Shown piece by piece: positions 1 through 64,000 of a stretch of 64,000 bases of DNA. Numbering within the stretch: position 1 is the first letter of the stretch; every line of letters starts with the position of its first letter. Both the position numbers and the translations under genes were made by a program. The notes below the pieces were generated by a model. The model saw only the letters and a list, made by a program, of their open reading frames with translations. It searched no databases and was not told the origin of the DNA. Source of the stretch: Candidatus Nomurabacteria bacterium (lineage in GTDB: Bacteria; Patescibacteriota; Minisyncoccia; Phycocordibacterales; UBA5272); assembly GCA_028286645.1 (NCBI GenBank), contig JAQBRF010000002.1, forward strand, positions 58,518 through 122,517, in the 5' to 3' direction.

Positions 1-794
1 CAGCAAACCACATACCTCTTAAAAGGTTGAACTCAGAAAGATTATCAGAAAGTTTTGGTAAATTGTTCATTTGATAGACCTCATCAATTCTTCCTGTAAG
101 TAAGCTTTTTTGCTCAGGCGTGAAATTGTATAACCGATAAAATTCATATTCAGAAGATTCAGGAAACCAATTTAAATGCTCTATCATTCCGCCAATGTCA
201 TACCCAAGAGGACCTGAAAAAGAGTCTTCAAAATCTATAACCCCATTTGGATATATATTAAATGGTCCAAAATCGCCATGACAAATAACGAAAGGTATGC
301 GTTCTAACTTCCTTTGAACCTGTGTATAGGCTTCTAGTATTTTTTCTTTGTATTCTGGCAGTTCTTCACAGAGAAGATCTAAATGAATTGCTTTTGTAAA
401 AGCATACCATTTCTTATTATTAGTACACGTTTTCAGCTGCGCTTCTGTGAAGCGGACACATACTTTAATGTAGTTATCAAATGTATCATCAGAAATAACC
501 CCATTTAAAGTGACTTCGTCTCTAAATATAAGGCCAAAATGTTTTTCTCCAAGTGATTCTTCTATGTAGAATTCCATTCCATCTATCTTTCCTTCTTCTA
601 TAAGTTTGGGCACTGGGAAACCAAAAGATTCTAACTTTTTATGAATTACTAAATTCTTTTGAACTTTTTCTTGATCCCCTATTCTGAGGTACTTGAGGCC
701 GGAAATGTATATAGCAGAATCACCACCACGCTGAGTATCTACATGCACGTACTTTTCTCCTTTGAGAGACAGTTCTTTTGGGAATTCCATTCAT
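1..794 (-). CDS. Phosphotransferase enzyme family protein (aminoglycoside/choline-kinase-like), C-terminus runs off window start
   Basis: Reverse-strand translation from ATG ~794 gives MNGIPKELSLKGEKYVH... containing the HGDFGPFN catalytic-loop motif typical of APH/ChoK-like kinases; open to position 1. Confidence 0.6.
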
Positions 795-900
795 AAAGTA
801 TACCCTACCCTGCTCCTCACTATAATATGTGTGCTTTAGTGAATACTGTAGGAACCACTCACTTTAATAATATGGTAAAATTACCCTATCTATAATCACC

Positions 901-1572
901 ATGAAAATAAAGGATCAATACAACGAAATAGGTAAAAATTATTCCCACGATAACCAAACTTTTTTTAAAGAAAAGGGAGAAGTAGATTTCGGGCGACAAT
1001 TCATTTTAGACAATCTTAAAGAAGTCGAGAGTAAAAGCATCCTAGATGTAGGCTGCGGGGCGGGAGATGACATCATGATTTATGAAAAGATGAAGTTTGC
1101 AAAAGTTTTCGGTGTTGACCCTTCTCGACTTATGATTGATCAGGCACTTGGAAAGATCGCGCATAAAGAAAACGTTCAGATCGGTGACTATGAGAACCTT
1201 CCCTTCCCTGATAACAGTTTTGATTATGTCGTGGGGAGATTCTCACTTCATTATGTAGAAAATATAGATAATGCTTATAAAGAAGTTCTCCGTGTACTTA
1301 AACCTGGAGGCCAATTTATAGCTATTGCGGATCACCCGATGGCTGATGCCTTCGAGAAAAAGCGGTATGAAAAAAATGGGAGGACATACATAACCATTAA
1401 ACTATTTGATGGCACAATAGAAGTTACATTCCCTCTACATCTACTGGGTGAATATATATCTGACTACTTTTTAAAATCCTTTAGATTAATTCAATTCAAG
1501 GAGCACGTCGGATCAGAAAGAGAGGTTACTCACGTCCCAAATGCATTTGGCATTACCGCTAAGAAGATTTAA
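901..1572 (+). CDS. Class I SAM-dependent methyltransferase
   Basis: LDVGCGAGDD glycine-rich SAM-binding motif; TATAAT 6 nt upstream of ATG. Confidence 0.8.
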   Translation: MKIKDQYNEIGKNYSHDNQTFFKEKGEVDFGRQFILDNLKEVESKSILDVGCGAGDDIMIYEKMKFAKVFGVDPSRLMIDQALGKIAHKENVQIGDYENLPFPDNSFDYVVGRFSLHYVENIDNAYKEVLRVLKPGGQFIAIADHPMADAFEKKRYEKNGRTYITIKLFDGTIEVTFPLHLLGEYISDYFLKSFRLIQFKEHVGSEREVTHVPNAFGITAKKI

Positions 1573-2269
1573 TCAATTCAAAAGCATAGAATGCTCTCGG
1601 GTCATTTTCTAATTCTCTCTTTCCAATTAACTTATATTTAAATCCTGAACTTGTAGCAAGATTTAGCATATCGTCAATATTCCCAAAGTTAGATTGGGAG
1701 ATATATATCCTTCCAGTAGGTTTAAGATGTTTTTGGAATCCTTCAAAAAGTTTTTTGTGTACTACCAGATTTGTATCTTTTATAGTTTGTTCAATGAATT
1801 TCCTATTTTCATCTTTAACTTTTCTGTCACTAAAAGGAGGATTGCATGTAATAACATCAAATTTCTCGTTCTGTTTTAGCGCAGAGAATACATCAGAGAC
1901 TCGACCTTCTGTCACATTCTCAACATTAAATCTTTTAGCATTAATATTCACCGTTTCAATCGCTTTTGGATTGATATCTAATGCTACTACTTTCCTAGCA
2001 CCCTTTAGAGCAGCAAACACTGCGATTACCCCTGAACCGGTACATACATCCAGCACTTCATCTGTAGGATGTATGACCATATTATTAACTATTTCTTTAC
2101 TATCATCATGCGGCCAAAATACACCTTTCAAAACTCTAAAGGTTTTATCAAGATAGGCCACCTCCACTCCTTCTTCGGGAATATTCTCTAACTTTTTAAA
2201 TATATTTTCTCGCTCTCTTTCTATTCTCTCCTGCTCCTTATCCGTAAGCCTCTTTATTTCTAGTTCCAT
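1559..2269 (-). CDS. Methyltransferase small-domain protein (HemK/RsmC-like N-methyltransferase)
   Basis: VLDVCTGSGVIAV SAM motif followed by NPPF catalytic motif. Confidence 0.65.
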   Translation of the reverse strand: MELEIKRLTDKEQERIERERENIFKKLENIPEEGVEVAYLDKTFRVLKGVFWPHDDSKEIVNNMVIHPTDEVLDVCTGSGVIAVFAALKGARKVVALDINPKAIETVNINAKRFNVENVTEGRVSDVFSALKQNEKFDVITCNPPFSDRKVKDENRKFIEQTIKDTNLVVHKKLFEGFQKHLKPTGRIYISQSNFGNIDDMLNLATSSGFKYKLIGKRELENDPRAFYAFELIKSS

Positions 2270-2311
2270 TGAAAATGTATCAGCGTCAATTAATGTGAAT
2301 CTAAATTGAAT

Positions 2312-3421
2312 CTATTTTTCTGATTTACTAATTTTCCCATTAATAAACTGCGCTCTTATTGGTAACGGCATAAAATTGTGGGAATCATCTACAGTATACG
2401 CGCTTGTAATCCCTTCAAAAGAATTAAGAGATTTTAAATATTTTGTAACTTCTTCTTTAGTGGTTATGTTATTGTCGGCCAAGTTCTTTAGCATTAGCCC
2501 TATGTCAATGGCAAAAGATTCAAATCCTGCGGGTTCTCTGTTGTTTCTTTTGATATAATCATTTTTAAACTCTGTAGCATATTCTCCTGTATTAAATGGA
2601 GTGGTCATGGTATAAACTTTTTCGGCAAGACCTGCAAGTGCTTCCGGAGTCCCTGGATTAAGAAGTACTCCCAAGACATCATAAATTGGAAGATTTATCC
2701 CTGCTTCTTTAGCTTGGACCATTATGCCTTTCCACTGGCTGGTCGGTATAGCTATAATCCCGATCACCTGTGGATTTGCTTGTTTAACTTTTGCTAGTTG
2801 GGTCCGGAAATCTGTATCTGTATCTTGAAATGTCTCAATAGTAACTTTTATTCCGGCAGAATTCAGCTTGGGAACAATCAAATCCGCAGTTGATTGGGCT
2901 CCTTCGTTTTTGGCCTGGAGTAAAGCAACGTGAGTTATTTTTTGATCAACTATTCTCTCTACAAAGAAATCAGCGAACTGTTCAGCTGTCCAGAATATTC
3001 TATATGCATAGTCGTTGTTTTTACTTGTTGCATTCATTGCAGCAACAAATGAAATAATAATTGGGGTTTTACTTTGCTGCGCCAAAGGGATTATGGGTAC
3101 GGTTGCTTTTGATATTGCTGAAACAAGAATATCGACACCATCTACTGTTGTAAGCTTTTGAAACGCAGCCACTCCACCTGCAGCATCTCCTTTACTGTCT
3201 TCATAAATAATTTTAATTTTCTTGTTTCCTCCCACAACAGAATCCATCCCCTTTTTAAAATACTCTCCGTATTGTGCGGTGGGTCCTGTAAAAGGAAGAG
3301 ATGCTCCGACCACAAGAATATCGTTACCTTTGCTTTCTCTAAAACCCAATAATTTATAAATACTAAATATTATAACTACCAACAAAACTAACATTAGAAT
3401 GTATTTGGTTGTTTTATTCAT
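2312..3421 (-). CDS. ABC transporter substrate-binding protein, LivJ-like (branched-chain amino acid type)
   Basis: N-terminal TM/signal anchor, VVGASLPFTGPTAQYGEYFKKG motif typical of type-I periplasmic binding proteins. Confidence 0.75.
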   Translation of the reverse strand: MNKTTKYILMLVLLVVIIFSIYKLLGFRESKGNDILVVGASLPFTGPTAQYGEYFKKGMDSVVGGNKKIKIIYEDSKGDAAGGVAAFQKLTTVDGVDILVSAISKATVPIIPLAQQSKTPIIISFVAAMNATSKNNDYAYRIFWTAEQFADFFVERIVDQKITHVALLQAKNEGAQSTADLIVPKLNSAGIKVTIETFQDTDTDFRTQLAKVKQANPQVIGIIAIPTSQWKGIMVQAKEAGINLPIYDVLGVLLNPGTPEALAGLAEKVYTMTTPFNTGEYATEFKNDYIKRNNREPAGFESFAIDIGLMLKNLADNNITTKEEVTKYLKSLNSFEGITSAYTVDDSHNFMPLPIRAQFINGKISKSEK

Positions 3422-3569
3422 AAACCAAAGTATATCACTTCTGCGGTACGGATTATTCTGTCTAAAAGCTATTGATTTATATGCCTAAATAATCTGTATA
3501 CTACAGCGGACGACTTATTTTCTTAGCTTATTTTCAATCTGTAGGAAATAGAAGGACTCTTGTGGGAGG

Positions 3570-3788
3570 TTATAGGAACTTTTGTATTAACCAACTAATT
3601 AAAAATGTAACTACAAATATCCCCACAGCCCACGGTAACGCAATTATCCAAGCAAAAGAAGGAGGGTTGCTAGTTATAGGATCATTTCCTGAGGCTATGT
3701 GGTCGGCAATTCTTTTATATTCAATAAAATAGATGCTAACAAATGTCAGCAATGCTATGACCAGAGAAATAATAAATGATATTTTCAT
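3570..3788 (-). CDS. Small membrane protein (track ORF trimmed to ATG following conserved TATACT box)
   Basis: Two hydrophobic segments; conserved promoter/leader module A immediately upstream. Confidence 0.4.
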   Translation of the reverse strand: MKISFIISLVIALLTFVSIYFIEYKRIADHIASGNDPITSNPPSFAWIIALPWAVGIFVVTFLISWLIQKFL

Positions 3789-3837
3789 AATTAAAAGTAT
3801 ATCAGGCCTTACCTCTCTCCTCCACACTATATTTGGC

Positions 3838-3937
3838 CCATTCGCGACTACACTCAGGACACTAAAATTTAAACTTCTGTGGTGGACTCCATTATTACTT
3901 AGGAGCGAGTTAGAAAATAAGTTACTCCTCCTCCTGT
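3838..3937. repeat. Element C plus truncated element B
   Basis: cattcgcgactacactcaggacactaaaatttaaacttc matches 7175..7213; followed by gtggtggactccattattacttaggag. Confidence 0.7.
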
Positions 3938-4498
3938 TTACACTGTATCTTTAATAAATACTTTCATCACGATTATAAACAATGTGTGAAGTACCACTGG
4001 TACAACCAAACTACCAGTAACGTAAAAACTGAATCCCAAAAACATTCCTGCCATAAAAGTCATAGTAACGAGTTTCCAGTTCCATTCAGTAAGTCGAAAG
4101 CCTTTTGCTCCGTTTAAAACATGGGCAAGTCCAAAAAATAATGAGGACAAAATTATCGAATTAGGGGCGTCAAGGATTGAATAAAAATATGTCTGTACAA
4201 ATCCTCTGAAAATAATTTCTTCTGGCACTGCAATTAATAGACCTGCGTACAAAATAATTATATGTAATTTAGATAAATTTTTTCTATTTAAACCAATAAC
4301 CCCGAATTTCAAAAAGTAATTTATAGCAAAAAAGATAATGAAAGCACAGATTGTTATTGGAAGTAAAAACACTAAATCTTTCGTACTAAACATAAAGAAA
4401 ACTTGTGGTGATTTCATAAAAATGAAAAAATACACGCAAAAAAGAACATATATAGAAACTATAAAATTATGATACCTAGATTTAAATAGAGCTTTCAC
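3938..4498 (-). CDS. CPBP family intramembrane metalloprotease (CAAX protease / Abi-like)
   Basis: EEIIFRG ... FGLAHVLN motifs in multi-TM protein. Confidence 0.7.
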   Translation of the reverse strand: MKALFKSRYHNFIVSIYVLFCVYFFIFMKSPQVFFMFSTKDLVFLLPITICAFIIFFAINYFLKFGVIGLNRKNLSKLHIIILYAGLLIAVPEEIIFRGFVQTYFYSILDAPNSIILSSLFFGLAHVLNGAKGFRLTEWNWKLVTMTFMAGMFLGFSFYVTGSLVVPVVLHTLFIIVMKVFIKDTV

Positions 4499-4613
4499 TT
4501 TAGTGAATAAAGTATACCAGTTCCACTCTATCTACAATTCGCTAAGGATATGCAAATGTTGTAACTAAAAATTCCCTGTTGATTCAGGAGATTTTTAGTA
4601 ATTATTCATTGCT

Positions 4614-4700
4614 GTGGTGTAGTGGACTCCATTATTTACTTAGGAGAAAGATGGGTTAGAAAATAAGCAGTACCCTTGTAGTAGGTTATAGGAACTGAGA
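4614..4700. repeat. Intergenic repeat element B (~85 bp) copy
   Basis: gtggtgtagtggactccattatttacttaggag...agaaaataagcagtacccttgtagtaggttataggaactgagat; near-identical copies at 7244..7326 and 9449..9528, truncated or degenerate copies at 3878..3937, 3541..3585 and 5359..5440; always directly 3' of a minus-strand gene stop. Confidence 0.8.
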
Positions 4701-4707
4701 TGGGGGT

Positions 4708-5322
4708 TTACCAAGGTCTCGGGCGTTCCCTTTTAGCCCGCGCTTCAATTTGTGGAGCCTCTTTGATTAAATCTTCTTCGGATTTACCGGACACTTCTAG
4801 ATACCGCTGCTTTCTCCAGTATGTTGCCCATTCCATCAACCAGTCGACCTCCTTAACAAACCGATCTTCAGAAAGCGTTGCGTCCTTGAAATCTTTCCTA
4901 AGAACTAGTTGAGGCATACCCGAGTTTAAAGGTTGTTCATTTATATAGAAATAACCCTCGCCAAGCGTAGAAGGCTCACGATCTCCCGCCCTTTTAACTT
5001 CATCAAAAAATTCTTTTCTTTTAATCATGAGGTGGGCATCATTTACTACAAGACCAAACACTGAAAACTGTCCATCGTTTGCGGAGTAACTGAACTCGGC
5101 AGCTCCGAGTATCACTTTGAAATCCTGTTGGTCTTCTTTAAGAGAGACGTTATCTCCTATTTTCTTCCCATAGGCGGTTACATATTTTTTGGCTTCTTCG
5201 TTTGTCATGTGTTTTGGTACATTATTAGATGTTTGTATATTAAATCCTTTTTTATAATACATAAAGCCTGCACCTATAAGGAGCAATATGGCCACAATTA
5301 TTAAAGACTTTTTCATATTCAA
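4708..5322 (-). CDS. Secreted/anchored hypothetical protein, paralogue of 6467..7123
   Basis: N-terminal signal anchor; shared C-terminal ...EE(D/E)LIKEAP...R(P/K)xxW* with 6467..7123. Confidence 0.55.
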   Translation of the reverse strand: MNMKKSLIIVAILLLIGAGFMYYKKGFNIQTSNNVPKHMTNEEAKKYVTAYGKKIGDNVSLKEDQQDFKVILGAAEFSYSANDGQFSVFGLVVNDAHLMIKRKEFFDEVKRAGDREPSTLGEGYFYINEQPLNSGMPQLVLRKDFKDATLSEDRFVKEVDWLMEWATYWRKQRYLEVSGKSEEDLIKEAPQIEARAKRERPRPW

Positions 5323-5441
5323 TCAAAGTATATCAGTAATTAACCGCATTCTTCACTGTGGTTAGTGGGCTATAAAGAACTTCTTTATTGCTTAGGAACA
5401 TCCTCTCATCACCCTATATTTTATGTAGGACATAAACAGGA

Positions 5442-5672
5442 TTAGAACTCATGAAAAAGAGAATAGAGTAAATACCCTGCTGAAACAATTCCTACAATTA
5501 CCGCAATTATCATCAAACTTATATCCCAAATTCCATTACAAGGAAATGAATTTAAAGAGTTTTGGGTGCAGGGTACTACCTTATCGATTATATGTCTTGA
5601 GAAGAGCGCCCTATTACCGATGATAAATAAAATAGCTGAAACTACAAGACTAATAATTGATATTTTTATCAT
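5442..5672 (-). CDS. Small membrane protein
   Basis: 76 aa, two hydrophobic helices, own upstream AAGTATATC box. Confidence 0.4.
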   Translation of the reverse strand: MIKISIISLVVSAILFIIGNRALFSRHIIDKVVPCTQNSLNSFPCNGIWDISLMIIAVIVGIVSAGYLLYSLFHEF

Positions 5673-5776
5673 ATTTGAAGTATATCAGTTCGCTAACGTT
5701 GATTGCTAAGTATCGAACACAATCTTTAACCCTTTGGCTACACAGTAAAAATTAGAGCAGTCCCACTATGGCAGTA

Positions 5777-6022
5777 TTAATTATCAAGTACTTGAGAAAT
5801 TAGCTCGATGAAGTCCTTAGCCCTCTTTTTTTGCTCAACCGATAAACTTTCTTCTTTTATTAATTCTTGCAAATAAAAACGGACGCCCATTAAAGCTTCA
5901 GATCCTAATGAAGCACCTTCAACAACTGTGTTAATTTTATTTTGCCAAGCGTTTAAACCTTTTTCTCCCAATTCTGCGGTAAAGTTTCTAACGTCATCAT
6001 AAAAGTTACTTGGAAGAGTCAT
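5777..6022 (-). CDS. Small hypothetical protein
   Basis: 81 aa ORF with upstream AAGTATATC box. Confidence 0.4.
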   Translation of the reverse strand: MTLPSNFYDDVRNFTAELGEKGLNAWQNKINTVVEGASLGSEALMGVRFYLQELIKEESLSVEQKKRAKDFIELISQVLDN

Positions 6023-6125
6023 CCAAGAAGTATATCAGTTCCCAAGGAACTATTACCATATAGAAAACCAAGATTTTTAATAATCCTTGGATGTCATTAT
6101 GACTTAGACAGAAGTTTCGTGAATT

Positions 6126-6359
6126 TTAATGGTAAACACCGTTTTTGATAAACCACAGGAACCACACTAAAAAAATAAGTACGATCACGATAAGCGCTCG
6201 TCCCAACCACACAAGCCATATAGGGTGATAAAAGATTAGCAATATTGCTAACCCTGCCAAGACAAATGCAATGGGAACAAATGGAAAGGTATTCCACCAG
6301 AACGACCATGCCGCAACTGCAAATAGAATAATTATAGTAATTAGCACAGATTTTGACAT
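6126..6359 (-). CDS. Small membrane protein
   Basis: 77 aa, two TM helices, module A upstream. Confidence 0.4.
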   Translation of the reverse strand: MSKSVLITIIILFAVAAWSFWWNTFPFVPIAFVLAGLAILLIFYHPIWLVWLGRALIVIVLIFLVWFLWFIKNGVYH

Positions 6360-6466
6360 AGCGTTAATTTTGTATGCTATAAGTATACCAGCTCCTACCT
6401 CTCCTCCATATTATATTTAATGTAGTTATACCTGTCCCTCTCTCTAGTTAGCAGCTGGAAGGAAAA

Positions 6467-7123
6467 TTACCATGATTTTGGTCTATTCTTTAGCATGAAT
6501 TCATTTATTCCAGGAGCTTCTTTAATAAGTTCTTCTTCTGTTTTTGCATTTATTTCATTAAATCTGTTTACAAACCAATAATCTGCATCTGAGAGGAGCC
6601 ACCCTATTTGAATTTGTAGGTTTTTCCCATTAGTAATAGGCGCTGTGTACGTTTTTGTTAGAAGGAGCACATCCGGATTCAAATCAAAAAGTGGCTCGCG
6701 CAAAAGTTCAAATTGAGCCTCGCCATACATCATGGTGGTATATTCACGCTGTCCAATACGCACTAATCGGTCCCATAGCACGGGATATTTACTTAGTGTT
6801 TTGATGTCATATCTTACTAATCCTGAGACCAATAATTGCTTTTTTTCTGCATCATACCGAAAGATAGCTCCTTTTACGCGTACTGGCAGACCCTTTGGAA
6901 GGTCACTTTCCAGAGAACCGGTAATGTTCAAGGGAGCAGCATTAGATTCTTTAATCCATAGTTTTACTATAGCTTGAGCATCTTCAATTGTTAGTGTCTC
7001 AGCTTGAGATTGTTGAGTTATATGCTGTAATTCGAGTTTTGGAATAGGTGTGCTAGATCTTTTATAAAAATAAAAGGCGCCTAACATTAATATAATTATT
7101 ACAATTATTCCTACTTTATTCAT
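6467..7123 (-). CDS. Secreted/anchored hypothetical protein, paralogue of 4708..5322
   Basis: Signal anchor; conserved C-terminal segment shared with 4708..5322. Confidence 0.55.
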   Translation of the reverse strand: MNKVGIIVIIILMLGAFYFYKRSSTPIPKLELQHITQQSQAETLTIEDAQAIVKLWIKESNAAPLNITGSLESDLPKGLPVRVKGAIFRYDAEKKQLLVSGLVRYDIKTLSKYPVLWDRLVRIGQREYTTMMYGEAQFELLREPLFDLNPDVLLLTKTYTAPITNGKNLQIQIGWLLSDADYWFVNRFNEINAKTEEELIKEAPGINEFMLKNRPKSW

Positions 7124-7243
7124 TTCATAAGTATACCAGCACTTACCCTATGCTGCTTCACGCTATATTTAGTCCATTTGCGACTACGCTCAGGACACTA
7201 AAATTTAAACTTCACTTCGTTCAAATAAATTAAAGTGTGTGCT

Positions 7244-7326
7244 GTGGTGGACTCCATTATTTACTTAGGAAGGAAGTGAGCTAGAAAATAAGCAGTATCC
7301 TTGTGGTAAGGTATAGGAACCGAGAT
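7244..7326. repeat. Intergenic repeat element B copy (part of the full B-C-A module 7127..7326)
   Basis: Direct sequence identity to 4614..4700; followed by element C (7175..7213) and promoter module A (7127..7170). Confidence 0.8.
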
Positions 7327-7769
7327 TAATCAGAAAAAGTAGAAAAGAAAGAAATCTCTCCTGTTTTCTTATTTAGCGTTAACCCCTGATACTCAGCTGG
7401 AATTCCTTCAGATTTTGGAGATCGTTCCCCCAGCTGTTTCTCAAGTTGACCAAGCAATATGTCGCCGCCTCTAAATAATCTAAATTGACTATTAGAGATA
7501 CTCGCACCTAATGGGTTCAATTTTGTACTTAGTTCATGGATAAACCCTTCCACATCTTCTGTTTCTAAACCAAAAGATAGATGGGCCGCTCCTGCAACTT
7601 GAACTCCAGGATCATAAGCGGTCAATACGGCACAAGACCCTCCCGGTAAAACCTCTAATGTTTCTACTTTGCTATTTGGACCTATGACTTCAATAGAGTT
7701 AGTTAGTACTTCTATTGATCGTCCCTGTTCACTTTGATTTTCAAAAAATTGTTTCGGCTCTTGTTCCAT
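7326..7769 (-). CDS. Hypothetical protein, possible CheD-like fold (GGSCAV...AGAAHL)
   Basis: Track ORF trimmed to the ATG 8 nt after the TATACT box; GGSCAVLTAYDPGVQVAGAAHL resembles the CheD Cys/His motif region (weak). Confidence 0.45.
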   Translation of the reverse strand: MEQEPKQFFENQSEQGRSIEVLTNSIEVIGPNSKVETLEVLPGGSCAVLTAYDPGVQVAGAAHLSFGLETEDVEGFIHELSTKLNPLGASISNSQFRLFRGGDILLGQLEKQLGERSPKSEGIPAEYQGLTLNKKTGEISFFSTFSD

Positions 7770-7836
7770 CCCTAAAGTATACCCTACTCCTCTCCACACT
7801 ATATTAGTGTGCTATGTAGAGATTACACGAATTGCA

Positions 7837-8367
7837 TTAACTAAAAAGGGAATTGTAAGCTGATTCTAAAGAAGCATTTCTATCTGGATAAATATCAAAA
7901 TAAGGAAAATTGTTTTTAGATGCCTCTTGTTCTATCTTTTTACTTTTTTTAATAAAGTATTCTGGAAGAGTGTTTTGCTTTTCTTGTGATAAGTTACTTA
8001 CCCAGTCTGACTTAGGGTCACTCTTTTTTATATCTTCCAAAGTTATGTTGCTTGTACCCAAGAAACAACACCTCAATTCTATCTTCTCTTTAAGAGATGT
8101 GACTTGCTCGGGGGTAAACAGGTCTCCTTCTATAACATAATCCTCATATTTGTTTTGAAGAATTTTCAAAAATTGCAGTAAATAAGGAAAAAACACTTCT
8201 GCCTTTTTATCTTCTTCCAAAGCTTTAAGCCCTAGTTGGGTGGGTGAAGAATCTAAAAGATTCCTTATTACATCAGTTGAAATATTAGAAATATGCTTGC
8301 GTTCAAGCATGAGAGCCGCCAACGTACTCTTTCCGACTCTTGCTGTTCCTCCAATAAGATAAATCAT
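7837..8367 (-). CDS. P-loop NTPase / kinase-like protein
   Basis: Walker A GGTARVGKST near the N-terminus after trimming the track ORF to ATG at ~8367. Confidence 0.6.
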   Translation of the reverse strand: MIYLIGGTARVGKSTLAALMLERKHISNISTDVIRNLLDSSPTQLGLKALEEDKKAEVFFPYLLQFLKILQNKYEDYVIEGDLFTPEQVTSLKEKIELRCCFLGTSNITLEDIKKSDPKSDWVSNLSQEKQNTLPEYFIKKSKKIEQEASKNNFPYFDIYPDRNASLESAYNSLFS

Positions 8368-8474
8368 TGCATAAGTATACCCTACTCCCCACCACCCTAT
8401 TGAAATACATATAAGGATGTGTGCCCTTCGGACTACCTTAGGACAATCAATTTTCAACTCAGACGATATTAGGA

Positions 8475-9413
8475 CTATTTTATTTTCTTTTTGAGAAATT
8501 TCAGAACATGAGTATCTGTATATGTAGCTATATCCAGTTCTTTCGAAAAGATATTGATTAGATTTTTCTTTTCTGCTAGTGAGATTTCATTACTGCCAGG
8601 AACATGTACAGAGGCAAGGGCGATATTTTGGTGTTCTTCAATAAAAGAACGTATTTCCTCTCCTCCATCTTTAAAAAGTCCATCGTCAAGAATGTCCTGT
8701 CCATCGTACGAAGCTCGGACAAGCGCATTAAATACTTGATCTTCGGGAACGCCGGAATAGACATGTATCTTGTGTATCAAAATATCTATAAGCATTCTTC
8801 CAATATCATACGTTCTATAATATCCTTCTTCTATCATAGAGCTATTTCCTGATCGTCTAAGATATTCTTCCAGCACTTTATCAGCAATCTTTTCTACCAG
8901 CCCTTCGTTAAAAGCAACACGTGTCCTATTAAAATTTTCATCATTACTAGTCAAACCAGAGACCTCAGCTGAGATTGATGTACCGTCCTTTTCCTCAAAA
9001 TCCTCATACCCGGAAAATTGAGTAGTATGTACCTGTTCGTGAATGAGCAGTTTGAGGGTTATTAATCTCTTTCTCAACTTCTCATTCAAGATAGGTGTGA
9101 TGAATTTGAAATTTGCAGGATTGAAATGCAATGCCGATCGTTCCCCCATTTTTTCCCCAGTTGATTTGTCTACAATAGGCTCTATACCCGCTGTTGCCGC
9201 AAAATAAAATGCGTCATAGAAATATTTTATGTCTTCCTTTTTCACAAATTCCATATCCTTCTCATCTAGTCCCGCTTTCTTATATATTTCTTCGAATATG
9301 GTGCGCAGTAGATCAAAATCCACCCTCTCCAAGTCCTCTTGAATCTTTTCCTTGGATCCTTTAAAAACTTCCTCTTTTGTTTTTTCCCAAAGACTTTTAC
9401 TTTCCATCACCAA
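8475..9413 (-). CDS. HExxH-motif protein, putative zinc metallopeptidase (HEQVHTTQ, DUF4157-like HExxHxxQ pattern)
   Basis: LLIHEQVHTTQF motif; acidic cytoplasmic-looking protein. Confidence 0.5.
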   Translation of the reverse strand: MVMESKSLWEKTKEEVFKGSKEKIQEDLERVDFDLLRTIFEEIYKKAGLDEKDMEFVKKEDIKYFYDAFYFAATAGIEPIVDKSTGEKMGERSALHFNPANFKFITPILNEKLRKRLITLKLLIHEQVHTTQFSGYEDFEEKDGTSISAEVSGLTSNDENFNRTRVAFNEGLVEKIADKVLEEYLRRSGNSSMIEEGYYRTYDIGRMLIDILIHKIHVYSGVPEDQVFNALVRASYDGQDILDDGLFKDGGEEIRSFIEEHQNIALASVHVPGSNEISLAEKKNLINIFSKELDIATYTDTHVLKFLKKKIK

Positions 9414-9448
9414 AGTATACCTTACTCTCCTCTATACTATTTGGTACC

Positions 9449-9528
9449 GTAGCGGACTCCATCAGTTAGGAGCAGAGCGACTTAGAAAATAAGCACCACC
9501 CTGGTGGTAGGTTATAAGAACTGGGATT
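9449..9528. repeat. Intergenic repeat element B copy
   Basis: gtagcggactccatcagttaggag...agaaaataagcaccaccctggtggtaggttataagaactgggatt. Confidence 0.75.
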
Positions 9529-9611
9529 AAAAAATAGAAACTATTTAATACTAAACTTTAGTCTCTCAGATTTTTCATTCATATAAATATCTATTTTAAA
9601 CAGTTGCAAAC

Positions 9612-10145
9612 TTAAATAAACACATTTAAATATTTAGTAACCGCAAGAAATTCATCATAAAGATTATGCTCTTTTAAAACAGAAATAAATAAAGGATGTG
9701 TGTACCCATCAGCAATAAATTCATGAATATCTTTCCTGTAATTAAAGAATGTTAACCCATCCTTCTCTATCCCGTCAGGAAAGATATCTTTTATCTTTTC
9801 AAAAAAAGTTTTTAGTTCTTGTGTAACTTCTTGTCGAAATTCAATTGCATGAATAATTTCATGCCTCTTTGTTATTTCAGATGTACCAGAGTAAAATAAT
9901 AATGCGTCAAGTCTATCTACATAAGCTCCATTAGCTGTTTTACTAGGAGCTGTATTAAGGTAATAGGCTGGAATGTCGCGCTGTAAATTAAAACCAAATT
10001 CCTTGGCTAAAGTTACAGCATTTTCTACTTTCATTATCTGCATCTTAGTTTGAGTTCCGTCTTTCTCAGTCAAAGAGAAAGTATCTCCTTCTTTTTTCCA
10101 AGGGACTAACGGGTCTCTCACTAATAATGTGGGTTGTTCTTCCAT
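9612..10145 (-). CDS. HExxH-motif protein, putative metallopeptidase-like
   Basis: RHEIIHAIEF motif; track ORF trimmed to ATG after the TATACT box. Confidence 0.5.
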   Translation of the reverse strand: MEEQPTLLVRDPLVPWKKEGDTFSLTEKDGTQTKMQIMKVENAVTLAKEFGFNLQRDIPAYYLNTAPSKTANGAYVDRLDALLFYSGTSEITKRHEIIHAIEFRQEVTQELKTFFEKIKDIFPDGIEKDGLTFFNYRKDIHEFIADGYTHPLFISVLKEHNLYDEFLAVTKYLNVFI

Positions 10146-10190
10146 CTCCAAAGTATACCCTACCCTGCTCCACACTATGTTAAAAGACTC
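10146..10190 (-). promoter_or_regulatory. Conserved promoter/leader module A (gene-sense ATATAGTGTGGAGCAGGGTAGGGTATACTTT-N4-ATG)
   Basis: Same ~45-bp sequence found upstream of the genes starting at 794, 3788, 6359, 7123, 7769, 8367, 9413 and 10145; TATACT ends 7-9 nt before the ATG. Confidence 0.6.
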
Positions 10191-10327
10191 AGGTGCGCCT
10201 TACCGAACCTTCATTCGTTTCACTCCTTTTGGTTTTAAGAACCCACGGTTCTCAACGCTCGTAAACTCGCTGCTCTCCTCCACATGAAAACTCCCGTTTT
10301 CTTGACACCTTTCCCACCAGTAGACAC

Positions 10328-10369
10328 AAGTTCAAATCCCGATAGGTATACCTATCGGGATTTGAACTT
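10328..10369. repeat. Perfect 42-bp palindrome built from two inverted tRNA-His 3'-end-like halves
   Basis: AAGTTCAAATCCCGATAGGTATACCTATCGGGATTTGAACTT equals its own reverse complement; half-site cctatcgggatttgaac differs by 2 nt from tRNA-His cctaccgggattcgaac; a further gtgtgcctaccggga copy follows at 10373..10390. Confidence 0.8.
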
Positions 10370-10572
10370 TCTGTGTGCCTACCGGGACTTACTTGGAACA
10401 CCATAGAAAAACAAATAACTTCGTAGAAAAACATCTTTGTTTCTGACATATATAAAGATTACATTTCTAATAAGCCCCAATTTATATGAGTCCTCGCCCA
10501 TTTGTCGTAAAAAGGTATTACCGTATCTGATATTAAACACCATTCGTATCTAAATCTACTTACTGCTATTAT

Positions 10573-11514
10573 TTGCTTATGCAGAAACGACATCATTTTA
10601 TACCCGATTCCTATCAGAGAAATTTTATTAACAATGAGGGAAAAGTATGGGTATTAGATAAAGAAAAAAAACTTTTTCAGACTAATCCTACAAACATCTT
10701 TGCGGAGGCGTACTTCTATTTACTTCCTGGCACTACCGAGGAAGAACAGTTGCGAGTAGAAAATCTGTTAGGTCTTATCGAAACCGACTTCGGGGCAATC
10801 TATAAGGAGAAAATTAATATAGGGCTTCAGATGACGCAAATGGAAAAAGGCAAACTTTCATACTTTGTTGCATGTATGTACCTGCGGACTAAATTTATGC
10901 GTAATCAGAATCTTGATATGTATAAAAAAATGAGGTCTGCAATGCAGGAGTGGGGAGAACATTATAAAAACATGTCTGATGAGCAGAAAGAAACATTTGC
11001 TTCTCTTCACCATTCAAGTGATAGTGCGACTATTACGATAGATGACATGGACTATGCTATCGAAAATAATAATGAAATTCATACTGAACAACTTATATCC
11101 CTTCTTCCAGAGATTGCTGATATTTTATTTAATATGGAGTAGTTTTTTTTGAGCCCTCAGAATACCAACAAAACTTTTATAAGTTCTGATAATCCTTTTT
11201 GTATGATAAGACCAGAAGCTATTGCAAAATTTGGTCTCAATAAATTTGGAAGTCTACCTGGTCTAAAGGCTAAAGACGTAGAAGTTTCACTTCCTCTTTC
11301 ATCTACTAAAATGCTATTTATGAGTTGGAACTTAAAATCAGAGGTGTTCATGAAAATACCAGATGATAATGTCGATGTATTTAATGCTCGAAGTAGATTA
11401 CATGCTCATGATAAATTAATAGCCTCGAATAAAGAGGTCCTTCAGGAGATTGTTGATAAATCAGACGGAAAAGATAAGAACGATTTTAATATGTTTGATT
11501 TCGAAACTAAGTAG
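10573..11514 (+). pseudogene. DUF4238-family gene split by an in-frame stop (ORFs 10573..11142 and 11149..11514)
   Basis: N-terminal HHFIPDSYQRNF...VWVLDK matches the DUF4238 H-x-x-P-x-x-Y...F signature; the second ORF continues directly after a stop and contains SDNPF; combined length ~310 aa is typical for the family. Confidence 0.5.
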
Positions 11515-11541
11515 AGGATTAGACTTTATATACTCTGTAAG

Positions 11542-11733
11542 TTACTTAAACTTACAGTCAGTTAAGTACCCTCTTTCGTCGATAACTGCCATGCCCACTT
11601 GCTTACGGCACCTTATAACATCTTGATTTGAATCTCCTATGTGTACACCTGGGTAATGCGCCTCTTTAGGTTCATTTGCTTTTATAGAAAAAACCCCAGC
11701 AATTAATACAATAATTATTAAAAAATACTTCAT
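11542..11733 (-). CDS. Small secreted protein (signal peptide MKYFLIIIVLIAGVFS)
   Basis: Track ORF trimmed to internal ATG preceding the hydrophobic signal; hairpin terminator directly downstream at ~11521..11545. Confidence 0.35.
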   Translation of the reverse strand: MKYFLIIIVLIAGVFSIKANEPKEAHYPGVHIGDSNQDVIRCRKQVGMAVIDERGYLTDCKFK

Positions 11734-12074
11734 ATTTGCATTTTGGAAGCAAAAAGCCCCCAAGGTTGACGACCTTTCGGCCGCCCATATCCGTTTCCAG
11801 ATACGTCTCACTACAAACAAACTCTTGGAACCGTAATTACTCAATGTGATAATAGTTTTGCAACTACTTGTTATGGAAACCATGGGGGCCTACCGGGAAT
11901 TTCTTCGACAAGTATTTGTTCGCCGCCGCTCACAAATCTCGCCTCCCGCCCCTCGCCCATTTTCCTTGCTAGAAAAATATGGCTGTGGTCTTCGAATCCG
12001 GACGTAAACAAAGCAGTTTGTTTACTTAGGCACACCAAATACAAAAACGGCCATAAAGACCGTTTTTGTATTTG

Positions 12075-12179
12075 GTGTGCCTAGTCGAGACACCGGTCGA
12101 ACTTCTCGCGAAATTGCAGAGATGTTTTTAAGCACTATCCCGCAGGCAACGTCTCGACGTCCTGATGTCCCTACTACAC
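12075..12179. repeat. ~105-bp direct repeat copy 1 (begins with tRNA-His 3'-end-like gtgtgcctagtcgagacaccggtcgaac)
   Basis: About 80% identical to 13223..13327; preceded by a perfect 20-bp-stem hairpin 12029..12081. Confidence 0.75.
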
Positions 12180-12560
12180 AGCAGAATCTTCGTCTGCAGT
12201 AGTTCGCTTCTGTCTTTTTTCTTCTTGATAGTCATTCCAGAGAAGCAGCAGAAAGTCACTCATAGCTGCGTCAGCTTGACGAAGTTCTTCTTCGGTGAAG
12301 TCCGGGAAGATCTCGCGAATCACTGGTGCGACTTCCATATCTTCGGGTAGGCGTTTGGGGTGCATGGGGCGATGGGAGGCTCTGAGGTTATTAGGCAGAG
12401 CTAACGCTATCCATAGCACGATATTGACAAATGTCCAAAATATGATTGGATATAAGTAAGTAGTTCTTGTCCTCAGTATTTGGTTGCGGAATGAAGTTCG
12501 AGACTTAAGCAGTTCGCGAATTTCTCCCCTAACCAAGACGAGGTCAGCATGCAGATCCAC
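12174..12560 (-). CDS. Hypothetical membrane protein in GC-rich insert (alternative to or overlapping the 12549 ORF start)
   Basis: One predicted TM helix; long ORFs in GC-rich DNA can be spurious. Confidence 0.3.
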   Translation of the reverse strand: MDLHADLVLVRGEIRELLKSRTSFRNQILRTRTTYLYPIIFWTFVNIVLWIALALPNNLRASHRPMHPKRLPEDMEVAPVIREIFPDFTEEELRQADAAMSDFLLLLWNDYQEEKRQKRTTADEDSAV

Positions 12561-13013
12561 GAGAAGATTGGAAAGTTGGGTGCATCGGTATTCCTGATGT
12601 CAATGATCCCGAACACTCCCGAAGGGAACGAAGCGATCGACACTATGCTTGCGAAAGCGGGCGCGCAGATGCTGCTGTGGTGCAACGCGCTTTACTATCC
12701 GACGATGGAGTTCGCCGAGTGGGTGCATCAACAAGAAACTCGCATTGAGGAGCGTTTCAAGGCAAACCCTGCTTTGGATCGCATGAAAAAAGAGGCGGAT
12801 TTCCTTCTCGAAGCCCACTGGGATCAGGAGTTAGAAGAAGCTCGCGAGGAATACGCAAACGATCCCGAGCATCGAGCTATGGTGGCCCGAATCAACGAGA
12901 AGATCGAGGAGCGGCTCGCCGCGGATCCGGAACTACGTCGGGAGTTTGAGGAAGGACTGGCAGCACATATCGCTCTTGTCTGCGAACAAAGCGCCCGCAA
13001 ACGGATTCACTAA
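12549..13013 (+). CDS. Hypothetical Ala/Glu-rich protein in GC-rich insert
   Basis: GC3-rich codon usage unlike the surrounding genome; SD-like ACGAGGT 5 nt before the ATG. Confidence 0.4.
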   Translation: MQIHEKIGKLGASVFLMSMIPNTPEGNEAIDTMLAKAGAQMLLWCNALYYPTMEFAEWVHQQETRIEERFKANPALDRMKKEADFLLEAHWDQELEEAREEYANDPEHRAMVARINEKIEERLAADPELRREFEEGLAAHIALVCEQSARKRIH

Positions 13014-13222
13014 CATTCTCCTTCTGGGAAAACACTTCAGGCGGCCCTCCCGGGCTGCCTTTTTACTTTTGATGCCAAATAGAGAAAGTATCCGTCAAGA
13101 ACACACTTTGCAAAAGTGTACAAGGCTGGTCGAGGAGAAAACGCTTACTCTGTAAGTCTCATTTGCAATGCAACAAATTACTTTCTCCGCAAGACTACAA
13201 AAATTGCCAAATTTTCCTATTA

Positions 13223-13327
13223 GTGTGCCTACTCGGGACACCGGTCGAACTTTGAGTGAAATTGCCGAGTTGTTTTTAAGCGTCATTCCGCAGCCAACAT
13301 CTCCACGTCCTAACATCTCTACTCACT
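13223..13327. repeat. ~105-bp direct repeat copy 2
   Basis: gtgtgcctactcgggacaccggtcgaactttgagtgaaattgccgagttgtttttaagcgtcattccgcagccaacatctccacgtcctaacatctctactcac. Confidence 0.75.
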
Positions 13328-13875
13328 AACAGCGGCCCTTCAAAATTGACAGCTTGAGTATGCGTGTTAGGCTGAAATTGGATATCGCTTTACATATCCT
13401 CATAGTCGAGCCCCATGAACTCCGCAGCCCGGAGTGCCAACGACCTCCTATGACCGCCATTGCGGCTTAGCCCCTTCCGAATCGGAGGGGCATTTTTGTT
13501 TCTCAGAGTTGCCTCTCGGTCCCAATATGTAACCGTTACGCGCTTTGAGGTTTTGTCTATGCTAAATGTGGTCGATATTATTAGCCAAGACCAAGAACAC
13601 ATATGGAAACACTAGGAGACCGCTTCCTTGCGCCAACCGCTCGGGAGAACCTCTTTGAGTCAATAGACTATCTTCACGAATCGATTCGTAATGCACGCGA
13701 ATGCGTGTACGACATCGAGCGAAGCATAGACGCTTCGCTTGATGAGATTCGAGGAAAGAAGCCTGAGGCAGCTCAAGAGAAGAAGTAGGGTGTAGCTAAT
13801 ACACCCCTCTCACGAAGACGAATATCGTGGGGGACATGGATTTAAGTTGCAGAAACGCAATGCGATTTGAATCTG

Positions 13876-13949
13876 TGTGCCTACCGGGATTCGAACCCGG
13901 ACTGAGGGCTCCACAAGCCCGCGTGCTAACCATTACACTATAGGCACCA
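13876..13949 (-). tRNA. tRNA-His (GTG)
   Basis: Reverse complement GGTGCCTATAGTGTAATGGTTAGCAC...cuuGUGgag...GGTTCGAATCCCGGTAGGCACA; cloverleaf with G-1; no encoded CCA. Confidence 0.85.
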
Positions 13950-14035
13950 TCTGCTACATTCATTTCTGAATTAGGCCTTTACTCTAACATGATTTCAAGA
14001 TTTTTCGAAGAAATTATGATAGTATTTCCTTACTT

Positions 14036-14119
14036 GCCCAGGTGGCGAAACTGGTAGACGCACTACCTTGAGGTGGTAGCGCTGGCAACGGCATGGAGGT
14101 TCAAGTCCTCTCCTGGGCA
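14036..14119 (+). tRNA. tRNA-Leu (GAG), long variable arm
   Basis: GCCCAGGTGGCGAAACTGGTAGACGC...cttGAGgt...GGTTCAAGTCCTCTCCTGGGCA. Confidence 0.85.
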
Positions 14120-14385
14120 CAATTTTTTAAACGGCTTCGGCCGTTTTAAATTTGGGCGACACCTGCGTGTCGTACGTAAGGACTTCCGGAGTATGATCCC
14201 GTTTTCTTAGATTATAATCAATCTCTTGAAATCGCAGTCCTTTAGGATTTTGCGAGCACGCAAAACGACGAGGAGTGGCCGGCGAACTTTTCTGCTCGGC
14301 GGAGAGAAAAGATTTGTCGAAAAGGCCCTCCTCTACACAAGTCAACTTTTAAATTAAAATCTCGATCTTTCGATCGAGATTTTAA

Positions 14386-14814
14386 TTATGCTGCGACTTC
14401 TTCTGGAGCCTCTTCTTTCGCTACTTCCATTGTAGTAGTTGACCCTTTCTTTACCACGCGAGTGTCTTCCTTCAACTTTCGGCGTACATCTCTAAGAGCC
14501 TTATCACGAACATAGTAAAGCTTACTTCGTCTTGTTCTTGAGCGTCGAACAATTTCAATCTTATCAATCATCACTGAATAAAGAGGGAAAATTCTCTCTA
14601 CTCCTACGCCTGAAGTAACCTTTCGTATTGTAAATGTAGCCCCCATTTCAGCTCCGTGCTTACGAGCAAGAACCATTCCTTCAAAGGCTTGAAGACGGGT
14701 CTTTCCGTCAGACTCTTTAATTTTATTCCAGACACGAACAACGTCTCCGGATGAAAAATCCAAAGCTTTTCGCTCATCCATGTTGACGGGTGTGAATTTA
14801 ATAGTAGTTTTCAT
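14386..14814 (-). CDS. rplS: 50S ribosomal protein L19
   Basis: FSSGDVVRVW...MIDKIEIVRRSRTRRSKLYYVR typical of L19. Confidence 0.9.
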   Translation of the reverse strand: MKTTIKFTPVNMDERKALDFSSGDVVRVWNKIKESDGKTRLQAFEGMVLARKHGAEMGATFTIRKVTSGVGVERIFPLYSVMIDKIEIVRRSRTRRSKLYYVRDKALRDVRRKLKEDTRVVKKGSTTTMEVAKEEAPEEVAA

Positions 14815-14873
14815 AAGATGCTCTTAGTAGGAAAATACTATCACGAATTATGGCCTTTTGCAAGCGGGAATCT

Positions 14874-15605
14874 TCAGTCTACCCCCTTAAAATTAAGTGC
14901 TTTTAAGGAAGCTTTCATGTCCTTAGGAATTGGAGAAATGATCGTCATTTTTTCTTTGCCGGCATTCTCTAATGGAACTTCAAGAGTAATGGAGTATGCA
15001 TGAAGCATAGACCTTGGCGCTTCATTTTTGCCTTTAAAAGAACCATACAGATCGTCACCTAAAATGGAATGCCTTATGCCTCGGAAATGCGCTCGGATCT
15101 GATGAGTGCGCCCTGTCACTGGATACACTTCTACATATGAATAATGTTTCCCATCAGGAGATAATGACCTTTCTAAAACCTTATATCTAGTTATTGCATC
15201 CCGCTCCTCCCCTCTTTGATCTTTCGCAAACATATCTACTACTGTTCGCTTGCGGAAATCGCTTCGTGCGCGTGCTATTGGAAGAGAAATCATGCCTGTA
15301 TCGTTTCTTATATGCCCTTCTACTATTGCCCGATATACCTTACGCACCGTGTGATCTTTGAATTGTTTTTTAAAACTTGTATATGCCACATTATCTTTAG
15401 CAAGCACAAGCACTCCAGTAGTATTTCTGTCGAGGCGATGTACTATTCCTTCTCTTCCTTCATCTCCAATTAAAACTTTGTAGGTATCTTTTACCCAGTC
15501 TGCGATAGTATATTCGGACTGTCTGCCATCCGGATGCACCATAATACCCGCCGGCTTATCAATTATGACGGCGTGAAAGTTTTCAAAAAGAATAGGGATT
15601 TTCAT
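14874..15605 (-). CDS. RluA-family pseudouridine synthase
   Basis: HRLDRNTTGVLVLAK catalytic Asp motif. Confidence 0.85.
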   Translation of the reverse strand: MKIPILFENFHAVIIDKPAGIMVHPDGRQSEYTIADWVKDTYKVLIGDEGREGIVHRLDRNTTGVLVLAKDNVAYTSFKKQFKDHTVRKVYRAIVEGHIRNDTGMISLPIARARSDFRKRTVVDMFAKDQRGEERDAITRYKVLERSLSPDGKHYSYVEVYPVTGRTHQIRAHFRGIRHSILGDDLYGSFKGKNEAPRSMLHAYSITLEVPLENAGKEKMTIISPIPKDMKASLKALNFKGVD

Positions 15606-15656
15606 ACTGCCTACTCTACCATATTTTATATGTGAACTACGAGCCTTTAATCCGTG

Positions 15657-16364
15657 CTAATTTAGCATAAACGGATTAAAGTTCGTACCTCTGTCGTAAG
15701 TATCTAAGCCTTCCTTGTGTTTAATAAATTTTATTACTCTGTGTGTAACAGGTAATGCGATTATTTCCCAAGCCGTACAGAAAACAACGGTAGATATTGT
15801 TAGCGGAATAACTTCATGTAATGGAAACCATCCGGCAAAGTAAAACGCTGAGAAAAAAGCTATGGAATTATCGACTGTTTGCCCGAAAAATGTAGACACG
15901 ATAAGGCGCGCGTGCATAAACTTTCCATTCGTCAACAGCTTCATTTTTGCAACAACAAAAGAATTCGTTAACTCTCCCAGAAAGTTCGCGACGAGGAATC
16001 CGAGTGCAACTATTGGTGAGGCCCTAAAAATCACGTCAAAGGCTTCGTTGTATGGAAAGGCAGGGTTGGGCACGAAACTGTATAAAGATGTAAGAGTTGT
16101 GGAAAGAATCATACAAGTAAATCCTGTCCAGATAATTTTCCTGGTCACCCTATAACCATAAACTTCAGTAAATATGTCTGCGAATATATAAACGAATGGA
16201 TAAGCAATGGCACCAACAGAAAAAACAAAGTCGCCAATATAAAAAGTTTTTAAGGCGGTAAAAGTAGAAACAAGATAAAAAGTAAGCCAAAGCATGCCAA
16301 AAACACCTAGGTACTTATGCACCGAGCTTGCTGAAGTCGTTGGATCAGTTATAAGATGTTGCAT
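15657..16364 (-). CDS. Multi-pass membrane protein, possible queuosine-precursor transporter (YhhQ/DUF165-like)
   Basis: Six or more TM helices; weak resemblance only. Confidence 0.45.
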   Translation of the reverse strand: MQHLITDPTTSASSVHKYLGVFGMLWLTFYLVSTFTALKTFYIGDFVFSVGAIAYPFVYIFADIFTEVYGYRVTRKIIWTGFTCMILSTTLTSLYSFVPNPAFPYNEAFDVIFRASPIVALGFLVANFLGELTNSFVVAKMKLLTNGKFMHARLIVSTFFGQTVDNSIAFFSAFYFAGWFPLHEVIPLTISTVVFCTAWEIIALPVTHRVIKFIKHKEGLDTYDRGTNFNPFMLN

Positions 16365-16572
16365 CGCGAGAAAATTAATTAAAGATTGACTTCAGTGGCT
16401 TCGTTTGGACTTGATAATCTTTTATCTCCACCAGTTATTTCTAATTGTCTAATGAGCATTTGTCAAAATAAAAGTGCCTAAAATTACTTATATTTCATGT
16501 AAATAAACCGTTTCTATATGTTTTTTGTCAAAATAGTCGACAAAAAGCAGATAGAAATGTTAGGCTATTTCT

Positions 16573-17319
16573 ATGGATAAAGCACTCGTGACATCGTTGG
16601 AAGAAATAGGATTTAAGCACAAAGAGGCTTTGGTTTATGTAGCTTTAACATCTGTTGGAGAAAGCCAGGTGAGCGAGCTTGCGATATTAACAAAACTAAA
16701 GAGGCCGATAATCTACGTAATCTTGGAAGATCTAATTAAAAGAGGCTTCGTCTCTAAGTTGCCCGGGAAGAAAGTAAATACATACCATGCATTTGATGCG
16801 GACATTATTCTGAAAAAGTTAAAGTCGAGCATCACCCACTTTGACGAACTTATTCCCGTCTTTAAAACATTAAGAAATCGAGGCGGCGTTCGACCGAAGA
16901 TTTCATACATAGAAACAAAAGAAGGTATAGAAAATTTGCTAGAAGAAATAAACTATACGGTCTCCCCTCTTTTTATATCTTCCTATGCAAGATTTGAGCA
17001 TCATTTCCCCGGAGTGCTAATGCGCTGGATAAAAAATTATAAAAAAGGCCTCTATAAAAAACTGGTAGGTCGTCATATAGTTCCAGACGATAAAAAAGAA
17101 TTCTTTTATGCGAAAGCCTTCCTTGGCATTAAACAGAATGTACGAACGCTTTCAATATTGAAAGAAAATAAAATGGATATTTCTATTTATGCAGATAAAA
17201 TTTCAATAACAAACCTCGGGGACGCTCTTTTTGCTGTTGTTATCGAATCAAAAGATTTGGTCGGCTCTATACGTCCTATTTTTGAATTAGCTTGGCAAAA
17301 CGCAAAAGAGATAAAGTAA
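16573..17319 (+). CDS. TrmB-like HTH transcriptional regulator
   Basis: N-terminal LEEIGFKHKEALVYVALTSVGESQVSELA winged-helix motif. Confidence 0.5.
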   Translation: MDKALVTSLEEIGFKHKEALVYVALTSVGESQVSELAILTKLKRPIIYVILEDLIKRGFVSKLPGKKVNTYHAFDADIILKKLKSSITHFDELIPVFKTLRNRGGVRPKISYIETKEGIENLLEEINYTVSPLFISSYARFEHHFPGVLMRWIKNYKKGLYKKLVGRHIVPDDKKEFFYAKAFLGIKQNVRTLSILKENKMDISIYADKISITNLGDALFAVVIESKDLVGSIRPIFELAWQNAKEIK

Positions 17320-17329
17320 AAACATTTCT

Positions 17330-17350
17330 GTGGGAGATACAGGACTCGAC
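17330..17350. repeat. Direct duplicate of the tRNA-Val 3' end (att-like scar)
   Basis: gtgggagatacaggactcga repeats tRNA-Val 17468..17487, 117 bp away. Confidence 0.6.
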
Positions 17351-17464
17351 TACAAGTTTTCTTTCGCCGTCGCTCAAGAAACTCGCAGCCCGCGGCTCGT
17401 GGTTTTTCTTGTTAGAAAAACATCACTGCGCCCTTCTCGTCCTGCAAAACAAAACCATTTGTTT

Positions 17465-17540
17465 TGGTGGGAGATACAGGACTCGAACCTGTGACCTTCT
17501 CGGTGTAAACGAGTTGCTCTACCAACTGAGCTAATCTCCC
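17465..17540 (-). tRNA. tRNA-Val (TAC), CCA encoded
   Basis: Reverse complement GGGAGATTAGCTCAGTTGGTAGAGC...uuUACac...GGTTCGAGTCCTGTATCTCCCACCA. Confidence 0.85.
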
Positions 17541-17645
17541 AATGTGTTAAAATATACTACCTTATTTTTAGGCTTTTAACAAGAACCAACATATACAAAA
17601 AGCTTCCGATATGTAAGTTTTTTTGCTAGTATTGTCGTATTCATT

Positions 17646-17717
17646 GCCCCTGTAGTTAAATGGATATAACTGCGGACTTCTAAGCCGTTATTGCAGGTTC
17701 GATTCCTGCCGGGGGCA
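17646..17717 (+). tRNA. tRNA-Arg (TCT)
   Basis: GCCCCTGTAGTTAAATGGATATAAC...cuUCUaa...GGTTCGATTCCTGCCGGGGGCA. Confidence 0.75.
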
Positions 17718-17984
17718 CAAAACGTAAAGAAAATCATATCTCTAAAAGATTTTAGTTTTGGTGTGCGTAAGTGTGCTTTTAAAAAGTTTTATTCCTGACT
17801 TTTTAAAACCACGAGGCGGGGTCGAGAGTACTTATGAGCAACTCACACTTTAGGGTGATTAGCGCAATTAGTAACTCGTGACCAAGGGGTAAACAGTCTG
17901 ATAAGATATTCTGTCGAAACTCCAAATATGGTAAAATATTCAAGTACCTGCAAATGAAATAAAAATTTAATTAAATCATAAATT

Positions 17985-18503
17985 ATGAATAACAAAACAC
18001 TTGTTACAATTATTATTATCTTAGTAATACTTATTGGGGGGTATTATCTTCTCAGAGGAAACAACTCCATGAGCAATATGGGCGTAACTCCGTCAGGACA
18101 AACACAGACGACTAATAATGCTAATGGGGCAGATTATCAGCCGAATCAAACAGGAACTACGGCAACCACTTCCACAACAGGAACGGTCTCTGGCTCAGCT
18201 GGCGCCGATATAACAACAGGCGGACAGACAGTTAAGAGCTTTACTGTGACAGGCCAAAACTTTTCTTTCTCTCCTGCTGCTATGACAGTGAATAAAGGAG
18301 ACAAGGTTAGAATCACATTTAAGAATGGACAAGGAACTCATAATCTAGTTATTGATGAATATAACGTTAATACTGGAGTAATAGGAAGTGGTGCTGAAAA
18401 GACTGTTGAATTCACCGCGGATAAAACAGGAAGCTTCGAATACTATTGTTCAGTAGGAAATCACCGAGCAATGGGAATGCACGGAACTCTTACAGTTAAA
18501 TAA
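17985..18503 (+). CDS. Cupredoxin (plastocyanin/azurin-like blue copper protein), membrane-anchored with Thr/Gly-rich linker
   Basis: GTHNL...YYCSVGNHRAMGMHG gives a type-1 copper His/Cys/His/Met ligand set; hairpin terminator 18519..18556. Confidence 0.7.
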   Translation: MNNKTLVTIIIILVILIGGYYLLRGNNSMSNMGVTPSGQTQTTNNANGADYQPNQTGTTATTSTTGTVSGSAGADITTGGQTVKSFTVTGQNFSFSPAAMTVNKGDKVRITFKNGQGTHNLVIDEYNVNTGVIGSGAEKTVEFTADKTGSFEYYCSVGNHRAMGMHGTLTVK

Positions 18504-18576
18504 GACAGCGAGAAATTAAAACCTCCGCCAAACTACCTGGAGGAGGTTTTAATTTTGTTTGTTATACTAATCTTTA

Positions 18577-18699
18577 TGAAATCCAAAAATATTATTTTAC
18601 TGGTAGTTATTGTTGCAGTTATTTGTGCCGCTGTTGGATATTATTACGGATATAACTCTGGCCTTGATAGAGCTGTAAACATTTTAGGAAAACAATAAA
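18577..18699 (+). CDS. Small membrane peptide (40 aa) immediately upstream of murI
   Basis: MKSKNIILLVVIVAVICAAVGYYYGYNSGLDRAVNILGKQ; not in the ORF track (<60 aa). Confidence 0.3.
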
Positions 18700-19529
18700 T
18701 GGCAGGCAAAAGTGGAAATAAGAAGATTGGTGTTTTTGATTCAGGATTTGGCGGTTTAGATATTCTAAAAGGAATCACCAAAGAAAACCCTTACTATGAA
18801 TACATATATCTGGGAGATACAGCTCGAAGTCCGTATGGTACTAGAACTCAGGAAACAATTTATACATTTACAACCCAAGCAATAGACTTTTTCTTTGAAA
18901 ATGATTGTGCACTAGTAATACTTGCCTGCAACACCGCTTCAGCAGAAGCTCTCAAAAAGATTCAGGAAGAGTATTTACCACAAAAATATCCTGGGAAGAA
19001 AGTCTTAGGAGTTCTCATTCCTGCCATTGAAGAAGCAATTGAGAAATCCAAAAATAAAAGAATCGGCATCGTTGCTACTAAATCAACCGTAGAATCAGGT
19101 GCATTTACTAGAGAAATAAATAAGAGAGACAAAAGTATTAAAGTATTTGAACAGGCCTGCCCGCTTCTTGTGCCAATAGTAGAAGCTGGGGAACAAAACC
19201 ATCCTGCGACAAAATTAATAATAGAAGGATATTTAAAAAATCTTAAGAAGAAAGAAATAGATACATTGATTCTAGGCTGCACTCATTATGGACTGCTGGA
19301 AAATAAAATAAAAAAAGAATTAGGCAAAGGGATACGCATCATTTCTGAAGCGCGGATTGTGCCTAAGAAGCTAAAAGAGTATCTACAAAACCATCCTGAA
19401 ATTGAAAAGACTCTTTCGAAGAAAAAGAAAGCTGAATTCTATTCAACTGATCTTTCAGAATCCTTTTGCCGTTTAGGAAGCATCTTCTTTGGTGAAAAAA
19501 TAAAAGCAAAAAAAATTACTTTAGAATAG
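18699..19529 (+). CDS. murI: Glutamate racemase
   Basis: IGVFDSGFGGL, LACNTASA and GCTHYGLL motifs. Confidence 0.9.
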   Translation: MAGKSGNKKIGVFDSGFGGLDILKGITKENPYYEYIYLGDTARSPYGTRTQETIYTFTTQAIDFFFENDCALVILACNTASAEALKKIQEEYLPQKYPGKKVLGVLIPAIEEAIEKSKNKRIGIVATKSTVESGAFTREINKRDKSIKVFEQACPLLVPIVEAGEQNHPATKLIIEGYLKNLKKKEIDTLILGCTHYGLLENKIKKELGKGIRIISEARIVPKKLKEYLQNHPEIEKTLSKKKKAEFYSTDLSESFCRLGSIFFGEKIKAKKITLE

Positions 19530-19536
19530 ACCTATT

Positions 19537-19800
19537 TTAATGGTAAAGAGCTTGCTCAGCTTCTTGCAGAGCTTCTTCTCTATTTTTATCAAACTTATCT
19601 AGTATTTCGGGGTGAGAATTCACATATTCTCCAAAGATCTTAGCCTGTTCACTCATTGCAAAATCATTAAGACTTTTGTTGTGAGACTTTGCGAGAGCCA
19701 TCTGCATATATAGCTTATTTTGCAATCTTTTCTCAGGTGCGGTAAGAAAACTATCGAACTGAACATTCTCATCATTGCTAAAATGTTCCATGTTATTCAT
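19537..19800 (-). CDS. Hypothetical protein
   Basis: 87 aa ORF, no recognisable motif. Confidence 0.4.
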   Translation of the reverse strand: MNNMEHFSNDENVQFDSFLTAPEKRLQNKLYMQMALAKSHNKSLNDFAMSEQAKIFGEYVNSHPEILDKFDKNREEALQEAEQALYH

Positions 19801-20026
19801 ATTTTACTTCTCTTTTTAATCTGTCTTCTAACTTCCTTCCCAGCATTCTTCTGGCATCCCCTCTTCCACACACCCAAACTTCGTCTTTCCCGATCTTTGG
19901 CACCACCATATCAAGCGCTTCATTAATTGCTTTCGTAATTTCTTTTTCCATCAATCTCTTTCCAATAGGAATCAACTCGCCGTCAAAAGTTAAATAATCA
20001 TCTTCTATGCAAATGTGATGAATCAT
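19793..20026 (-). CDS. Hypothetical protein
   Basis: 77 aa ORF overlapping the downstream gene by 8 nt (operon). Confidence 0.4.
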   Translation of the reverse strand: MIHHICIEDDYLTFDGELIPIGKRLMEKEITKAINEALDMVVPKIGKDEVWVCGRGDARRMLGRKLEDRLKREVKYE

Positions 20027-20073
20027 AAGAGTAGTTTACAGTTATACGCTGCCCGTTGCCAGTGAACAATTTC

Positions 20074-20676
20074 TTAAAGAAAATACTTATATGCTATATA
20101 AAGTAAAATCAAACCGCCCAGGATAAGGATAGCGCGCTTGGTATGCTTTAAAATATACACACGTGCCTCATCGCCAAATTTATACGAAAAGTACGCCACT
20201 ATTCCGACTCTTATCAATCTCCCTAAGAAAAAAGCAATAATCACAACAATAAAATTTAACGAAAGCAGTCCCGACAGAAATGCAAATATCCTGTCAGGCA
20301 GCGGAGTAAAAGCCGCTAGAAACATTGATATGAATGTATTCTGATGAAGGATGATATCTGTGTAATGAGATATTGTTGCGCCTCCTAGCCATGAGTCAAA
20401 AAAACTTTTATATAAGTTATATAAAAACTTTCCTACTAAATATAAAATAGCCACTCCTGTTGCCGACCCTAGAGCAGAAATTAAACTTAAAACTTTCCAT
20501 GATACATCTTTCCTATAAGTTAATACCGCCGCTACGATTATCTCTGGAAGCAATGGAGAAATAGTTGCTTCAAGCAAAGCTACTATAAACACCGCCGTTT
20601 TAATCCAGGCATGGTGAACTATATACTTAATCCATCTATCAATTCTTCCGAGGGGCTTAGCGTAGTTTTGTTCCAT
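20074..20676 (-). CDS. DedA/VTT-domain-like membrane protein
   Basis: Multi-TM; FFLGRLIRVG...KFG resembles the DedA G-R/R-G motif (weak). Confidence 0.45.
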   Translation of the reverse strand: MEQNYAKPLGRIDRWIKYIVHHAWIKTAVFIVALLEATISPLLPEIIVAAVLTYRKDVSWKVLSLISALGSATGVAILYLVGKFLYNLYKSFFDSWLGGATISHYTDIILHQNTFISMFLAAFTPLPDRIFAFLSGLLSLNFIVVIIAFFLGRLIRVGIVAYFSYKFGDEARVYILKHTKRAILILGGLILLYIAYKYFL

Positions 20677-21043
20677 TTTTTAAATTATTACTTGGATTAA
20701 AAAGCGTAAAGTTCGCATCATCATTTGCCGCAAGGATCATTCCATTAGATTCGAGGCCTCTAATGATTCTCGGCTCTAAGTTTGTAACAAAGGGAAATTG
20801 TTTGCCTATTAATTCTTCAATGCTTATAAATTCTCGTATTCCTGAAAGAATCTGCCGGGGTGATTCTTCTCCCAGATCAACTGAGAGCTTATAAAGCTTG
20901 TCCGCTCCTTCCACAATTTCCACAGAAAGAACTGTTCCTACTTTTATTTCTACTTTTGCAAAGTCTGCAATTGTTATTCTTTGTGCTTCCATATTACCCA
21001 TTTTCTCCATTACCCTCTTCTTCGACTTCTTCGTCTCCCTCAC
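20657..21043 (-). CDS. tRNA-binding domain protein (CsaA/Trbp111-like)
   Basis: DFAKVEIKVGTVLSVE...KLYKLSVDLGEE...RQILSGI motif of the MetRS C-terminal-like OB fold. Confidence 0.75.
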   Translation of the reverse strand: MRETKKSKKRVMEKMGNMEAQRITIADFAKVEIKVGTVLSVEIVEGADKLYKLSVDLGEESPRQILSGIREFISIEELIGKQFPFVTNLEPRIIRGLESNGMILAANDDANFTLFNPSNNLKNGTKLR

Positions 21044-21452
21044 CCTCCTCTTCCGCTATTCCAGGACCATTAGTTTTATCTAAATATCTTTGCAAAATAA
21101 TAGCAGCAGCCTGATCGTCTACTTCGTGTGACCCTTCCTTTCCTGGCTGCTTGCGAGCTTCCATACTTGAATACCACTCCTTTTCAAAGGCGACCCTGAC
21201 ATCTATCGCTTTCTCTATGTCGACACCAAACTTTCTGGCCTGCTTCGCAATTTCATTGGGCTTTCCTTTTTGGTCTACGCTTTCCCCGATAACGACAGTA
21301 GTAAATTTCATGGCCCGTATCAATTCCAAAGTATCTTTCAGAAGATTTTTATCATTAGGAGAAATCATCAGAGGAAATGCGAGCATTCCCTCGTCGTCTG
21401 ACTGCGCAAATCCTACCTTCTTCGATCCGTAATCGATTCCTAAATATTTCAT
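20994..21452 (-). CDS. ruvX: Holliday junction resolvase-like RuvX/YqgF with acidic C-terminal tail
   Basis: MKYLGIDYGSKKVGFAQSD N-terminus; EEEGEGDEEVEEEGNGENG tail. Confidence 0.85.
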   Translation of the reverse strand: MKYLGIDYGSKKVGFAQSDDEGMLAFPLMISPNDKNLLKDTLELIRAMKFTTVVIGESVDQKGKPNEIAKQARKFGVDIEKAIDVRVAFEKEWYSSMEARKQPGKEGSHEVDDQAAAIILQRYLDKTNGPGIAEEEGEGDEEVEEEGNGENG

Positions 21453-21493
21453 TTAGTTAGTATACAAAAAAATTATTATATACCCAACAATTG

Positions 21494-22276
21494 CTAGTTA
21501 GCCGAAGGATCTTGGCCTGTAACTTCTTTATATGTAAGATGCTTTATTGTAGTAGTTGCCATTTTTCCACGTATTCTTTCTTTTTCTGTATAAAGATACC
21601 CCGGCTGTTCATTATTTCTGTCAGACGGATCAAAGTCTTGGGTTATTTCTTTGGCTAATACATATTCTCCGTTTTCATAATGATAGACCTCGCTTGAATA
21701 AAGATCTCCTAATCCTCTCCATTTATCAAAGCTGGTGATTGTCCTTGCGTCTTTATCAAAAGAAGGATTTATTATGCCCGGAAGGGCAAGAACGAAGGCT
21801 TTAGTCTTAGGGTTATATACGTAATAATCCATTCGCATATTATATGCCCCTGAAGATGACAGTACTTCTAAATCTAATATTCCGTCGAAATTTATATCGT
21901 TAAATGAAAAAGGTGAAAATCCTGATACGCCGAATAATTCGGAATAAATAGTATTCTTAGCATTATCTGGCGCAGTAGTAAAATTCAATAAATGTATGAC
22001 GCTACTGGTTCCGCTCATTATATCGGCGTCCCCTTTTTCATCAATGAATATTTCTATGCGGTCTCCATTTTGCGAAAGAGGCTGTGTGCATAAAAATGGG
22101 AAATCATATTTTTCTTCACTGTTTACCATATCTTCACATACAAGCAAAGGCGTAGATGTTGCAGTATTTACTGCGGCAACATCAGACACTTTAGGCCTAA
22201 GGAAGAAACTGTATGCAATACCCCCTATTATTAATAGAGCGATAACCCCACCAGCTATTTTACCTATTTTATTCAT
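21494..22276 (-). CDS. Secreted/anchored hypothetical protein with FG-GAP-like DINFDGILD motif
   Basis: Track ORF trimmed: its N-terminus (MRFELTV...) is antisense to tRNA-Ser; true start MNKIGKIAGGVIALLIIGG. Confidence 0.5.
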   Translation of the reverse strand: MNKIGKIAGGVIALLIIGGIAYSFFLRPKVSDVAAVNTATSTPLLVCEDMVNSEEKYDFPFLCTQPLSQNGDRIEIFIDEKGDADIMSGTSSVIHLLNFTTAPDNAKNTIYSELFGVSGFSPFSFNDINFDGILDLEVLSSSGAYNMRMDYYVYNPKTKAFVLALPGIINPSFDKDARTITSFDKWRGLGDLYSSEVYHYENGEYVLAKEITQDFDPSDRNNEQPGYLYTEKERIRGKMATTTIKHLTYKEVTGQDPSAN

Positions 22277-22350
22277 GCCGTCAGTATATGATAAGTAAGG
22301 TTTAAAAGCGCGTGAAAATGTGATAGAGTATCGTAACAATCGAAAAATAC

Positions 22351-22437
22351 GGAGGAGTGGCAGAGTGGTCGATTGCACCTGTCTTGAAAACAGGAGTCTG
22401 AGTAATCGGACCGTGAGTTCGAATCTCACCTCCTCCG
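22351..22437 (+). tRNA. tRNA-Ser (TGA), long variable arm
   Basis: GGAGGAGTGGCAGAGTGGTCGATTGCA...cuUGAaa...GAGTTCGAATCTCACCTCCTCCG. Confidence 0.85.
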
Positions 22438-22528
22438 CAAAATAGGAAGTTCGTAAGAACGACCATATTTTGCGCAGTGCATTTCAAGGAGCGTAATCGC
22501 GACTATGAATATGCCTCCGCAAGATTAG

Positions 22529-23077
22529 GTGTGGTATTATTTAAAGACCAATATGTCATTTTTAGTTTTGGCTTATCCAAAGATATCAAAAGAAGATTTT
22601 GATTTTATACAAGCATACCGAAGGGAAAACGATCTTAAATTCTTTAATATTGTAAGCCCACATTTTACAATAGTCTTTTCGACAGATGGTCTTACAAAAG
22701 AAGAATTTGTAAATGAGATAAAAAATAAAGCTAAAGGGTTACAGAAGTTTAATTTTCATCTTAAGGTTGCAACAATAAATAAAGATAGCTTTGATTCTTA
22801 TTATCACGAATTTTTAGTTGCTGATACTGGTAATTCTGAAATAATAAAAATACATGACAAATTATACTCAGGCATACTTTTTAAAAATTTAAGGTTTGAC
22901 ATTGATTTCATACCGCATATCGGGATTGGAAATTCAGAAAATATTTTAGAATCAAAAAAGAGAGTCGACGAGTTAAATAAAAAAGATATATCCATTTTAG
23001 GCACGATAGATAAATTAGACATAGTCGAGTACACCGATAATAAAATAGAGACCCTCGAAGAAGTTTTACTGGATTAA
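22529..23077 (+). CDS. 2H phosphoesterase family protein (LigT-like)
   Basis: Two H-x-T/G-x motifs (PHFTIVF, PHIGIGN) about 90 aa apart. Confidence 0.6.
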   Translation: MWYYLKTNMSFLVLAYPKISKEDFDFIQAYRRENDLKFFNIVSPHFTIVFSTDGLTKEEFVNEIKNKAKGLQKFNFHLKVATINKDSFDSYYHEFLVADTGNSEIIKIHDKLYSGILFKNLRFDIDFIPHIGIGNSENILESKKRVDELNKKDISILGTIDKLDIVEYTDNKIETLEEVLLD

Positions 23078-23253
23078 TCTTTTTCATAAGCGTTACCGAA
23101 TCTCACCTCCACAAAATCGCGAGCGTATTCGCGACTAGGTTTTGTGGAGTATATTCAAGGAGCGTACCCGCGACTATGAATATGCCTCAACTGGCAGTTT
23201 TGAAAGACGGGTATTAAAATATCTTGTTTTAAGCTACATTTCAAAACGGAAAA

Positions 23254-24195
23254 GTGATAAAATGCAAGAACCCTGAAGAGATTCGGATTTCAACTGCAAT
23301 GAATTATGTACTCGGTTTTTTATTGGTTTTTCTAGAAAAGATAATCATTAGCATCTCTAATGTTTTTGATGGTGAATTATCTAGGACTACCTTTAAATCA
23401 GTTTGGACGATAGTCATCTTAAACGGTCTTCTGATACTTCCTGCTCTTCCAATAATCTTCCTTGTTTTAGAACCAAAAACGATAAGCGCTGGGCAAGTCT
23501 TCCTTATTCTACTAATTGCAGCAATCGAAGTTTTTTATCAAATTCCATATTATAAAGCCCTGCAAAGCACTGACACATCAGTTGTCGCTTCATTATTCGG
23601 ATTCGGCAGCATCTTTACTCCTGTATTCGCATACCTTATTATTCATGAAGTTCTTACTCCGGTACAATACATTGGTTTTACAATCATCGTGATTGCATCG
23701 ATTCTTGCTAGTTTTGATAGAAAAACTTTCAAAATCAATAAAGCTTTCTACTATATGGTTCCTGTTGCAATTCTTCTATCCTTTCAAGATGTAATCCAAA
23801 AAGCTGGACTTGAGCAAATAGATTGGAAGACATTTTATTTTTGGACTTTCGTTCTTTCTCTGCCATTTTATTTGCTCCTCTTATTAGTTATTCGCAGTGC
23901 TCGTACTGAAGTTTCTGATTTTCTTAAAAATCCTTTTAAGAAGAAATTTATTCCTCTCTACGGACAAAATTTAGCCTTATGGATAAGCGGAGGGCTTAGT
24001 ACTCTTGCGCTTTCTTTATTGCCAGTAACAATTCTAAAAGCTTTTGGGTCGTTTCATTCTCTGTTTGTTCATATGGTGGCTGTAATCGCTCCCAAGACAC
24101 TTAAAGTAAAGGGAGAGTCTTTTTCGTGGAAGAAGATTTACCTTTTCATTTTCATGGGCATCGGTATTGCACTTACCTTAGGCATTGGATTTTAG
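23254..24195 (+). CDS. Multi-pass membrane protein (about 10 TM; DMT/EamA-like permease possible)
   Basis: Hydrophobicity pattern only. Confidence 0.45.
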   Translation: MIKCKNPEEIRISTAMNYVLGFLLVFLEKIIISISNVFDGELSRTTFKSVWTIVILNGLLILPALPIIFLVLEPKTISAGQVFLILLIAAIEVFYQIPYYKALQSTDTSVVASLFGFGSIFTPVFAYLIIHEVLTPVQYIGFTIIVIASILASFDRKTFKINKAFYYMVPVAILLSFQDVIQKAGLEQIDWKTFYFWTFVLSLPFYLLLLLVIRSARTEVSDFLKNPFKKKFIPLYGQNLALWISGGLSTLALSLLPVTILKAFGSFHSLFVHMVAVIAPKTLKVKGESFSWKKIYLFIFMGIGIALTLGIGF

Positions 24196-24229
24196 TAGAT
24201 ATGAACACAACAAATGCTAAAATACACCC

Positions 24230-24991
24230 ATGAAGAAGGGTCCGCAAATCCTTATAGGGACTTCCGGCTGGCATTACAACCATTGGTTGGGCCTCTTTTA
24301 TCCTGAAAGCATTACCGGTTATAACGAGCTAACTCATTTCGCTAAGCATTTCAATACAGTAGAAAACAACTCTTCCTTTTATAGAATTTCAAAAGAATCC
24401 ACTTATAAAACCTGGAAGTCGAAAACTCCAGAAGGGTTTATCTTTTCACTTAAGTTAAATAAAATAATTACTCATATAAATCGCCTTAAGTTAACTGACG
24501 AAGTAAAGGAGAGGACGATTTACATTTTAAATTCCACCCAAGTTTTAGAAAGTAAACTAGGCTGTATTGTTATACAGCTTCCAGCGAGCTTTAAGCTAGA
24601 TGTTAAATTGCTTGAAAGTTATTTAAAATTTTTAGAGAAAGAAATAAAGAAATTAAAATATCCGCCGGATATCGCCATAGAATTCAGGAGGAAAGACTGG
24701 TTTATAGAGAAAGTTTTTACATTATTAAGAAAATATAACGCTGCTATCGTTGCCGCTCAATCCTCCCGATATCCCGACACAAGAGAGGTCACGGCAGACT
24801 TTATGTACATTCGTATGCATGGACCGGAAAAGTTATTTTCCTCATCGTATACAGATGAACAATTAAAAGAATGGGCTAAATACATTAAGAAATCTTCTAA
24901 GCGATTAAAGCGGGCATATGTTTACTTTAACAACGACTTTCATGGGTACGCGATTTCTAATGCTAAAAGATTGCAAGAATTACTATTATAG
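24230..24991 (+). CDS. DUF72 family protein
   Basis: N-terminal LIGTSGWHYNHWLGLFYPE is the DUF72 signature. Confidence 0.8.
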   Translation: MKKGPQILIGTSGWHYNHWLGLFYPESITGYNELTHFAKHFNTVENNSSFYRISKESTYKTWKSKTPEGFIFSLKLNKIITHINRLKLTDEVKERTIYILNSTQVLESKLGCIVIQLPASFKLDVKLLESYLKFLEKEIKKLKYPPDIAIEFRRKDWFIEKVFTLLRKYNAAIVAAQSSRYPDTREVTADFMYIRMHGPEKLFSSSYTDEQLKEWAKYIKKSSKRLKRAYVYFNNDFHGYAISNAKRLQELLL

Positions 24992-25047
24992 TTTTGTTCA
25001 TTCGGGAAATGCCTAAGTACCTAGATTCTTCTTGCTATAATTAAACC

Positions 25048-26286
25048 ATGAAAAAGACCTTATTTGTTTTCTTGGGCATCCTTATTATTATTGCTTTATT
25101 TTACTTTCTCAAAACTCCTACAAAAGAAATCTTGATCGGTAATAATTCAACAATTAAATTAAATATTGTACCGCCCTTAGAACTTGCACCCTACCCTGTT
25201 ACGCTTGCAAATGGGATTGCTTTTAATCTTAATATTCCTAAAGGGTATAAGCTTTTCCCTGCTGCAGAAGGATTTAAGAAAATTAGATTTATGAGCCTTA
25301 GCCCAGACGGGAGACTTTTTCTCACTGATACTTATGACCCAAATGATAACACAAAAGGTAAAGTTTATATTCTTAGTGATTTTGATACTACAACTCATAA
25401 GTACAAAACTATTTCAACTTATCTATCTGATTTGCGCAATCCAAACAGTGCAGCTTTTTATAAAGATAAAAATGGCGACACGTGGTTTTATCTTGCTCTA
25501 ACTGACAAGTTAATAAGATACAAATACACAGAAGGAGAAATGGCTCCGACCGCGGAACCGGAAACCCTTGCAACTTTTCCAGACTACGGCCTTGATTATA
25601 AAAGCGGGGGATGGCATTTAACTCGAACTATTGCGATACATAACGATAAAATATATGTATCAGTTGGCAGCAGCTGTAACGCTTGTGAAGAAAAAGAAAA
25701 TGAAATACGAGCAAGCATAGTTGAGATGAACCCAGACGGAACAAATCAAATCCTGTATGCCGCCGGATTAAGAAATGCTGTTGGAATCAAATGGGTAGGA
25801 GATGCGCTTTTCGCTACAGAAATGGGGCCAGACCATTTAGGAGATACTATTCCGGCAGATAAAATGTATAAGATAGAAGAAAGTAAAAATTATGGATGGC
25901 CATATTGCTACGAAGATAATAGCGGGGTGCGGCCCGATACTACGCAAAAATGGAAGAAGTCTTTTGACTGCAGCACTGTCCCCCTCTCCTTTGCGAAGTT
26001 TCTAGCCCATAGCGCCCCTCTTGGCTTTGAATACTTTGATTCAGATAGCCCGAGCGAGCTTCAAAATAGTTTTTTAGTGGCACTTCATGGTTCAGGAGAA
26101 ACACGAATTGATCATGGATATAGCATTGTGCAAGTAGGGCAAAATGGTGTAGCTCAAAACTTCATTAACGGGTTTTTACAAAATGGCAAGAGAGTGGCTA
26201 GGCCTGTTGATATATTCCAAAAAGATAAAAACTCTTTTCTCTTTAGCGATGATTTCGGCGGCGTCTTATATTACATAGAAAAGTAA
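25048..26286 (+). CDS. PQQ-dependent sugar dehydrogenase-like beta-propeller (soluble glucose/sorbosone dehydrogenase family)
   Basis: Signal anchor; NYGWPYC motif; repeated G-x-R-N / blade-like segments. Confidence 0.65.
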   Translation: MKKTLFVFLGILIIIALFYFLKTPTKEILIGNNSTIKLNIVPPLELAPYPVTLANGIAFNLNIPKGYKLFPAAEGFKKIRFMSLSPDGRLFLTDTYDPNDNTKGKVYILSDFDTTTHKYKTISTYLSDLRNPNSAAFYKDKNGDTWFYLALTDKLIRYKYTEGEMAPTAEPETLATFPDYGLDYKSGGWHLTRTIAIHNDKIYVSVGSSCNACEEKENEIRASIVEMNPDGTNQILYAAGLRNAVGIKWVGDALFATEMGPDHLGDTIPADKMYKIEESKNYGWPYCYEDNSGVRPDTTQKWKKSFDCSTVPLSFAKFLAHSAPLGFEYFDSDSPSELQNSFLVALHGSGETRIDHGYSIVQVGQNGVAQNFINGFLQNGKRVARPVDIFQKDKNSFLFSDDFGGVLYYIEK

Positions 26287-26401
26287 AGTTATCTATATTT
26301 TATTTGTCACAAATTCTTCATCTTATACGTTATATACTATATAAAGGCGATAAGGCCTTAAGTAGTTCAAAAAGTAATTATAAGCATTAATTTAAAGAAA
26401 T

Positions 26402-27244
26402 ATGTTAAAAAATAAGATAATAATAGGAATAGGAGCTCTTATAGCTGGTACAACTCTTGCCTTCGCATTAACAGGAGACACAAGCAGCAATGTATCAACA
26501 AATGGAACCGCGGGAAGCGGATCCGTATCCACTCAAGTTTCTGCAAGCTCTACAAGCGGAAATTCTAGTTCCACTACGACAAAGATGACTTCTTTAGTTA
26601 ATAAAGCGAATAAGGAAATCGACGGCCGTGTAGCCGCGCTTAACAAACTAAGAGCAAGAATAGATGGGCTAAAAAATCTTTCTGCAGATAATAAAGCCAG
26701 CCTTTCGGCCAATATTCAAAGCCAGGCAACTGCACTTACTAATTTAAAGTCAAAGATTTCTGGAGATACTGACATTATTACCGCTAAAGCAGACTTTTCT
26801 TCAATTGCGGGGTCATATAGAACATTTCTAGTGTCCCTCCCTACAGATGAAATAACCACAACAATCGATATGCGCTTGGGGCAGATAAATACCCTGGCGT
26901 CATCAACCGCTAACCTCTCGGCCCAGATTCAGACCGCACAGTCCGCAGGAAAAGACGTTACAGCTGCGCAAGCCAAACTCAATGATATGAATGCACGAAT
27001 CTCCGACGCCCAAGCACAGTACAAAGCAGCCATTAACTTGATCGCACCACTAACTCCAGATAATGGTGACAAGACAATAATGGCATCTAATAAGGCCGCG
27101 ATTAAACAAGCGCGTGCCAGCCTAAAAATCGCACTTAAGGATATACAGACCGCACAATCAGACTCCAAGAGTATTACAAGGGCTTTAAAAAAGCTTAATG
27201 TGACAGTAAACGCAACTTCTACGACAAACGTATCAACTCACTAG
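26402..27244 (+). CDS. Secreted Ser/Thr/Ala-rich coiled-coil protein
   Basis: Signal peptide then low-complexity heptad-like sequence. Confidence 0.5.
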   Translation: MLKNKIIIGIGALIAGTTLAFALTGDTSSNVSTNGTAGSGSVSTQVSASSTSGNSSSTTTKMTSLVNKANKEIDGRVAALNKLRARIDGLKNLSADNKASLSANIQSQATALTNLKSKISGDTDIITAKADFSSIAGSYRTFLVSLPTDEITTTIDMRLGQINTLASSTANLSAQIQTAQSAGKDVTAAQAKLNDMNARISDAQAQYKAAINLIAPLTPDNGDKTIMASNKAAIKQARASLKIALKDIQTAQSDSKSITRALKKLNVTVNATSTTNVSTH

Positions 27245-27377
27245 AAAATAGAACAAACTTAGAATTTTAAAGCGCCGAATCAGTTCGGCGCTTTAAAATA
27301 CCACGAATAGCTATATTGCCAAGGCGAAGTCATTAAAGTACACTTACCTGCAGAATTAAAAATAATTTATATAAAAA

Positions 27378-27893
27378 ATGGATCCCCTAAATAATACCCA
27401 AGCTCCCGTGCAAGTGCCAAAGCCTCCCGTTAAAGCTGATAGCGGTTTCGAAACTATTCAGAAGTTATTAATGGTATTTATATTCATTCTGACTGTAAGC
27501 ATGTTTTCATACTGGGGATACCAGGCGGTAATGTACATATTAAGCGCAAGCTTCGGAGTAGCAACAGGCTTTACTCCATACGATATGTTTATAGGAATAA
27601 TTGCCATGATCGCAAGTGCTTCGCTTTTCATCGGAAGCATAATGTGGTGGAATAAGCATCTTGGAGCATCAGGATTTCTAAAGTTCGGAGCTTCTGCTTT
27701 TATTATCAAGGACTTGCTTGAAATACCTAAAGCTATAGATCCTCTTACTAAACTAGAAATAGTTAACCGTTACGATCTTACATCTGCCGCAAGCGCTATA
27801 GGATACGACCTATTTAAAATAGGATTCTGGATTCTGACTCTATACATTTTCTCTTACGGCATAAAAAAGTATAAACAGTCGATGAGCGTATAA
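27378..27893 (+). CDS. Membrane protein (4 TM)
   Basis: Hydrophobicity. Confidence 0.5.
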   Translation: MDPLNNTQAPVQVPKPPVKADSGFETIQKLLMVFIFILTVSMFSYWGYQAVMYILSASFGVATGFTPYDMFIGIIAMIASASLFIGSIMWWNKHLGASGFLKFGASAFIIKDLLEIPKAIDPLTKLEIVNRYDLTSAASAIGYDLFKIGFWILTLYIFSYGIKKYKQSMSV

Positions 27894-27905
27894 TTTATTA
27901 TTCTT

Positions 27906-28268
27906 ATGGCAAATCAAGATGCCGTTGCTTATATAAGTCAACTATTAAGCCAGAAAGTCTCAAAAGAAGAAATAACACATAATTTGCTTGCAGAAGGTTG
28001 GAATGAGGGAGATATAAATAATGCATTTGCAGAAATAGAAAAGATAGCCATACCTGTACCTCCTCAGCCTCCAGTCACTTCAGAAAAACCACCAGTGGTG
28101 ATTATGATGCTCCCCGCGTCTTCCAATCATGTGTTTTGGAAAGTTACTGCAGCGGTTTTGGGGGCCGTATTAGTGCTGCTAATATTATTTATTGCTTGGG
28201 GATTTTATCTGAATGCCACCGACCCGCAAACATATGGAGTGAAGAAGTCGAATTTGGTCGTTGGTTAA
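27906..28268 (+). CDS. Membrane-anchored hypothetical protein
   Basis: C-terminal TM helix; Pro-rich linker. Confidence 0.45.
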   Translation: MANQDAVAYISQLLSQKVSKEEITHNLLAEGWNEGDINNAFAEIEKIAIPVPPQPPVTSEKPPVVIMMLPASSNHVFWKVTAAVLGAVLVLLILFIAWGFYLNATDPQTYGVKKSNLVVG

Positions 28269-28332
28269 TTAAATAAAACAGAAGGCTCGGTAAACCCACC
28301 GCTCTTTAACTTATCCTCCTAAGTCTTTTCTT

Positions 28333-28890
28333 TTGAGCGCTGCATATCATATAACGAAAGTTTTTAAAAGTTCTACAACAAATCAGATTGTGATAGAATT
28401 TTGTCTACGTATGCCAATCAAGGTTCCCTACTACAAACAATCCACAGACTATACATGCGGGCCAGCGAGCCTTCGCATGGTATTTGAGTACTTTGGAAAA
28501 AAACACACGGAGAAGGAGCTCGCGAAACTATTAAAAACTAATCCTAGAATCGGGACTCATACTGATAGCTTGGAACCATTTGTAAAAAGCCATGGATTTT
28601 ATACACACACGAAGAAAGGGTCAGCTTTGGAAGATTTGAAGCAATCTATATCAAAAGGGCACCCTGTAATAGTGGATTACTACATTCCAGAAACCAACGA
28701 AAGGCATTTATCTGTTGTAATTCATTATGATGATACTCATATAATAATGAACGATCCATGGAATGGTGAAGGATATAAAATCCTTACGGAAGAATTTAAG
28801 AAACAATGGGTATCAGAAAATAACCGCTATTCTTCCTGGATGATGAGTGTATCGGATAAACCAATTGTGTTAAACAAAGAAATTTTATAG
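28333..28890 (+). CDS. Peptidase C39-like (papain-fold Cys peptidase) stand-alone domain protein
   Basis: YKQSTDYTCGPASLRMVFEYFG matches the Q...CG.A.L.M catalytic-Cys region of C39 peptidases. Confidence 0.6.
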   Translation: MSAAYHITKVFKSSTTNQIVIEFCLRMPIKVPYYKQSTDYTCGPASLRMVFEYFGKKHTEKELAKLLKTNPRIGTHTDSLEPFVKSHGFYTHTKKGSALEDLKQSISKGHPVIVDYYIPETNERHLSVVIHYDDTHIIMNDPWNGEGYKILTEEFKKQWVSENNRYSSWMMSVSDKPIVLNKEIL

Positions 28891-29045
28891 ATGACCTCGT
28901 TTCTTATGCCATTAGCAGGGTATCTTTCTGCGTAATCAATTTATCTCCACAAGTTGATTCTGGGGCAGGGCAGGAATCGCTTCTCCTTTCACTCGAAACT
29001 GCGGATTTTAACAGATTGATTACGGTCTAAAAAATCCGTAGCCTT

Positions 29046-29145
29046 CGGTTCGATTCCTGCCGAGGGCTGCATATGTGAAAAGAAAAAACCACTTAATAAA
29101 ATAAATGGTTTTTTCTTTTCATGTGCCCTCGGCAGGAATCGAACC
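29046..29145. repeat. Long (~45-bp arms) inverted repeat made from the tRNA-Arg 3' end and its downstream palindrome
   Basis: ggttcgattcctgccgagggc...gaaaagaaaaaacca (29046..29091) mirrors 29106..29145; extra fragment gggcagggcaggaatcgc at 28963..28980. Confidence 0.7.
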
Positions 29146-29195
29146 TGCATCGCAAGTACCGCAAACTTGAATTCTATCCATTGAACTACGAGAGC
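29124..29195 (-). tRNA. tRNA-Arg (GCG)
   Basis: Reverse complement GCTCTCGTAGTTCAATGGATAGAAT...uuGCGgu...GCAGGTTCGATTCCTGCCGAGGGCA. Confidence 0.7.
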
Positions 29196-29240
29196 GTTAC
29201 TCGATACTACTATATTTTCTATATTTTATCTACAATAATA

Positions 29241-29272
29241 AAATGCGTCGCGATAGATGTCGCGACGCATTT
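29241..29272 (-). terminator. Rho-independent terminator (13-bp perfect stem) after 29324..29524
   Basis: aaatgcgtcgcga-tagatg-tcgcgacgcattt followed by a T-run on the minus strand. Confidence 0.7.
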
Positions 29273-29323
29273 ATGCGCCTTTGATCAGGAATGCCTCTGA
29301 AGATCGTCCGCCTGATCTTTGCG

Positions 29324-29524
29324 CTAATCCCATTCACCGCTCCGGCGGCCCACGATACCAGAAAGATCTCCAGAGTCTTCGTCTCCGCCGAATTCCATGA
29401 AGTCGTCCGGGCGAAGTCTCCGGCCTGACGCGCGGGGTTCAACTACTTCCGGTGGATCTTCCGACCAGTCCCTTCCTCCCGTCCTGACGCGAGCGCTTCT
29501 TTTAGCTGTTTTTACCTTAGCCAT
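29324..29524 (-). CDS. Small GC-rich basic/acidic protein (MAKVKTAKRSARVRTGGRDW...)
   Basis: GC3-rich codons; SD GAGAGGGG 8 nt upstream; perfect 13-bp-stem terminator 29241..29272 downstream. Confidence 0.45.
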   Translation of the reverse strand: MAKVKTAKRSARVRTGGRDWSEDPPEVVEPRASGRRLRPDDFMEFGGDEDSGDLSGIVGRRSGEWD

Positions 29525-29652
29525 ACTGTTCCCCTCTCATGTGTGTTGTGGGAATTTCCCATTAATTATACATAAAAAATAAAATAGTGCTAAGAGGTTG
29601 TGATGTATGGGATTAAGTTGAATATTTTTACTTATATTGACATAATTCTAAA

Positions 29653-30570
29653 ATGGAACTTCCCTATGAATTAAAAGATCTATATAGACATTGGCCACAA
29701 CATATAAAAAAAGCCCCTCTTACGCAAAATGTTAAAAACAAAAAACTCTTGAATGATATTAAGTGGTTTATTAAAGAGAGGATAAATATCTGGGAAAAGA
29801 AAACTTCTGGCGCATCTCCGCCATTTACAAAAGATCCTATTTTATCTACCTATCGATTTTGTAATATATTCAGAGAGTTTGATAAGCAGACCATAGCCTT
29901 TCACACAAGATTAAATCCACTAAGAAATGACTTCCCTTTATGGCTTTTAAATATGTTTTATTTCCGAATGGTGGCAAATATAGAAACAATAAATACGCTT
30001 GGACTTCTTTCTTATAATAAAAAGGACGGTGAAGAGTTTTATAAAAGAATCATGGTTTCACCAAGACCCCGCTTCGGAACTCCTTATGTATTTCCTATAA
30101 GCACCATAATGCGTAGTGAAACTCCGACCAGAGAGGCTTTTATATCATTTTACCTTCCGAGTGTTATGAAAAAGATTGCAAAAGAAATAAAGACGTGGAG
30201 CAAAGAGTCGGTTTACGATGGGGTAGAAAGGATACTTCCTCTTTTTGGTTACAATCTCCGTTTTCTTTGGACAGAAGTCTTAATCGACGTTGCCTATCAA
30301 TATCCGAAGCGTTTAGATTTATTTAAAAGATTCCCTATAGGTCCGGGATCAGCGCCGACATTTAAAAGAATTGATAATAGCAAGGACCCTTCTATTTTGG
30401 TTACGGAATTATCCTTGACCTCTGTTTCAACCGGGGTTTCCTTTAATGGAAAAGCTCTGCGGCTATCTGCAGAAAACTGGGAAGGAGTTGGATGTGAATT
30501 TAGGAAATATACGAATTTAAAAAACGGGCACGGGAGAAAAAGATTATATAAAAAATCGCCCAGCAAGTGA
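29653..30570 (+). CDS. Hypothetical protein (305 aa), no recognisable motif
   Basis: Long clean ORF adjacent to the tRNA-Arg scar region. Confidence 0.55.
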   Translation: MELPYELKDLYRHWPQHIKKAPLTQNVKNKKLLNDIKWFIKERINIWEKKTSGASPPFTKDPILSTYRFCNIFREFDKQTIAFHTRLNPLRNDFPLWLLNMFYFRMVANIETINTLGLLSYNKKDGEEFYKRIMVSPRPRFGTPYVFPISTIMRSETPTREAFISFYLPSVMKKIAKEIKTWSKESVYDGVERILPLFGYNLRFLWTEVLIDVAYQYPKRLDLFKRFPIGPGSAPTFKRIDNSKDPSILVTELSLTSVSTGVSFNGKALRLSAENWEGVGCEFRKYTNLKNGHGRKRLYKKSPSK

Positions 30571-30581
30571 GCGACTTTTTA

Positions 30582-30848
30582 TTATTTCCCCATTTTTGCA
30601 ACGGCCTTTGCCAATCTGCCTTTCTTTCTATCTGCTGTTCCTTTTTTAATTACTCCCCTCTTTGCGGCCTTATCAAGGGCTTTAAAAGCAAGAGAAAGGG
30701 TTTCTTTCGTTACGTTAGGATCTTTGGCTAAAACGCCGCTTCTAACCTCTTTTACCGACTCTCGCATAGTGCGGCGTCTGCGGTCATTAACTACTCGCTT
30801 TCGCTCGCTCACTCTTATTGCCTTCTTTGCGTTTTTTGTAATTGCCAT
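30582..30848 (-). CDS. rpsT: 30S ribosomal protein S20
   Basis: MAITKNAKKAIRVSERKRVVNDRRR...AAKRGVIKKGTADRKK. Confidence 0.9.
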   Translation of the reverse strand: MAITKNAKKAIRVSERKRVVNDRRRRTMRESVKEVRSGVLAKDPNVTKETLSLAFKALDKAAKRGVIKKGTADRKKGRLAKAVAKMGK

Positions 30849-30932
30849 AGTTTTATGTAAGTAGAACTACTCTAACATATTTCATCAGATTGATCAAGAA
30901 ATCCGCACCTTCTATCATGTTATACTTTTCCT

Positions 30933-31493
30933 ATGATTGGACATCTCCGAGGTAAGGCTATAAGCGTAAATAATCAATCACTGATACTGGATGTTGGAGG
31001 AGTCGGGTACAGTGTATACTTGCCTCTACCGCTGCTTCTTTCTGTTAAGGAAAATGATGAGGCATCTTTCTGCATACATACTCATGTACGAGAAGATTCT
31101 ATTGTGCTTTATGGATTTAAGGACACTTTAGACCTGGCACTTTTTGAAAATTTAATAAACATTTCTGGGATTGGCCCAAAGAGCGCTCTTGCCATGCTTT
31201 CGGTTCATTCCCCTGCGTCCATTGCGGACGCTATAGAGCGAGAAGACATAGAAGCACTGTCACATACTCCAGGAGTGGGTAAAAAAACTGCAGCAAAGAT
31301 TATTTTAGAATTAAAAGGCAAGCTGGCACATTTAGTGCAAACTAAAGAAACAGATATTACGTTTGAAGTTCGTATGGCCCTTGAAACTCTTGGATACTCT
31401 CCAAAGGAAATTCACGATACGCTTAGTAAATTGAAAACTGAAAATAAAACGACGGGTGTATTAATAAAAGAAGCTCTACAGCAATTACAATAA
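30933..31493 (+). CDS. ruvA: Holliday junction branch-migration complex subunit RuvA
   Basis: MIGHLRGK...VGGVGY...ISGIGPKSALAMLS HhH motifs. Confidence 0.9.
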   Translation: MIGHLRGKAISVNNQSLILDVGGVGYSVYLPLPLLLSVKENDEASFCIHTHVREDSIVLYGFKDTLDLALFENLINISGIGPKSALAMLSVHSPASIADAIEREDIEALSHTPGVGKKTAAKIILELKGKLAHLVQTKETDITFEVRMALETLGYSPKEIHDTLSKLKTENKTTGVLIKEALQQLQ

Positions 31494-31537
31494 GGCCGTG
31501 GTGCAGTAAAGTAGCGCATAGGGGGTAGAAAATTAAA

Positions 31538-31566
31538 ATCGCCGAGCTGCTTCGCAGCTCGGCGAT
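31538..31566. terminator. Bidirectional hairpin terminator (ruvA + / 31573 gene -)
   Basis: atcgccgagctgc-ttcg-cagctcggcgat flanked by T-runs on both strands. Confidence 0.65.
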
Positions 31567-31572
31567 CGTTTT

Positions 31573-31881
31573 CTACTTCACTTCCGGTATACACGGAATG
31601 GGCTTCCCATCTTTGTCCGGAACCCACCCACCCCATGAATAGTCCGCCCTGCTTCCGAACCGTCGCCACATAATATCGCCGGAACAGAAGTTCTCTCCTT
31701 GCAGGAGGGGAAGCCTTCTTCGCAAATCTTTCCCCGGGACACTGGAATCGGTATTCTCCGGGTTGGCCGCCGCATACATGTCGGCGAAGTATCCGGCATT
31801 TAGTCCGGGCGGCTCTGCCGCGGCTGGAAGTGAGTAAAAGAAGAGAAGCGCTATAAGAAGTGATTTCATAAGAACCCCCAA
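31573..31881 (-). CDS. Small GC-rich secreted protein (signal peptide MKSLLIALLFFYSLPAAA)
   Basis: GC3-rich codons; SD GGGGG; conserved AT-rich promoter module upstream shared with 32192..32470. Confidence 0.5.
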   Translation of the reverse strand: MGVLMKSLLIALLFFYSLPAAAEPPGLNAGYFADMYAAANPENTDSSVPGKDLRRRLPLLQGENFCSGDIMWRRFGSRADYSWGGWVPDKDGKPIPCIPEVK

Positions 31882-31990
31882 TGTTGAACTTACTACACAA
31901 CACTACAATTTAGTGCAAACTATGTCAAGTCGGACTTTATTATTTATTTTCCTGGAAAGTGAAGTAAGTCCACGAGCATGCTTATAAAGA
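31882..31990 (-). promoter_or_regulatory. Conserved ~100-bp upstream module (TTGACA-N17-TAGTGT promoter plus TTTCCTGGAAA palindrome), copy 1
   Basis: Matches 32471..32580: ttgaacttact...acactacaatttagtgcaaactatgtcaa...ttttcctggaaa. Confidence 0.6.
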
Positions 31991-32191
31991 AGGATCGGAC
32001 TCAATTACAATAAAAACACCGGGCGCTTTCGCGACCCGGTTTTGCTGCGTGTTTAAGGCTACTGCATATTGCACGGCATCGCCCGATTAGTAATCGGGTC
32101 GATTAGGATGAATGTATTAATCCGCCGGCAGTAGTTTTCCTCACCTAGCATCTAAACCTATTCCCCAAATGAAACTTAGGAGTCGATTTTC

Positions 32192-32470
32192 TTATTTCTC
32201 GGCGTCGCACGACCCCGGCAGAAGAATGACATGATCGATCCTGGCGGTCTTGTCCCGGAACATTCCAATTTCCAGGATGATGATGCCTTCTTTCATGCCT
32301 ACATCAATCACACATCTTTTCCGAAATGTTCCAGGAGAAAGAGCGGGCAGCCGCTGACTCTGTGCGTAGCTGGCCACCGCCTGTGCAGCGGCTGCATGCC
32401 GTGGCTGGACGAGGACCTGCGGAACTGCCAGGGCCGAAAATGCTGCTATCGCAAACAAAAATCTTCTCAT
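32192..32470 (-). CDS. Small GC-rich secreted protein (signal peptide MRRFLFAIAAFSALAVP)
   Basis: SD GTGAGG; conserved upstream module; hairpin downstream. Confidence 0.5.
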   Translation of the reverse strand: MRRFLFAIAAFSALAVPQVLVQPRHAAAAQAVASYAQSQRLPALSPGTFRKRCVIDVGMKEGIIILEIGMFRDKTARIDHVILLPGSCDAEK

Positions 32471-32580
32471 ACTAGCCTCACGGTTGGTTGAACTTACTTA
32501 ATAACACTATAATTTAGTGCAGATTATGTCAATATAACTTTATCTAAGTATTTTCCTGGAAACTGACAGCTGAAAACTGT
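32471..32580 (-). promoter_or_regulatory. Conserved upstream module, copy 2
   Basis: See 31882..31990. Confidence 0.6.
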
Positions 32581-32591
32581 AGACTACCTAT

Positions 32592-33878
32592 ATGGAAAAA
32601 CTTCTCCGTACAGTCGAAAAGCTCATCCCGAGAAAAGTTTATAACTTCTTTCAGCCTGCATATCACTTCCTCCTAGCTATTACCGGCGCCTTAATTTATC
32701 GAGGCCCATCTAAATATATTTATGTTATAGGAGTAACTGGAACTAAAGGCAAATCCTCAACCGCGGAATTTATAAATGCTGTTCTAGAAGCCGCAGGTAA
32801 GAAAACCGCCATCTTATCTACCATAAGATTTAAAGTGGGAGACAAGACTCGTCCAAACAAATTTAAAATGACTATGCCGGGAAGATTCTTTACTCAAAAA
32901 TTCTTACGTGAAGCGGTGGACGCTAAATGCCAATATGCAATTATAGAAATGACGTCAGAAGGCGCGAGATTTTTCCGTCATGTAGGCGTTGAGCTCGACG
33001 CTCTTATTTTTACCAATCTCTCCCCTGAGCACATAGAAAGCCATGGCTCATTTGAAAAATATAAAAAAGCAAAGCTCCGTTTGGCTAAAAGACTTTCTAA
33101 TAGCAATAAATTAGTCCGCATTGCTATTGCCAATACCGACAATGAACATGCATACTCCTTTCTTGTGTATCCAGTTGAAAAAAATATCGGATACTCATTG
33201 AAGCAAGTGCATATAATTTCAGAAGATCAAAACGGAAGTGACATTGAATATAACGGAGTAAAAATCCATATTCCTATCCCCGGTAAATTTAATATTTCAA
33301 ATGCGCTTGCGGCTCTTAAGCTTGCAGAAGAAAATAATATTTCTATTGAAGCAGCGAAGAAAGGAATTGAGTCTCTATCGCTTATCCGCGGCCGCGTAGA
33401 GAAAATTGATTTAGGACAGGATTTTACAGTGGTAGTAGATTACGCGCACACAGATGATAGCTTAAGAAAGTTATACGAAGCATTTCCTGTTTCAAGAAAG
33501 ATCGGAGTACTAGGTTCTACTGGTGGAGGAAGAGACTCATGGAAGCGTCCAGTCTTAGGAAAAATAGCTGATGAATATTGTGATGAAATAATTCTTACAA
33601 ATGAAGATCCGTATGACGAAGATCCGATAAAGATTATAAATGAGGTCGCAAGCAGCATCACCAAACATTCTCCTCATATAATAATGGATCGTCGCGAGGC
33701 AATCGCTCAAGCATTTTCTTTGGCAAAGACTGGGGATGCCGTTTTGATCACAGGAAAAGGAACTGACCCATACATCATGGGACCAAATGGATCTAAAATT
33801 TTGTGGGATGACGCGCAAGTCGCAAGAGAAGAATTAGAAAAGATCATTAAAACAGAGACTGCCCCCAGCCGGGTATAA
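32592..33878 (+). CDS. Mur ligase family protein, MurE-like (UDP-MurNAc-tripeptide synthetase-like)
   Basis: P-loop GVTGTKGKSST; DYAHTDDSL motif; C-terminal Mur-ligase domain. Confidence 0.7.
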   Translation: MEKLLRTVEKLIPRKVYNFFQPAYHFLLAITGALIYRGPSKYIYVIGVTGTKGKSSTAEFINAVLEAAGKKTAILSTIRFKVGDKTRPNKFKMTMPGRFFTQKFLREAVDAKCQYAIIEMTSEGARFFRHVGVELDALIFTNLSPEHIESHGSFEKYKKAKLRLAKRLSNSNKLVRIAIANTDNEHAYSFLVYPVEKNIGYSLKQVHIISEDQNGSDIEYNGVKIHIPIPGKFNISNALAALKLAEENNISIEAAKKGIESLSLIRGRVEKIDLGQDFTVVVDYAHTDDSLRKLYEAFPVSRKIGVLGSTGGGRDSWKRPVLGKIADEYCDEIILTNEDPYDEDPIKIINEVASSITKHSPHIIMDRREAIAQAFSLAKTGDAVLITGKGTDPYIMGPNGSKILWDDAQVAREELEKIIKTETAPSRV

Positions 33879-33913
33879 TAATCTTTTTATTATTAATTCT
33901 TAACAAACAAACA

Positions 33914-34249
33914 ATGGCAACAATAGAAGACTTTTTAAAGTTAGATATCAGAATAGGAAAAATTATTGAAGTAAGCGATTTTCCAGAAGCGAAAAAACCA
34001 GCATATAAATTAAAAATTGATTTCGGAGAGGAAATCGGGATAAAGAATCCTTCAGTTCAAATAGTGGCACTGTACAAAAAAGAAGACTTGGTTAATAAGC
34101 TTGTGCTTGGCGTAGTTAACTTCCCTCCAAGAAAAATTGGGCCTTTTGAATCAGAAGTATTAACTTTGGGCGTGCCTGATAGCGAGGGAAGAGTTACTCT
34201 GATGCGACCAGATAGTGACAACGCAGTAATAGGAGGAAAGTTATTTTAA
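33914..34249 (+). CDS. tRNA-binding domain protein (CsaA/Trbp111-like), second copy
   Basis: DFLKLDIRIGKIIEVSDFPEAKKPAYKLKIDFGEE; hairpin terminator 34255..34279. Confidence 0.75.
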   Translation: MATIEDFLKLDIRIGKIIEVSDFPEAKKPAYKLKIDFGEEIGIKNPSVQIVALYKKEDLVNKLVLGVVNFPPRKIGPFESEVLTLGVPDSEGRVTLMRPDSDNAVIGGKLF

Positions 34250-34302
34250 AAAGAAAATCGCGCAAACTTCGCGCGATTTGTGGCAACACTTTTCATTTCA
34301 CT

Positions 34303-34716
34303 TCAGCTTGAGGCGCCGGCCGCTCTCAGGGCGTCATAGATCTGAGATTTCTTCTTCTCCCCGATTCCCGAGACTCCGGAAACTCCGTTTCGAACAACGT
34401 CGCCTATGCTACTACGCCCTGAGTAGAAGAGAAGCTGGACAGTGGCATGGCTGAGCCCGTAGTCTTCCAGCTTCAAGACGCTTTCCTTCAGGATGGCGGG
34501 CTCACTGACGCCTCTGCTGCCAGCCGGAGCGTCAGCAGGGATAGCGGAGGGTTTCTTTCTTTTCGAGTACCCAGGGCTTCGCCCCAATCCGGCCTGCGCC
34601 ATGAGTTTTCTCGCCCGGCGGCGTTGTCCTCGTCCTTGCCCCCTTTGCTTTGTAGGGGGAATCTGTGGTGGCGCCCCCCAGACATTGTCTCGGTCGTCCA
34701 CGGTTAGAAGATGCAT
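34303..34716 (-). CDS. GC-rich protein with basic N-terminus and RNA-polymerase alpha-CTD-like HhH C-terminus
   Basis: LKLEDYGLSHATVQLLFYSGRSSIGDVV...GVSGIGEKKKSQIYDAL resembles alpha-CTD; SD AAGGAG 7 nt upstream; GC3-rich codons. Confidence 0.45.
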   Translation of the reverse strand: MHLLTVDDRDNVWGAPPQIPPTKQRGQGRGQRRRARKLMAQAGLGRSPGYSKRKKPSAIPADAPAGSRGVSEPAILKESVLKLEDYGLSHATVQLLFYSGRSSIGDVVRNGVSGVSGIGEKKKSQIYDALRAAGASS

Positions 34717-34844
34717 GTCGTGCTCCTTGTTTATTTCCCCTTTCAGGGCTTGTGGAGAAGCCTATCATAAATATATTCCAGTGTCATGTTGTGCATTTAT
34801 TAAATTTCGTATACCCTAATCGCTATACTCTAACACCTACACTT

Positions 34845-35765
34845 ATGCCTGAACTTCCCGAAGTACATACGACAGTTACCGGACTGAGAAAAGTTTTAGT
34901 AGGCTTATCAATGAAAAGTGTTTGGTCTGATATGTGGAGCACAGCCACATTAGGGAAAAACACGATTAAAGACAAGACTTACTTTCCCTACTTTAAAAAA
35001 TACGCGCTCAATCAAAAAGTAAAAGATGTAAGACGCCGCGCAAAATATATTTTGATTGATCTAGAGAATAGTTTCACTATAATCATTCACATGAAAATGA
35101 CGGGACACTTAATGTATGGAGTATACAAACAAAATAAAAAGGCTAATGGAAAAGAATGGGCGTGGGTTCCAATTGACGATAACGAGGCGTTGCTTGATCC
35201 ATACAATCGCCATATTCATGTTGTATTTACTTTATCAAATGATAGACATCTCGCCTTTTGTGATTCACGAAAATTCGGCTCCATCACCATACTTAAAACC
35301 TCAACGATTGATTCAGATAGGTTGGCGCACTTAGGTCCTGAGCCACTGGAGGAAACATTTAAAGAAATTAATTTTATCGAACGGCTCCAGCGCTTCCCTA
35401 ATCGTCCGATTAAACAAACGCTTATGGATCAAACAGTGATTGCTGGGATCGGCAATATCTACTCTGATGAAATGCTTCACCTCTCCCACATTCAACCGAC
35501 TCGTGTCACTAAGAGTTTGAAAACAGTAGAGAAGAAATTATTATTCAAAGCCATGAAGAAAGTTTTAGGGCGCGGAATTGATTTTGGAGGAGACTCGATG
35601 AGCGATTATAGAAATATAGAAGGCAAGCGCGGGAAATTCCAAGAAAAGCATTTAGTATATTTACGGACAAACCAGAAATGTAAAACGAAAAATTGCCGCG
35701 GAATTATAAAGAAAGAGAAAGTTGGCGGACGAAGCGCACATTACTGTCCCATCTGCCAAAAGTAA
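34845..35765 (+). CDS. mutM: Formamidopyrimidine-DNA glycosylase (Fpg/MutM)
   Basis: Track ORF trimmed to MPELPEVHTTV, the canonical Fpg N-terminus; C-terminal C4 zinc finger ...CRG...HYCPICQK. Confidence 0.85.
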   Translation: MPELPEVHTTVTGLRKVLVGLSMKSVWSDMWSTATLGKNTIKDKTYFPYFKKYALNQKVKDVRRRAKYILIDLENSFTIIIHMKMTGHLMYGVYKQNKKANGKEWAWVPIDDNEALLDPYNRHIHVVFTLSNDRHLAFCDSRKFGSITILKTSTIDSDRLAHLGPEPLEETFKEINFIERLQRFPNRPIKQTLMDQTVIAGIGNIYSDEMLHLSHIQPTRVTKSLKTVEKKLLFKAMKKVLGRGIDFGGDSMSDYRNIEGKRGKFQEKHLVYLRTNQKCKTKNCRGIIKKEKVGGRSAHYCPICQK

Positions 35766-35960
35766 TATTGAGCTAAATATTTTCTATCCTGTCTTGTATA
35801 CTATAAACATGAAATTTTTCATTTACTTCTTCTTAGGATTCTGGGTCATTTGGATTCTGTGGTATATAACCGGAGGACCACTCCGCGATGAAACTTCTAA
35901 ACCTTTTGTATCTCCAAGCGACTTTCAACAAATTGCTCCAACAGCACAATAATAACTTTG

Positions 35961-36033
35961 TGCCCCCACCTGGGATCGAACCAGGGACCTTCTCCTTAAA
36001 AGGGAGCTGCTCTACCAGCTGAGCTATAGGGGC
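35961..36033 (-). tRNA. tRNA-Lys (TTT)
   Basis: Reverse complement GCCCCTATAGCTCAGCTGGTAGAGCAGC...cuUUUaa...GGTTCGATCCCAGGTGGGGGCA. Confidence 0.85.
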
Positions 36034-36074
36034 AAGTGTTTAAAATACTAGCAGAAAATTAAGCTTTTTTCCAG

Positions 36075-36704
36075 TTATATACTCAACACCACTTTCTCTA
36101 ATTCAATTTTAAGATCCCTTTCCCCCCTATGCGCCAAGATACTTGCTCGCAAAAGTTTCCCTCCGATCTCTTCACATTCCTTTAAAGTAAAACGGCTGGG
36201 CTTGCCACTTTTTACATCACTCCAAAGAGTCGTCCATTTCCACCAAAGCGCTCCGTGAATCGCCTCCGGCGTCTCACGATCGCGAATGTATATCCACTTA
36301 ATCCACGCTTGTTTTTTATCGCGCTTCGCTACAAGATTACATAATTGAAACACATCATTTCCTTTCACTTTTTCTTCCATTGCATCAAATAGCTTTTCAG
36401 ACACTTTCGCCAATCTTTTAATTCTGTTTGCATCTGCAAACGGCTCATCGATTATAAATATATTTTGAGAGCTCTTCATCTCCGGAAGGAGCGCGATTAC
36501 AACATCACGAGCTGACGCCAAATCCATAACCTGGATTAGGTTGGCAATTATCTTATCTCCAAATAAGCTAGCACTCTCAATTAATGGCTCTAACGTCGCG
36601 ATATTTTCGCTGTAGATATGAGAAGATACGCTTCCTAACTTTGCTAGTGACTCATAAGCTTTTTCTCTAACTTCTTTATTTGTTCCGGCAATTGAATAAA
36701 TCAT
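36075..36704 (-). CDS. Hypothetical protein downstream of polA (possibly DNA pol III delta-like; weak)
   Basis: 209 aa ORF in operon position after polA; no strong motif. Confidence 0.4.
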   Translation of the reverse strand: MIYSIAGTNKEVREKAYESLAKLGSVSSHIYSENIATLEPLIESASLFGDKIIANLIQVMDLASARDVVIALLPEMKSSQNIFIIDEPFADANRIKRLAKVSEKLFDAMEEKVKGNDVFQLCNLVAKRDKKQAWIKWIYIRDRETPEAIHGALWWKWTTLWSDVKSGKPSRFTLKECEEIGGKLLRASILAHRGERDLKIELEKVVLSI

Positions 36705-36706
36705 AT

Positions 36707-39052
36707 TTATAACGCTTGTAGATTCGCCCCAATAGTCCTAGACACCTTTAATGGTAAATCTGAGAGCTTTCTTTTTGATAAAACCTTTTCTAAAACTTTT
36801 ACCAATTCATCCGCTACATCTTCACAAATATGCTTATCAATTTCAAAAACTAGTTCATCATGAATCTGCATGACGAGCTTTACCTTATCCCCTAATTTCT
36901 TTTCCTCCACATATTCATTTGCATCAATCATGGCGAGCTTAAGAATGTCCGCCGCCGTCCCCTGCATCGGAGCATTAATGGCGATCCTTTCTCCTTGCGC
37001 ACGAAGAAAGGGAAGAGGGCTTTTAAGCAGCGGAACTTCTCGTCTTCTGCCAAGCAAAGTTTCTGTGTAGCCCAACTTAAAAGTAGATGCTTTTACTTCT
37101 TCTAGATAATCCATAAGGCGTGAGAAAGTTTTCTTATATTGATCATAAAACTCCTGGGCTTCTTTTCTTTCCACTTTCATATTTTCTTTTAAAGCCGTAA
37201 CTCCCATGCCATAAAGTATCCCGAAGTTAATCGCCTTTGCCTTTCTTCTCATATCATCCGTTACTTCGCTTTCTTTTACACCAAAGACTCTAGCCGCAGT
37301 TCCAGCATGTACATCAGTTTTACTCTTAAATATTTCTACGAGATTTTTGTCTCCCGAAAGGATAGCGGCGGCACGCAAATCTATTTGTGAGTAATCACAT
37401 GAAAGCAAAACATTCCCCTTGCTCGCCACGAAAGACTCTCGCACCTTTTGGCCTAGTTCGCTTTTAATGGGAAGATTCTGCAGATTCGGATCTTCACAGG
37501 CAAAGCGCCCGGTGCTTGCTCCTGTTTGAATAAAATGCGCATGAATCTTTCCGTCTGCCTTAACATATTGAGGAAGCGTATCAATATAGGTAGAAAGAAG
37601 TTTAGTCATTTCTCTATATTCAAATATCATAGGCACGACAATGTGCTCATCTTTTATCTTCTCAAGCTCTTTAGCATTAGTACTTGCAGCCCCTGACTTA
37701 GTCTTCTTGATCTTTGTTCCTAAATTTAATTTCTCAAATAAAATCACGCCAAGCTGCTTCGGAGAAGAAATATTAAACTCTTCTCCCACACACTTGAATA
37801 TCTTTTTTTCTAATTCCTTTACTCGTATGTGGAGCTCTATACTTAATTTATTTAACTTTACTACGTCAAGGGCAATGCCATTTTTTTCCATTTCGCGAAG
37901 CCTGTACATAATAGGCTTTTCTACTCCGACAAAAAGATCCCACAACTTTTCTTTCTGGAGTTCAGCTTCCAAAAAGCTTTTCATTTCTTCCGCTGTTTTC
38001 TTTCCGGTAATAATCTGCATATCTTCCATGGTTGGATTCGTAGATTCACTATGAAGAAGATTCGTCATGATTTTTAATTCTTCAAGCATTTCCCCTTCTA
38101 TTTCTTCTATTGGCTCTGTTACTTCTGCAAGCGCATCCTTTACTCCTATCTTCTGCAGTCTTCCTCGGAGCGATCTAAATTCATATAAGTCGCACATCTT
38201 TTGATAATTTTCAATGCTTAGACTTTCAAGCCAAGAGTTTTCCGGTTCTTGGTATTTAATCGGCACATCTCTTATTATCGTTGCGAGGGTCTTAGAGAAT
38301 AGCGCCTCTTCTTCCCCTTCTTCAAGAAGCTTCACCACACGTTCTTTAAATCCATCATCAAGGAGCCTTTGCCGATTCTTTTTTAAAACTTTATAAATAT
38401 CTTCTATCTTCCCGTATTTCTTTATTAATTCCGTTGCGGTTTTATCCCCGATTCCAGAAATACCGATGATATTATCAGACGGATCACCAGCAAGCCCTTT
38501 ATAGTCAGGAATCATCGCAGGACCAAATCCATATCTTTCTTTTACCCCTTCTTCATTAAAGAGAGCCGTTTCGTTTCCTTTTCTTAATGTATAAACCGTC
38601 ACGCATTCTCTGTCGATTAACTGAAATGTATCCATGTCGCCAGACGCGATAATAATTCTTGTATTCTTCTGCGTCTTTAATTGCTCTGCGATTGTCCCAA
38701 GCAAATCATCAGCCTCGAATCCTTCACAAATATAAACTGGAATAGAAAGCGCTTCGCAAAGTTTATATGCTTCTTGAATCTGACTAATTAGCGCGTCATC
38801 TGTTTTTGCCCTGCCTTGCTTGTATCCCTCGTAGCTTGTATGGCGAAATGTCGGTTTAGGCAAGTCAAAACAAGCCGCGATGTAATCAGGTTTAATATCT
38901 TCATAGATTTTCAAAACCATGGTGATGAATCCATAAAGAGCACCAGTCGGCCTTCCATCTCGGGTGCTAAATCCTGCCATTGCATGAAATCCGCGATGAA
39001 GTATCGCATGGGCATCAAGTAAAACTATTGTTTTTTTAGTGCTTTTCTTCAT
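36707..39052 (-). CDS. polA: DNA polymerase I (5'-3' exonuclease plus polymerase domains)
   Basis: N-terminal LLDAHAILHRGFHA FEN domain; RRKAKAINFGILYGMG and HDE motifs of the family-A polymerase. Confidence 0.9.
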   Translation of the reverse strand: MKKSTKKTIVLLDAHAILHRGFHAMAGFSTRDGRPTGALYGFITMVLKIYEDIKPDYIAACFDLPKPTFRHTSYEGYKQGRAKTDDALISQIQEAYKLCEALSIPVYICEGFEADDLLGTIAEQLKTQKNTRIIIASGDMDTFQLIDRECVTVYTLRKGNETALFNEEGVKERYGFGPAMIPDYKGLAGDPSDNIIGISGIGDKTATELIKKYGKIEDIYKVLKKNRQRLLDDGFKERVVKLLEEGEEEALFSKTLATIIRDVPIKYQEPENSWLESLSIENYQKMCDLYEFRSLRGRLQKIGVKDALAEVTEPIEEIEGEMLEELKIMTNLLHSESTNPTMEDMQIITGKKTAEEMKSFLEAELQKEKLWDLFVGVEKPIMYRLREMEKNGIALDVVKLNKLSIELHIRVKELEKKIFKCVGEEFNISSPKQLGVILFEKLNLGTKIKKTKSGAASTNAKELEKIKDEHIVVPMIFEYREMTKLLSTYIDTLPQYVKADGKIHAHFIQTGASTGRFACEDPNLQNLPIKSELGQKVRESFVASKGNVLLSCDYSQIDLRAAAILSGDKNLVEIFKSKTDVHAGTAARVFGVKESEVTDDMRRKAKAINFGILYGMGVTALKENMKVERKEAQEFYDQYKKTFSRLMDYLEEVKASTFKLGYTETLLGRRREVPLLKSPLPFLRAQGERIAINAPMQGTAADILKLAMIDANEYVEEKKLGDKVKLVMQIHDELVFEIDKHICEDVADELVKVLEKVLSKRKLSDLPLKVSRTIGANLQAL

Positions 39053-39501
39053 ATATCTTTTTCAAATGTTAAAACTACTTCACGAGTATCATCATCAATT
39101 AAATTAAAAACAAGCTCAATATCTCCTTTTACATACTGCATTTTATCCGGCCACTCAATGCTAAGAAGATTCCCATCAGTTTCCAAATCTTCTGACAGTC
39201 TCAATACTTTCGCTTCACTTGGATGATTAAATCTATATGCATCGACATGGATTAATTTTTTATGAATTGGATTTTGAGTAAGATATTCTTTCTTTAAAAT
39301 AAAAGTAGGACTATGGATATCGTCTTTTTCCACTCCTAATATTTCTCCCAACTCTTTCGTAAAGGTAGTTTTCCCTGCCCCCATCTCCCCTTGTAAAAGG
39401 ATCACCTTCGCTCCTTTTTTATCTACATGAGATAAGAGGGTTACGACTCTTTCTGCAAGAGCCGGCATATCTTCCACCCGCACAACGTGAGTCTCTGTCA
39501 T
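39049..39501 (-). CDS. tsaE: tRNA t6A biosynthesis protein TsaE
   Basis: GEMGAGKTTFTKELG ... SPTFIL; start trimmed to MTETHVV. Confidence 0.8.
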   Translation of the reverse strand: MTETHVVRVEDMPALAERVVTLLSHVDKKGAKVILLQGEMGAGKTTFTKELGEILGVEKDDIHSPTFILKKEYLTQNPIHKKLIHVDAYRFNHPSEAKVLRLSEDLETDGNLLSIEWPDKMQYVKGDIELVFNLIDDDTREVVLTFEKDI

Positions 39502-39637
39502 AAAGAACAGTCTACAGTTTTCAGTCGGCAGTTTCCAGTAGCAAAACAGCCCCATCGGGGCTGTTTTGCTTTTGCTAATGACTATTGACCATTAACTATT
39601 TGACTATATTCTGGCTCACATAAGGCGCTAAGCTTTT

Positions 39638-41755
39638 TTACACGAGTGACTTTTTGTCATCTTTGTAAGAAGCATATACGCTCTTAGCAAGAATGAAGAT
39701 AATGAATACTATCGCTATTAAAGCTAACCATTCAATGAGAGTGTCTGGAAGGAAACTTAATCCGCTTCCTCCTCCGATAACTTTCTTCGCTCCTGTATCT
39801 GTCGTAGCTGAAGTTGCTGGAGTCGCAATTGATCCTACGACATATGCTGTTACTTCGTCTTGAGTGTTTGACCCAGGGACTGTGTAGTTAACATATGATG
39901 TTGTAACAATTGATTTTCCTATCGGAGCATTTTTTGTAACCTTTCCTGTCCAAGTAAGTGTTCCTGTACTTCCGGCTTCTATTGAATCTAGATTAAGCGT
40001 TAATGTATGTGTCGCTATATCGTATGATCCGGCTGAAGTTGAAGTGAATTCAATTTCTTGCGGAATTGTTACTTTAATGATAACTCCGTTTACTTTTACG
40101 TCTGAAAGATTCTTATAAGTTAGTTTATATGTAACCGTTGATTCAGAACTTAGATTTCCAGATACTTTTTCTAATTGTAGAGAAACAAGTTTCTCTCCAT
40201 TTTGAAGCATTGTTGCAGAACTTTGGCTTGTTGTAGTTACGATTGAACCATCCACACAAACCACTTCGTTCTTTTTCACAACTGGCTTTTTCGCGATAGT
40301 CTTTGTTACTGTTACTGGTTTTACATATGTTACGGCCTTGCTCTTAGTTACGAAGCTTACGATTTCACCCTTAACTAGTCCATACTGATTTTGCATAACT
40401 GCTCTACAGTAGTATTTAGTTGCTGGCTTAAGGTTTGCTAGAACGTTTGAGAAGTTTACAGTTGAAGCTGATCCGATCTGAGCTGACGCTGTTGTGCGTC
40501 CTAGATTGGCAGTTTCACCGTATTCAAACCATCCAGTTGACTGTGCGCCATTAGCGATTAATCCTATTCCATTACATCTTGCTGAGTTGATAGTAACTTC
40601 TGTTACAACGCTTGTTACGACGTTATTGAACTTAACTACTGGAGGAGGAATTACTACTGGAGCTTGTGGACACTGTTGGTATACAGGAATACTTGTTCCG
40701 TTTGGACAGAACTTGAACTGTTGAGCACAAGTCTGTGTTGCAGGAATCCGCGATCCATCCCAACATGTCTGGTAAGTAATAACTGGAGGGTTAATGATTT
40801 GCTGACAAACTCCATTTACAAAGTTTGTATTTGAGGGACACTGAGTAACTGTAGTTACTGGAAGTGTGGTTGTACGTACACAAGATCCATTTATAGGAGC
40901 CTGTCCATCAGCACAAATTGTATTTGTAACTACTGGAATTGTATTTGTACGAGTACATGATCCATTGACTGGAAAACTTCCATCTGAACAACGAGTAGTC
41001 GTTACAGTGGGAATAGTAGTAATGATCGGAGTAGTTGGAGTAGTAATTACAGTAGGAGTGGTTATAATAGACGGAGTTGTATAACCTGTCCATGAAGTTG
41101 TCGGATAAACAACTGATGGAGTTGAAGTATAAACTGATCCATATGAAGTTCCGTATCCTGTAGAACCGTATGCTGTGGTTCCATATCCTATAGCTCCGTA
41201 AGTTGTGGGGTATGAAGAATAACTAGGAGTATAAACACCGCTCGGCATATAAACCCCGTTAGGATAACTAGTTGTTGTATTCCATGTTCCTATATCATAG
41301 GATCCAGTAGGAGATACAGTAGTGGAATTCCATGTTCCAGAGTCATACGAAGGCACGTTGGTATTCCAACTTCCAGTGTCATACGAAGGCACGTTAGTGT
41401 TCCAAGAACCTGTATCATAACTAGGCACGTTGGTATTCCAACTTCCTGTATCGTATGATGGTACGTTGGTATTCCAACTTCCAGTGTCATACGAAGGCAC
41501 GTTGGTATTCCAACTTCCTGTATCGTATGATGGTACGTTGGTATTCCAACTTCCTGTATCGTATGATGGTACGTTGGTATTCCAACTTCCTGTATCGTAT
41601 GATGGTACGTTGGTATTCCAACTTCCAGTGTCATACGAAGGCACGTTAGTGTTCCAAGAACCTGTATCATCCATACCGTCCGCAAATGCGAAAAGTGTAG
41701 ATTGCTGAATAGCGATAACTAGAAACAGTGTGATAATTTTTTTTGTTGTTTTCAT
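39638..41755 (-). CDS. Large cell-surface protein with ~10 tandem 12-aa repeats (DTGSWNTNVPSY), Thr/Pro-rich region and C-terminal TM anchor
   Basis: Signal peptide MKTTKKIITLFLVIAI; repeats visible at protein and DNA level; C-terminal hydrophobic helix plus KDDKKSLV. Confidence 0.7.
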   Translation of the reverse strand: MKTTKKIITLFLVIAIQQSTLFAFADGMDDTGSWNTNVPSYDTGSWNTNVPSYDTGSWNTNVPSYDTGSWNTNVPSYDTGSWNTNVPSYDTGSWNTNVPSYDTGSWNTNVPSYDTGSWNTNVPSYDTGSWNTNVPSYDSGTWNSTTVSPTGSYDIGTWNTTTSYPNGVYMPSGVYTPSYSSYPTTYGAIGYGTTAYGSTGYGTSYGSVYTSTPSVVYPTTSWTGYTTPSIITTPTVITTPTTPIITTIPTVTTTRCSDGSFPVNGSCTRTNTIPVVTNTICADGQAPINGSCVRTTTLPVTTVTQCPSNTNFVNGVCQQIINPPVITYQTCWDGSRIPATQTCAQQFKFCPNGTSIPVYQQCPQAPVVIPPPVVKFNNVVTSVVTEVTINSARCNGIGLIANGAQSTGWFEYGETANLGRTTASAQIGSASTVNFSNVLANLKPATKYYCRAVMQNQYGLVKGEIVSFVTKSKAVTYVKPVTVTKTIAKKPVVKKNEVVCVDGSIVTTTSQSSATMLQNGEKLVSLQLEKVSGNLSSESTVTYKLTYKNLSDVKVNGVIIKVTIPQEIEFTSTSAGSYDIATHTLTLNLDSIEAGSTGTLTWTGKVTKNAPIGKSIVTTSYVNYTVPGSNTQDEVTAYVVGSIATPATSATTDTGAKKVIGGGSGLSFLPDTLIEWLALIAIVFIIFILAKSVYASYKDDKKSLV
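41290..41655. repeat. 36-bp in-frame tandem repeat array (~10 units) inside the surface protein gene
   Basis: ggtacgttggtattccaacttcctgtatcgtatgat repeated with few substitutions. Confidence 0.85.
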
Positions 41756-41891
41756 ACCTTTATATAATTTATTAGGTGTAAGTATTATATCACGAAAGAA
41801 ATAAAAAGTCAAGGGGCAAAAGAAAACCGCCCTGGGGGGCGGTCTGGGGGTCGAACCTCGGGAGAGGCTCAGAGGGGTGTGGGCGCTTCGG

Positions 41892-42692
41892 TTACTTTAC
41901 CGCGCCGATGTGCTTGTAGGTGCTCTTGTCGTCGATGCCTTGCTTGGCGGCGACGCGGAACGACCACTGTTGCTCCGTCTCACCGTTGTTCGGCGCGACG
42001 ATCTCCACATCCGAGCAGTTCGCGGGTTTGCCGCTGATCTGCTTGGTTGCGTAGCAGTGCATCGGGCTTTGCGCCGACGAGTTCGGGTGGTACCAGCCCC
42101 AGAAGGTGCTGGCGTTCGCCGGAAACGACGGAAGCGGAGCCGAGCTCGAAGCAGTCCTTGCGGGCTGCACTGCCGGCGGAGATGCCGGACGATTACCGTG
42201 GGTCACGGTGGGGCGTTTGCACCCGAGAACCGCGGCACAGATGGCGTCAGACGTCATCTGTTGCTGCGGAGTGGAAGCCTTGAGCGCGAGCGCGTTCACG
42301 CTTCCTTGAAGGCCTTCAAGTGAGGCCTTGGTCGCGTCGGCGGTTTTCACCGCGGCTTCCGCTTGTTTTTTCGCGGTCGTCGCGTTGCTGTCCACGGCCT
42401 TGAACTCGTCGCTCGCGAGGGCCAGTGTTTTGGCTTTCTCGGTGACGCCTGCGACGGCGTTGTCGAAATTGCTATTGCTGGGCGTCGTGAACGCCAGGAG
42501 GATCGCGAGGATCATTGCGCCTACGCCGGCCGCGATCGCCAGATTCGCGCGAGTGTGGTCCGGGGAGGGAGCCAGATCTGAGGCGGCGTAGATCTTGCCG
42601 TCGTGGCCTTGAACGAAGACGCGCGTGTCTCCGGCCGCAACCATCTTAGTCACTTCTGCGTCGGTAAAGCCTTTCGGTTGGCGATTAGCCAT
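41892..42692 (-). CDS. GC-rich Ala-rich membrane-anchored protein with conserved Cys-containing C-terminal domain
   Basis: GC3-rich codons; SD GAGGTG; N-terminal cytoplasmic segment then TM helix (LAIAAGVGAMILAILLAF); C-terminal W.W...PM.C...K.I...C..V.AP..GET..QW shared with 42881..43963. Confidence 0.55.
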   Translation of the reverse strand: MANRQPKGFTDAEVTKMVAAGDTRVFVQGHDGKIYAASDLAPSPDHTRANLAIAAGVGAMILAILLAFTTPSNSNFDNAVAGVTEKAKTLALASDEFKAVDSNATTAKKQAEAAVKTADATKASLEGLQGSVNALALKASTPQQQMTSDAICAAVLGCKRPTVTHGNRPASPPAVQPARTASSSAPLPSFPANASTFWGWYHPNSSAQSPMHCYATKQISGKPANCSDVEIVAPNNGETEQQWSFRVAAKQGIDDKSTYKHIGAVK

Positions 42693-42761
42693 GGTTCACC
42701 TCTTAGGTTATGTGGTGGAACTCTGATAAGCGTTTGGAAATCCATTCGCTCGTTAATATGT

Positions 42762-42789
42762 AGTATACACTATTAAAAAGAATTGTCAA
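42762..42789 (-). promoter_or_regulatory. Consensus sigma70-type promoter TTGACA-N17-TGtATACT for 41892..42692
   Basis: Gene sense: cTTGACAattctttttaatagtgTATACT. Confidence 0.6.
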
Positions 42790-42880
42790 GTGATATATGA
42801 AATAAAAATAGTATAAAAAAGCCCTCCACTGTGGAGGGCTTCGACCAGGATTGGTCTGATGTGCGGAGGATCCGCTGGCG

Positions 42881-43963
42881 TTAGAGCTTTTCGGCTCTGA
42901 GCGCCCACTGATCACGCGTTTCGCCGGCGACCGGCGCGAGAACTTTCATCTCCGAGCAGAACGGCGGGTTGGGCGCATTGATCAGCTTTTCGACGACACA
43001 TGCCATCGGGTTCTGGGAGGTTGCCTTTCCCGGCTTCCATTTCCAGAGATCGACACCGTTTTCCGCCGGACGCGCCGCCGGAACGACAGTTCGCGTTACG
43101 CTCGCCGAGGAGGTTTGCGTTGCGGTCGATCCGCTTTGTGTCGTGACCACAGATGACGAGGTGGCAACTGCGCCTTCGACGAGCTCGGGTTTTACCGTAA
43201 GCCTGTCGCAGGTCGGCTTGTCTTTCACATATGCGACGACCCCTTGGGTGGGGAAGCTGCACGGGCTGAGACTTGCCGGCACGGTTTGGCGTTGCACCGT
43301 CGTGCGTTGCTGCGAAAACTCGCTGCCACCCAGCTGAACGGGCATATTGCCACCGTTTTCGCTGATGTTCGCGGGAAACGTCGCTGCGGGACGCATCGGG
43401 ATCGAGGTCTGAATGATCCGACCTTCGTCGCCATCGTTGACGATATACGGATCGCACCCGTAGGTGAGACCGTATGCAACTCCTACAGCGCCGCCGATTT
43501 TCGCACCGTCGACGAACTTGTGACGGGTGAATTTGGCGACCACTCCTCCGAAGAGGGCGGCTGCGGCACCGTCGACGAGCCCCGTCATTCCGCGATCCGA
43601 AAGCGAGCAGCGAACGCGTCGTCCGCCCATGTTCGCGGTAAACGGCTGACCGTACTGCACACCTTGCGGCATGAAGTAAGTCTGATTGCCGTACGCGAAC
43701 ACCGGCTGGTTCCCGATCATCGGAACAGCGTAGGATTGACCTGCGGAGCACGCGAGGTGTCCTTGCGGGCAATTCCACTGGCCGTTGACGAGAATGTTGG
43801 GTGCCGAACCTTGCTGTTGTCCCGTCATGGTCGGAACGACCATTTGGGCTTGCGTCCCGAAGGACGCGGCGGCGAGGGCAACTGCGAAAAGCGTGTTGAG
43901 CTTGTTCATGCGGTTCTCCTGAATTGACTTGGTACGGGGTCTTGTAGACGGACCAAAGGTCAA
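42881..43963 (-). CDS. GC-rich secreted protein, paralogous C-terminal domain to 41892..42692
   Basis: Signal peptide MNKLNTLFAVALAAASFGTQAQ; SD AGGAG; same C-terminal domain. Confidence 0.55.
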   Translation of the reverse strand: MTFGPSTRPRTKSIQENRMNKLNTLFAVALAAASFGTQAQMVVPTMTGQQQGSAPNILVNGQWNCPQGHLACSAGQSYAVPMIGNQPVFAYGNQTYFMPQGVQYGQPFTANMGGRRVRCSLSDRGMTGLVDGAAAALFGGVVAKFTRHKFVDGAKIGGAVGVAYGLTYGCDPYIVNDGDEGRIIQTSIPMRPAATFPANISENGGNMPVQLGGSEFSQQRTTVQRQTVPASLSPCSFPTQGVVAYVKDKPTCDRLTVKPELVEGAVATSSSVVTTQSGSTATQTSSASVTRTVVPAARPAENGVDLWKWKPGKATSQNPMACVVEKLINAPNPPFCSEMKVLAPVAGETRDQWALRAEKL

Positions 43964-43982
43964 TCTATCAAGGTATGAGTAC

Positions 43983-44010
43983 AGTATACACTATTCACAG
44001 GATTTGTCAA
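43983..44010 (-). promoter_or_regulatory. Consensus sigma70-type promoter TTGACA-N17-TATACT for 42881..43963
   Basis: Gene sense: cTTGACAaatcctgtgaatagtgTATACT. Confidence 0.6.
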
Positions 44011-44319
44011 GGGCACTTGATTAAAAGTATTCAGATAGGATGGCCTACCAGAAAGGGCCAGAATAGGTTGATAAATAAGGATTATTTGTGTCCTTTATGT
44101 GTAAACCAGTCCCCTAAAAGCTAATTTCTCGAGTCTAAACAATAATAAGGAGGATTGGGAGTATTTCTTTACTTTCGTTCTGCCTTCTTTCTTTAAATTA
44201 TTTAAATTCTGTTTAGTTTTTAATATTTCGGGTTTAGTTTTGATCTATTTATAAATTTAACTTAAAAACAAATCCTTCTCCCCTACACGCTATACGCTAC
44301 ACGCTATATACTGTTTTTT

Positions 44320-46020
44320 ATGGCTATTACATTTGATGACGCGGTACAAAATCATGAGTTGGAAGACTTACGCAAAAACGAAGAGGAGGAATTAGTAAAA
44401 ATTCTTTCAGATAAATACGGACTTCCGTATATTGACCTGCGCGGGCTGGCTCCGGAACCAGACGCTATGCAAGTAATAAAAGAAGAAGACGCCAGAGAAG
44501 TGGGGCTCGCGCCTTTTAAAATAGTTGGCAGGAAACTTTATATAGCCACAATCTCCCCGGGAAATCCAAGAATGGAGGAGCTTCTTCGTCCACTAGAAAC
44601 CAGAGGAACTGAATTAATTTTATTTCTTTGTTCTCACGCATCACTTAACCATGTGCTTTCTAGATATGTGGATTTAAATAAAGGATCAAAAGTAGAAAGC
44701 GGAATGCTTGAGCTTACGAAAGAAAAAATCCACGGGCTCATGGAAAAGTTTAATGACGTTGATGAATTAAAAAAAACCTTTGACGAAATATCACATTCCC
44801 AGGTTCTATATAAAACCACAAGAATTATAGAAGTCATAATCGCCGGAGCGCTTAAATTCGACGCGAGCGATATACATATAGAACCAGAAGAAGACAAGGT
44901 AAGATTGAGATATAGATTAAATGGAAATTTGATCGACATAACTTTCTTTGATTACGAGCTGTTAAAAAACATCACGAGCAGATTAAAGCTTTTGTCCGGT
45001 CTTAAGCTCTCAACATCTGCTAACGCACAAGATGGAAGATTTAGCATCGACTTAGATGAGGTAGAGGTGGAAGTGCGCGTGTCTGTAATACCTTCAAACT
45101 ATGGAGAAGGATTTGTGATGAGATTGCTTGACCCAAGGCACTCTGTGACAGATTTAAACAACATCGCATTTTCTCCAAAACTCCGCGCTCTTGTAGAATA
45201 TTCGCTTAGCAAGCCAAACGGAGTTATTCTTACAACCGGCCCGACAGGGTCCGGTAAGACTACCACTTTATATGCGTTTTTACACAAGATGTATAACCCT
45301 GAATTAAAAGTAATTACAATTGAGGACCCGGTAGAATACCATCTGGAAGGAATTACTCAAACTCAAGTAGAGGAAGAAAAAGGATATACATTCGTTGCTG
45401 GATTACGAGCCGCACTTCGTCAAGATCCTGACATAATAATGGTGGGAGAAATCCGAGACACAGACACAGCAAAAGTCGCGATCAATGCTGCGCTCACGGG
45501 GCATTTAGTTTTCTCAACACTTCACACCAATACCGCCGCTGGAACTATACCGCGATTAATCGACTTAGGAGTAAACCCAAAAGTTATCGCTTCTGCCCTA
45601 TCGCTCGCCCTTGCTCAAAGACTCGTAAGAAGCCTTTGCAATGAATGCAAGCAAGAATATGAAAGCAGTGAAAAAGAGTCCCGTGTAATTACGAATGTTT
45701 TAGGAGAAATGAAAATAGCAGGAAAAGAGGAGTCCATGATGGGACACACCCCTCTTGTTACTTATAAATTATTTAAACCTGTGGGCTGCAGCAAATGTGG
45801 AGGAACTGGATATTCTACTCGAATAGGAATATTTGAAGCGATTAGCATGAATGCGGATATTGAAAAGATTTTAATCACGAATCCTAGTGAAAGAGAAATA
45901 CGGGAAGTTTCTAAAAACCAAGGAATCCCAACGCTTAAGGAGGATGGTATAATTAAGATGCTCGAGGGACTTACTTCGTTTGAGGAATTGGGCAAGACAA
46001 TTGATCTTTTCGGAGAATAA
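44320..46020 (+). CDS. pilB: Type IV pilus assembly ATPase PilB / GspE-family secretion ATPase
   Basis: Walker A GPTGSGKTT; Asp and His boxes; tetracysteine CNEC...CSKCGG; terminator aaaccc-tttc-gggttt at 46068..46086. Confidence 0.9.
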   Translation: MAITFDDAVQNHELEDLRKNEEEELVKILSDKYGLPYIDLRGLAPEPDAMQVIKEEDAREVGLAPFKIVGRKLYIATISPGNPRMEELLRPLETRGTELILFLCSHASLNHVLSRYVDLNKGSKVESGMLELTKEKIHGLMEKFNDVDELKKTFDEISHSQVLYKTTRIIEVIIAGALKFDASDIHIEPEEDKVRLRYRLNGNLIDITFFDYELLKNITSRLKLLSGLKLSTSANAQDGRFSIDLDEVEVEVRVSVIPSNYGEGFVMRLLDPRHSVTDLNNIAFSPKLRALVEYSLSKPNGVILTTGPTGSGKTTTLYAFLHKMYNPELKVITIEDPVEYHLEGITQTQVEEEKGYTFVAGLRAALRQDPDIIMVGEIRDTDTAKVAINAALTGHLVFSTLHTNTAAGTIPRLIDLGVNPKVIASALSLALAQRLVRSLCNECKQEYESSEKESRVITNVLGEMKIAGKEESMMGHTPLVTYKLFKPVGCSKCGGTGYSTRIGIFEAISMNADIEKILITNPSEREIREVSKNQGIPTLKEDGIIKMLEGLTSFEELGKTIDLFGE

Positions 46021-46375
46021 TCAGAACTAGATAATAGATGTTAGACATTAGATTTTAGACAAAACAAAAACCCTTTCGGGTTTTGGTTTAAAATCTACCG
46101 TATATATAAATCTAGCAGATAATTGAAAGCCCATAGACCTCTAAGCAACCCCTTGGTGAAGAACGATCCTTCATGAGGATAGGCACAGTACGTGACAAGC
46201 ACGACCAGACCGTCCTTAGAAATAGAAAGTGGGAAGAAACTTCCCGATTGTCTTAGAGATATATAGGTTTTCAATGAAGTGAAAAATAAAACACTAACTT
46301 ATTAGTGTCACCTTTCACCTCACACAATTATATCACATAAAATACTTTTGTCAAATCCCAAATCTCTATCAATTT

Positions 46376-47359
46376 ATGACCCCCATTATTCCAACAATAG
46401 ACAATGAGGAAACCAGGCACTTGGACAGCGCTCTTCGCCCTTCTAAATTTTCAGATTATATAGGTCAGGACACCATAAAAAATAATCTACACATACTTTT
46501 AACTGCCGCCCGCGAAAGAAATACTCCGCCGGAACACATACTTTTATACGGACCTCCCGGACTAGGGAAAACCACTCTTGCTCATTTAATAGCTAAAGAA
46601 TTAAATGCAAATTTGAAACTTTCAAGCGGCCCAGCTATTATGAAAGTCGGAGACTTGGCCGCGATTCTCACAAACCTTTCTCCTGGAGATATTTTATTTA
46701 TAGATGAAATACACCGCTTAAATAAAATGATAGAAGAAGTGCTTTACCCCGCGATGGAGTCTGGGAAACTCGATATCGTTATAGGCAAAGGTCCGGCGGC
46801 GCGCACTATTCAGCTTGATCTTCCGCCTTTTACATTAATAGGCGCCACAACTCGCATGTCTTTACTTTCCTCCCCTCTTCGCTCGCGCTTTTCGGGCGGA
46901 GTATATAGATTGCAATATTATACAGAAGATGAGATCGCGCAAATAGTAAAAAATAGCGCGAAGGTTTTAGGGGCAGAGCTACCACAGGACGCTGCACATG
47001 AAATTGCTAAGAGATCTAGGTTTACTCCGAGAATCGCTAACTATTATTTAAAAAGAGCAAGAGATTACGCCCAAGTGCATAAAGCAAATATTGACAAAGA
47101 AGTTGTAGACACGGCGCTGTCAATGCTTGAAATCGATGAGTTCGGCATAGGGGTGTCTGAAAGAATGGTGCTTGATGCTTTGGTAAACACTTTTAGCGGG
47201 GGGCCTGTTGGATTAAACACTTTATCGGCCGCAACCGGAGAAGAAGAAGATACGATAGAAGATGTAACTGAGCCGTATTTGATTCAAATAGGAATGCTGG
47301 AGAGAACCCCGCGAGGAAGAAAGGCGACAGATAAAGCAATTAAATATTTTAAAAAATGA
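46376..47359 (+). CDS. ruvB: Holliday junction DNA helicase RuvB
   Basis: LRPSKFSDYIGQ...LLYGPPGLGKTTLA. Confidence 0.9.
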   Translation: MTPIIPTIDNEETRHLDSALRPSKFSDYIGQDTIKNNLHILLTAARERNTPPEHILLYGPPGLGKTTLAHLIAKELNANLKLSSGPAIMKVGDLAAILTNLSPGDILFIDEIHRLNKMIEEVLYPAMESGKLDIVIGKGPAARTIQLDLPPFTLIGATTRMSLLSSPLRSRFSGGVYRLQYYTEDEIAQIVKNSAKVLGAELPQDAAHEIAKRSRFTPRIANYYLKRARDYAQVHKANIDKEVVDTALSMLEIDEFGIGVSERMVLDALVNTFSGGPVGLNTLSAATGEEEDTIEDVTEPYLIQIGMLERTPRGRKATDKAIKYFKK

Positions 47360-47856
47360 GTTCTGTAAGAATTTTAGGTATTGATCCTGGATATGATCGA
47401 TTGGGTGTGTGTGTTTTAGATACTGAGCAAGGAAAAGAAACTTTGGTTTTTTCTACTTGCATTACCACTAGCAAGAAAGAATCCTTTGAGGAAAGGCTTT
47501 TAAAGGCAGGCGATGAGCTAGAAAACATAATAAAAGAATATTCTCCGAACGAAGTTTCAATTGAAAAGATTTTTTTCACCAGAAGCAAAACAACCGCGAT
47601 GCATGTGGCGCAAATCCGCGGAGTATGTATTTACTTAACTCAAAAACATAAACTACTTATGGCTGAGTACTCGCCTCCTGAAATAAAATTATCTGTTGCA
47701 GGGCATGGCGGCGCCTCTAAAGACGATGTCTCCTTTATGGTTTCGAGGATTTTAAAATTAGACCAGACAAAAAACAAAACCCTTGATGATGAAATGGATG
47801 CTATCGCTATCGCTCTTACCCATAGTTCTCACAGAAAAATGAAAGGCTGGAAATAG
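47356..47856 (+). CDS. ruvC: Crossover junction endodeoxyribonuclease RuvC
   Basis: ILGIDPGYDRLGVCVLD; overlaps ruvB stop by 4 nt. Confidence 0.85.
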   Translation: MSSVRILGIDPGYDRLGVCVLDTEQGKETLVFSTCITTSKKESFEERLLKAGDELENIIKEYSPNEVSIEKIFFTRSKTTAMHVAQIRGVCIYLTQKHKLLMAEYSPPEIKLSVAGHGGASKDDVSFMVSRILKLDQTKNKTLDDEMDAIAIALTHSSHRKMKGWK

Positions 47857-47929
47857 TTTCATAAGGATTTTGGCTCTAGGGCTTGCACATATCTAAATAA
47901 GGTGATATCTTTTCATACATCACATTTGT

Positions 47930-48106
47930 ATGCTTATTGAAGACGATTCAAAAATACCTGCAGAAATAAACCCTGACGCTCTAGAAGAAGCCATGCTTGA
48001 TGACTTTTTAGTGGCAGAGGAGTCCGCCGTCATAGTTGTAGAGGAAGAAGACGAGCGAGAGGACGAACTTGATATTGCTTTTAAGGACGACGACGAGAGC
48101 TGGTAG
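47930..48106 (+). CDS. Small highly acidic protein (58 aa)
   Basis: MLIEDDSKIPAEINPDALEEAMLDDFLVAEESAVIVVEEEDEREDELDIAFKDDDESW; below track size cutoff; bidirectional terminator 48169..48194 follows. Confidence 0.3.
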   Translation: MLIEDDSKIPAEINPDALEEAMLDDFLVAEESAVIVVEEEDEREDELDIAFKDDDESW

Positions 48107-48211
48107 GTCGACGAGTGAAGGCGAGGAAGATACTGAGGCCAGCAGGCCGAATGTAAAAAAATAAAACAAGAGCGGTGCCACAGGCGCCGCTCTTTTGTCT
48201 TTATTCTGTAA

Positions 48212-49405
48212 TTAATCCACGATCACTCGGACAAATCTCTTCTTTCCGATTTTTAAAGTTATATTCGTTGCTTTTTCTTTTGGGTCTGTAATTTCACCGC
48301 CAGCAATATTTGTGACAGCTTTTGCTTCTACGAGCCTTCTCCATTCTGACTTAGAAGGCACTACCGCGTTTTCAACCAAGATATCAACAAGCTCTTTATC
48401 TTTCGTGGTATGAATCTCTAAAATTTCATCAGGCACCCCGCCTTTTTGAAAAGCTTCTACCCATGAATTTTTTGCAAGCCCTGCTTCTTTTTCTCCGTGA
48501 TAAATAGTGACTACTTCTGTTCCTAATCTCATTTTTACATCTCTTGGGTTTGCCCCATCTTTTAATTCTTTTTCAATCTTTCTAATTTCTTCCAAGTCCA
48601 GATCTGTGCAAAGTGTGAAATATTTTATAATTAGATCATCCCTGATAGACATAATCTTTCCGAACATATCAAAAGGCTGATCCACTATTGTTATTACATT
48701 TCCCCACGAAGTAGACATTTTTCTGCCGTCCGTTCCTTCTAGCATAGAAAGGGTTATTATATTTTGCTTAGGCATTCCATAAACCTCTTGAATAACCCTG
48801 CCCGCCTTTAAGTTAAACAGCTGGTCAAAACCGCCGATTTCTACATCGGCCTTAACCGCCACTGAATCATATCCTTGCATGATTGGATATAAAAACTCCC
48901 GAAGAGAGATTTCTTTCCCTTGATCATATCTATCTTTGAAATTTCGTCGTGCGAGCATCTGCTGAACAGTGAATGATTCAGCGAGACTAGCAACATCAGA
49001 AAAAGTAAGCTTTGAAAGCCAGTCGTTATTATATAAGAATTCTATTTTAGATATATCTAAAATCTTTGAGATTTGATTTTTATAATCTTTTAGATTTTCG
49101 TCTATTTCAGACCGGGCAAGCATGGGGCGTTTATCGGACTTGTCCGATGCGTCTCCGACCTGCGCTGTGAAATCTCCCACGATAAACACTACTTGGTGCC
49201 CCAACTTTTGAAATTCACGGAGTTTTCTTATTGGGATAGCTCGCCCTAAGTGAATTTTCGGGCCAGTTGGATCTACTCCCAGCTTAATACGCAAAACTTT
49301 TCCAGACAAAAGCTCTTTTTTTAGTTCTTCTTTAACTATTACATCTTCTACTCCTCGAGAAAGAAGTTCGTCGATCCGCGCTTCATCCACAATGATTTTA
49401 TCCAT
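48212..49405 (-). CDS. tyrS: Tyrosine--tRNA ligase
   Basis: Class I HIGH-region equivalent (KIHLG) and KMSTS motif; C-terminal S4-like domain. Confidence 0.9.
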   Translation of the reverse strand: MDKIIVDEARIDELLSRGVEDVIVKEELKKELLSGKVLRIKLGVDPTGPKIHLGRAIPIRKLREFQKLGHQVVFIVGDFTAQVGDASDKSDKRPMLARSEIDENLKDYKNQISKILDISKIEFLYNNDWLSKLTFSDVASLAESFTVQQMLARRNFKDRYDQGKEISLREFLYPIMQGYDSVAVKADVEIGGFDQLFNLKAGRVIQEVYGMPKQNIITLSMLEGTDGRKMSTSWGNVITIVDQPFDMFGKIMSIRDDLIIKYFTLCTDLDLEEIRKIEKELKDGANPRDVKMRLGTEVVTIYHGEKEAGLAKNSWVEAFQKGGVPDEILEIHTTKDKELVDILVENAVVPSKSEWRRLVEAKAVTNIAGGEITDPKEKATNITLKIGKKRFVRVIVD

Positions 49406-49453
49406 CTAAATATACTAACACGGGCGCCTTTTTTTTGAAATTATGGTACTATT

Positions 49454-51628
49454 TTGTTTATGTCTGTAAACCCCTCATTACGAAAGAAAACTCTTCGAAA
49501 AAAACTTTTTCGAGAGTTTCTTTTGAGTTTTATTGCTTTAATGATAATCGTGCTTGCTCTGGGAATTTCATGGGTGGCGAATCTAGAGCTTCCTGATTTT
49601 AACAATTTCGAAAATAGGGCAGTTGCAAATTCAACGAAAATTTATGACAGAACCGGAAAAATAGTTCTTTATAGCATATATGACAATATAAAACGCACCC
49701 AAGTTCCAATTACCGAAGTCAGCCCTTATATAAAACAAGCCACTGTTTCTATTGAAGATTCAAGTTTTTATGAGCATCATGGCTTTAAAATCACCTCTTT
49801 TATAAGAGCAATGCTTGCAAATTTGCAAAGTGGGGGCTTTTCCCAGGGAGGGTCTACAATTACTCAGCAGGTGGTTAAAAATGCACTTCTTACTCGAGAT
49901 AAGACAATCAGCCGAAAGCTAAAAGAAATCGTTCTTTCTCTTAAACTTGATCGTCAGGTTCCTAAGGATATGATTTTACAGATATACTTAAATGAAAGCC
50001 CCTACGGAGGAACTATTTATGGCGTGGAAGAGGCCTCTATGACGTACTTCGGAAAACCTTCTAAGGATGTAACTTTAACGGAGGCAGCCTATCTTGCGGC
50101 CCTTCCCCAGTCTCCAACATACTATTCTCCTTTTGGTAAACACCAAGATGCTTTGGAAAAAAGAAAGAACTTAGTTTTAGAGAGAATGTATGAACTTGGA
50201 TACATAACAGAGGCTGAGAAAAACACTTCTCAAGCCGAAACAATTAAATTTGAAAAATCTGGAGAAAACACTGGCAAGGCACTTCACTTTGATATGTACA
50301 TAAGAGAATATCTGGAACAAAAGTATGGAACTGATATGGTGCAAAATGGTGGATTAAAAGTTATTTCAACCATTGATTACGAACTACAAAAGAAAATGGA
50401 AGCTGTTGTAAAGGAGGGGGCGCTCTTAAATGCAAAAACAGTTAATGCGTCAAACGCTGCACTTGTCGCAATTGATCCTAAAACAGGTGAAATCCTATCA
50501 ATGGTGGGGTCTCGCGATTTCTTTGATACAGAAATACAAGGACAGTACAATATAGCAACCGCGCTCCGCCAGCCGGGGTCTTCATTTAAGCCTTTTGTGT
50601 ATGCTGCGGCTTTAAATCTTGGCTACACCCCTGAAACCATACTGTTTGATGTGCCAACACAATTCAGCACTGCGTGTGATGCATATGGAAATCCGCTTGC
50701 TGGATCAAAAGCCTCTTCTTGTTATATGCCAAATAACTTTGACGACGCTTTTCGAGGACCGGTCTCCTTAAGAAGCGCGCTCGCTCAATCTCTAAACATT
50801 CCTTCCGTTAAACTTCTTTACTTGGTGGGACTAAATAAAGCAATATCACTTGCTCAAGACATGGGACTTTCAACAATTACAGACCCTTCTCGATACGGAC
50901 TTTCGTTAGTCCTTGGAGGCGGGGAAGTTACTTTGCTTGAATTAACAAATGCATATGGAGTATTTGCTAATAATGGAGTTTATTCAAAACCACAAGGAAT
51001 ACTAGAAATACGAGACAGAGACAATAACCTTTTAGAAAAATTTACACCTGAGCAAAAACAAGTTCTCCCCGAACCAGTCACTTCCGATATTTCAAGCATG
51101 TTGTCAGACTTCGAAGCACGACACACAACAAACCAGGCGTTTAAGTTCGGAGATAGGCCTGTGGCGCTCAAAACAGGTACTACAAACGACTATCGCGATG
51201 TTTGGGTAGTTGGATATACCCCCTCACTTGTAATTGGCATGTGGGCGGGAAATAACGACAACACTCCAATCGCTAAAAAAGTTTCCGGACTTGTCCTGGT
51301 TCCGATTTGGCATAAAGCTCTTGTCGAAGCTATGGGAACTTCTTCCATAGAATATTTCCCTGAGCCGTTACCAAATACTTCTACAAAACCAATACTTAGA
51401 GGAGACTACTGCGCCCCTGACGGAATTCATACCATCCTTCAGTATGTAAAGAAAAGTGATCCAGAGGGACCCGCTCCGGAGAATCCAGCCTCAGACCCTC
51501 AATATTCTCTTTGGGAAACAGGGTTGCAGAATTGGTTAGCAGCCAATCCTCTTTCTTGTGGAATGTCAAATACTCAAGAAAACACCACCCAGACAAATGT
51601 CGTTATCGCAACTACCACGGTGCAATAA
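49454..51628 (+). CDS. Class A penicillin-binding protein (glycosyltransferase + transpeptidase)
   Basis: GT51 motif EDSSFYEHHGF; SSFKPF (SxxK) and KTGTTND motifs. Confidence 0.9.
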   Translation: MFMSVNPSLRKKTLRKKLFREFLLSFIALMIIVLALGISWVANLELPDFNNFENRAVANSTKIYDRTGKIVLYSIYDNIKRTQVPITEVSPYIKQATVSIEDSSFYEHHGFKITSFIRAMLANLQSGGFSQGGSTITQQVVKNALLTRDKTISRKLKEIVLSLKLDRQVPKDMILQIYLNESPYGGTIYGVEEASMTYFGKPSKDVTLTEAAYLAALPQSPTYYSPFGKHQDALEKRKNLVLERMYELGYITEAEKNTSQAETIKFEKSGENTGKALHFDMYIREYLEQKYGTDMVQNGGLKVISTIDYELQKKMEAVVKEGALLNAKTVNASNAALVAIDPKTGEILSMVGSRDFFDTEIQGQYNIATALRQPGSSFKPFVYAAALNLGYTPETILFDVPTQFSTACDAYGNPLAGSKASSCYMPNNFDDAFRGPVSLRSALAQSLNIPSVKLLYLVGLNKAISLAQDMGLSTITDPSRYGLSLVLGGGEVTLLELTNAYGVFANNGVYSKPQGILEIRDRDNNLLEKFTPEQKQVLPEPVTSDISSMLSDFEARHTTNQAFKFGDRPVALKTGTTNDYRDVWVVGYTPSLVIGMWAGNNDNTPIAKKVSGLVLVPIWHKALVEAMGTSSIEYFPEPLPNTSTKPILRGDYCAPDGIHTILQYVKKSDPEGPAPENPASDPQYSLWETGLQNWLAANPLSCGMSNTQENTTQTNVVIATTTVQ

Positions 51629-51629
51629 A

Positions 51630-51860
51630 CTATTTAAGCGTAAACTTATTTTCTTCTAAGATTTTTTTTATACCCTTTTGGAAAAGCAGGCTTTTTTTAA
51701 CTGATGTCGTATTTAAACTTACCTCCTTTTTCGTTACTTGTATTTCCTCTTCTTTTAAAGATACGCCCGTCTTTTCTTTTATTTCATTAATTATTTGCTC
51801 CTTGGTCTTCTTTTGATTAATAAGAGCTTTTATATGCTTTTCAAATAGACCTAAATCCAT
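51630..51860 (-). CDS. Small hypothetical protein
   Basis: 76 aa Lys/Glu-rich ORF between the PBP gene and dnaN. Confidence 0.35.
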   Translation of the reverse strand: MDLGLFEKHIKALINQKKTKEQIINEIKEKTGVSLKEEEIQVTKKEVSLNTTSVKKSLLFQKGIKKILEENKFTLK

Positions 51861-51861
51861 A

Positions 51862-52953
51862 CTATCTATTTAGTGGCATTAGAAGATAGGTTAAAGTTAC
51901 GTCTTCTTTCCCTTTTATAAACATGGGTCTGTTAGATGTGGTGAACAAGCAGTTTATATTGTCTCCTTTTATATGAGGAAAAATTTCCAAGAAGTATCGG
52001 TTGTTATATTTTACTTCAATATCTTCACCTTCTTTCTCTACATGGATGGTGTGGGTTATTTGACCAACGGATTCGTTTTTACTGTGCAAAGTAAGTTTAT
52101 CTCCTGTAAAAATACATTCTACTTGAGAATATTGTTCGTTAAAAAAGGTAGTAAGGGTTAGAGCTTTTTGTAATTCTTCTTTAGATAAAGACACCGTCGT
52201 TAGAAACTCTTTAGGAAAGAGTTGTTGATAGTCCGGAAACTGTCCTGTGGTCGTATGAATAGAAAGAGTAAGATTTGAAGATGAAACAGAAAGAATGCTT
52301 TCGTAAACAGAAAAACTTAAATCCCCTTCTTCCTCATTTAGGATTTGCAGTATATCCCCTATATGTTTTTGAGGAATCAAGAGAGAGCAGTCAAAAGATG
52401 TTTCGTTTGGGATAGTCTTTTCAACCAATCTATATGAATCTGTGGCAACAGAAAAAATAAGGTTATTTTTCGTATAAACATAAACAGAAGCAATTTCCGG
52501 TTTTATTTCGGTAGTTGCCGCAGCAAAAGAAACTTCTTTTAAGAGGGTGTTAATACTTTCTTTGGTCAGAGTCCCAATAGATTCTCCTTGATTAGGAAGT
52601 TTAGGGAAATCTTCATATGGGGTGGTTTTTATTTCAATAACCCCTTCTTCTGTGGTGATAGAAAAGACTCCTTCAATTAATTCACACATTAAAACAATGT
52701 CAGATGATTGAAAAGTTGATAAAATCCTTAAAAAGGTTTCCCCTAAAATAACACATGTTCCGTTTGTCATTCCTTTTACTGGAATACTTTTCTCACAAAA
52801 TATTTCAAGGTTTGTCGCTCTTAAACTTAACATGTGTCCGTCTAATTCAAGGTGTATATTTTGAAGATAATTTTGAGATTGTTTTTTACTTCTGGCGCGT
52901 GACACTTGTTGAACGGCTTTTATAAAGACATCTCCTTTGCATTCGAATTTCAT
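51862..52953 (-). CDS. dnaN: DNA polymerase III beta sliding clamp
   Basis: Length, position downstream of dnaA, MKFECKGDVFIKAV start. Confidence 0.85.
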   Translation of the reverse strand: MKFECKGDVFIKAVQQVSRARSKKQSQNYLQNIHLELDGHMLSLRATNLEIFCEKSIPVKGMTNGTCVILGETFLRILSTFQSSDIVLMCELIEGVFSITTEEGVIEIKTTPYEDFPKLPNQGESIGTLTKESINTLLKEVSFAAATTEIKPEIASVYVYTKNNLIFSVATDSYRLVEKTIPNETSFDCSLLIPQKHIGDILQILNEEEGDLSFSVYESILSVSSSNLTLSIHTTTGQFPDYQQLFPKEFLTTVSLSKEELQKALTLTTFFNEQYSQVECIFTGDKLTLHSKNESVGQITHTIHVEKEGEDIEVKYNNRYFLEIFPHIKGDNINCLFTTSNRPMFIKGKEDVTLTYLLMPLNR

Positions 52954-53271
52954 AAGGAAAGTATACCTTGTAGGTAAAAAACTGGATAGCTAAAAATTAA
53001 GTAAGCATCTGCCTCAGCTCCTAACTAAGGATATCTTCTGTAAGGTATATATAATATATGATATTAAGTATAGGTCTGTGGAGTGTGGGGATAAGGCACA
53101 AAATCCTTAATTTACAGTCTATTTTAGAAAATCTAGAATACATGAAATGAAAGGAATCGATGTATATTTTGTTTATAAAAACACAAAATCACTTAGATTT
53201 TCTTAATAAGAAACGCTTTATTCATGAGTTATTCTTTTGTTATCCACAAAGATTTCCACAACAAAAATAAA
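52954..53271. promoter_or_regulatory. Putative oriC (dnaA-dnaN intergenic region) with DnaA boxes and AT-rich unwinding element
   Basis: Perfect TTATCCACA at 53240..53248; TTATCCCCA (reverse) at ~53085; AT-rich aaggtatatataatatatgatattaagtata. Confidence 0.55.
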
Positions 53272-54618
53272 TTAAGCAATCATTTGGCGGATATCTTCAA
53301 TTTCCCTGCTTAGCTGAGGATTATCTTTTAAAAGACCTTTTATTTTTTCATAAGAATGTATCACTGTCGTGTGGTCTCTCCCCCCTAGGCGGTCTCCTAT
53401 CATGGGGTATGAAATATCAAAATCTTCCCTAAGGAGATACATAACTATTTGTCGAGGCTTAACAACATCCTTCCTTCTGGTTTTGTTGTAAATGTATACG
53501 TCTGGAATATGGTAATAATCAGCGATAAGTTTAACAATTTCAGGAATTGAAATGCTTTTCTTTGCTCTTGCGCTATTTTTTAAGAGATTTTTTACATCAA
53601 GCAGGGTTATGGCTTGGTTTTTCATTTGAATGTGTCCGAAAATGGAGGTCATAACCCCCTCCAACTCTCTAATGTTTCCTTGAATTGATTCAGCAACGTA
53701 TTCAAGAACTTCCTGAGGGATTTTATCTCTATATTCTTTAGTCTTGGACTGTAAAATCGCAAGACGAGATTCAAAAGGCGGAACATTTATATCTACGATC
53801 ATCCCTTGGTTGAACCGAGAGCGCAGCCGGTCTTCTAGTCCTATGATTAAATTCGGATGAACATCTGAAGAAAATATAATCTGCTTATTCATCTCATAAA
53901 GAGAATTAAATAAATGGAACAACTCATCCTGAGTTCTCTCTTTTCCATTAATAAATTGGATATCGTCCATTATAAAAACATCATATTTGCGATATTTTTC
54001 CTTAAAGACATTTATCTTGTTTAAATTCGTGGCATTAACCATGTCCATATAAAATTTTTCAAGGGAAGTGTAAAAGATTTTTCGTTCAGGGTATTTCTTT
54101 TTAACTGTGTTTCCTATAGCCTGCATCATGTGGGTCTTTCCTAGTCCTGTAGGCCCATATACAAAAAGCGGATTATAAACGATCCCAAGGCCATTTATGA
54201 CTGCCTGAGATGATGCGTACGCAACTTCGTTAAAAGACCCGACTATAAAATTATCAAAAGTATATCGAGGGTTTAATCCGTCGTCTTTATTTACATATAA
54301 ATCCTGCAGTGGAAGAGTTTGTCCGGTAATGGCTATGTGCTGAGCCTTTTTTTGAAGTGTTTCTGGTTTTACAACTGTAAAAACAACCGACCTAACTCCT
54401 TCGTGTATCATCCGGAGTATACGGAGAATAAATTTATGATATTTTTGATTGAGCCAGTCCTTAACAAACTCATTAGGCACTCCTATCGTCACCTCCCCCT
54501 CTTTGTAATCTATAATTCTTGTGTTTTTAAACCAAGTATTGAAGTTAACTCTAGAAAGCTCAATCTCAATTTGAGACAAGGCACTATTCCAAAGCTGTTG
54601 GTAATCCATAATTCTCAA
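53272..54618 (-). CDS. dnaA: Chromosomal replication initiator DnaA
   Basis: AAA+ GPTGLGKTHMMQAIG; C-terminal DnaA-box binding domain. Confidence 0.9.
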   Translation of the reverse strand: MRIMDYQQLWNSALSQIEIELSRVNFNTWFKNTRIIDYKEGEVTIGVPNEFVKDWLNQKYHKFILRILRMIHEGVRSVVFTVVKPETLQKKAQHIAITGQTLPLQDLYVNKDDGLNPRYTFDNFIVGSFNEVAYASSQAVINGLGIVYNPLFVYGPTGLGKTHMMQAIGNTVKKKYPERKIFYTSLEKFYMDMVNATNLNKINVFKEKYRKYDVFIMDDIQFINGKERTQDELFHLFNSLYEMNKQIIFSSDVHPNLIIGLEDRLRSRFNQGMIVDINVPPFESRLAILQSKTKEYRDKIPQEVLEYVAESIQGNIRELEGVMTSIFGHIQMKNQAITLLDVKNLLKNSARAKKSISIPEIVKLIADYYHIPDVYIYNKTRRKDVVKPRQIVMYLLREDFDISYPMIGDRLGGRDHTTVIHSYEKIKGLLKDNPQLSREIEDIRQMIA

Positions 54619-54819
54619 GTATACACATCAAAAACTTTGCCACAACTTGACGCGGCTCCAGATTGCAGACATAAGATATTAGATTCTAAACTTCTCTTAA
54701 AATCCGACAATTCAAACATTAAATTTCTTTCTTTTTTGTATTATCCGCCGTTTAAAATCTAAAGTCTGGACGCTGTCTAAGCGGTTGATTAATCTGTGTT
54801 TTCAGTGTAGAATGCTCCC

Positions 54820-54954
54820 ATGTCTGTAACATACCAACCAAAAAGAAAGAAGAGAGGAACCACTCACGGCTTCCTAGTCAGGATGCGTACAAAAGGAGGG
54901 AAAGCCATTATTTCTCGCCGCCGAAAAGATGGAAGGAAGAAGCTTTCTGTTTAA
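54820..54954 (+). CDS. rpmH: 50S ribosomal protein L34
   Basis: [44 protein letters not shown]; not in ORF track (44 aa). Confidence 0.85.
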
Positions 54955-54959
54955 TTTAC

Positions 54960-55274
54960 ATGATTCCGAAATCGGAACGTCTAACAAAGCAGGATTTTAA
55001 CGGGTTACGCCCAAAGATTATTTTTCGGGGCACATATGTTGATGTGGCTGTTTCAAAGAGCGAAGTAACTAAATTTGCATGCATTGTTTCAAAAAAAAGG
55101 ATAAAAAAAGCAACCGACAGAAATACAGCAAAGAGAAGAGTTTACTCAATCTTAAGAGATGTGAGGCCAAAGAATAATTTTTTCGTTCTTCTTTACCCCA
55201 AGCAAAATGCTATTTCGGGAGAATTTTTAAAGATAAAGGAAGAAATATCTCAAGCGTTTGATACAATAGATTAA
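54960..55274 (+). CDS. rnpA: RNase P protein component
   Basis: Position after rpmH; basic 104-aa protein ...KRIKKATDRNTAKRR. Confidence 0.8.
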   Translation: MIPKSERLTKQDFNGLRPKIIFRGTYVDVAVSKSEVTKFACIVSKKRIKKATDRNTAKRRVYSILRDVRPKNNFFVLLYPKQNAISGEFLKIKEEISQAFDTID

Positions 55275-55276
55275 CT

Positions 55277-55999
55277 ATGTTCCATACAATATTTTACGAA
55301 CCCATATATAACCTCCTTGCCACTATTTTAAACATAGTGCCTTTGCATGATGTCGGGCTAGGAATCGTGCTTATTACAATTGTAGTAAAAGTCATACTTT
55401 TGCCGCTGAATCTTTCTGCATTGCGGACTCAATATGTAATGAAAAGAATTGAGCCTGAAATGAATAAAATAAAAGAGCTTCAAAAGACCAGCCCTCAAGA
55501 AGCTTCAAAAAAGATGATGGAGCTTTACAAGAAAGAAAATGTAAACCCTTTTGCAAGCCTTCTTGTTTTTATTATTCAAATGCCAGTGCTTATAGCCCTC
55601 TACTTCGTTTGTAGGAACGGACTACATGCAGACCCGAACTCCTTGTATTCTTTTGTTACATTTCCGGAATCCCTACATACCGTCGCCTTCGGACTATTTG
55701 ATGTAACAAAGAAGAACATATACATAGCCGTTATTGCAGGGATTTCTTCATATATTTTAGCTCGCAGACAAACACAAAGCATGATTTCTAAGAAGGTGGG
55801 TAGCGGAGAATCCTTCCAAGATCAGCTTATGAAGTCAATGAGAGTGCAACTCTTATATGTTCTTCCTATAATTATTACATTTTCTGCGGCGGTACTGCCA
55901 GCAGCCCTAGGCCTTTATTGGGTGGTGAGCAATGTAATTAATTATTTACAAGATGTGTATACAAAAAGAAGACTGGCACATTTAAAACCGCTTGATTAA
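55277..55999 (+). CDS. yidC: Membrane protein insertase YidC (short form)
   Basis: Conserved rpmH-rnpA-yidC synteny; multi-TM; KMMELYKKENVNPF motif. Confidence 0.8.
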   Translation: MFHTIFYEPIYNLLATILNIVPLHDVGLGIVLITIVVKVILLPLNLSALRTQYVMKRIEPEMNKIKELQKTSPQEASKKMMELYKKENVNPFASLLVFIIQMPVLIALYFVCRNGLHADPNSLYSFVTFPESLHTVAFGLFDVTKKNIYIAVIAGISSYILARRQTQSMISKKVGSGESFQDQLMKSMRVQLLYVLPIIITFSAAVLPAALGLYWVVSNVINYLQDVYTKRRLAHLKPLD

Positions 56000-57012
56000 G
56001 TGCCTCCTTTTAATTGTGTAAAGCAGGCATTTAAATCGCAAGCGTAATTCTTTACCGCACACATACTATACGACCCAGTGCCCGGATTTATGGGGCATGC
56101 CCACTTTGGGATGCTAGAGGAAAACCCAGAAGACTCATTACAGTCTCGACTTGCCGCATTTGGGTTATCTCCATTTCCACAACAGTTGTAAGCGGCAAAC
56201 ACTCCAGCAAGTGGAGGTACTCCGGGGTACACTTGTTTTGCCGTGGTTAATTTTTCTTTAATTTTAGAAACACCAAGAGATATGTTTGTGCGAGGGTCTA
56301 ATATATTAGGAGTGCATGCTCCGCTTTGGTTTACCTGCATTAGTCCGCAGTTTGTCGTGCCGTTGTCATTTATCGCGCTTGGAGGAGGGTTCACAACTCC
56401 ATGGGACTCTCTGCACATAATTACAATGGTAAGGGCTGGATCTACTCCTACACGGTTGGATTCTTGATTAATAATATCTAAATACTGCTGGTAGTTGCAT
56501 CCAGCAAGCGCTGAGCACTGCGCTCCCCTGCAAACATTTCCACTTGATAAAGATGAGATTGCAGATTGAGTGTCGGTGCAAGATTTAGAGTTTGTGATTG
56601 AAGACACTTGAGTCGGAACAACATTCGTCAAACTCCCCCCCGCTGCCACCCCTGCCCTTGCTGCACGCAGCCCAGTTAATCCAATATCCCCCAGTAATAA
56701 ATCTTTGTTAAATGAGTAAAGAAGAGGAAATAGTAAAAATACCCCCAGAAGTCCGAGGATCACCCTTTTAAACTCAGCATTAGACTTGCTAATAGCCTGT
56801 TCAGATGCTGCCAGTCTAATTACTCCAGCGTGTCCAAACATAACAAATCCTGCCGTAGCTAAGATTACAAATGAAAGCATTAATAAGAAGCTGGTAGAAG
56901 CATAGAAAGATGGAGCTGAAGCATTAAAATTAGGATTTTGTATTCCTAGGGCTTTAGAGGCGGTGGACTCGAGAAGGGTATAAGATGTCGCCATGCTATT
57001 TACGGGTATCAA
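55996..57012 (-). CDS. VirB1-like lytic transglycosylase (SLT domain) with N-terminal two-TM pilin-like segment
   Basis: CRESHGVVNPP...CGLMQVNQ matches the SLT E-S...GLMQ motifs. Confidence 0.6.
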   Translation of the reverse strand: MIPVNSMATSYTLLESTASKALGIQNPNFNASAPSFYASTSFLLMLSFVILATAGFVMFGHAGVIRLAASEQAISKSNAEFKRVILGLLGVFLLFPLLYSFNKDLLLGDIGLTGLRAARAGVAAGGSLTNVVPTQVSSITNSKSCTDTQSAISSLSSGNVCRGAQCSALAGCNYQQYLDIINQESNRVGVDPALTIVIMCRESHGVVNPPPSAINDNGTTNCGLMQVNQSGACTPNILDPRTNISLGVSKIKEKLTTAKQVYPGVPPLAGVFAAYNCCGNGDNPNAASRDCNESSGFSSSIPKWACPINPGTGSYSMCAVKNYACDLNACFTQLKGGT

Positions 57013-57964
57013 ATATTAAGTCAATGCTAGTTTCTGCCTTCTGCAGGTTCCTTTTTATATTTGAAATAGAAATTGCTAGATTTTTTGCTCCGTAACTATT
57101 TTCGGCCGGGCTAAGTGAAAGCAGTCTGCCACCTATCGGAGTTATAGGAAGCCCGTCTAGCAACCAATCGTCAACCTCTCCACCAGAAGCTACTCCTTTG
57201 GTAGATAAATAGTATGGCTCTAAGGCTAATGTGAAATCTTTCGTCGTTTCAAAACGCCTTTCGATCATTCTAGAGTAATCAACTCCTAAAATATCGTCAT
57301 ATGTATAAAGAGCGGGGATTATATCGTGCGGGTAAACGGTAATACTTTTCTGAGAGGATAATCCTCCAGGTGAAGACACTGCCACCTTTATTATATTTGC
57401 ATCATTTAAATAGTCTAATTTAAGCGATACAGATTGCTTCCCTAAGCCTGAAGCACTGCTAAGGAGCTCATCATTTAGATACCACGAGTATGAGAGGCGG
57501 TTTCTTGAAACAAGGGCGCCACCTTCGCTAATGTTGGGGATGGCCACCACCCGAATCCCTGCCCCTTCTCCTGGTAAAGACCTGCCGTCGTAAAAAAGTG
57601 GAACCTCGCTCTCGGGAGATTCAAAAAGCAAGTCAATAGAAGAGGGAACAATTGTAACTGATGTACTAAGGGTCGATCCGTCAGGGGCGACAACAGAAGC
57701 AGTTACTGTGGTTTGAGTGCCGAGTCCTCCAGTTTTAATAGTAAGATTTTTTGCTCCTAATCCGGAAAGAGTGGTTTTCCCCGAAACAATCCAAGTAATA
57801 TTAGAAGTATTTACATCAAAAGAATAACTGCTTAAAGTTAAATTAACTGATGAGTTAGGAGTAGGGTTAGACGGGCTTATGTTAATTGTCGCTTCAATTT
57901 CTCCAAAAGAAACAGACAATGTGCTTACAAAAATGGAAAGGATTAATAATATTTTTAATTTCAT
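56996..57964 (-). CDS. Secreted protein of the T4SS-like cluster
   Basis: Signal peptide; operon position. Confidence 0.5.
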   Translation of the reverse strand: MKLKILLILSIFVSTLSVSFGEIEATINISPSNPTPNSSVNLTLSSYSFDVNTSNITWIVSGKTTLSGLGAKNLTIKTGGLGTQTTVTASVVAPDGSTLSTSVTIVPSSIDLLFESPESEVPLFYDGRSLPGEGAGIRVVAIPNISEGGALVSRNRLSYSWYLNDELLSSASGLGKQSVSLKLDYLNDANIIKVAVSSPGGLSSQKSITVYPHDIIPALYTYDDILGVDYSRMIERRFETTKDFTLALEPYYLSTKGVASGGEVDDWLLDGLPITPIGGRLLSLSPAENSYGAKNLAISISNIKRNLQKAETSIDLIFDTRK

Positions 57965-59778
57965 ACACCTTTTGCTTTTTCTGCCTCTTCCTTCATTGCT
58001 TTTATTTGTAATAATTGAGAAGGGTCGCTTGTGATTATTTGATCTTCAGTATAAGACGCTACGACTTTTATGGCTACATGTTTAAGTCCGGCGAAAAAGA
58101 TTCCCTCCCCCACTCCAGACTCTAAGAGTAAAAACTTTTCTTCATCAGTTAAGTTAAATGTTTTCTGAACCATATCAATTGACGACGGGGATTGCTTTAA
58201 TAGAAGCTGGATAGACGAGTTTGTGATAATTGGCAATCCATATGGAGACTTAAGGAAGTCCCCTACGTCTTGCGTAATGGTGGCAAGTCCTAAATAATAC
58301 TTTCTACCACGCTTTGCAAGCCCGAATAAAAATGATGCTGTGTCATCGTTTTTCATCATGATCCACGCTTCGTCCACCACAAGCAATCTCTTCTTTATAT
58401 CTTTTCTTACCGCATTCCATATGTAGTGAGTAATTATATACATGGCAACCGGCTTTAATTCCTCTTCCATGTCTCGAATGGAGAAACAGACAAGCTTTTT
58501 ATTTATATCCACATTCGATGGCTGGTTAATAAATCCAGCCCATGTTCCCTTGGTGTACTTGGAAAGCCTTGCCTGAAGATCTTCTGATCCGGTGATTCCT
58601 CCAAGCACTGTTTCAAAGTCGGATAGTAATGGCGGTTCAAGCTGGGTAAAATCATTGTCCCCTGAAATATCTTTTAAAGCATATGTCTCTGTAATTGCTT
58701 GGTCTACAATTGCGTCTTCTTCTGGCGTAAGCCCTCCTAACATGACCCGGAAAAGCCCAACAAGGTTTACGATGTTTGAGCGAAGCACCTCAGAGGGAGA
58801 TTCATCCTCTCCTGGGTGTGGCAAATCGAATGGATTAATATGGTGTTCCGAAGTTAGAGAGATATCGAAATATCTTCCTCCGACAGATTCTGCTAGATAT
58901 TCATACTCTCTTTCCGGGTCGATAATGATCACCTCGGTATCGAACATAAGAGTTCTAAGAATCTCAAGTTTGGCCATATAGCTTTTTCCTGATCCTGACT
59001 TGGCAAATATAATGGAGTTGTAGTTTTCCAGCGAGAAACGGTCAAAAAGAATCAAGCTTCCGTTGTGCCTGTTTAATCCGTACAAAATTCCCTTGTCTGA
59101 TGAAAGATCAAATGAAACGAAAGGAAAGAACGAGGAAAGTGGCGAGGTATTTAGTTTATTTTTTATTCCCAGAAGGTCCTCTCCCACGGGAAGAGTAGAA
59201 ATAAAACCAGTATCTTGCTGGAAAAGGGCTGGTTTAACATATACAAGCTTGCTTTCAAGAATGTTTTTTATTTCATTTTCCACTTTGTTTAGCTCCTCCT
59301 CGGATCCTCCATAAAGAGTTATATAAAGAGAAACTTCAAACATCTTTTCTTGAGCTTGGGTCAGTCCATCCCGTAGATCTTCTAAATCCTTGTACGCTAC
59401 ATCTAGTGTGGGATCTCGCACTAGCCCCTTTTCCTCTCTTGTCATTATTTGGCTCTCGACCTCTGCTACTTTTCTCTGGAATTTTTTCATTACGTCTCCT
59501 GTGTCCAGCGGATTTACATGTATTGCCACATCAAAAACTTTGTCTAGGTTTATTATCGGGCTTAACCAATTATCAGTTAAGTATCTGGGATAAGAAATTA
59601 CAAAGTATGAGCGCACGACGTTTGTCCCTAAGTTTAAAGACTTAGGCTGAACTCCAAGAGCGCTCGGAGCTAAGATGTCTTTTAGCTGCATTTCCGCAAC
59701 CTTATATACCTGGTCTGGCAAAATCGGAGCGACAGCGGATGTTATTTTCTTAGCGTGTAAAAAATCAAATAATCCCAT
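57961..59778 (-). CDS. virB4: VirB4/TrbE-like type IV secretion ATPase
   Basis: Walker A AKSGSGKSYM; Walker B LLVVDEAW. Confidence 0.8.
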   Translation of the reverse strand: MGLFDFLHAKKITSAVAPILPDQVYKVAEMQLKDILAPSALGVQPKSLNLGTNVVRSYFVISYPRYLTDNWLSPIINLDKVFDVAIHVNPLDTGDVMKKFQRKVAEVESQIMTREEKGLVRDPTLDVAYKDLEDLRDGLTQAQEKMFEVSLYITLYGGSEEELNKVENEIKNILESKLVYVKPALFQQDTGFISTLPVGEDLLGIKNKLNTSPLSSFFPFVSFDLSSDKGILYGLNRHNGSLILFDRFSLENYNSIIFAKSGSGKSYMAKLEILRTLMFDTEVIIIDPEREYEYLAESVGGRYFDISLTSEHHINPFDLPHPGEDESPSEVLRSNIVNLVGLFRVMLGGLTPEEDAIVDQAITETYALKDISGDNDFTQLEPPLLSDFETVLGGITGSEDLQARLSKYTKGTWAGFINQPSNVDINKKLVCFSIRDMEEELKPVAMYIITHYIWNAVRKDIKKRLLVVDEAWIMMKNDDTASFLFGLAKRGRKYYLGLATITQDVGDFLKSPYGLPIITNSSIQLLLKQSPSSIDMVQKTFNLTDEEKFLLLESGVGEGIFFAGLKHVAIKVVASYTEDQIITSDPSQLLQIKAMKEEAEKAKGV

Positions 59779-59780
59779 GG

Positions 59781-60413
59781 TTATAATGTTTGTATCTTAG
59801 GTGCGGCTCTGTCCTGCTCTCCTGGATTAAAAAGTTTATAAAACAACTCAACCACCTCTTCAGTTCCTAGCTTTTGAGATCGAAGCCCGAATCGTGAAAG
59901 GCCTTGCATAACCGTTGAAACTCTTTGTTCTAGCTGAATTCTGGAGGTCTCAAATTGAGATGCATCACTTTTTGGAGCCCCGCTAATATTAAATGAAAAA
60001 GATGAGCCTTTAGAACCCCCCCCGCTGCTTTGAGAATAAGGAATAACAATAAAAAAGTGCTTAGTCATTATATTCGTCTCCTCGGTAAACTTATTAATGA
60101 ATCCCATGTATTCGTTAATTTGGATTTTTAAGAGATCTTCTTTTATTTCTTTGCTTCGTTCTTCCAACAAATCAATGTATGGCTTAATGTTGAGTCGTCT
60201 TGATTGTATAAAGAATTGTATTGGAAAATCCAGAGTATTTAAAAGATTTTGGAATTGAAGGAGTGTGGCCCGCTGCTCGTCTTCGCTTTTCAAAGCCAGA
60301 TTCAAAGAGCTAGTTATAAGAATGGATCTGAGCTCCCCTCCTTTTAGTTCGATAATTCCGTCTCGGACTCGTTCAATGGGAACAAAGTCCTGCGTTGCTA
60401 CACCTTTTGCCAT
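59781..60413 (-). CDS. Hypothetical protein of the T4SS-like cluster
   Basis: Operon position. Confidence 0.45.
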   Translation of the reverse strand: MAKGVATQDFVPIERVRDGIIELKGGELRSILITSSLNLALKSEDEQRATLLQFQNLLNTLDFPIQFFIQSRRLNIKPYIDLLEERSKEIKEDLLKIQINEYMGFINKFTEETNIMTKHFFIVIPYSQSSGGGSKGSSFSFNISGAPKSDASQFETSRIQLEQRVSTVMQGLSRFGLRSQKLGTEEVVELFYKLFNPGEQDRAAPKIQTL

Positions 60414-60436
60414 ATAACTTCTAGTATACAGTAGAA

Positions 60437-60877
60437 TTATTTGATCCCTCCTTCATCCTGTGGGTTGCGATCAAGAACATCAAGTCCTAGCGATATATCA
60501 TGAAGCTTGTCCCTCTTCGCTTTTGAGAGAAGTATCTCTTTTGTGGTGTCTGTTACAACTTTATCAATATGCTCTTCTATTTTTTGGTTTTTCCCATCGG
60601 GCTGCTTCCAGGTATAAATTTTTACCCCCGTGTAGTAAGAAAAGGCACTTTCTAGTATTTCTCCAAAAGTTCTATTGTTTACTTTTACAAAAGCCAGGGC
60701 AAGAAAAAGTCCCGCAACGGGAATTATTACAATAACAGCAATTGTTTTTATGGGGATGAAGGTCCAAATAAGGAAGGAAAACCCGCCAGCACCAAGCAAA
60801 TATCCAAATTGCTTTAAAGTAAAAGGCCCGATAACCTTATCTTCCACGTCAATGAATTGTGGTACGCGAAATTGCAT
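60437..60877 (-). CDS. Two-TM membrane protein, VirB3/PrgI-like
   Basis: Small, two adjacent TM helices, directly upstream of the VirB4-region genes. Confidence 0.45.
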   Translation of the reverse strand: MQFRVPQFIDVEDKVIGPFTLKQFGYLLGAGGFSFLIWTFIPIKTIAVIVIIPVAGLFLALAFVKVNNRTFGEILESAFSYYTGVKIYTWKQPDGKNQKIEEHIDKVVTDTTKEILLSKAKRDKLHDISLGLDVLDRNPQDEGGIK

Positions 60878-60895
60878 ATTAAGTAAAGTATATCA

Positions 60896-61651
60896 CTAGA
60901 CCTCTTCCGCAACCTCCCGGTAAGGGTCTACGTTGTATTTGGTAGGGGCTTTGCTATATGACGCAGACTTTAATTTAGCGTCTACCACTTTATTGCCATC
61001 ATCTCCAAACATATAATTTTCTAGGGTTACGTTGTTGTCTAAGGTATTCTCCCCTTCTTTTTTCTCCGCATCTATTTTATTTATCTGCTCTTTTATATGA
61101 TTTAGCCGCGCATCGACTTCTTCGTCTTTTGGAATAGAGCCAATTAGCTGGAGCTGTTCTAAAAGCTGAGATCTGGATCCTGGCGTTAAAACTGTTGTTT
61201 TCTTTGCCTGAGGATTGGGATTAGGATTATTTGGTTTAACAGCCTCGCGATTCGTGTTATCTAAAATTTCTTTTCTTAACTCATCAGGGGATCTCACGCC
61301 CTCAAATACTAATGTTTTAATCTCAGGATTGGTTCCTTTCCCGAGAATGGATATGCGGGCTTTTTCTAAAATGCTTTTATCCAAGTCCCCAGCGAGGTTC
61401 CGGGCATCATCCGGCGACATTTTTAAAATTTCTTCAAGAGCCCTCATCACATCCGACGGCTGCAGGGCCCCAATTAAGATAAACGAAATTATGTTTGATA
61501 AAGGCACATAAGACGTCATCGGAAGTTTATAAATCTTTCCTAGAGTCGCCGTTACCGAATTTATTTCACCGCTAGAAAGCATCCCCTGTATTTCAGGGCT
61601 TGCTTGATTTATCAGCTCATCAATGTTTGTCGCTATATAGGAGAGGTTCAT
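60896..61651 (-). CDS. Hypothetical protein of the T4SS-like cluster
   Basis: Operon position. Confidence 0.45.
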   Translation of the reverse strand: MNLSYIATNIDELINQASPEIQGMLSSGEINSVTATLGKIYKLPMTSYVPLSNIISFILIGALQPSDVMRALEEILKMSPDDARNLAGDLDKSILEKARISILGKGTNPEIKTLVFEGVRSPDELRKEILDNTNREAVKPNNPNPNPQAKKTTVLTPGSRSQLLEQLQLIGSIPKDEEVDARLNHIKEQINKIDAEKKEGENTLDNNVTLENYMFGDDGNKVVDAKLKSASYSKAPTKYNVDPYREVAEEV

Positions 61652-61652
61652 G

Positions 61653-63845
61653 TTATGCGGCTTTCTTTAAATCATCTTCATCCGGATGAGAGGCTGCCGC
61701 TCCTGTGGTAGGAGGTTCATCTGCCGGGTGTACGGCTACTGGAGGAGGTGGTGGTGGAGGTGGAGGCGGGGTATCGCGACGCGGCGCGTCAACATTCTTT
61801 ATAGGAACTCCTTGTCTCATAAATGCCGGAGTATCGAGATTCGCCCCCGCTGATCTCTCGGCATGAGTTTGAATTGCAGGGTCCTTTTTGTTTTCAGCGC
61901 GTCTTGCAGCGGCCTCAGCGGCAAGAGTCTGAAGATCTTTATTCATGTCGGTGGGAGTAAGGGTTTCTGAATGAGTTGGAGTGGATGTGACTTGTGGTTC
62001 TGGGGGTTCAACATTTAGCGGATTAGTCAGCGGGGTAACGGGCTCAGTCGCTTTACCTGTCAGAGCGTCAGCGAGATTTTGCTGGGATTCCGCCATTTTT
62101 CTATTTGTTTCCCTATCTTGTTGCCTCTCACTTTCTTTTATTTTTTCTTTCTGTTCTGAATAAGCAAGTTTGGCATCCTGTTTTAATAGTTTATCTCGCG
62201 TCTCCTGATCTTGAGAATCGAAAAACTTTTGACGCTCTTGCTCTTCTAGTGACTGATATTCTGACGTGGCTTTGCCCCGGCCTGATTTTATGGAATCTTT
62301 AAGTTTTTGTCTTAGGTCTGGTCTTCCCAATAGAACTCCACCCGCTCTGTTTACGTATCTGGTTATCTGGGGGTCCATGGATTCATCCACATCCCCTTTT
62401 CGATGGAGCAGATCTCCGTTCTGATCATAAACATTTCTTTGGAACTTCCTTTTGAAATCTAACTCTTCTACTTTCTCTGTATCCCGCGCTTCTCTTGCTT
62501 TTTCAAACCCTAATTTTCTACCTTCTCCCATTCCCATTCCGACATTTTTTAAATTTCCCCCAATAAGTTGAGTATTTCTTGCATCAAAAGAGCTGTTGGC
62601 AAGGGAATTGCTCATAGAGTACAAATTTTTTCCTATAAATGAGTCGCGGTTATTTCTCATCCATGTACTATCTCTTAGTGCCATTGCACGATTTCCTATA
62701 GTTCCACGTGCTAGTAGACCCGCCCCACCGGTTGCCACCCCTAGTCCGAACCCACCCACTTTGCCCATAAAGTTTGTCGCCATATTTCCCGCCTCCCCTC
62801 CTATCTTTTTCGTGACTTTATACATTATATGTAGCATGACCAACATCATAAGGGTATTAAAGAACACTTGGGCGTTCCCACCGATCCCATTTTTAAATGC
62901 TCCGCCAGGAGACTGGAAAACTTCTAAGAACTTTAGAGTGAGTGCAAACATAATCATAAATACAGGTGCGACGGCGAGTTGTTCGAAATAAAGCTTTCTC
63001 ATCTTTACGGCAGCATCTCCAAGCCAAGGGACTACAGCGTCTACAAATAAGAGGGGCGATGCAATAGTAAGGAATACCAGTATCGCCGTTCTCACCACCA
63101 ACATAAGAGAAATCATAAATAAAATGAAAGCCGCGTATAATACATAAGCAGTTACCATAAGTGCGCCAGGAGTGCTATTTGTATCTGTTATGTCTTTTGC
63201 GTTACCGGGTTTATTTGTAACTCCGGAAATCATATTACTTAAGCCAAGCCTGTTTACGATAAGAGTTCCAGGGGTGCTTTGCCCAGAACCATTAACTAAA
63301 TTCCCCATACTTCCTCCTAGTGCGTCTGACCCCACCGCTCCAGCATAAACATTTAAAGCTATGACATTAGAAACATCGATGGGTATCCGAGAAATCGGAT
63401 ATGATAAGTTAACGAAAAGAGCGTATATCACCACCCATGGAATATATTTCGCGAACTTATCATCTTTTCCGATAATATAAAGAAACCCTAAGTAAAGACC
63501 GGCAAATAAAATTACTACATTTAAAGCTTGTCTAACTACTAACCAGGCAGTATATAATGAGTCTGGTGCCCAGGAAGAAAAATTTAATATTCCTAACTGC
63601 ACTCCTAAATTAAATATGTTGGCTGATAACCATAAAAGAAACGTAGCAATAGGTAAAAGAGTGTGTTTTATTACCCAGGAAATCAACGAATCCATACAAC
63701 CCGCTAAATTTCCATCAAAAAGATTACATAGTGATACATCTTTACTCTGGTTGTCAGCGGTTTGAGCAAGGGTTGTAGCAGTTTTATTGGCAGAATTATT
63801 CAAATTCTGATTATATTGGTCCCTACTTATTTCGCCTCTTTCCAA
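61653..63845 (-). CDS. VirB6/TrbL-like polytopic membrane protein with long C-terminal extension ending in a poly-Pro tract
   Basis: At least 6 TM helices in the N-terminal 350 aa; C-terminal charged coiled region and PPPPPPPPPPP; track start is a non-ATG codon, an in-frame ATG lies ~24 nt upstream. Confidence 0.6.
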   Translation of the reverse strand: MERGEISRDQYNQNLNNSANKTATTLAQTADNQSKDVSLCNLFDGNLAGCMDSLISWVIKHTLLPIATFLLWLSANIFNLGVQLGILNFSSWAPDSLYTAWLVVRQALNVVILFAGLYLGFLYIIGKDDKFAKYIPWVVIYALFVNLSYPISRIPIDVSNVIALNVYAGAVGSDALGGSMGNLVNGSGQSTPGTLIVNRLGLSNMISGVTNKPGNAKDITDTNSTPGALMVTAYVLYAAFILFMISLMLVVRTAILVFLTIASPLLFVDAVVPWLGDAAVKMRKLYFEQLAVAPVFMIMFALTLKFLEVFQSPGGAFKNGIGGNAQVFFNTLMMLVMLHIMYKVTKKIGGEAGNMATNFMGKVGGFGLGVATGGAGLLARGTIGNRAMALRDSTWMRNNRDSFIGKNLYSMSNSLANSSFDARNTQLIGGNLKNVGMGMGEGRKLGFEKAREARDTEKVEELDFKRKFQRNVYDQNGDLLHRKGDVDESMDPQITRYVNRAGGVLLGRPDLRQKLKDSIKSGRGKATSEYQSLEEQERQKFFDSQDQETRDKLLKQDAKLAYSEQKEKIKESERQQDRETNRKMAESQQNLADALTGKATEPVTPLTNPLNVEPPEPQVTSTPTHSETLTPTDMNKDLQTLAAEAAARRAENKKDPAIQTHAERSAGANLDTPAFMRQGVPIKNVDAPRRDTPPPPPPPPPPVAVHPADEPPTTGAAASHPDEDDLKKAA

Positions 63846-64000
63846 TTTAACTCGATTATCGGCGGCATTTAACTGGTCTGTTGCTAGTATTTTTGCTTGT
63901 ATTGCAGAGTTTTTTATTCCCGGGTCTACTTCTCCCGTGGACCCTTCGCCAACAGGCGTGGGGGTACTGCTAGTATTAATAATATCGTCTAAGTAAGCTA

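Follow-up and report, generated by a model that had tools for sequence, protein, structure and literature searches.

An array of small genes and repeated spacers anchored at the tRNA-His gene of a Candidatus Nomurabacteria bacterium

Gene content of the array

The window, a 64-kb stretch of DNA from a tiny-genome Candidatus Nomurabacteria bacterium (Patescibacteria), carries a run of about 15 small, unrelated genes on the downstream side of a tRNA-His gene, with repeated DNA between them. Eleven co-oriented ORFs (g1 to g11) fill positions 3570-10145 of the minus strand, as the preliminary description had stated; g12 and g0 are listed with them.

g1, 9612-10145, (-): 177 aa, HEIIH motif, no family
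g2, 8475-9407, (-): 310 aa, putative gluzincin-like metallopeptidase
g3, 7837-8367, (-): 176 aa, P-loop with Walker A GGTARVGKST
g4, 7326-7769, (-): 147 aa, rare family, invariant Cys46 and His63
g5, 6467-7123, (-): 218 aa, N-terminal membrane anchor, paralogue of g9
g6, 6126-6359, (-): small membrane protein, orphan
g7, 5777-6022, (-): 81 aa, orphan
g8, 5442-5672, (-): small membrane protein, orphan
g9, 4708-5316, (-): 202 aa, paralogue of g5
g10, 3938-4498, (-): CPBP/Abi intramembrane protease family
g11, 3570-3788, (-): 72-aa membrane protein
g12, 2312-3421: substrate-binding-protein gene, Pfam Peripla_BP_6
g0, running off the left window end: APH-family kinase, 287 aa

The array was recovered in an independent Logan assembly of SRR13312974 with 100% identity to window positions 1-10357, so an artefact of a single assembly does not account for the repeats.

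Most of the array proteins were orphans. Nine of the 11 had no Pfam family above threshold, none was matched by PADLOC, and most of the functional labels given before were not confirmed. There was no match to zeta-toxin or DUF4157, and the kinase matches of g3 were weak and below threshold. The label of g10 as a CPBP protease held (Rce1-like/CPBP, PF02517, E 3e-18), and so did the paralogy of g5 and g9 (blastp E 1e-19 to 1e-24). The g4 family comprised 13 representatives among 1.84 billion proteins; a likeness to CheD, as proposed earlier, is weakly supported by an hhalign probability of 48%. In g2 the HExxH motif and a downstream E were invariant in 19 homologues, which in other Patescibacteria are located after tRNA-His, after tRNA-Glu or within serine-recombinase elements. 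Both g2 and g4 could be enzymes or toxins instead of immunity factors. The g5 and g9 proteins have a homologue that occupies the immunity position in type VI secretion loci of betaproteobacteria. There the g5 homologues (55-65% identity, two type VI loci) come after a module of VgrG, DUF4123 and an AHSEGG-motif protein, and they carry signal peptides. Thus the suggested toxin/immunity content fits in part, for g5 and g9 by their type VI immunity position and for g10 as a CPBP/Abi protein.

Promoter modules and repeated spacers

As whole units, the spacers of the array are homologous to each other, and they are confined to this locus. They are composed of a module A ahead of the genes and of two further elements, B and C.

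Module A, canonical, 10145-10187, (-): promoter of g1, profile E 2e-11
Module A, canonical, 9407-9450, (-): promoter of g2, abuts element B, pattern and profile
Module A, canonical, 8368-8409, (-): promoter of g3, pattern and profile
Module A, canonical, 7769-7811, (-): promoter of g4, pattern and profile
Module A, canonical, 792-831, (-): in front of g0, pattern and profile
A-variant, 7126-7169, (-): TGn-extended -10, promoter of g5, profile
A-variant, 6381-6417, (-): upstream of g6, profile
A-variant, 3794-3833, (-): promoter of g11, profile
Element B, full, 9444-9530, (-): profile E 2e-25, contains an intact terminator-like hairpin
Element B, full, 7237-7329, (-): begins at the g4 stop codon, profile E 4e-28
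Element B, full, 4611-4703, (-): ahead of a weak terminator in the spacer (4574-4589) and of the g10 promoter (region 4510-4703)
Element B, truncated, 3876-3921, (-): profile E 4e-9, followed by C and an A-variant
Element B, partial (5' part), 3542-3580, (-): in front of g12, profile E 0.002
Element C, 7175-7213, (-): contiguous with the A-variant, g5 promoter region 7126-7216
Element C, 3838-3877, (-): contiguous with the A-variant, g11 promoter region 3794-3921
C-like element, 8415-8461, (-): g2-g3 spacer, with the tRNA-His-end-like GGGCACACA

A 27-nt pattern of module A, allowed up to three mismatches, found five matches in the window, all on the minus strand (796-10177), and none in 100 shuffles that served as control. 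The profile detected the canonical copies at E 2e-11 to 2e-8 and the variants at E 0.005 to 0.09, so that all eight copies described previously were recovered as five canonical and three variant ones; a ninth is situated 140-175 nt left of the window. Element B was found in three full (profile E 1e-25 to 1e-28) and two partial copies, and the g11 stop codon falls within the B 5' part. A further truncated copy that had been placed at 5359-5440 had no profile match at E<10. The two copies of element C were located where they had been reported, and the two units of C and A-variant are 85% identical over 85 nt.

Every copy of A, B and C is on one strand and falls within -500 to 10190; the rest of the 64 kb has none. 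The A, B and C profiles had no match in about 40 related loci; the module A pattern was absent from one-genome-per-species contigs and gave chance matches only in JGI metagenomes. The two halves of module A, which had been taken as a whole for a distinctive promoter/leader, behaved differently. The 3' half consists of TATACT, 6-7 nt and ATG (TATACTTT-N4-ATG). TATACT with the ATG of a long ORF 6-9 nt on was likewise seen at about 15 genes outside the array, among them dnaA (54623), pilB (44307) and a 363-aa gene at 52965. The 3' half is thus the generic leaderless start of this genome and no special leader, while the 5' half, together with elements B and C, is specific to the locus.

Every array gene is preceded by a -10 box, TATACT with either TGn or GGTAGGG ahead of it, e.g. 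CTGATATACTT 6 nt ahead of the ATG in g7 and g8. The distance from the -10 box to the start is 6-7 nt at all array genes except g9 (10 nt), g10 (12 nt before a GTG) and g6, the sole array start with a 22-nt leader. Because this arrangement is the same as at housekeeping genes, each array gene most likely constitutes its own leaderless transcription unit, as judged from the promoter sequences.

The possibility that A is no more than the organism's generic promoter, and B its generic terminator, has next to no credibility and is refuted for all but the module A 3' half: the -10 box and its spacing to ATG are indeed generic, and one B copy has a hairpin and T-run (9494-9509, the only intact terminator-like one among the B copies), but the A 5' half, B and C are absent from the other 54 kb and from all related loci, and most B copies do not fold. 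Folding of element B was no better than that of shuffles (z-scores -0.8 to +1.3), and B was rejected as a hairpin-forming site of the integron attC type.

The tRNA-His gene and its end copies

The preliminary description had missed the organising feature of the locus, a tRNA-His gene and copies of its 3' end.

tRNA-His (GTG), 13875-13947, (-): ARAGORN and Rfam, same strand as the array
Exact 18-nt copy of the tRNA-His 3' end (TCCCGGTAGGCACACAGA), 10370-10387, (-): direct repeat with 13872-13889
Displaced tRNA-His 3' end with terminator palindrome (12027-12083) and downstream DNA, 11888-12175, (-): self-blast
Element D, 10264-10378, (-): 42-nt perfect palindrome at 10328-10369
Element E, 10193-10328, (-): conserved, non-coding, between D and the g1 promoter

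The tRNA-His gene is 3.7 kb from the array and is 93% identical to the tRNA-His directly preceding a g2 homologue in the related locus L014. The copy of its end at 10370-10387 matched in 15 of 15 core nucleotides and reached 18 nt when extended by reading. Near copies with 2 to 4 mismatches in 15 nt are located at 13236, 11897, 10359, 8432 and -522, and one with the exact 9-nt core at 12083, all on the tRNA strand. Two 104-nt repeats containing the tRNA end (12072-12175 and 13220-13323) bracket an insert of 50% GC, and region 11888-12083 is 79% identical over 199 nt to the tRNA-His 3' end and downstream DNA of L035. The palindrome of element D is formed by tRNA-His T-loop/acceptor-like sequence and its inverse. 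A second D copy, 503-617 nt left of the window, is 79% identical over 117 nt (E 9e-21), and the tRNA-His profile detected the D copies at E 0.002 to 0.013; together the two bracket the array. The window holds a second example, in which the single gene that follows tRNA-Ser lies between repeats of about 95 nt whose beginning is inside the tRNA 3' end.

The tRNA-His profile did not reach the main B and C copies; compared one by one with the 3' half of tRNA-His, these showed no significant similarity (p 0.15 to 0.87). That B and C may be derived from the tRNA is suggested by position and by two short copies with a better match (p 0.006 and 0.065); the C-like element at 8415-8461 has 4 mismatches to the tRNA-His end.

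Comparison with relatives placed the array in a wider setting. The two genes upstream of tRNA-His had homologues in 16-18 of 28 loci, and ORFs up to 5 kb downstream in 0-4 of 28. Relatives carry entirely different genes there, some of them with serine-recombinase elements, and the 3' end of tRNA-His is overlapped by a large serine recombinase gene in L017, in L034 and in L026, which shares its contig with L005. The tRNA-His gene is thus the anchor of a hypervariable region, and the array is the distal part of the region that starts there. The earlier view of an accessory, cassette-like locus was borne out, and the locus is not syntenic in relatives. An empty site was looked for in relatives and none was found.

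Several spacers recur in other genomes. Element E is 81% identical to L014 1136-1272 and 74% to L039, where it follows a genuine tRNA-His. The C-like DNA (window 8461-8419) is 86-87% identical to about 50 nt after the tRNA-His of L022 and to a spacer of L014, and window 4510-4617 has 77-80% identity to the DNA that immediately precedes the first post-tRNA-His gene in L020 and L015. In this way a common spacer stands ahead of g10 here and ahead of a g2 homologue in L015, so the duplication of intergenic DNA noted before is independent of the genes. In L014 the tRNA-His is followed by a g2 homologue and then by five co-oriented unrelated genes, with tRNA-His-end-like remnants in three spacers (p <= 0.012 vs shuffles).

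Origin of the array

With slightly better than even confidence, we favor the view that this is a tRNA-His-anchored cassette array, built by repeated junction-duplicating insertion and in part a store of defence genes. Small DNA circles carrying a copy of the junction, i.e. the tRNA 3' end, a terminator and an outward promoter, would have entered by Campbell-type insertion, each bringing in a single gene or a few. The crossover may have been the work of a recombinase supplied in trans, or homologous recombination may have taken place within the junction repeat of 100-200 nt. The junction would be duplicated at each insertion, so that each cassette would be followed by a scar and a weak terminator (B, C, D), and the next gene would be preceded by a promoter (A). 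Deletions between repeats could then produce stacked cargo-free scars, as in the spacer that holds the B 5' part, the B 3' part and C together. Against this reading stands the conserved module A 5' half, for which it gives no role. Also against it count the absence of a recombinase gene from the scanned ORFs of the window, the GC content of the array, which does not differ from that of the genome, the lack of an empty site in relatives and the lack of A, B and C profile matches in the related loci.

A related scheme, which we consider unlikely though worth serious attention, likens the locus to an integron. The unit of B, C and A (about 200 nt) would itself be the recombination site, equivalent to attC/attP, and a recombinase encoded at another place in the genome would cut out single-gene circles and insert them again at the tRNA-His end. 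It would fit the co-oriented, unrelated and mostly orphan small genes with homogeneous stop-to-start-codon spacers, the linkage of one spacer to different genes in different genomes, the single-gene insertion with tRNA-end repeats at tRNA-Ser and the use of tRNA-His by serine recombinases of relatives. Yet no recombinase gene was present among the scanned ORFs of the 64-kb window, and element B is without hairpin potential. Reading the sequence revealed no R''/R' motifs of the RYYYAAC/GTTRRRY type, and the seeming inverted repeat formed by the 3' end of A and the 5' end of B was not above chance. Moreover, the array cassettes carry their own promoters, while integron cassettes do not.

We give little credence to an ordinary chromosomal locus, in which the repeats would serve regulation, as a common operator that overlaps the promoter and a common 3' element, and would be kept alike by selection or gene conversion in one regulon without mobility. 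The position of the module A 5' half (TAGTGTGGAGnAGnGTAGGG) exactly over -35 to -11 of the promoters without TGn speaks for it, as do the mean pairwise identity of 83% among the module A cores and a GC content of the array equal to that of the genome. However, this reading offers no explanation for the tRNA-His end copies, for the D repeats on either side of the array, for the spacers common to the tRNA-His flanks of other genomes or for the total absence of synteny in relatives, and the array encodes no DNA-binding protein.

Insertion of the intergenic unit between pre-existing genes as a small non-autonomous mobile element of the MITE or Correia type, with an outward promoter, is very improbable and already disfavoured: the repeated 90-200-nt element with its promoter, and a faint inverted-repeat resemblance of the two unit ends on reading, would suit it, but significant terminal inverted repeats were not found, reading the sequence gave no target-site duplications, all copies point the same way and lie within a single stretch of 11 kb, the other 54 kb having none, and they run through the start and first codon (ATGGAA), unlike products of random insertion.

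In the tRNA-His-anchored cassette array as we envisage it, the cargo would be protective at least in part, with g5 and g9 serving as immunity-like factors that counter a lipase-type effector of type VI secretion, and the CPBP/Abi protein g10 and the APH kinase as further candidates. A link to protection pertains to only 3-4 of the about 15 genes. If the cargo is protective, the array would be a store of independently expressed, acquired defence genes.

Array and intergenic repeats

The window, with a GC content of about 36%, carries the housekeeping genes polA, dnaA, tyrS, murE, pilB and that of a PBP1A-family penicillin-binding protein together with a VirB4-type ATPase gene, which fits a Patescibacteria chromosome. 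An independent Logan assembly (L013) was 100% identical to positions 1-10357 and reached 1.5 kb further left (negative coordinates below), and the protein of array gene g2 was identical to JWN37_96 of a Candidatus Nomurabacteria MAG. The array proposed in the preliminary description was recovered: eleven small, co-oriented genes (g1 to g11) occupy 3570-10145 on the minus strand with repetitive sequences between them, and apart from the paralogues g5 and g9 their ORFs are unrelated to one another. An APH-family kinase gene (g0) lies just left of the array.

The intergenic repeats are real as well, and their structure is richer than had been described. Module A, the promoter and start repeat, gave five matches to a 27-nt pattern with 0 expected; its profile placed five canonical copies in the window (E 2e-11 to 2e-8), three variants and one more copy just left of it. 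Element B was present in three full and two partial copies and element C in two copies, each fused to an A variant, while a B fragment claimed at 5359-5440 had no support from the profile search. All copies of A, B and C lie on a single strand within about -500 to 10190. None was found in the other 54 kb of the window. The profiles of A, B and C had no match in any related locus searched. The A pattern had 0 matches in species-representative genomes, a collection without the source genome, and its six matches in JGI metagenomes were all chance occurrences in unrelated DNA of 41-59% GC.

The attC sites of integrons are imperfect inverted repeats (R''/L'' and L'/R') that fold as a hairpin, and integron cassettes are mostly promoterless. 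B was rejected as an attC site because on neither strand did it fold better than shuffles (z -0.8 to +1.3). No inverted repeat linking the spacer ends was found, and a terminal inverted repeat between the 3' end of A and the 5' end of B (GGTAGGGTATAC vs GGTAGGTTATAG), noticed by eye, was not among the inverted repeats above background. A MITE- or REP-type repeat, for which inverted ends, duplicated targets and dispersed copies would be typical, was discarded too, as no significant terminal inverted repeats were found and all copies in the window lie in one stretch and one orientation. A terminator-like hairpin with a T-run is kept in only one B copy (9494-9509). Rfam has no family for A, B, C or the elements D and E between tRNA-His and g1; with its covariance models only tRNAs reached the gathering score, and nothing credible appeared at E<=5 within 3400-10600.

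The 3' half of A consists of TATACT followed by ATG 6-7 nt on. About 15 genes elsewhere in the window show the same arrangement, dnaA, pilB and a 363-aa gene at 52965 among them; therefore the 3' half of A is the organism's normal, apparently leaderless, gene start. In the array TATACT lies upstream of every start codon, at a distance of 6-7 nt except in three genes, and genes without A have a TATACT box with a TGn extension (CTGATATACTT). The 5' half of A (TAGTGTGGAGnAGnGTAGGG) occurs only at the array locus, where it occupies the -35 position on promoters without TGn. The idea of A as a special leader had to be given up for the generic 3' half. A scan for classical -35/-10 promoters was not above shuffles. 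In many genes, essential ones included, a -10 box is located 6-9 nt before the ATG (54623, dnaA; 44307, pilB; 52965; 21464; 25036; 30921), which leaves no space for a ribosome-binding site. In this Nomurabacteria genome leaderless mRNAs are apparently the norm. The excerpts returned by a literature search for leaderless and Patescibacteria contained no description of such a rule and one passing mention of leaderless translation. The locus illustrates that with leaderless expression a 35-nt promoter suffices to express any inserted ORF.

Elsewhere in the window, an 81-nt direct repeat (31883-31962 and 32487-32566, 83% identical, about 520 nt between) lies just upstream of murE and may be another small insertion or duplication. 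The 2 kb of 42000-44000 have 58-59% GC, overlapping ORFs on both strands without Pfam match, no Rfam match and two textbook TTGACA-N17-TGTATACT promoters on the minus strand (about 42767 and 43988). Tandem repeats at 41323-41670, in a 36-nt register with 108-nt higher-order units that are 84-90% identical, sit within a repetitive, surface-protein-like DUF11-domain gene of 724 aa. At 55277-63845, genes for large orphan proteins, an SLT transglycosylase and a VirB4-like ATPase of the CD1110 family form a cluster that resembles a type IV secretion module or one akin to conjugation.

The tRNA-His anchor and its relatives

Beyond the coordinates of the preliminary description a tRNA-His gene is located at 13875-13947 on the same strand as the array. 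Its 3' end recurs as an exact 18-nt direct repeat (13872-13889 and 10370-10387) and in near copies at 13236, 12083, 11897, 10359, 8432 and -522. Upstream of g1 follow element E, element D, a DUF4238 pseudogene in two pieces and the tRNA-His gene; from there to 10387 the DNA is made up of stacked segments bordered by copies of the tRNA-His 3' end. A tRNA-anchored genomic island is expected to adjoin a tRNA gene and to have its 3' end directly repeated at the bounds, and the locus shows both. Element D, of 117 nt with a 42-nt perfect palindrome inside, was found by the tRNA-His profile (E 0.002 to 0.013) in copies that are 79% identical, one just upstream of g1 and one 0.5 kb left of the window, with about 11 kb and 15 genes between them.

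The tRNA-His profile did not reach B or C, and alignments of the main B and C copies with the tRNA-His 3' half were not individually significant against shuffles (p 0.15 to 0.87). A direct descent of B and C from that half may thus at most be surmised. Against the same half, two short copies of the B 5' part beyond the left end of the window gave p values of 0.006 and 0.065, and a piece downstream of g8 gave 0.03; besides these only the L014 remnants described below stood out. Module A is not the sequence that follows tRNA-His in relatives either, its profile matching 0 of 26 tRNA-His loci.

Two candidate inserts lie between tRNA-His and g1. The 1.2-kb segment at 12072-13323 has about 50% GC, against 36% in the genome, and is bordered by direct repeats of 104 nt (81% identical) with tRNA-His-end-like sequence in them. 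Its two orphan ORFs overlap (12174-12560, minus strand; 12549-13013, plus strand), and the segment is probably a separate foreign insertion. The DUF4238 gene at 10573-11514, between copies of the tRNA-His end, is broken up into ORFs at 10573-11142 and 11149-11514 and hence likely a pseudogene, consistent with a decaying insertion.

Variability was counted in 28 loci, namely the window, the related locus L014 and 26 species-representative genomes with the same tRNA-His. Two genes upstream of tRNA-His were common to 16-18 of the 28 loci, and ORFs up to 5 kb downstream to 0-4, so that synteny of the locus is not conserved in relatives. No empty insertion site was found in them. A g2 homologue with 78-82% amino-acid identity directly follows tRNA-His in L014 and L015. 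In L014 it precedes five co-oriented genes, none related to window genes, which leaves g2 as the only gene common to both arrays; remnants in three of the L014 spacers resemble its own tRNA-His 3' end significantly (p <= 0.012). Other g2 homologues lie after tRNA-Glu (L002) or within recombinase-flanked elements (L005, L010). A large serine recombinase gene (about 540 aa) overlaps the tRNA-His 3' end in L017, L026 and L034.

Stretches of the window homologous to DNA directly after genuine tRNA-His genes in related loci
12083-11888: DNA after tRNA-His in L035
10328-10194, element E: DNA after tRNA-His in L039 and L014
8461-8419: DNA after tRNA-His in L022 and L014
4616-4513: DNA after tRNA-His in L020 and L015

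The last of these spacers precedes g10 here and the g2 homologue in L015; therefore spacers and genes assort independently.

In at least 8 of 26 related genomes (L016, L020, L023, L029, L031, L033, L039 and L041) a second, inverted copy of the tRNA-His 3' end lies 30-100 nt downstream of the first, and the two form a long palindrome with the terminator between them. Window positions 10328-10369 are a collapsed 42-nt perfect version of this palindrome, away from the tRNA. The non-coding element E (10193-10328) is also found in L014 (1132-1278) and L039, with partial copies in L020 and L031. Its identity between genomes is 74-81%, that of the neighbouring g2 gene DNA only 74.5%. It shows two small hairpins, one with a compensatory change as judged by eye, and could be a small RNA or a recombinase-binding arm.

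A tRNA-Ser gene (22351-22438) is followed by a single gene of the 2'-5' RNA ligase family (22529-23077). Direct repeats of about 95 nt on either side of the latter (22420-22517 and 23097-23188, 76% identical) start in the tRNA T-loop. The architecture of this one-gene insertion is the same as that of the tRNA-His array.

Encoded proteins

HMM searches with Pfam and NCBIfam did not confirm the family labels proposed for most array proteins beyond g10. Pfam families were assigned only to g10 (CPBP/Abi) and the flanking substrate-binding protein, most proteins being orphans; NCBIfam gave only sub-threshold kinase matches, for g3, and PADLOC no match to array proteins. In g2 the HExxH motif and an E are invariant, and its predicted structure (pLDDT 79) had no fold match in the PDB. 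The g4 family is rare, with 13 representatives among 1.84 billion proteins and invariant Cys and His; of its supposed CheD likeness a weak alignment remained (probability 48%). Sequence searches of the PDB with g4, g7 and the g5 family yielded no match. The g2 and g5 families were not found in viral contigs, nor the g5 family in plasmids.

The paralogues g5 and g9 belong to one conserved family, whose betaproteobacterial members are 55-65% identical. The latter are encoded in type VI secretion loci, in two modules directly after VgrG, DUF4123 and a 461-476-aa protein. The two proteins of 461-476 aa share 67% identity and an AHSEGG motif, with weak matches to alpha/beta-hydrolases and lipases. 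The g5 homologues have signal peptides if the in-frame codons upstream are included, and a membrane anchor is present in the versions from Patescibacteria. Judged from sequence, this position and location would be those of a cognate immunity protein. The likeness points to a cross-phylum transfer of the g5/g9 family and suggests that these epibionts are exposed to contact-dependent toxins. In L048 (8451-10528) and L050 (8496-10528), both betaproteobacterial type VI loci, the AHSEGG protein is paired with a 175-aa signal-peptide protein; the pair is a candidate for a new effector-immunity family, the immunity half of which would have spread to Patescibacteria.

The toxin/immunity content ascribed to the locus may apply to g5/g9, which match the gene in the immunity position of the two modules, and to g10 as CPBP/Abi protein. 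The other genes have neither a Pfam immunity family nor a PADLOC match. The content suggests a store of acquired protective genes. A literature search pairing Patescibacteria with orphan immunity found no work linking the two.

Known systems and a possible route of gene capture

No recombinase gene was found in 48 ORFs searched with Pfam and NCBIfam, including most ORFs of at least 150 aa outside the array in the 64-kb window. Specifically, among the scanned ORFs there was no intI tyrosine recombinase beside the array, as integrons have together with attI and the Pc promoter, no XerD-like recombinase at the 5' end of the array upstream of g1, and no integrase in the window within the tRNA-anchored region.

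The locus is most like rAID-1 arrays and tandem tRNA islands, yet the recombinase that both call for was not found in the window. The rAID-1 loci of Bacteroidales are recombinase-associated acquired interbacterial defence clusters (Ross et al. 2019, bioRxiv 10.1101/471110); their hallmarks are skewed GC and, at the 5' end, a gene for a XerD-like tyrosine recombinase. In them as in the present locus, many small and mostly unrelated genes stand in one orientation with repetitive DNA between them. The rAID-1 loci hold orphan homologues of type VI immunity genes with closest relatives in other taxa, and g5 and g9 would be such homologues here. In contrast to rAID-1, the present array has no recombinase in 64 kb, a GC content equal to that of the genome and another host phylum; it is tRNA-anchored, its repeats include copies of the tRNA end and leaderless promoters, and only two or three of its genes have a link to immunity.

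Tandem arrays of genomic islands at tRNA and tmRNA genes belong to the field of the Islander/TIGER work, and tandem GI arrays are mentioned in PMC9580842. As in these, insertion is at the tRNA 3' end with direct repeats of that end as boundaries, segments are stacked with content variable among relatives, and integrase-bearing elements occupy the same tRNA in some. However, classical islands measure at least 5 kb and carry an integrase, whereas here single genes of 0.2-1 kb are found without one, and the repeated junction of 100-200 nt contains a promoter placed directly against the start codon that follows.

In sedentary chromosomal integrons, such as the repeat array of Vibrio cholerae, long rows of small orphan genes run in one orientation with a homogeneous repeat between them. 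The present array shares the co-oriented small orphan genes and the homogeneous repeat between them, but has neither intI nor attI nor attC-type hairpins, and its cassettes possess their own promoters. Minimal mobile elements of Neisseria are exchanged by transformation with flanking-gene homology, and variable surface protein loci of Mycoplasma have conserved 5' regions with site-specific inversion moving one promoter. Different genes between conserved flanks and a conserved upstream region on unrelated coding regions recall these; the difference is that here all genes are co-oriented and each has its own promoter.

We infer the key steps of an insertion model as follows. Every array gene would be an independent leaderless unit. 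The array would have grown by repeated insertion at the tRNA-His junction, each event duplicating the junction (tRNA end, terminator and promoter), and the stacked scars may have been left by deletions between repeats. Crossover would be due to a recombinase acting in trans or to homologous recombination.

We assign a rather low probability to a broader reading, namely that Patescibacteria with leaderless expression build arrays of orphan immunity and resistance genes by cassette capture without an integrase or with a trans-acting one. The recombination site would then be the 100-200-nt junction module of tRNA 3' end, terminator and leaderless promoter. Single genes, e.g. from natural competence, would be placed expression-ready beside tRNA-His (and tRNA-Ser), and the arrays might protect surface-living symbionts against toxins of neighbouring bacteria. 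If true, cassette capture would correspond in function to integrons or rAID-1, but its sites would follow another logic. To our knowledge, very little is known about gene acquisition and defence in Patescibacteria. Their very small genomes are thought to leave little room for accessory DNA, and a tRNA-anchored array of self-expressed single-gene cassettes would be a compact route of gene gain for such tiny genomes.

Follow-up and report, generated by a model that had tools for sequence, protein, structure and literature searches.

Islands that target tRNA genes, and elements that accrete in tandem, have been described to leave the layout that we report here (PMC4383910; PMC5704250; bioRxiv 10.1101/2020.12.28.424599). 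Islander-type tRNA islands lie 3' of an intact tRNA gene, whose 3' end recurs as a displaced direct repeat at the far side of the island; relatives have an empty site, and the base composition is foreign (PMC4383910). CIMEs of the ICESt1 type, considered here together with the tandem accretion of elements that lost their integrase, keep their att sites, carry no integration or transfer genes and lie in tandem with a common att site at a target gene's end (PMC5704250). The tycheposons of Prochlorococcus integrate successively at one tRNA, pushing older elements outward and leaving scattered partial tRNA copies in a streamlined genome (bioRxiv 10.1101/2020.12.28.424599). In integrons, one or two orphan ORFs and a site of ~100 nt behind them make up a short cassette; the cassettes are stacked beside a fixed entry point, with all sites oriented alike.

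All of these traits recur at the locus of a CPR bacterium described here, which nevertheless differs from each of the four systems. In comparison with Islander-type islands, it has no integrase gene, its units measure only 0.65 and 1.15 kb, the identity block is 9-10 nt long and an element-specific arm of ~95 nt adjoins it. It differs from CIMEs in its CPR host, with no conjugation genes in view and no related autonomous ICE or IME known, and mobilisation in cis would be putative. Tycheposon-type integrase, replication and packaging genes are absent, and tycheposons exceed the units in size by an order of magnitude. In contrast to integrons, the 3' end of a tRNA serves as entry point, the repeat has neither the imperfect palindrome of attC sites nor R'/R'' cores (paired R''/L'' and L'/R' boxes), and no IntI or attI was found among the neighbours (tRNA-Leu, rplS and rluD), a weak motif scan being used for the former.

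Results

The Region Downstream of tRNA-His

The window, by which we mean the whole 64,000-nucleotide stretch of DNA that was analysed (39.6% GC overall), comes from a metagenome-assembled genome (MAG) of Candidatus Nomurabacteria; its ORF at 12549-13013 corresponds to NCBI JWN37_102, on a contig of 251,735 nt. The original prediction, made from this DNA alone, described two direct repeats as the ends of one miniature element and overlooked the real tRNA-His gene, which sits 550 bp to the right of the repeats. The right flank comprises this gene, tRNA-Leu, rplS and a pseudouridine synthase gene, and the left flank a split DUF4238 gene and several genes without a family match. The features of the locus are listed below, where X is a structured element that trails tRNA genes, R1 is a covariance model of X, L082 is a contig from another run, and L008 and L011 are two related loci.

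10194-10387, minus strand: outermost tRNA-His 3' copy (10373-10387, 15 nt exact), followed by a palindrome (10329-10368), and second trailing module
10388-11882: layer E0, presumably older, 34.5% GC; gene for a small secreted protein (11542-11733/11883, minus strand) and DUF4238 pseudogene (10573-11514, plus strand, in-frame TAG)
11884-12035, minus strand: X1, the X element of the tRNA-His type, a 150-nt structured module (R1 150 bits, E 6e-37) ending in a decayed tRNA-His 3' copy (11883-11900)
12027-12083, minus strand: perfect 24-bp hairpin with arms 12027-12050 and 12060-12083; homologous hairpins stand directly behind tRNA-His in L008 and L011
12072-13219: unit E1, outer, 49.4% GC; DR1, JWN37_101, JWN37_102 and a terminator (13039-13060, plus strand)
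12072-12175, minus strand: repeat DR1, whose minus-strand end is the core TAGGCACACC (12074-12083), abutting native tRNA-His downstream sequence
12174-12365, minus strand: JWN37_101, 63 aa; joined to DR1 in a 294-nt module (92.9% identity with L082 1295-1588)
12549-13013, plus strand: JWN37_102 (ORF154), a 154-aa orphan, in E1
13220-13874: unit E2, tRNA-proximal, 48.5% GC; JWN37_104 (13603-13788, plus strand), a promoter-like site and then a terminator (13470-13491, plus strand), with DR2 at the outer end
13220-13323, minus strand: repeat DR2, whose minus-strand end is the tRNA-His core TAGGCACAC (13223-13231)
13875-13947, minus strand: tRNA-His (GTG), the putative integration target, with its 3' end (low coordinate) toward the insertion; found by ARAGORN and by the Rfam tRNA model at 66.5 bits
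14036-14323: tRNA-Leu (14036-14120, plus strand) with its own hairpin and a partial X element (14247-14323)

We compared this region with the rplS surroundings of related Paceibacteria genomes, 80 loci in all. The order rluD-rplS-tRNA-Leu-tRNA-His was conserved across the 80 loci, and DNA similarity almost always ended at the tRNA-His 3' end; for the window, similarity to more than 50 of these loci ended at about 13875. In L008 and L011, a homologue of window 12083-11884 (79% over 199 nt), comprising the same hairpin, the 150-nt element and the tRNA-His 3' copy, stands directly behind tRNA-His, and in the alignment the window enters this homology precisely where DR1 ends, at TAGGCACAC. The site is uninterrupted in eight species (L008, L011, L044, L051, L055, L077, L078 and L080), where tRNA-His, hairpin and X follow one another and X begins 26-55 nt behind the tRNA, compared with 1840 nt in the window. 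Because tRNA-His of the relatives abuts the hairpin and X, the window can be read as an L008-like layout into which 1.8 kb has been inserted (12084-13874, 49.1% GC as against 39.6% for the window). As judged by alignment, it thus carries an insertion relative to related genomes, with the outer junction falling exactly at the tRNA-His core.

Similar arrangements were seen elsewhere in the comparison set. Three loci (L015, L022 and L044) carry a homologue of the 10194-10387 palindrome and module directly behind tRNA-His, and L044 offers a parallel at a different gene, with tRNA-Arg followed by 1.84 kb of cargo, a copy of the tRNA-Arg 3' end, a hairpin and X. Inspection by eye and by motif revealed no integrase beside tRNA-His in the relatives other than one in L064, which was not tied to a repeat.

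The tRNA-His 3' end itself recurs through the locus. The window has five occurrences of GTGTGCCTA, the reverse complement of the last 9 nt of tRNA-His, where 0.12 would be expected; this excess bears out the tRNA-His-like head that had been noticed at the repeats. The five sites lie at 13875 (the tRNA), 13223 (DR2), 12075 (DR1), 12027 (inverted, in a hairpin arm) and 10373; all are within the 3.5 kb between 10373 and 13883, and four are in tRNA orientation. The cores of DR1, DR2 and the tRNA occupy 12075-12083, 13223-13231 and 13875-13883, respectively, and a decayed sixth copy lies at 11883-11900.

The hairpin at 12027-12083 folds at -45.6 kcal/mol (z = -13.2), one arm being the acceptor 3' strand of tRNA-His (now the DR1 end) and the other the inverted copy that opens the X element. 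A strong hairpin had been reported before each repeat, with a perfect 20-bp stem at the first; the stem is indeed perfect, although 24 bp long, but on the DR2 side (13160-13232) folding was no better than that of shuffled sequences (z = +0.67). The strong hairpin belongs to the conserved downstream region of tRNA-His on the chromosome, outside the inserted DNA.

Properties of the Two Repeats

DR1 and DR2 align without gaps over 104 nt at 81% identity (blastn E 1.6e-23), which upholds the reported ~105-bp, ~80% identical pair with slightly shifted coordinates (12072-12175 and 13220-13323). A gapped alignment extends the similarity to about 12040-12192 and 13195-13337, and the 64-kb window holds only these two copies. 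On the tRNA strand, each repeat consists of ~95 nt of unique sequence and then ...AAGTTCGACCGGTGTCYCGASTAGGCACAC. The final 28 nt resemble tRNA-His in its 3' third, except for a replaced T-loop. The flank past the DR2 core weakly resembles the hairpin past the DR1 core, for which local duplication is an alternative explanation.

Several identities of the repeats were considered and rejected. They matched no known RNA family in Rfam, at gathering thresholds or at E up to 5, and neither ARAGORN nor Rfam (again up to E 5) detected a tRNA cloverleaf that would make them a tRNA gene or pseudogene. A structured RNA was rejected on RNAalifold analysis of two and then three copies on both strands, which yielded 0-1 compensatory pairs; the same count, together with the lack of a common inverted repeat, disposed of an attC-like site. 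The repeats do not belong to the X family, scoring 1.4 bits with the R1 model as against 150 bits for the adjoining 11884-12035, and they are not the termini of a MITE, being direct rather than inverted, with unit ends that have no inverted repeats in common. Protein coding was rejected as well, since changes between DR1 and DR2 are not mostly synonymous in any frame; an open frame in the repeat is annotated as a gene in L082 and as JWN37_103, and its changes are mostly nonsynonymous, with no Pfam match.

Exact-pattern scans of genome, metagenome (with two different blocks) and viral contigs gave no further copies, the genome contig collection evidently excluding this MAG itself. A search of the 80 related loci with nhmmer returned just the two window copies, and blastn of plasmids and phages returned no match. 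Searches of the genome, metagenome, viral, plasmid and phage collections gave no autonomous relative of the element; the only relative detected was the 1.8-kb contig L082.

A Third Repeat Copy in an Unrelated Context

L082 was found by an exact-sequence look-up of JWN37_101. It is a Logan contig from another run, 1783 nt long with 50.8% GC, and it carries a relative of JWN37_101 at 92% identity; its positions 1295-1588 match window 12367-12074, gene and repeat together, at 92.9%. The L082 repeat is 93% identical to DR1 and 83% identical to DR2, as compared with 81% between the two window copies. Within the 63-aa gene, 9 of the 13 differences between window and L082 fall at third codon positions, and the changed codons are synonymous in eight cases and nonsynonymous in five.

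In a three-way alignment, the similarity of all copies ends directly after TAGG(C/T)ACAC(C). Past this core, L082 continues into unrelated DNA with no hairpin and no tRNA, and on its other side an OLD-family ATPase gene takes the place of ORF154. The alignment thus places the repeat-plus-core module in a third, unrelated context, where it breaks at the same base. By these comparisons, repeat and core form a portable module that stops sharply at the tRNA-His core, as expected of an attachment site. In the public databases, the repeat was nearly confined to this locus and its ORFs were nearly without homologues, an outcome that the original prediction had named as speaking against it; L082, with both the 63-aa gene and the repeat, overturned that outcome.

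Units, Layers and Cargo

Reading outward from tRNA-His, the locus consists of E2 (DR2 and core), E1 (DR1 and core) and the hairpin with X1 and a tRNA-His 3' copy, and then of E0, another tRNA-His 3' copy that closes its outer side, the palindrome and the second module. Aligned with the tRNA gene, these outer and presumably older layers end in the same tRNA-His 3' sequence. E1 and E2 have nothing in common beyond the repeat. The DNA between the repeats has 49.4% GC compared with 39.6% in the window, in keeping with the GC-rich, GC3-biased segment that had been noticed, but the GC-rich block extends beyond it, from about 11750 to about 14300.

Three traits make ORF154 look like a real gene: its codon GC pattern (GC1/2/3 0.645/0.355/0.619; mean GC3 of the host 0.365), a GAGG ahead of the start and the intrinsic terminator at 13039-13060. 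On the minus strand, a 128-aa ORF (ORF128, 12174-12560) had been proposed; the gene is more likely the 63-aa version at 12174-12365, since homology to L082 starts at 12367. Among 5.8 billion proteins and in a full HMMER scan, ORF154 retrieved only itself and one weak, coiled-coil-like match, and its AlphaFold model has a pLDDT of 54. ORF128 had no homologue, and the cargo ORF61 matched only itself. A 54-aa version of the minus-strand ORF clustered with 515-aa proteins, which we discarded as a clustering artefact with no visible similarity. None of the cargo ORFs matched Pfam, PHROG, NCBIfam or PADLOC, and the cargo, as far as its sequence tells, amounts to three small orphan genes. A motif scan of the window ORFs, a weak test, was negative for tyrosine-recombinase motifs.

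A Structured Element That Trails tRNA Genes

Copies of X are found in the window at 11884-12035 (His), 17330-17477 (Val) and 14247-14323 (Leu, partial). Because tRNA-Leu has its own hairpin and partial X, we take X elements to be a chromosomal feature of this genome. Across the window and the 80 loci, 33 of 313 tRNA genes have an exact direct copy of their 3' end, 12-20 nt long, within 50-230 nt; the copies counted start in the T-loop and lie downstream of their own tRNA. An inverted copy, exact over 8 nt or more, was present within 100 nt of 46 of 312 tRNA genes, compared with none in a reversed-sequence control.

A conserved module lies between the copies. In an alignment of ten sequences, 27 of 36 base pairs showed compensatory changes, and the G-U pairs were compatible with the tRNA strand only. 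The covariance model R1, which was built in this analysis and comprises the helices H1, H2 and H3 and a T-stem-like pairing, gave 72 matches in 1.1 Mb (81 loci). Of these, 62 have a same-strand tRNA gene upstream of them at a distance of no more than 300 nt, most often 40-50 nt; the tRNAs concerned are Val, Leu, Arg, His, Ser and Lys, and X trails about one in five tRNA genes. In the 72-sequence alignment, which is fitted to the model and leans toward the structure, 94.5% of the cells pair as against 41-52% when the partners are slid, and there are 517 double changes as against 56-102 in the slid controls.

From 5' to 3', X consists of an acceptor-5'-like strand, the hairpin H1, a T-stem-5'-like strand, the hairpin H2 and the long hairpin H3, in which a bulged A, 7-8 nt from the end, is invariant; after H3, the element closes with the T-loop-to-discriminator sequence of its own tRNA. 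X matched no family in Rfam 15, and no description of it was found in the literature. Recent mobility of X was not supported, interiors within one genome being as similar to one another (0.57) as those behind the same tRNA in other genomes (0.56). This pattern fits an old, mostly inherited family. X could be an RNA that mimics the top half of a tRNA and is processed with the tRNA, or it could be a folded recombination site.

Discussion

The reading that we prefer for this locus, and consider rather probable, is that DNA integrated site-specifically, more than once in succession, at the 3' end of tRNA-His. E1 and E2 are interpreted as two such integrations because their layout matches that of tRNA islands, of integrations that push older elements outward and of tandem accretion. 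The repeats would be attachment-site arms, each made of ~95 nt of element DNA and the 9-10-nt core TAGGCACAC(C) on the minus strand, the core being equal to the last bases of tRNA-His. They would close two integrase-less units, E2 (13220-13874) and E1 (12072-13219), inserted between the extreme 3' end of tRNA-His and its conserved downstream hairpin and X. A recombinase may have been supplied in trans, with crossover inside the common core, and the enzyme is assumed to be a tyrosine integrase, as in other islands that target tRNA genes. The incoming DNA would have restored the tRNA 3' end, and a second event at the restored site would have moved E1 outward, E2 presumably being the younger unit.

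The idea of integrated foreign cargo gained from the empty site in relatives, the GC shift and the third repeat copy on an unrelated contig, although the architecture first proposed for it did not survive. Rather than the two ends of one miniature element, the repeats would be the same, tRNA-distal end of two tandem units whose inner boundary is tRNA-His at 13875, and the hairpin, first regarded as part of the element, belongs to the conserved chromosomal region of hairpin and X. Five observations count against integration: no integrase or recombinase was found in the 1.8-kb insertion; none of the collections searched yielded an autonomous relative; the exact core is only 9-10 nt long, the remaining tRNA-like stretch of the repeats having diverged; the flank past the DR2 core is weakly similar to the hairpin past the DR1 core; and the junction between tRNA and E2 (13809-13875) is covered by the MAG contig only and is absent from the matching Logan contig.

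The similarity that passes the core into the flank in the gapped alignment (12040-12071 versus 13195-13219) would suit another history, in which a single insertion at tRNA-His, or a homologous-recombination swap between the tRNA and X flanks, was followed by duplication in place of the repeat and its hairpin-like flank and by divergence to 81%. That the window holds two copies only, and that E1 and E2 otherwise share nothing, would agree with it. This extra similarity is A/T-rich, however, in a region that is not hairpin-forming (z = +0.67), and DR1 is 93% identical to L082 but 81% identical to DR2, which is itself 83% identical to L082. The window copies therefore diverged before coming side by side; with DR1 nearer to L082 than to DR2, recent duplication in place is disfavoured, and we regard this history as unlikely. 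That E1 and E2 are artefacts of assembly, with GC-rich DNA of another organism joined to a Nomurabacteria contig at tRNA-like repeats, is most improbable. The window does come from a MAG contig, its insert has foreign GC and orphan genes, and the module recurs in another run, on L082, in surroundings of 51% GC beside the OLD-family ATPase gene. Nonetheless, an independent Logan assembly matches 10340-13809 at 100%, across both DR2 and the junction of DR1 with the hairpin, the 9-10-nt cores are too short to mislead an assembler, and the junction positions are biologically sensible.

The repeats might also be paralogous small RNA genes on the minus strand, with a tRNA-His-like 3' end and then a terminator, the ORFs being incidental. 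On the minus strand, DR1 does run into a terminator-like hairpin with a T run, and X suggests that RNAs ending in tRNA 3' copies may exist in this lineage. Yet no strong terminator stands behind DR2 or the L082 copy, Rfam gave no match and the X model only 1.4 bits, alignments of two and three copies held 0-1 compensatory pairs, and nhmmer found no homologue in the 80 related loci. We consider such RNA genes decidedly improbable, less credible than duplication in place although more so than a chimera.

A broader possibility, to which we give little weight, is that the hairpin and the tRNA-His heads belong to an undescribed tRNA-anchored system of Paceibacteria (CPR bacteria) in which cargo is layered between tRNA and X. 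Both ends of X would then be copies of the 3' end of its own tRNA, with each cargo layer closed by another copy. If X and the repeats were folded single-strand recombination sites or guide-like RNAs, the system would amount to integron-like or RNA-directed acquisition of cassettes, one that, if true, would let cassettes enter at tRNA 3' ends with no linked integrase.

Returning to successive integration, the locus is a variant of a known island type, its particularity being that the tandem insertions at the tRNA 3' end are tiny and lack an integrase and that the host is a CPR bacterium. A tRNA gene here clearly serves as a hot spot of site-specific insertion: no fewer than three cargo layers are stacked behind it, no integrase accompanies them, and the att arm is met again in another sample. 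The mobile DNA of CPR/Patescibacteria is poorly known, and their tiny genomes are thought to have few routes of gene gain. The trailing X element, a by-product of this analysis, is its more novel part and the one that deserves follow-up. If X is an RNA, it would represent a new class of tRNA-linked RNA; as a DNA site, it might account for the uptake of cassettes by these genomes.

A structured element downstream of tRNA genes

The X element, a structured module that trails tRNA genes, has three matches in the window:

11884-12035, minus strand, X element, structured module, ~150 nt
17330-17477, minus strand, X element, structured module, ~150 nt
14247-14323, plus strand, match to the structured module X

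A further 69 matches were found in the related loci L002-L081, and ~20% of tRNA genes (6 isotypes) carried the element 40-50 nt downstream. The 3' end of the element's own tRNA is copied at both of its ends, and compensatory changes were present in 35 of its 36 pairs; the element is absent from Rfam 15.

At a tRNA-Arg gene in another genome (L044, 2850-4926), 1.84 kb of cargo, with two opposite-strand genes, separates the tRNA from a second occurrence of its final 9 nt, which is followed by a hairpin and the X element. This is the layout seen at tRNA-His in the window, except that L044 shows no GC shift. In a Niyogibacteria genome (L064, 14388-17530), a tyrosine-recombinase-like ORF (16364-17530, minus strand) lies 2 kb downstream of tRNA-His; the fetched locus showed no matching direct repeat.

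Older layers beside tRNA-His

Three genomes share the same tRNA-His-like palindrome:

Window, 10329-10368
L022, about 3984-4048
L044, about 15835-15878

This perfect palindrome, composed of a T-loop-to-acceptor segment and its inverted copy, is nested within the hairpin that trails tRNA-His.

The older layer E0 contains the following gene:

10573-11514, plus strand, DUF4238 gene, split by a stop

A single in-frame TAG (11140-11142) breaks the gene into halves matching profile positions 1-184 and 192-280, and it is therefore a pseudogene. In L015, homologues of window 10194-10328 and 4558-4611 directly adjoin, so 4612-10193 (about 5.6 kb) is a further insertion relative to L015. This segment holds five genes, all on the minus strand, with weak P-loop kinase matches in two; Pfam returned no match for any of the five.

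The tandem units and contig L082

On L082, the contig where a third copy of the repeat occurs, a relative of the 63-aa gene of unit E1 adjoins this gene:

L082 2-1147, minus strand, OLD-family ATPase-nuclease (AAA_21, AAA_15, TOPRIM)

Genes of this type are frequent in defence islands. The 54-aa form of the E1 minus-strand ORF (12174-12338) fell into a 90% cluster with proteins of 515-533 aa, to which no similarity was visible, and the grouping is probably a clustering artefact.

Unit E2 contains a candidate small RNA:

13345-13495, plus strand, candidate small RNA with promoter-like site and terminator

Here a promoter-like TTGACA...TAGGCT precedes about 115 nt closed by a strong terminator (13470-13491), and the folding energy is -41.6 kcal/mol (z = -3.2).

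Follow-up and report, generated by a model that had tools for sequence, protein, structure and literature searches.

The stretch of DNA analysed here (hereafter the window) comprises 64,000 nucleotides of a Candidatus Nomurabacteria genome with a GC content of 39.6%, in which ruvA and a Mur-ligase family gene (hereafter mur) lie on the same strand with 1098 nt between them. The corresponding gap measures 1–31 nt in 17/17 of the closest relatives, which are those with 66–78% identity in the Mur protein, and the distance from the ruvA stop codon to the mur ATG is below 60 nt in most of the 145 Parcubacteria loci holding both genes. By this comparison the 1098 bp are a derived, lineage-specific insert that splits a tight ruvA-mur pair. 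The best identity of the Mur-ligase protein on the downstream side is 78%, to MAG proteins labelled Candidatus Nomurabacteria, Paceibacterota or Parcubacteria, and among public sequences a 4.7-kb Logan contig from SRR13312974 is the only one identical to the region. When strain variants were sought by exact protein match, again no sample other than SRR13312974 had the sequences. The features of the locus are listed below.

30933–31493, plus strand: ruvA, 186 aa (Pfam RuvA_N, HHH_5 and RuvA_C), the upstream edge of the insert
31330–31344, plus strand: the 15-mer ATTTAGTGCAAACTA within ruvA, about codons 134–138, repeated exactly in the predicted promoter spacer of gene A
31464–31493, plus strand: 3'-terminal 30 nt of ruvA with its stop codon, the source of the terminus relic
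31537–31567, both strands: bidirectional intrinsic terminator of ruvA (plus) and gene A (minus), 14-bp stem, called on both strands
31573–31869, minus strand: gene A, a predicted small secreted protein of 98 aa, 54.5% GC
31883–31966, minus strand: repeat R2, predicted promoter and leader of gene A, from alignment and pattern matches (leader AGTAAGTTCAAC at 31883–31894; -10 TAGTGT at 31900–31905; ruvA 15-mer in the spacer at 31908–31922; -35 TTGACA at 31923–31928; palindrome at 31948–31958)
31984–32013, plus strand: ruvA terminus relic ATAAAGAAGGATCGGACTCAATTACAATAA, a 21/30 match with the last 12 nt identical
32010–32040, minus strand: predicted terminator of gene B, stem at 32018–32040 followed by the U-run UGUUUUUAUU
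32192–32470, minus strand: gene B, a predicted small secreted ORFan protein of 92 aa, 54.1% GC
32487–32570, minus strand: repeat R3, predicted promoter and leader of gene B, from alignment and pattern matches (leader at 32487–32498; -10 at 32504–32509; 15-mer variant at 32512–32526; -35 at 32527–32532; palindrome at 32552–32562)
32592–33878, plus strand: mur (Pfam Mur_ligase_M and Mur_ligase_C), the downstream edge of the insert

The insert is laid out as two tandem units on the strand opposite to ruvA and mur, each with an intrinsic terminator, one GC-rich ORF of about 95 aa and an AT-rich junction segment of about 85–130 nt. At 54–55% GC, gene A and gene B rank in the top 4% among 280-nt windows, and the promoter segments have 33–36%. 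GC3 is 56–59% in the two genes versus about 30% in ruvA and mur, and the shift in GC is sited about 30–40 nt past each ATG. No recombinase was recognised in the insert, whose contents are two small ORFs without Pfam hits, with ruvA and mur as neighbours. BLASTN of the insert DNA against plasmids and phages returned no match, pattern scans and the same BLASTN gave no second copy or excised form, and an inverted-repeat search over 31400–32650 found no terminal pair flanking either unit of the kind by which an IS or MITE is recognised.

The stems and U-runs identify hairpin terminators 3' of both genes. The hairpin at 31537–31567 has a folding energy of -26.5 kcal/mol (z = -6.0) and is followed by a U-run, while that of gene B at 32018–32040 has -17.2 kcal/mol and was missed by the simple scan owing to one mismatch in its stem; no homology was found between the two. 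Whole units with their terminators fold at z of about -3, an effect that is gone once the terminators are left out. Rfam returned only tRNAs at the gathering threshold, and a permissive search gave only tRNAs and noise, with nothing over the ORFs or repeats of 31573–32591.

The most likely start codon of gene A is the ATG at 31869, preceded 5 nt upstream by GGGGG as read from the sequence, and not the TTG at 31881 as in the preliminary description. Its predicted signal peptide is MKSLLIALLFFYSLPAAA, ahead of EPP, and hand analysis of the N-terminus found K2, the h-region SLLIALLFF and an AXA site (AAA before E), the features of a Sec substrate; Cys62 and Cys93 follow. GC2 is lowest in the frame of gene A and the coding part folds without excess RNA structure (z = -0.74 vs shuffles). 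The gene caller chose another, wrong frame of 163 aa over gene A. Exhaustive HMMER searching found one real relative, the 96-aa protein P0004 (BLASTP E=2e-14), so that the family has two known members. The two proteins share 55% identity over the C-terminal 40 residues, with the pattern C.G.I.WR.F ... WGGWVPDK.GKPI.C, and their N-terminal halves are without any similarity; P0004 also has a predicted signal peptide and two cysteines. Different codons encode 12/22 of the residues that the two proteins share in the aligned blocks. It is thus the protein that is conserved, which shows that the frame of gene A is real and that gene A is protein-coding. A word-indexed protein search with gene A gave no match, and a profile of gene A and P0004 retrieved P0004 only. 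Four giant surface proteins in the HMMER results of gene A match through a short repeated motif (E.F..G.I.W.R.G..AD); they were regarded as weak repeat matches and excluded from the family.

Gene B has GAGG 5 nt before its ATG (read from the sequence), a predicted signal peptide MRRFLFAIAAFSALA ahead of VPQ, and Cys53 and Cys88. By hand analysis its N-terminus carries RR, the h-region IAAFSALAV and ALA before V, again the features of a Sec substrate. Its base composition follows GC1 > GC3 > GC2, and gene B alone shows no excess RNA structure (z = -1.23 vs shuffles). In the word-indexed protein search no homolog was found besides gene B itself in SRR13312974, and its intrinsic features (Shine-Dalgarno, signal peptide, low GC2 and no excess structure) suggest that gene B is coding. 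Neither protein matches Pfam, and the AlphaFold models (pLDDT 47.6 for gene A and 51.8 for gene B) are too poor for a fold search. The two proteins are unrelated (BLASTP E=16) and their DNA is likewise without similarity; no homology was found between the inserts and other GC-rich islands of the window, or between either protein and a 266-aa GC-rich ORF of the window. Gene A, gene B and P0004 are nevertheless alike in format, with about 95 aa, a signal peptide and two cysteines 30–35 residues apart near the C-terminus. Judging by these features, the products of gene A and gene B would be secreted and are probably disulfide-bonded.

The regions upstream of gene A and gene B share 76% mean column identity over about 100 nt in a MAFFT alignment. 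Within them lie an ungapped block of 46 nt with 87% identity (31883–31928 vs 32487–32532) and another of 18 nt with 94% identity (31945–31962 vs 32549–32566), both at the same offset of 604 nt. On the minus strand the order in both copies is TTTCCAGGAAAATA, N16, TTGACA, N17, TAGTGT, about 6 nt, the leader block, Shine-Dalgarno and ATG. The 30-nt degenerate pattern TTGACATARTYTGCACTAAATTRTAGTGTT has two sites only in the window (R2 and R3, with 0 expected), and both the 11-nt palindrome TTTCCAGGAAA, centred at about -60, and the 12-nt leader block occur only in R2 and R3 within the 64 kb. The preliminary description had called the upstream 100 bp near-identical: homology beyond generic promoter hexamers is borne out by the alignment, and its degree is lower, at 76% overall and 87% in the core. 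Its further claims of TTGACA-N16/17-TAGTGT in both copies (the spacer being 17 nt in each), of a palindrome at about -60 in both, of unrelated small GC-rich ORFs with signal peptides and of a stem-loop after each gene all held.

The -35 element matches the consensus at 6/6 positions and the -10 element TAGTGT at 3/6, among them A2 and T6; in a consensus promoter scan neither R2 nor R3 was called, both falling below the scan threshold. R2 and R3 would act as promoters, judging by this arrangement, and a regulator may bind them, since the placement of the palindrome near -60 is like that of an activator site and makes it a possible regulator site. A second candidate site, CACTA-N5-TAGTG, overlaps the -10 element. 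The octamer TTCCAGGA/TCCTGGAA occurs six times in the window, four of them within 31950–32561, and two of these four lie inside gene B as part of a 16-bp internal stem; they may be additional binding sites or chance occurrences. The plus strand of R3 reads TATAAT at 32508–32513. With the mur start codon about 80 nt downstream, this may be a new promoter for that gene. Because bidirectional terminators now part ruvA from mur, mur is probably on a new promoter.

An exact-pattern scan for the promoter module, which covered one genome for each of 185,579 species, 241 M metagenome records and 2.9 M viral contigs, gave no match, and the module was not found in 165/165 related loci. Four viral matches to a shorter sub-pattern of the promoter were judged to be chance.

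The repeats also contain pieces of the neighbouring ruvA. The 15-mer of ruvA recurs exactly in the spacer of R2 (31908–31922) and with two mismatches (13/15) in the spacer of R3 (32512–32526); allowing up to two mismatches, it has three matches in the window (31330, 31908 and 32512), all on the plus strand and collinear, against 0.24 expected. The 12-mer CAATTACAATAA, the end of ruvA including its stop codon, has its only second copy in the window at 32002–32013, within the terminus relic. No other match of at least 21/30 to the ruvA terminus was present in the window, and the background at this threshold is 4 matches outside ruvA ends in 2.85 M control positions, or about 1.4e-6 per position. 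The 15-mer and the terminus relic keep the order that they have in ruvA and lie on its strand.

Gapped local alignment of R2 with the ruvA 3' end gave p~0.005, better than 99.5% of random window segments, with weak alignment between the 15-mer and the terminus. R3 compared with ruvA alone was not significant (p~0.07), and R3 is without the terminus relic. These comparisons of ruvA, R2 and R3 come from anchored and local alignments; a three-way MAFFT alignment mis-registers the 15-mer. Taken as alignments, the results establish both the repeats and the ruvA relics. The -35 and -10 elements and the palindrome are not in the corresponding ruvA sequence, as read from the sequences, and are therefore derived features common to R2 and R3. 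The likeness between R2 and R3 is far above the likeness of either to ruvA, which a simple two-integration model does not predict.

Insertion at the ruvA-mur junction is not confined to this genome. A 1.2-kb Logan contig from SRR22808055 (L167), which encodes P0004, has RuvA and Mur fragments about 75–78% identical to the window proteins and a single unit, in which the gene A homolog P0004 lies antisense between ruvA and mur and is followed by a hairpin terminator. The P0004 gene is AT-rich (39% GC, GC3 33%) in contrast to GC-rich gene A; a GC-rich donor that has this locus might recently have supplied gene A by xenologous replacement. The 30 nt before mur in L167 match the ruvA terminus of the window at 22/30 positions and reach to within 1 nt of the mur ATG, which is where relatives have their ruvA stop, and the working ruvA of this contig ends 443 nt upstream. 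Since this relic abuts mur, the displaced ruvA terminus has stayed beside mur. The remaining upstream region of L167 is only marginally similar to the window promoter (p 0.01–0.06) and is without the palindrome.

Two distant Parcubacteria loci, L038 and L107, carry 74-nt direct repeats of the ruvA terminus with about 92% identity, bounding inserts of 1.2 kb and 0.65 kb, respectively. The repeats of L038 have a 37-nt identical core, after which there are two diverged, still open versions of the terminus. Neither the L038 nor the L107 insert contained a recognisable recombinase; the insert of L107 encodes a RelB-type antitoxin, and the ORF past the L038 repeat encodes a DUF3800 protein. Inserts of at least 100 nt occur at the junction in about 20/145 loci, and most of the 16 insert loci examined hold a single reverse-strand ORF. 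A full-text literature search gave no report of ruvA serving as an attachment site in Patescibacteria.

These observations are best read, with somewhat better than even confidence, as junction scars left by repeated insertion or duplication at the end of ruvA that now serve as promoters for two secreted ORFans. R2 and R3 carry relics of the ruvA 3' end and are therefore regarded as scars of events at the ruvA terminus. Insertion or duplication at this terminus would have left attR-like junction scars, R2 and R3. The scar would then have gained the expression signals of an antisense gene, comprising a -35 of full consensus, a weak -10 spaced 17 nt from it, the conserved leader and possibly a regulator site. 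Gene A would be the older resident because it is common to L167, and gene B would have come later, receiving a copy of the junction and promoter of gene A. Both unrelated proteins would be made and exported through Sec under common control, and the terminators would shield the units from ruvA and mur, so that R3 would have to supply a new promoter for mur. The order of these events and the mechanism of recombination are deduced from the present arrangement; candidate mechanisms are site-specific integration of mini-elements with a surrogate ruvA end, or tandem duplication with replacement of the cargo. The short identical core and the abrupt, one-sided loss of similarity resemble att junctions and the repeats of L038. 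Evidence pointing away from integration is the closer likeness of R2 and R3 to each other than to ruvA, the missing terminus in R3 and the lack of a recombinase in the insert.

A less probable account, to which we would give perhaps one chance in four, holds that gene A was duplicated in tandem together with its promoter, that the second coding region was replaced or diverged to gene B, and that the ruvA relics stem from the first insertion only. It accommodates the fact that R2 and R3 are nearer to each other than to ruvA, with a common derived -35, -10, palindrome and leader, as well as the single unit of L167; the similar size, signal peptide and cysteine spacing of gene A, gene B and P0004 agree with it, and the N-terminal halves of gene A and P0004 are already dissimilar. 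The coding regions and terminators, however, retain no leftover similarity, yet the repeats keep 76–87% identity, the units are unlike in length and 3' UTR, and the replacement step is an extra, unspecified recombination event.

A bolder proposal, that the ruvA 3' end is the attachment site of miniature, recombinase-less cassettes of Parcubacteria and that the att junction doubles as the promoter of the cargo, appears doubtful at present. If it were true, each cassette would deliver one foreign gene with a surrogate ruvA end and a terminator, and tandem arrays of co-regulated secreted ORFans, maybe acting at the host interface, would build up at one housekeeping locus.

The preliminary description had proposed a reusable expression cassette, and part of this survives: two unrelated ORFs do stand behind a homologous AT-rich promoter and leader, each with its own terminator. 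A cassette that is mobile or used across the genome, in which one promoter and terminator take up different genes for secreted proteins, seems improbable. Two unrelated cargoes with one type of promoter and the sharp change in composition about 30–40 nt after the ATG would suit it, and in other parts of the window unrelated genes stand behind further repeated 5' leader modules, which suggests that this genome habitually reuses modules. Generality and mobility nevertheless did not stand: only two copies exist in the 64 kb and they are neighbours, the exact-pattern scans of genomes, metagenomes and viruses were empty and the related loci likewise, the ruvA relics tie the segment to this locus, and the terminators are non-homologous. 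Gene A also counts against this view, being an older resident with a homolog at the matching locus in L167. The duplication is accordingly regarded as a local one of a junction and promoter at an insertion hot spot, and not as a general cassette. That the GC-rich segments are structured non-coding RNAs with accidental ORFs is very improbable: GC-rich DNA does give long chance ORFs in several frames, as the caller's preference for the 163-aa frame illustrates, and whole units with terminators do fold well and gene B does have its internal stem, but Rfam is empty here, the coding parts alone are unremarkable (z = -0.74 and -1.23), gene A is conserved as a protein with synonymous changes, and each ORF begins with an ATG behind a Shine-Dalgarno and encodes a canonical signal peptide.

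The locus has partial counterparts in several known systems. Islets and integrative elements are found at the 3' ends of conserved genes, bounded by attL/attR repeats, with tRNA, tmRNA and some protein genes as targets. The present insert is like them in being missing from relatives, in its atypical composition, in the intact target gene and in the stacking of units in tandem; its repeats likewise appear to derive from the target 3' end, a short identical core of 15 nt, compared with 37 nt in L038, being followed by diverged termini. Unlike such islets, the 0.5-kb units have no integrase or recombinase in or beside them, no second or excised copy was found, and the repeats are old and decayed and double as the predicted promoter of the cargo. 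Integron cassettes consist of a promoterless ORF followed by an attC site, with IntI and attI nearby. The units here resemble integron arrays in being small, single-gene and in tandem at one site, with unrelated and often ORFan content, but differ in having their own promoter-like segment and terminator, in lying antisense to their neighbours and in their ruvA-derived repeats; the locus showed neither an attC-like site nor attI or IntI, and its hairpins are GC-rich stems with U-runs, as in terminators.

The decayed ruvA fragment upstream of new genes, with a -35 and -10 that are new relative to the parental ruvA, also recalls the exaptation of promoters from pseudogene fragments; it differs in that the fragment was later duplicated with new cargo, and its promoter role is predicted. 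The proteins resemble the secreted, disulfide-containing ORFans of CPR/Patescibacteria in being short, fast-evolving and lineage-restricted with an N-terminal signal peptide; in comparison, gene A and gene B gave no assignable function or fold (model pLDDT 48–52) and the family of gene A has two known members.

The locus is thus a variant of known phenomena, namely islets at gene 3' ends and exapted promoters, and a local evolutionary curiosity. Its practical use is modest and lies in annotating the small GC-rich ORFans of CPR genomes more accurately. For the group, the ruvA-mur junction would be a recurrent insertion point, with duplication of the ruvA end as a recognisable signature. In the present genome, foreign units of one gene each have broken up an operon junction conserved in Parcubacteria, and the decaying piece of ruvA with its promoter-like signals would have been copied for the next arrival. 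The locus may thereby serve as a concrete case, open to dating, of how new secreted proteins are acquired and wired up in a reduced genome of the episymbiont type.

Six occurrences of the octamer TTCCAGGA/TCCTGGAA were found in the window, of which four are clustered within 31950-32561. Two of the four are the promoter palindromes, and the others lie within gene B, the minus-strand gene of a small, predicted secreted protein, at 32270 and 32329, where they belong to an internal inverted repeat (32250-32264 and 32325-32339).

Inserts downstream of ruvA also occur in distant Parcubacteria, in which they are flanked by direct repeats of the ruvA terminus of 74 nt with about 92% identity, and no recognizable recombinase was present within the inserts of these two loci:
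L038, 2611-2684 versus 3888-3960, 74-nt ruvA-terminus repeat
L107, 3967-4040 versus 4690-4763, 74-nt ruvA-terminus repeat

Independent inserts between ruvA and the Mur-ligase family gene mur were observed in further Parcubacterial loci (L016, L037, L061, L064, L096, L108, L122, and L123). Most contain a single reverse-strand ORF, several of which exhibit signal-peptide or membrane-like N-termini.

The window includes two further small GC-rich ORFs with 58-59% GC, each accompanied by a Shine-Dalgarno-like site and a hairpin 3' of the gene:
29324-29524, minus strand, small GC-rich ORF of 66 aa
34303-34716, minus strand, small GC-rich ORF of 137 aa

Neither ORF carries a signal peptide, and the 137-aa product showed no match in Pfam. 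The gene at 34303 and its adjacent tRNA-binding-domain gene are both missing from the mur-fpg interval of L002, a related locus from another genome. An inverted copy of the 3' end (GGTTCGATTCCTGCCGAGGGC) of the tRNA at 29124-29195 lies at 29047-29084, about 40 nt past the tRNA gene, and pairs into a long hairpin, from which spurious miRNA-like Rfam matches arose. In this genome of the candidate phyla radiation, the gene at 29653-30570, located between a GC island and rpsT, carries the helical domain of 5-hmdU DNA kinase (PF18723, E=6e-17), which represents DNA hypermodification of the phage type.

The strongest GC island of the window (41767-44002, GC up to 68%) harbors two paralogous ORFs, which adjoin a 566-aa ORF (44320-46020) and a large surface protein gene:
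41892-42692, paralogous ORF of 266 aa
42881-43963, paralogous ORF of 360 aa

The paralogs share a two-cysteine C-terminal domain of about 55 aa (36% identity, E=1e-10), and neither matched Pfam. A tandem array of at least nine 36-nt repeats at 41287-41742 codes for DTGSWNTNVPSY units close to the N-terminus of a 724-aa surface protein (39638-41812, minus strand).

A 104-nt direct repeat (12072-12175 versus 13220-13323; 81% identity, spacing 1148 nt) encloses the GC-rich ORFs 12174-12560 (minus strand) and 12549-13013 (plus strand) and is adjoined by two tRNA genes. This layout resembles that of the ruvA units, the two tandem minus-strand units inserted between ruvA and mur, and the repeat pair may represent another insertion scar.

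At least five minus-strand genes that appear to be unrelated share a conserved upstream leader of 40-60 nt. Its consensus, ATAGTGTGGAG.GGAGTAGGGTATACTTT..GATGGAA, includes the start codon, and no Rfam match was obtained. Additional intergenic repeat families (61-89 nt, 62-89% identity) are interleaved with the leader copies:
785-823, 7764-7802, 8362-8400, 9402-9440, and 10140-10178, minus strand, leader copies
4613-4701, 7238-7326, and 9439-9527 (plus 3550-3580), intergenic repeat family
3817-3877 and 7153-7213, intergenic repeat family

The leader is a second, larger instance of a common upstream module in the same genome.

Follow-up and report, generated by a model that had tools for sequence, protein, structure and literature searches.

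The window analysed here is a stretch of 64,000 nucleotides from a Candidatus Nomurabacteria genome, and the locus under study is its GC-rich island at 41.8-44.0 kb. Two monocistronic genes, which we call A and B, lie there between a pilB-type ATPase gene, the usual upstream flank and our synteny anchor, and a gene for a DUF11 repeat surface protein that stays downstream of the island throughout (Table 1); ruvB, ruvC and polA also belong to the flanks. Each island gene has its own promoter, a leader of 65-70 nt, a strong Shine-Dalgarno (SD) site and a hairpin terminator. The DUF11 protein has a signal peptide, nine repeats of 12 aa (the tandem repeat of its gene at 41343-41670), a DUF11 domain (Pfam, 5e-08) and a C-terminal membrane anchor.

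Table 1. Features of the island, its flanking genes and the smaller GC-rich cassettes (positions in the window).
Feature	Position	Strand	Description
GC-rich cassette	29324..29524	-	66 aa; adjoins tRNA-Arg(GCG)
GC-rich cassette	31573..31869	-	secreted, 98 aa; own promoter, leader, SD and terminator (31537-31567); between ruvA and mur ligase gene
GC-rich cassette	32192..32470	-	secreted, 92 aa
ORFan cassette	34303..34716	-	137 aa, GC 0.59; in the variable mur ligase-fpg gap
DUF11 repeat surface-protein gene	39638..41755	-	native composition
DUF11 gene promoter	41784..41812	-	TTGACT-17-TATAAT, with TG
Gene B terminator	41824..41845	-	intrinsic
Gene B (JWN37_138)	41892..42692	-	266 aa
Gene B 5' leader	42693..42755	-	hairpin; SD GAGGTG at 42697-42702; fold z=-2.8
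Gene B promoter	42762..42789	-	TTGACA-16 nt-TATACT; consensus match 11/12
Gene A terminator	42818..42842	-	intrinsic; 11-bp stem, 6 GC pairs, T run
Gene A (JWN37_139)	42881..43909	-	342 aa
Gene A 5' leader	43910..43976	-	AT-rich; 5'-proximal hairpin; motif TTGATAGATTGAC; SD AGGAG at 43916-43920
Gene A promoter	43983..44010	-	TTGACA-16 nt-TATACT; consensus match 11/12
pilB-type ATPase gene	44320..46020	+	MshEN and T2SSE domains

The start of gene A is the ATG at 43909, which gives the same protein as the deposited one (P0001), and not the TTG at 43963. This protein is laid out as a signal peptide, a Cys-containing region, a glycine-zipper helical hairpin (residues 103-148), a disordered linker and a 2-Cys C-terminal domain (~285-342). 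Gene B codes for a small N-terminal cytoplasmic domain followed by a transmembrane helix (44-68), an Ala-rich long helix (79-139), a linker and a 2-Cys C-terminal domain (~196-255). The two C-terminal domains are 36% identical over 55 aa (E=1e-10), W, P, C, P, C and W are invariant in the domain alignment (A3), and judging from sequence this unit of ~55 aa is a newly recognised domain that is of the same type in A and B. Both ORFs are considered real because they share this domain and because homologues exist elsewhere. The relative L021 has recently duplicated or converted the domain, with 70% identity in amino acids and 78% in nucleotides.

Pfam searches with both proteins down to E=10 returned nothing useful; for the gene A protein Romo1 alone fell below E=10, at E=1, and no Gly-zipper model matched. 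Gly-zipper_YMGG is matched by 8 of 28 gene A homologues (best 8.6e-07), and the two-helix Gly/Ala-rich hairpin is present in the gene A protein. AF2 structure predictions were obtained for the island proteins; a PDB fold search found no match for gene B, and there was no significant structural match overall. The earlier note on this DNA had taken several of the GC-rich genes to encode secreted or surface proteins, and this agrees with the predicted secretion of gene A and membrane anchoring of gene B. Specifically, the gene A product would be secreted and would carry a two-helix glycine-zipper hairpin, probably membrane-inserted and, as in SlyB/TraT-type proteins, possibly oligomeric, and gene B would encode a type-II membrane protein whose stalk is a long coiled coil. 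Unlike the Gly-zipper_YMGG, Gly-zipper_Omp and Rick_17kDa_Anti proteins (SlyB/Pcp, TraT), the gene A protein has a signal-peptidase-I signal (AQA) and no lipobox Cys (...FGTQAQ-M), as well as additional domains at both ends, Cys-containing at the N-terminus and 2-Cys at the C-terminus, and it is found in an organism that we take to lack an outer membrane. A lipobox is present in the gene A homologue of L014 and in other small island lipoproteins of L002, L010 and L016.

The promoters of genes A and B are 86% identical over 29 bp and, together with that of the DUF11 gene, are the top three promoter matches in 28-46 kb. The CTTGACAAA...TGTATACT promoter module of gene A also lies upstream of island genes in relatives, and the motif TTGATAGATTGAC of its leader, which folds with -15.5 kcal/mol (z=-2.2), is found again in the leaders of L005, L032 and L034. 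These promoters had earlier been described as near-consensus TTGACA-N17-TGtATACT; they are indeed near consensus, but the spacer is 16 nt and the TG falls outside the canonical extended -10 register. With ORF starts assigned mechanically, so that the counts are approximate, an SD-like motif precedes 6 of 6 GC-rich island genes and 2 of 55 native ORFs, and 16 of the 55 native ORFs, against none of the six island genes, have a -10 hexamer placed 3-12 nt ahead of the start. The proposed contrast between GC-rich genes with SD sites and native genes that mostly lack them is confirmed at this approximate count. The layout of promoter, leader, SD and terminator recurs in 25 cassettes and in 5 more. 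The SD sites are no sign of foreign origin: in every relative the SD accompanies a long leader and a GC-rich coding sequence.

The base composition of the island is strongly atypical. GC at 41.8-44.0 kb is 60-62% against a background of 39% (z ~6), and 500-bp windows over 42001-44000 have a GC of 0.54-0.63 where those elsewhere have ~0.39. The coding sequences reach 0.623 in gene B (z=6.5) and 0.603 in gene A (z=6.0), with z taken relative to non-island 1-kb windows (mean 0.390, sd 0.036, max 0.505). GC3 is 0.76 in gene B and 0.69 in gene A versus 0.25-0.41 in native genes, and the order GC3 > GC1 > GC2 is seen solely in the annotated minus-strand frame. Codon usage departs accordingly: ATA and TTA are at 0 in the island genes (0.37 and 0.28 in native genes), AGA falls to 0.05 from 0.41, and CTC and CCG rise to 0.61 and 0.71 from 0.09 and 0.22. 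GC1, GC2 and GC3 are all raised, and the amino acid content is shifted as well (Ala 14% vs 6.5%, Ile 3% vs 8%). The GC windows, GC3 values and codon counts thus bear out the strong GC-richness and deviant codons reported by the earlier note, and the other GC-rich segments that it named are present at 12.2-13.95, 29.25-29.55, 31.5-31.9, 32.2-32.5 and 34.25-34.8 kb. Atypical composition and codon usage of this kind are a mark of recent foreign genomic islands.

Such a pattern could also arise from an assembly chimera or from contamination with a high-GC fragment, or if GC-rich RNA or non-coding sequence were mistaken for ORFs, and GC-rich DNA does open long ORFs in several frames. However, positions 41641-53909 of the window recur at 100% identity in an independent Logan assembly of SRR13312974, which is identical across both junctions, and the same architecture is present in at least 12 independent assemblies. 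AT-rich promoters and leaders of native type alternate with the GC-rich coding sequences, the codon-position order given above is confined to a single frame, and the proteins have homologues. Rfam searches of the window at gathering thresholds found only tRNAs elsewhere, and those of the island at E-value thresholds gave two sub-threshold chance matches, which rules out an RNA gene. We assign an artefact a negligible probability.

We compared the slot between pilB and the DUF11 gene across related genomes from lake, deep Baikal, groundwater and other metagenomes. All relatives whose contig reaches it (12 genomes: L002/L023, L003, L004, L005, L010, L014, L015, L016, L019, L021 and L024), with PilB identities of 64-88% among them, carry a GC-rich island there. 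These islands span 1.5-2.3 kb with a GC of 0.48-0.63 between flanks of 0.36-0.46. Most relatives have homologues of the A/B gene pair in the slot, and L010 and L016 have a different secreted protein plus a lipoprotein instead of the A/B family. In L037 the block lies beside the gene for ribosomal protein L5 (rplE) rather than pilB, though the DUF11 gene still adjoins the island. The 41.8-44.0 kb segment is therefore not an insert peculiar to this genome, as the earlier note had it, since the syntenic site is occupied in 12 of 12 relatives where a recent foreign island should be missing.

Homology searches give a matching result. A word-indexed search of 5.8 billion proteins returned only self matches for three island proteins, and a full HMMER search of 1.84 billion representative proteins returned 41 matches, the single named one from Candidatus Paceibacterota. 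The contexts of 9 of the 41 matches were examined, and all nine are Nomurabacteria-like AT-rich contigs with the same anatomy or synteny; across both protein searches, with these nine contexts inspected, no homologue was found in a high-GC or non-Paceibacteria organism, though a high-GC reservoir may exist beyond the sampled sequences. There is no integrase, transposase, flanking direct repeat or tRNA target at the focal island, where only the 29-bp promoter and the terminator stems are repeated. Literature searches turned up no description of these cassettes. Recent acquisition of both genes from a high-GC organism, perhaps the host, with native promoters added afterwards, would account for the composition and codon usage, for the ORFan status of A and B in the word-indexed search, and for the matches of gene A homologues to Gly-zipper 2TM domains, which are common in Proteobacteria. 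Such an import is contradicted by synteny, with homologous genes at the same slot in relatives, and by the HMMER matches, none of which lay outside the clade among the contexts examined. Furthermore, the island GC follows that of the recipient, the GC boundary is at the ATG and not upstream of a donor ribosome-binding site, and mobility genes and flanking repeats are missing. We therefore regard this origin as extremely unlikely.

Insertion is better supported at some of the smaller cassettes. The gap between ruvA and the mur ligase gene is at most ~120 bp in eight distinct assemblies that cover both genes, and this near adjacency supports the earlier reading of the 31.5-32.5 kb segment as an insert; going by sequence comparison, its cassettes are lineage-specific insertions. 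The cassette at 32192..32470 has a promoter-leader module of ~90 nt duplicated from its neighbour. No homologues of the ORFs were detectable in the corresponding loci of relatives, and for this reason no donor can be named. The protein of the mur ligase-fpg cassette likewise matched only itself among 5.8 billion proteins. This gap varies in relatives, with a different GC-rich cassette in L025, and aligning it between L011 and L025 shows non-homologous content without clean insertion boundaries. Similarly, L023 has a different GC-rich cassette beside the same tRNA-Arg(GCG). The lineage-specific cassettes have a GC of 0.54-0.59, below that of the conserved island, and the segment at 12.2-13.9 kb does not have the canonical cassette anatomy.

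A promoter-gene-terminator unit of deviant base composition between conserved genes is the anatomy of a phage moron. The cassettes resemble morons in this anatomy, each being a single gene of contrasting composition served by a promoter and a factor-independent terminator of its own, and in having inserted where relatives have two neighbouring genes (ruvA, mur). They also occupy several variable slots (tRNA-Arg, mur-fpg, ruvA-mur and beside rplE in L037), as might morons or remnants of a higher-GC Nomurabacteria phage or other mobile element. However, the island resides in a cellular chromosome, not in a phage or prophage, among core housekeeping flanks with no integrase or phage gene nearby, and the position of the main locus is kept clade-wide. 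There was no tblastn match in 50,697 phage records and no match in IMG/VR to the C-terminal domain (alignment A4). The promoter modules also look native, with a similar promoter at the DUF11 gene of native composition. An origin from phage or another mobile element is in our judgement very unlikely.

Exchange of island DNA is evident within the clade. The near-identical strains L036 and L003 have 0 mismatches in the pilB part (786 bp) and the adjoining intergenic spacer, and there is a sharp onset of divergence at the start of the gene A C-terminal domain that continues through gene B. The replaced tract of 1.4 kb shows 14.5% nucleotide divergence (pS 0.27, pN 0.11), and its AT/GC differences, which are unpolarised, are balanced by direction (50 vs 44). 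Across 36 genome pairs, PilB identity and gene A core identity are uncorrelated (r=0.00). The genealogy of the island is thus uncoupled from that of PilB, and alleles and cassettes are replaced among Nomurabacteria. The suggestion of horizontal acquisition in the earlier note is consequently correct insofar as exchange is real, but demonstrable exchange involves Nomurabacteria only.

Joint replacement of a C-terminal domain and the downstream gene is known from the CdiA-CT/CdiI and Rhs systems. The L036/L003 pair shows the same: the N-terminal part of A is conserved, and the tract runs as a unit from the boundary of the variable C-terminal domain through the whole downstream gene. Unlike in those systems, Pfam finds no toxin domain or pre-toxin motif in A or B, the C-terminal domain is only ~55 aa, and B is not an unrelated immunity protein, as it carries the same type of domain as A. 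The window contains no further copy of island DNA that could act as a silent or donor sequence in pilin-type antigenic variation or as a DGR template, and no reverse transcriptase is found among the neighbouring genes that would make the island a DGR target.

The high GC is restricted to coding sequences. In a meta-profile of 33 cassettes, GC is 0.28-0.37 upstream, reaches ~0.6 within 15-45 nt of the ATG and is 0.26-0.33 past the terminator. Island GC also rises with flank GC (r=0.78, n=12 related genomes that are not phylogenetically independent). PilB proteins of relatives differ by 20-36%, by which we infer that synonymous sites should be saturated, and the island proteins are 16-56% identical; GC3 is 0.6-0.77 in most lineages, well above the flanks. 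Among lineages, the GC of island genes ranges over 0.43-0.66, and the lower end is gene B of L004, which is near native composition (GC 0.43) and indicates that the GC bias can decay. This range, the almost native L004 gene and the wide occurrence of the Gly-zipper domain family outside the candidate phyla radiation (CPR) would fit an ancient high-GC donor to the clade ancestor, with the genes inherited and exchanged since and their GC a slowly decaying relic. The same divergence, however, should have erased a synonymous bias that most lineages retain, the recently diverged L036 and L003 alleles are balanced in their AT/GC differences, and the conserved island exceeds in GC the presumably younger lineage-specific cassettes. 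We consider such a relic unlikely. The restriction to coding sequences and the tracking of genome GC point instead to GC-richness that is upheld in place within AT-rich genomes, and that is neither a fresh import nor a decaying relic.

This upkeep could be due to GC-biased fixation tied to frequent recombination, or to selection that acts on the mRNA or the coding sequence. Leaders and promoters inside the exchanged tract are as AT-rich as other spacers, and GC-biased conversion should enrich them too, which argues against pure conversion bias. Selection on coding sequences must in turn also account for the raised GC1 and GC2 and the shifted amino acids. Translational selection for optimal codons was rejected given the low GC3 of ribosomal protein genes (0.21-0.25 in L037; S20 0.38) and of the strongly promoted DUF11 gene (0.26), and given that GC1, GC2 and amino acids are shifted too. 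Amino acid composition alone was rejected as a cause of the high GC because the DUF11 gene combines a GC2 of 0.51 with its low GC3.

Taken together, the 41.8-44.0 kb segment is probably a hypervariable envelope-protein locus common to the sampled members of a Nomurabacteria (Paceibacteria) clade and not a foreign insert specific to this genome. It would consist of two stand-alone cassettes upstream of the DUF11 gene, each with a strong sigma-70-type promoter, a structured AT-rich leader, a strong SD, a GC-rich coding sequence and a terminator, where the C-terminal domain of A and all of gene B would be swapped together between strains by homologous recombination. A and B may form a matched pair at the cell surface, binding each other or a common variable target, and phage, or else host or partner recognition, may impose diversifying or frequency-dependent selection on the locus. 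In its fixed slot, envelope products, alleles that are far more divergent than the flanks, sharp breakpoints, core-uncoupled genealogy and lasting atypical composition across species, the locus resembles O-antigen/capsule loci and marine flexible islands. The GC of those loci is usually below that of the genome, and their products are sugar-pathway enzymes. Here, in contrast, GC is higher by 15-22 points in coding sequences only, the products are two small non-enzymatic proteins, the genes are monocistronic with their own promoter and terminator, and the organism is an ultra-small CPR bacterium.

These results bear on how CPR genomes are read, as base composition is routinely used for calling foreign DNA. 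A strong GC anomaly that turns out to be a native, clade-wide locus means that composition-based calls of transfer or of a host donor in CPR can mislead. The locus also provides sequence-defined candidates for variable surface determinants of uncultured Paceibacteria, namely a putative matched envelope pair whose genes adjoin that of the DUF11 adhesin-like protein and usually pilB. Its coding-sequence-limited, clade-persistent and genome-tracking GC, together with the contrast between SD-led and SD-less genes, offers a natural system for studying compositional heterogeneity in a small bacterial genome. As a more tentative possibility, Nomurabacteria may keep a whole compositional class of accessory envelope genes, in which some process particular to the locus or class, be it recombination-linked GC-biased fixation or selection acting on GC-rich mRNA, would keep the GC of coding sequences 15-25 points above that of the genome; these genes would be expressed through a second, SD-dependent leadered mode of initiation beside mostly SD-less, often leaderless core genes, with A/B as a swappable surface specificity module for interaction with host or phage.

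The window is taken from a contig of 251.7 kb in a MAG that bears the label Candidatus Nomurabacteria and contains ordinary cellular genes (polA, ruvA/B/C, a pilB-type ATPase gene, a Mur ligase gene and seven tRNAs) with a background GC content of ~39%. The earlier note had described GC-rich segments with foreign codon usage, and this description holds for the island at 41.8-44.0 kb, while the remaining GC-rich segments that it named are also present. Specifically, GC in 500-bp windows over 42001-44000 is 0.54-0.63 versus ~0.39 elsewhere, and the two island coding sequences have values of 0.623 and 0.603 (z = 6.5 and 6.0 relative to non-island 1-kb windows). Their GC3 is 0.76 and 0.69 with the order GC3 > GC1 > GC2 in the minus-strand frame, an order found in no other frame of the island, whereas native genes of the window have a GC3 of 0.25-0.41. 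Codon usage is sharply unlike that of native genes (ATA and TTA absent, AGA 0.05, CTC 0.61, CCG 0.71), and amino-acid content is also shifted, with Ala at 14% versus 6.5% in native proteins. The two annotated ORFs (gene A, JWN37_139, and gene B, JWN37_138) are supported as genes by homologues and by a common C-terminal domain detectable at the protein level (E = 1e-10); long ORFs in other island frames were dismissed as what GC-rich DNA commonly yields. Both island junctions lie within window 41641-53909, a span that an independently built Logan assembly of SRR13312974 matches with 100% identity.

We then compared loci of relatives, 4 from genomes and 20 from metagenomes, which had been fetched by anchoring on PilB and PolA; in these, PilB is 69-80% identical to that of the window (64-88% among relatives) and PolA 66-76%. 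In every relative whose contig extends to the slot separating pilB from the DUF11 repeat-protein gene (L002/L023, L003, L004, L005, L010, L014, L015, L016, L019, L021, L024), this slot contains a GC-rich island of 1.5-2.3 kb with GC of 0.48-0.63 against flanks of 0.36-0.46, so the island is not an insert peculiar to this genome. Most of these islands are filled by homologues of genes A and B, but in L010 and L016 their place is taken by genes for another secreted protein and a small lipoprotein, indicating that the slot content is replaceable. A 187-aa ORF lies between pilB and the island in the near-identical strains L003 and L036; the six changes that distinguish its two copies are clustered, and every one of them is non-synonymous.

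The same two strains capture an exchange event. They show 0 mismatches in the 786 bp of pilB, 0 in the spacer next to it and one in the first ~660 bp of gene A, after which the sequences diverge sharply from the opening codons of the gene A C-terminal domain onward, throughout gene B (nucleotide divergence 14.5%, pS 0.27, pN 0.11) and up to a point ~200 bp downstream. Thus, a tract of ~1.4 kb was replaced, with the gene A C-terminal domain and gene B moving together. In a comparison of 36 genome pairs, PilB identity shows no correlation with gene A core identity (r = 0.00), the respective values being, for example, 88% versus 33% for L004-L032 and 64% versus 48% for L030-L038. The C-terminal domain (W-x-W...NP..C...P..CS...GET..W..R) also follows other N-terminal modules (P0012, P0018, P0019), indicating domain shuffling, and in L021 the gene A and gene B copies share 70% protein and 78% DNA identity, indicating recent duplication or conversion. 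Horizontal exchange is real, as had been proposed, but what is seen is exchange between members of the clade.

The proposed origin from a high-GC host found no support. A word-indexed search of 5.8 billion proteins returned no match to the gene A or gene B proteins beyond the query itself, and when 1.84 billion cluster representatives were searched in full by HMMER with gene A as query, 41 passed E <= 1e-3, none with an informative name and one labelled Candidatus Paceibacterota. Nothing in the contigs inspected for nine of these hits (P0001, P0003, P0008, P0009, P0010, P0013, P0018, P0031, P0033) points to such a donor, and no phage or IMG/VR relatives were found. Synteny is visible on the five longer contigs, in four of which the gene A homologue adjoins pilB; in the fifth (P0009 on L037) it lies ahead of a DUF11 gene, next to the ribosomal protein L5 gene, indicating that the constant partner of the island is the DUF11 gene and not pilB. 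Of three short contigs, P0031 and P0018 have the same promoter-leader-SD-terminator layout within AT-rich DNA, and P0033 shows the terminator only, its upstream sequence being too short. As far as sampled, the gene family appears confined to the clade. On L037, the L24 and L5 genes are separated by a native-composition gene for a 542-aa secreted protein, and the GC-rich module and DUF11-like gene come after L5.

A meta-profile of 33 cassettes located the compositional change. Promoter and leader have GC of 0.28-0.37, a value of ~0.6 is reached within 15-45 nt past the ATG and held up to the stop, and GC is ~0.5 across the terminator stem before falling to 0.26-0.33; the bias belongs to the coding sequence. 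Codon usage typical of highly expressed genes was rejected as its cause given the low GC3 of ribosomal protein genes (0.21-0.25 in L037; 0.38 for S20) and of the strongly promoted DUF11 gene (0.26), and amino-acid content alone was rejected since this DUF11 gene combines a GC2 of 0.51 with that low GC3. Island GC tracks flank GC (r = 0.78, n = 12; offset +0.12 to +0.22), AT/GC differences between exchanged alleles are balanced (50 versus 44), synonymous sites should be saturated between relatives whose flank proteins are 20-36% diverged, and lineage-specific cassettes are less GC-rich than the conserved island. Together these results argue for GC-richness maintained in place and against both a fresh import from a high-GC donor and a decaying relic. 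As the maintaining force, conversion bias does not fit cleanly, for it should also raise the GC of leaders inside the exchanged tract, and neither does selection, which would need to account for all three codon positions. In L004 gene B is near native in composition while its partner gene A has a GC of 0.53, indicating that the bias can be lost gene by gene.

The promoters and Shine-Dalgarno (SD) sites ascribed to the island genes are indeed present. Gene A starts at ATG 43909, preceded by AGGAG, and not at TTG 43963, and both genes have a TTGACA-16 nt-TATACT promoter (11/12 consensus positions), a leader of ~65-70 nt, an SD and a hairpin terminator. With ORF starts placed mechanically and counts thus approximate, SD-like motifs precede 6/6 island genes versus 2/55 native ORFs, and in 16/55 native ORFs the start follows a -10 hexamer by 3-12 nt. 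Throughout the window, many native genes that lack an SD begin 5-12 nt past an extended -10 box, TGnTATACT or TATAAT (for example at 3421, 4498, 5322, 7123, the 26286 side and 60877), which suggests that leaderless or near-leaderless mRNAs are widespread in this genome. The SD association would most simply follow from gene layout, as a leadered, GC-rich mRNA would be more structured and need an SD, in contrast to the many core genes that begin 5-12 nt past such a box. Cassette leaders, including those of L003, L004, L005, L014, L032 and L034, have a 5'-proximal hairpin with modest fold z-scores (-0.1 to -2.8), and gene A leaders share the motif TTGATAGATTGAC; hairpin and motif could be an mRNA-stabilising or regulatory element.

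For the small GC-rich cassettes, the term insert is justified, but no donor can be named. The ruvA-mur ligase gap is only 6-120 bp in eight distinct assemblies covering both genes (L009, L011, L017, L018/L019, L021, L023, L025, L026), indicating that the 1.1-kb gap of the window, with its two small secreted-protein cassettes, is a lineage-specific insertion. Two further slots are variable, namely the mur-fpg gap and the flank of tRNA-Arg(GCG), where L025 and L023, respectively, have different GC-rich cassettes. No homologues of the window's small GC-rich ORFs occur in relatives' loci, and the 34303-34716 ORF matched only itself among 5.8 billion proteins. The two unrelated small GC-rich ORFs of the ruvA-mur insertion are each preceded by a near-duplicate ~90-nt promoter-leader module (TTTCCAGGAAAATA...TTGACATA.TGCACTAAATT.TAGTGTT...AGTAAGTTCAAC) that looks like a reusable expression adaptor. 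A variable GC-rich cassette adjoins the tRNA-Arg(GCG) gene in the window and L023; CGY codons in bacteria are usually read by tRNA-Arg(ACG, modified to ICG).

Coordinates of features in the window and in relatives' loci
Feature	Sequence	Position	Remark
Gene A	window	42881..43909 (-)	342 aa (P0001)
Gene B	window	41892..42692 (-)	266 aa
Leaders with 5'-proximal hairpin	window	43910-43976; 42693-42755	
DUF11 repeat-protein gene	window	39638..41755 (-)	
36-bp repeat of DUF11 gene	window	41343-41670	9.1 copies encoding YDTGSWNTNVPS; independent assembly breaks here
pilB-type ATPase gene	window	44320..46020 (+)	
Moderately GC-rich stretch	window	12174-13800	GC 0.47-0.54; without the TTGACA promoter anatomy of other cassettes
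ORF	window	12174-12560	within 12174-13800 stretch
ORF	window	12549-13013	acidic helical 154-aa protein
Terminator	window	13039-13060	within 12174-13800 stretch
tRNA-Arg, anticodon GCG	window	29123-29195	conserved across clade (also L009, L011, L021, L023, L025)
Promoter-leader module	window	31890-31960; 32480-32560	near-duplicates
187-aa ORF	L003; L036	4220-4783; 879-1442	GC 0.46; between pilB and island
147-aa ORF and 270-aa SLT (lytic transglycosylase)-domain protein	L030	8500-9776	between pilB and island
Gene B	L004	8177-8806	GC 0.43, GC3 0.40
GC-rich cassettes in variable slots	L025; L023	3874-4398; 18100-18516	
Interrupted ribosomal-protein gene cluster	L037	4956-10443	

Gene A consists of a signal peptide, a conserved 'IPQG..GQPF...GG...RCS..DR' segment and a Gly/Ala-rich helical hairpin, followed by 'GC.P..V.DG', a linker and the C-terminal domain. 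Gene B opens with a short N-terminal domain ('DG..YA..DL.P.P'), after which come a transmembrane helix and an Ala-rich coiled coil; a linker then leads to a C-terminal domain of the same type. AF2 models are confident for parts only of each protein, namely the two-helix hairpin (pLDDT ~90) and C-terminal domain of A and, in B, the C-terminal domain, the first stretch of the long helix, and the N-terminal mini-domain together with the transmembrane helix. The C-terminal domain is modelled as three strands and one helix (pLDDT 92-95). Pfam Gly-zipper_YMGG, Gly-zipper_Omp or Rick_17kDa_Anti is matched by 6 to 8 of 28 gene A homologues, and the window protein matches none of the three. The DUF11 protein of relatives has other repeat units (YDYNY.., GIYTSDPS.., YNYTSPSVS).

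A literature search found no paper describing the locus or its cassettes. Overall, the observation in the earlier note is confirmed and its interpretation is supported in part: horizontal exchange takes place, but between Nomurabacteria and at a slot that is conserved, with nothing that points to a high-GC host. We rate the locus as a hypervariable surface locus, a known kind, built of moron-like cassettes and with a GC enrichment that is limited to coding sequences and persists in the clade. We propose that A would be a secreted glycine-zipper protein that inserts into a membrane and B a stalked membrane anchor, and that their matching C-terminal domains, together with the DUF11 protein, may bind each other or one variable surface target, in which case the diversity of the locus would be kept by phage or partner recognition.
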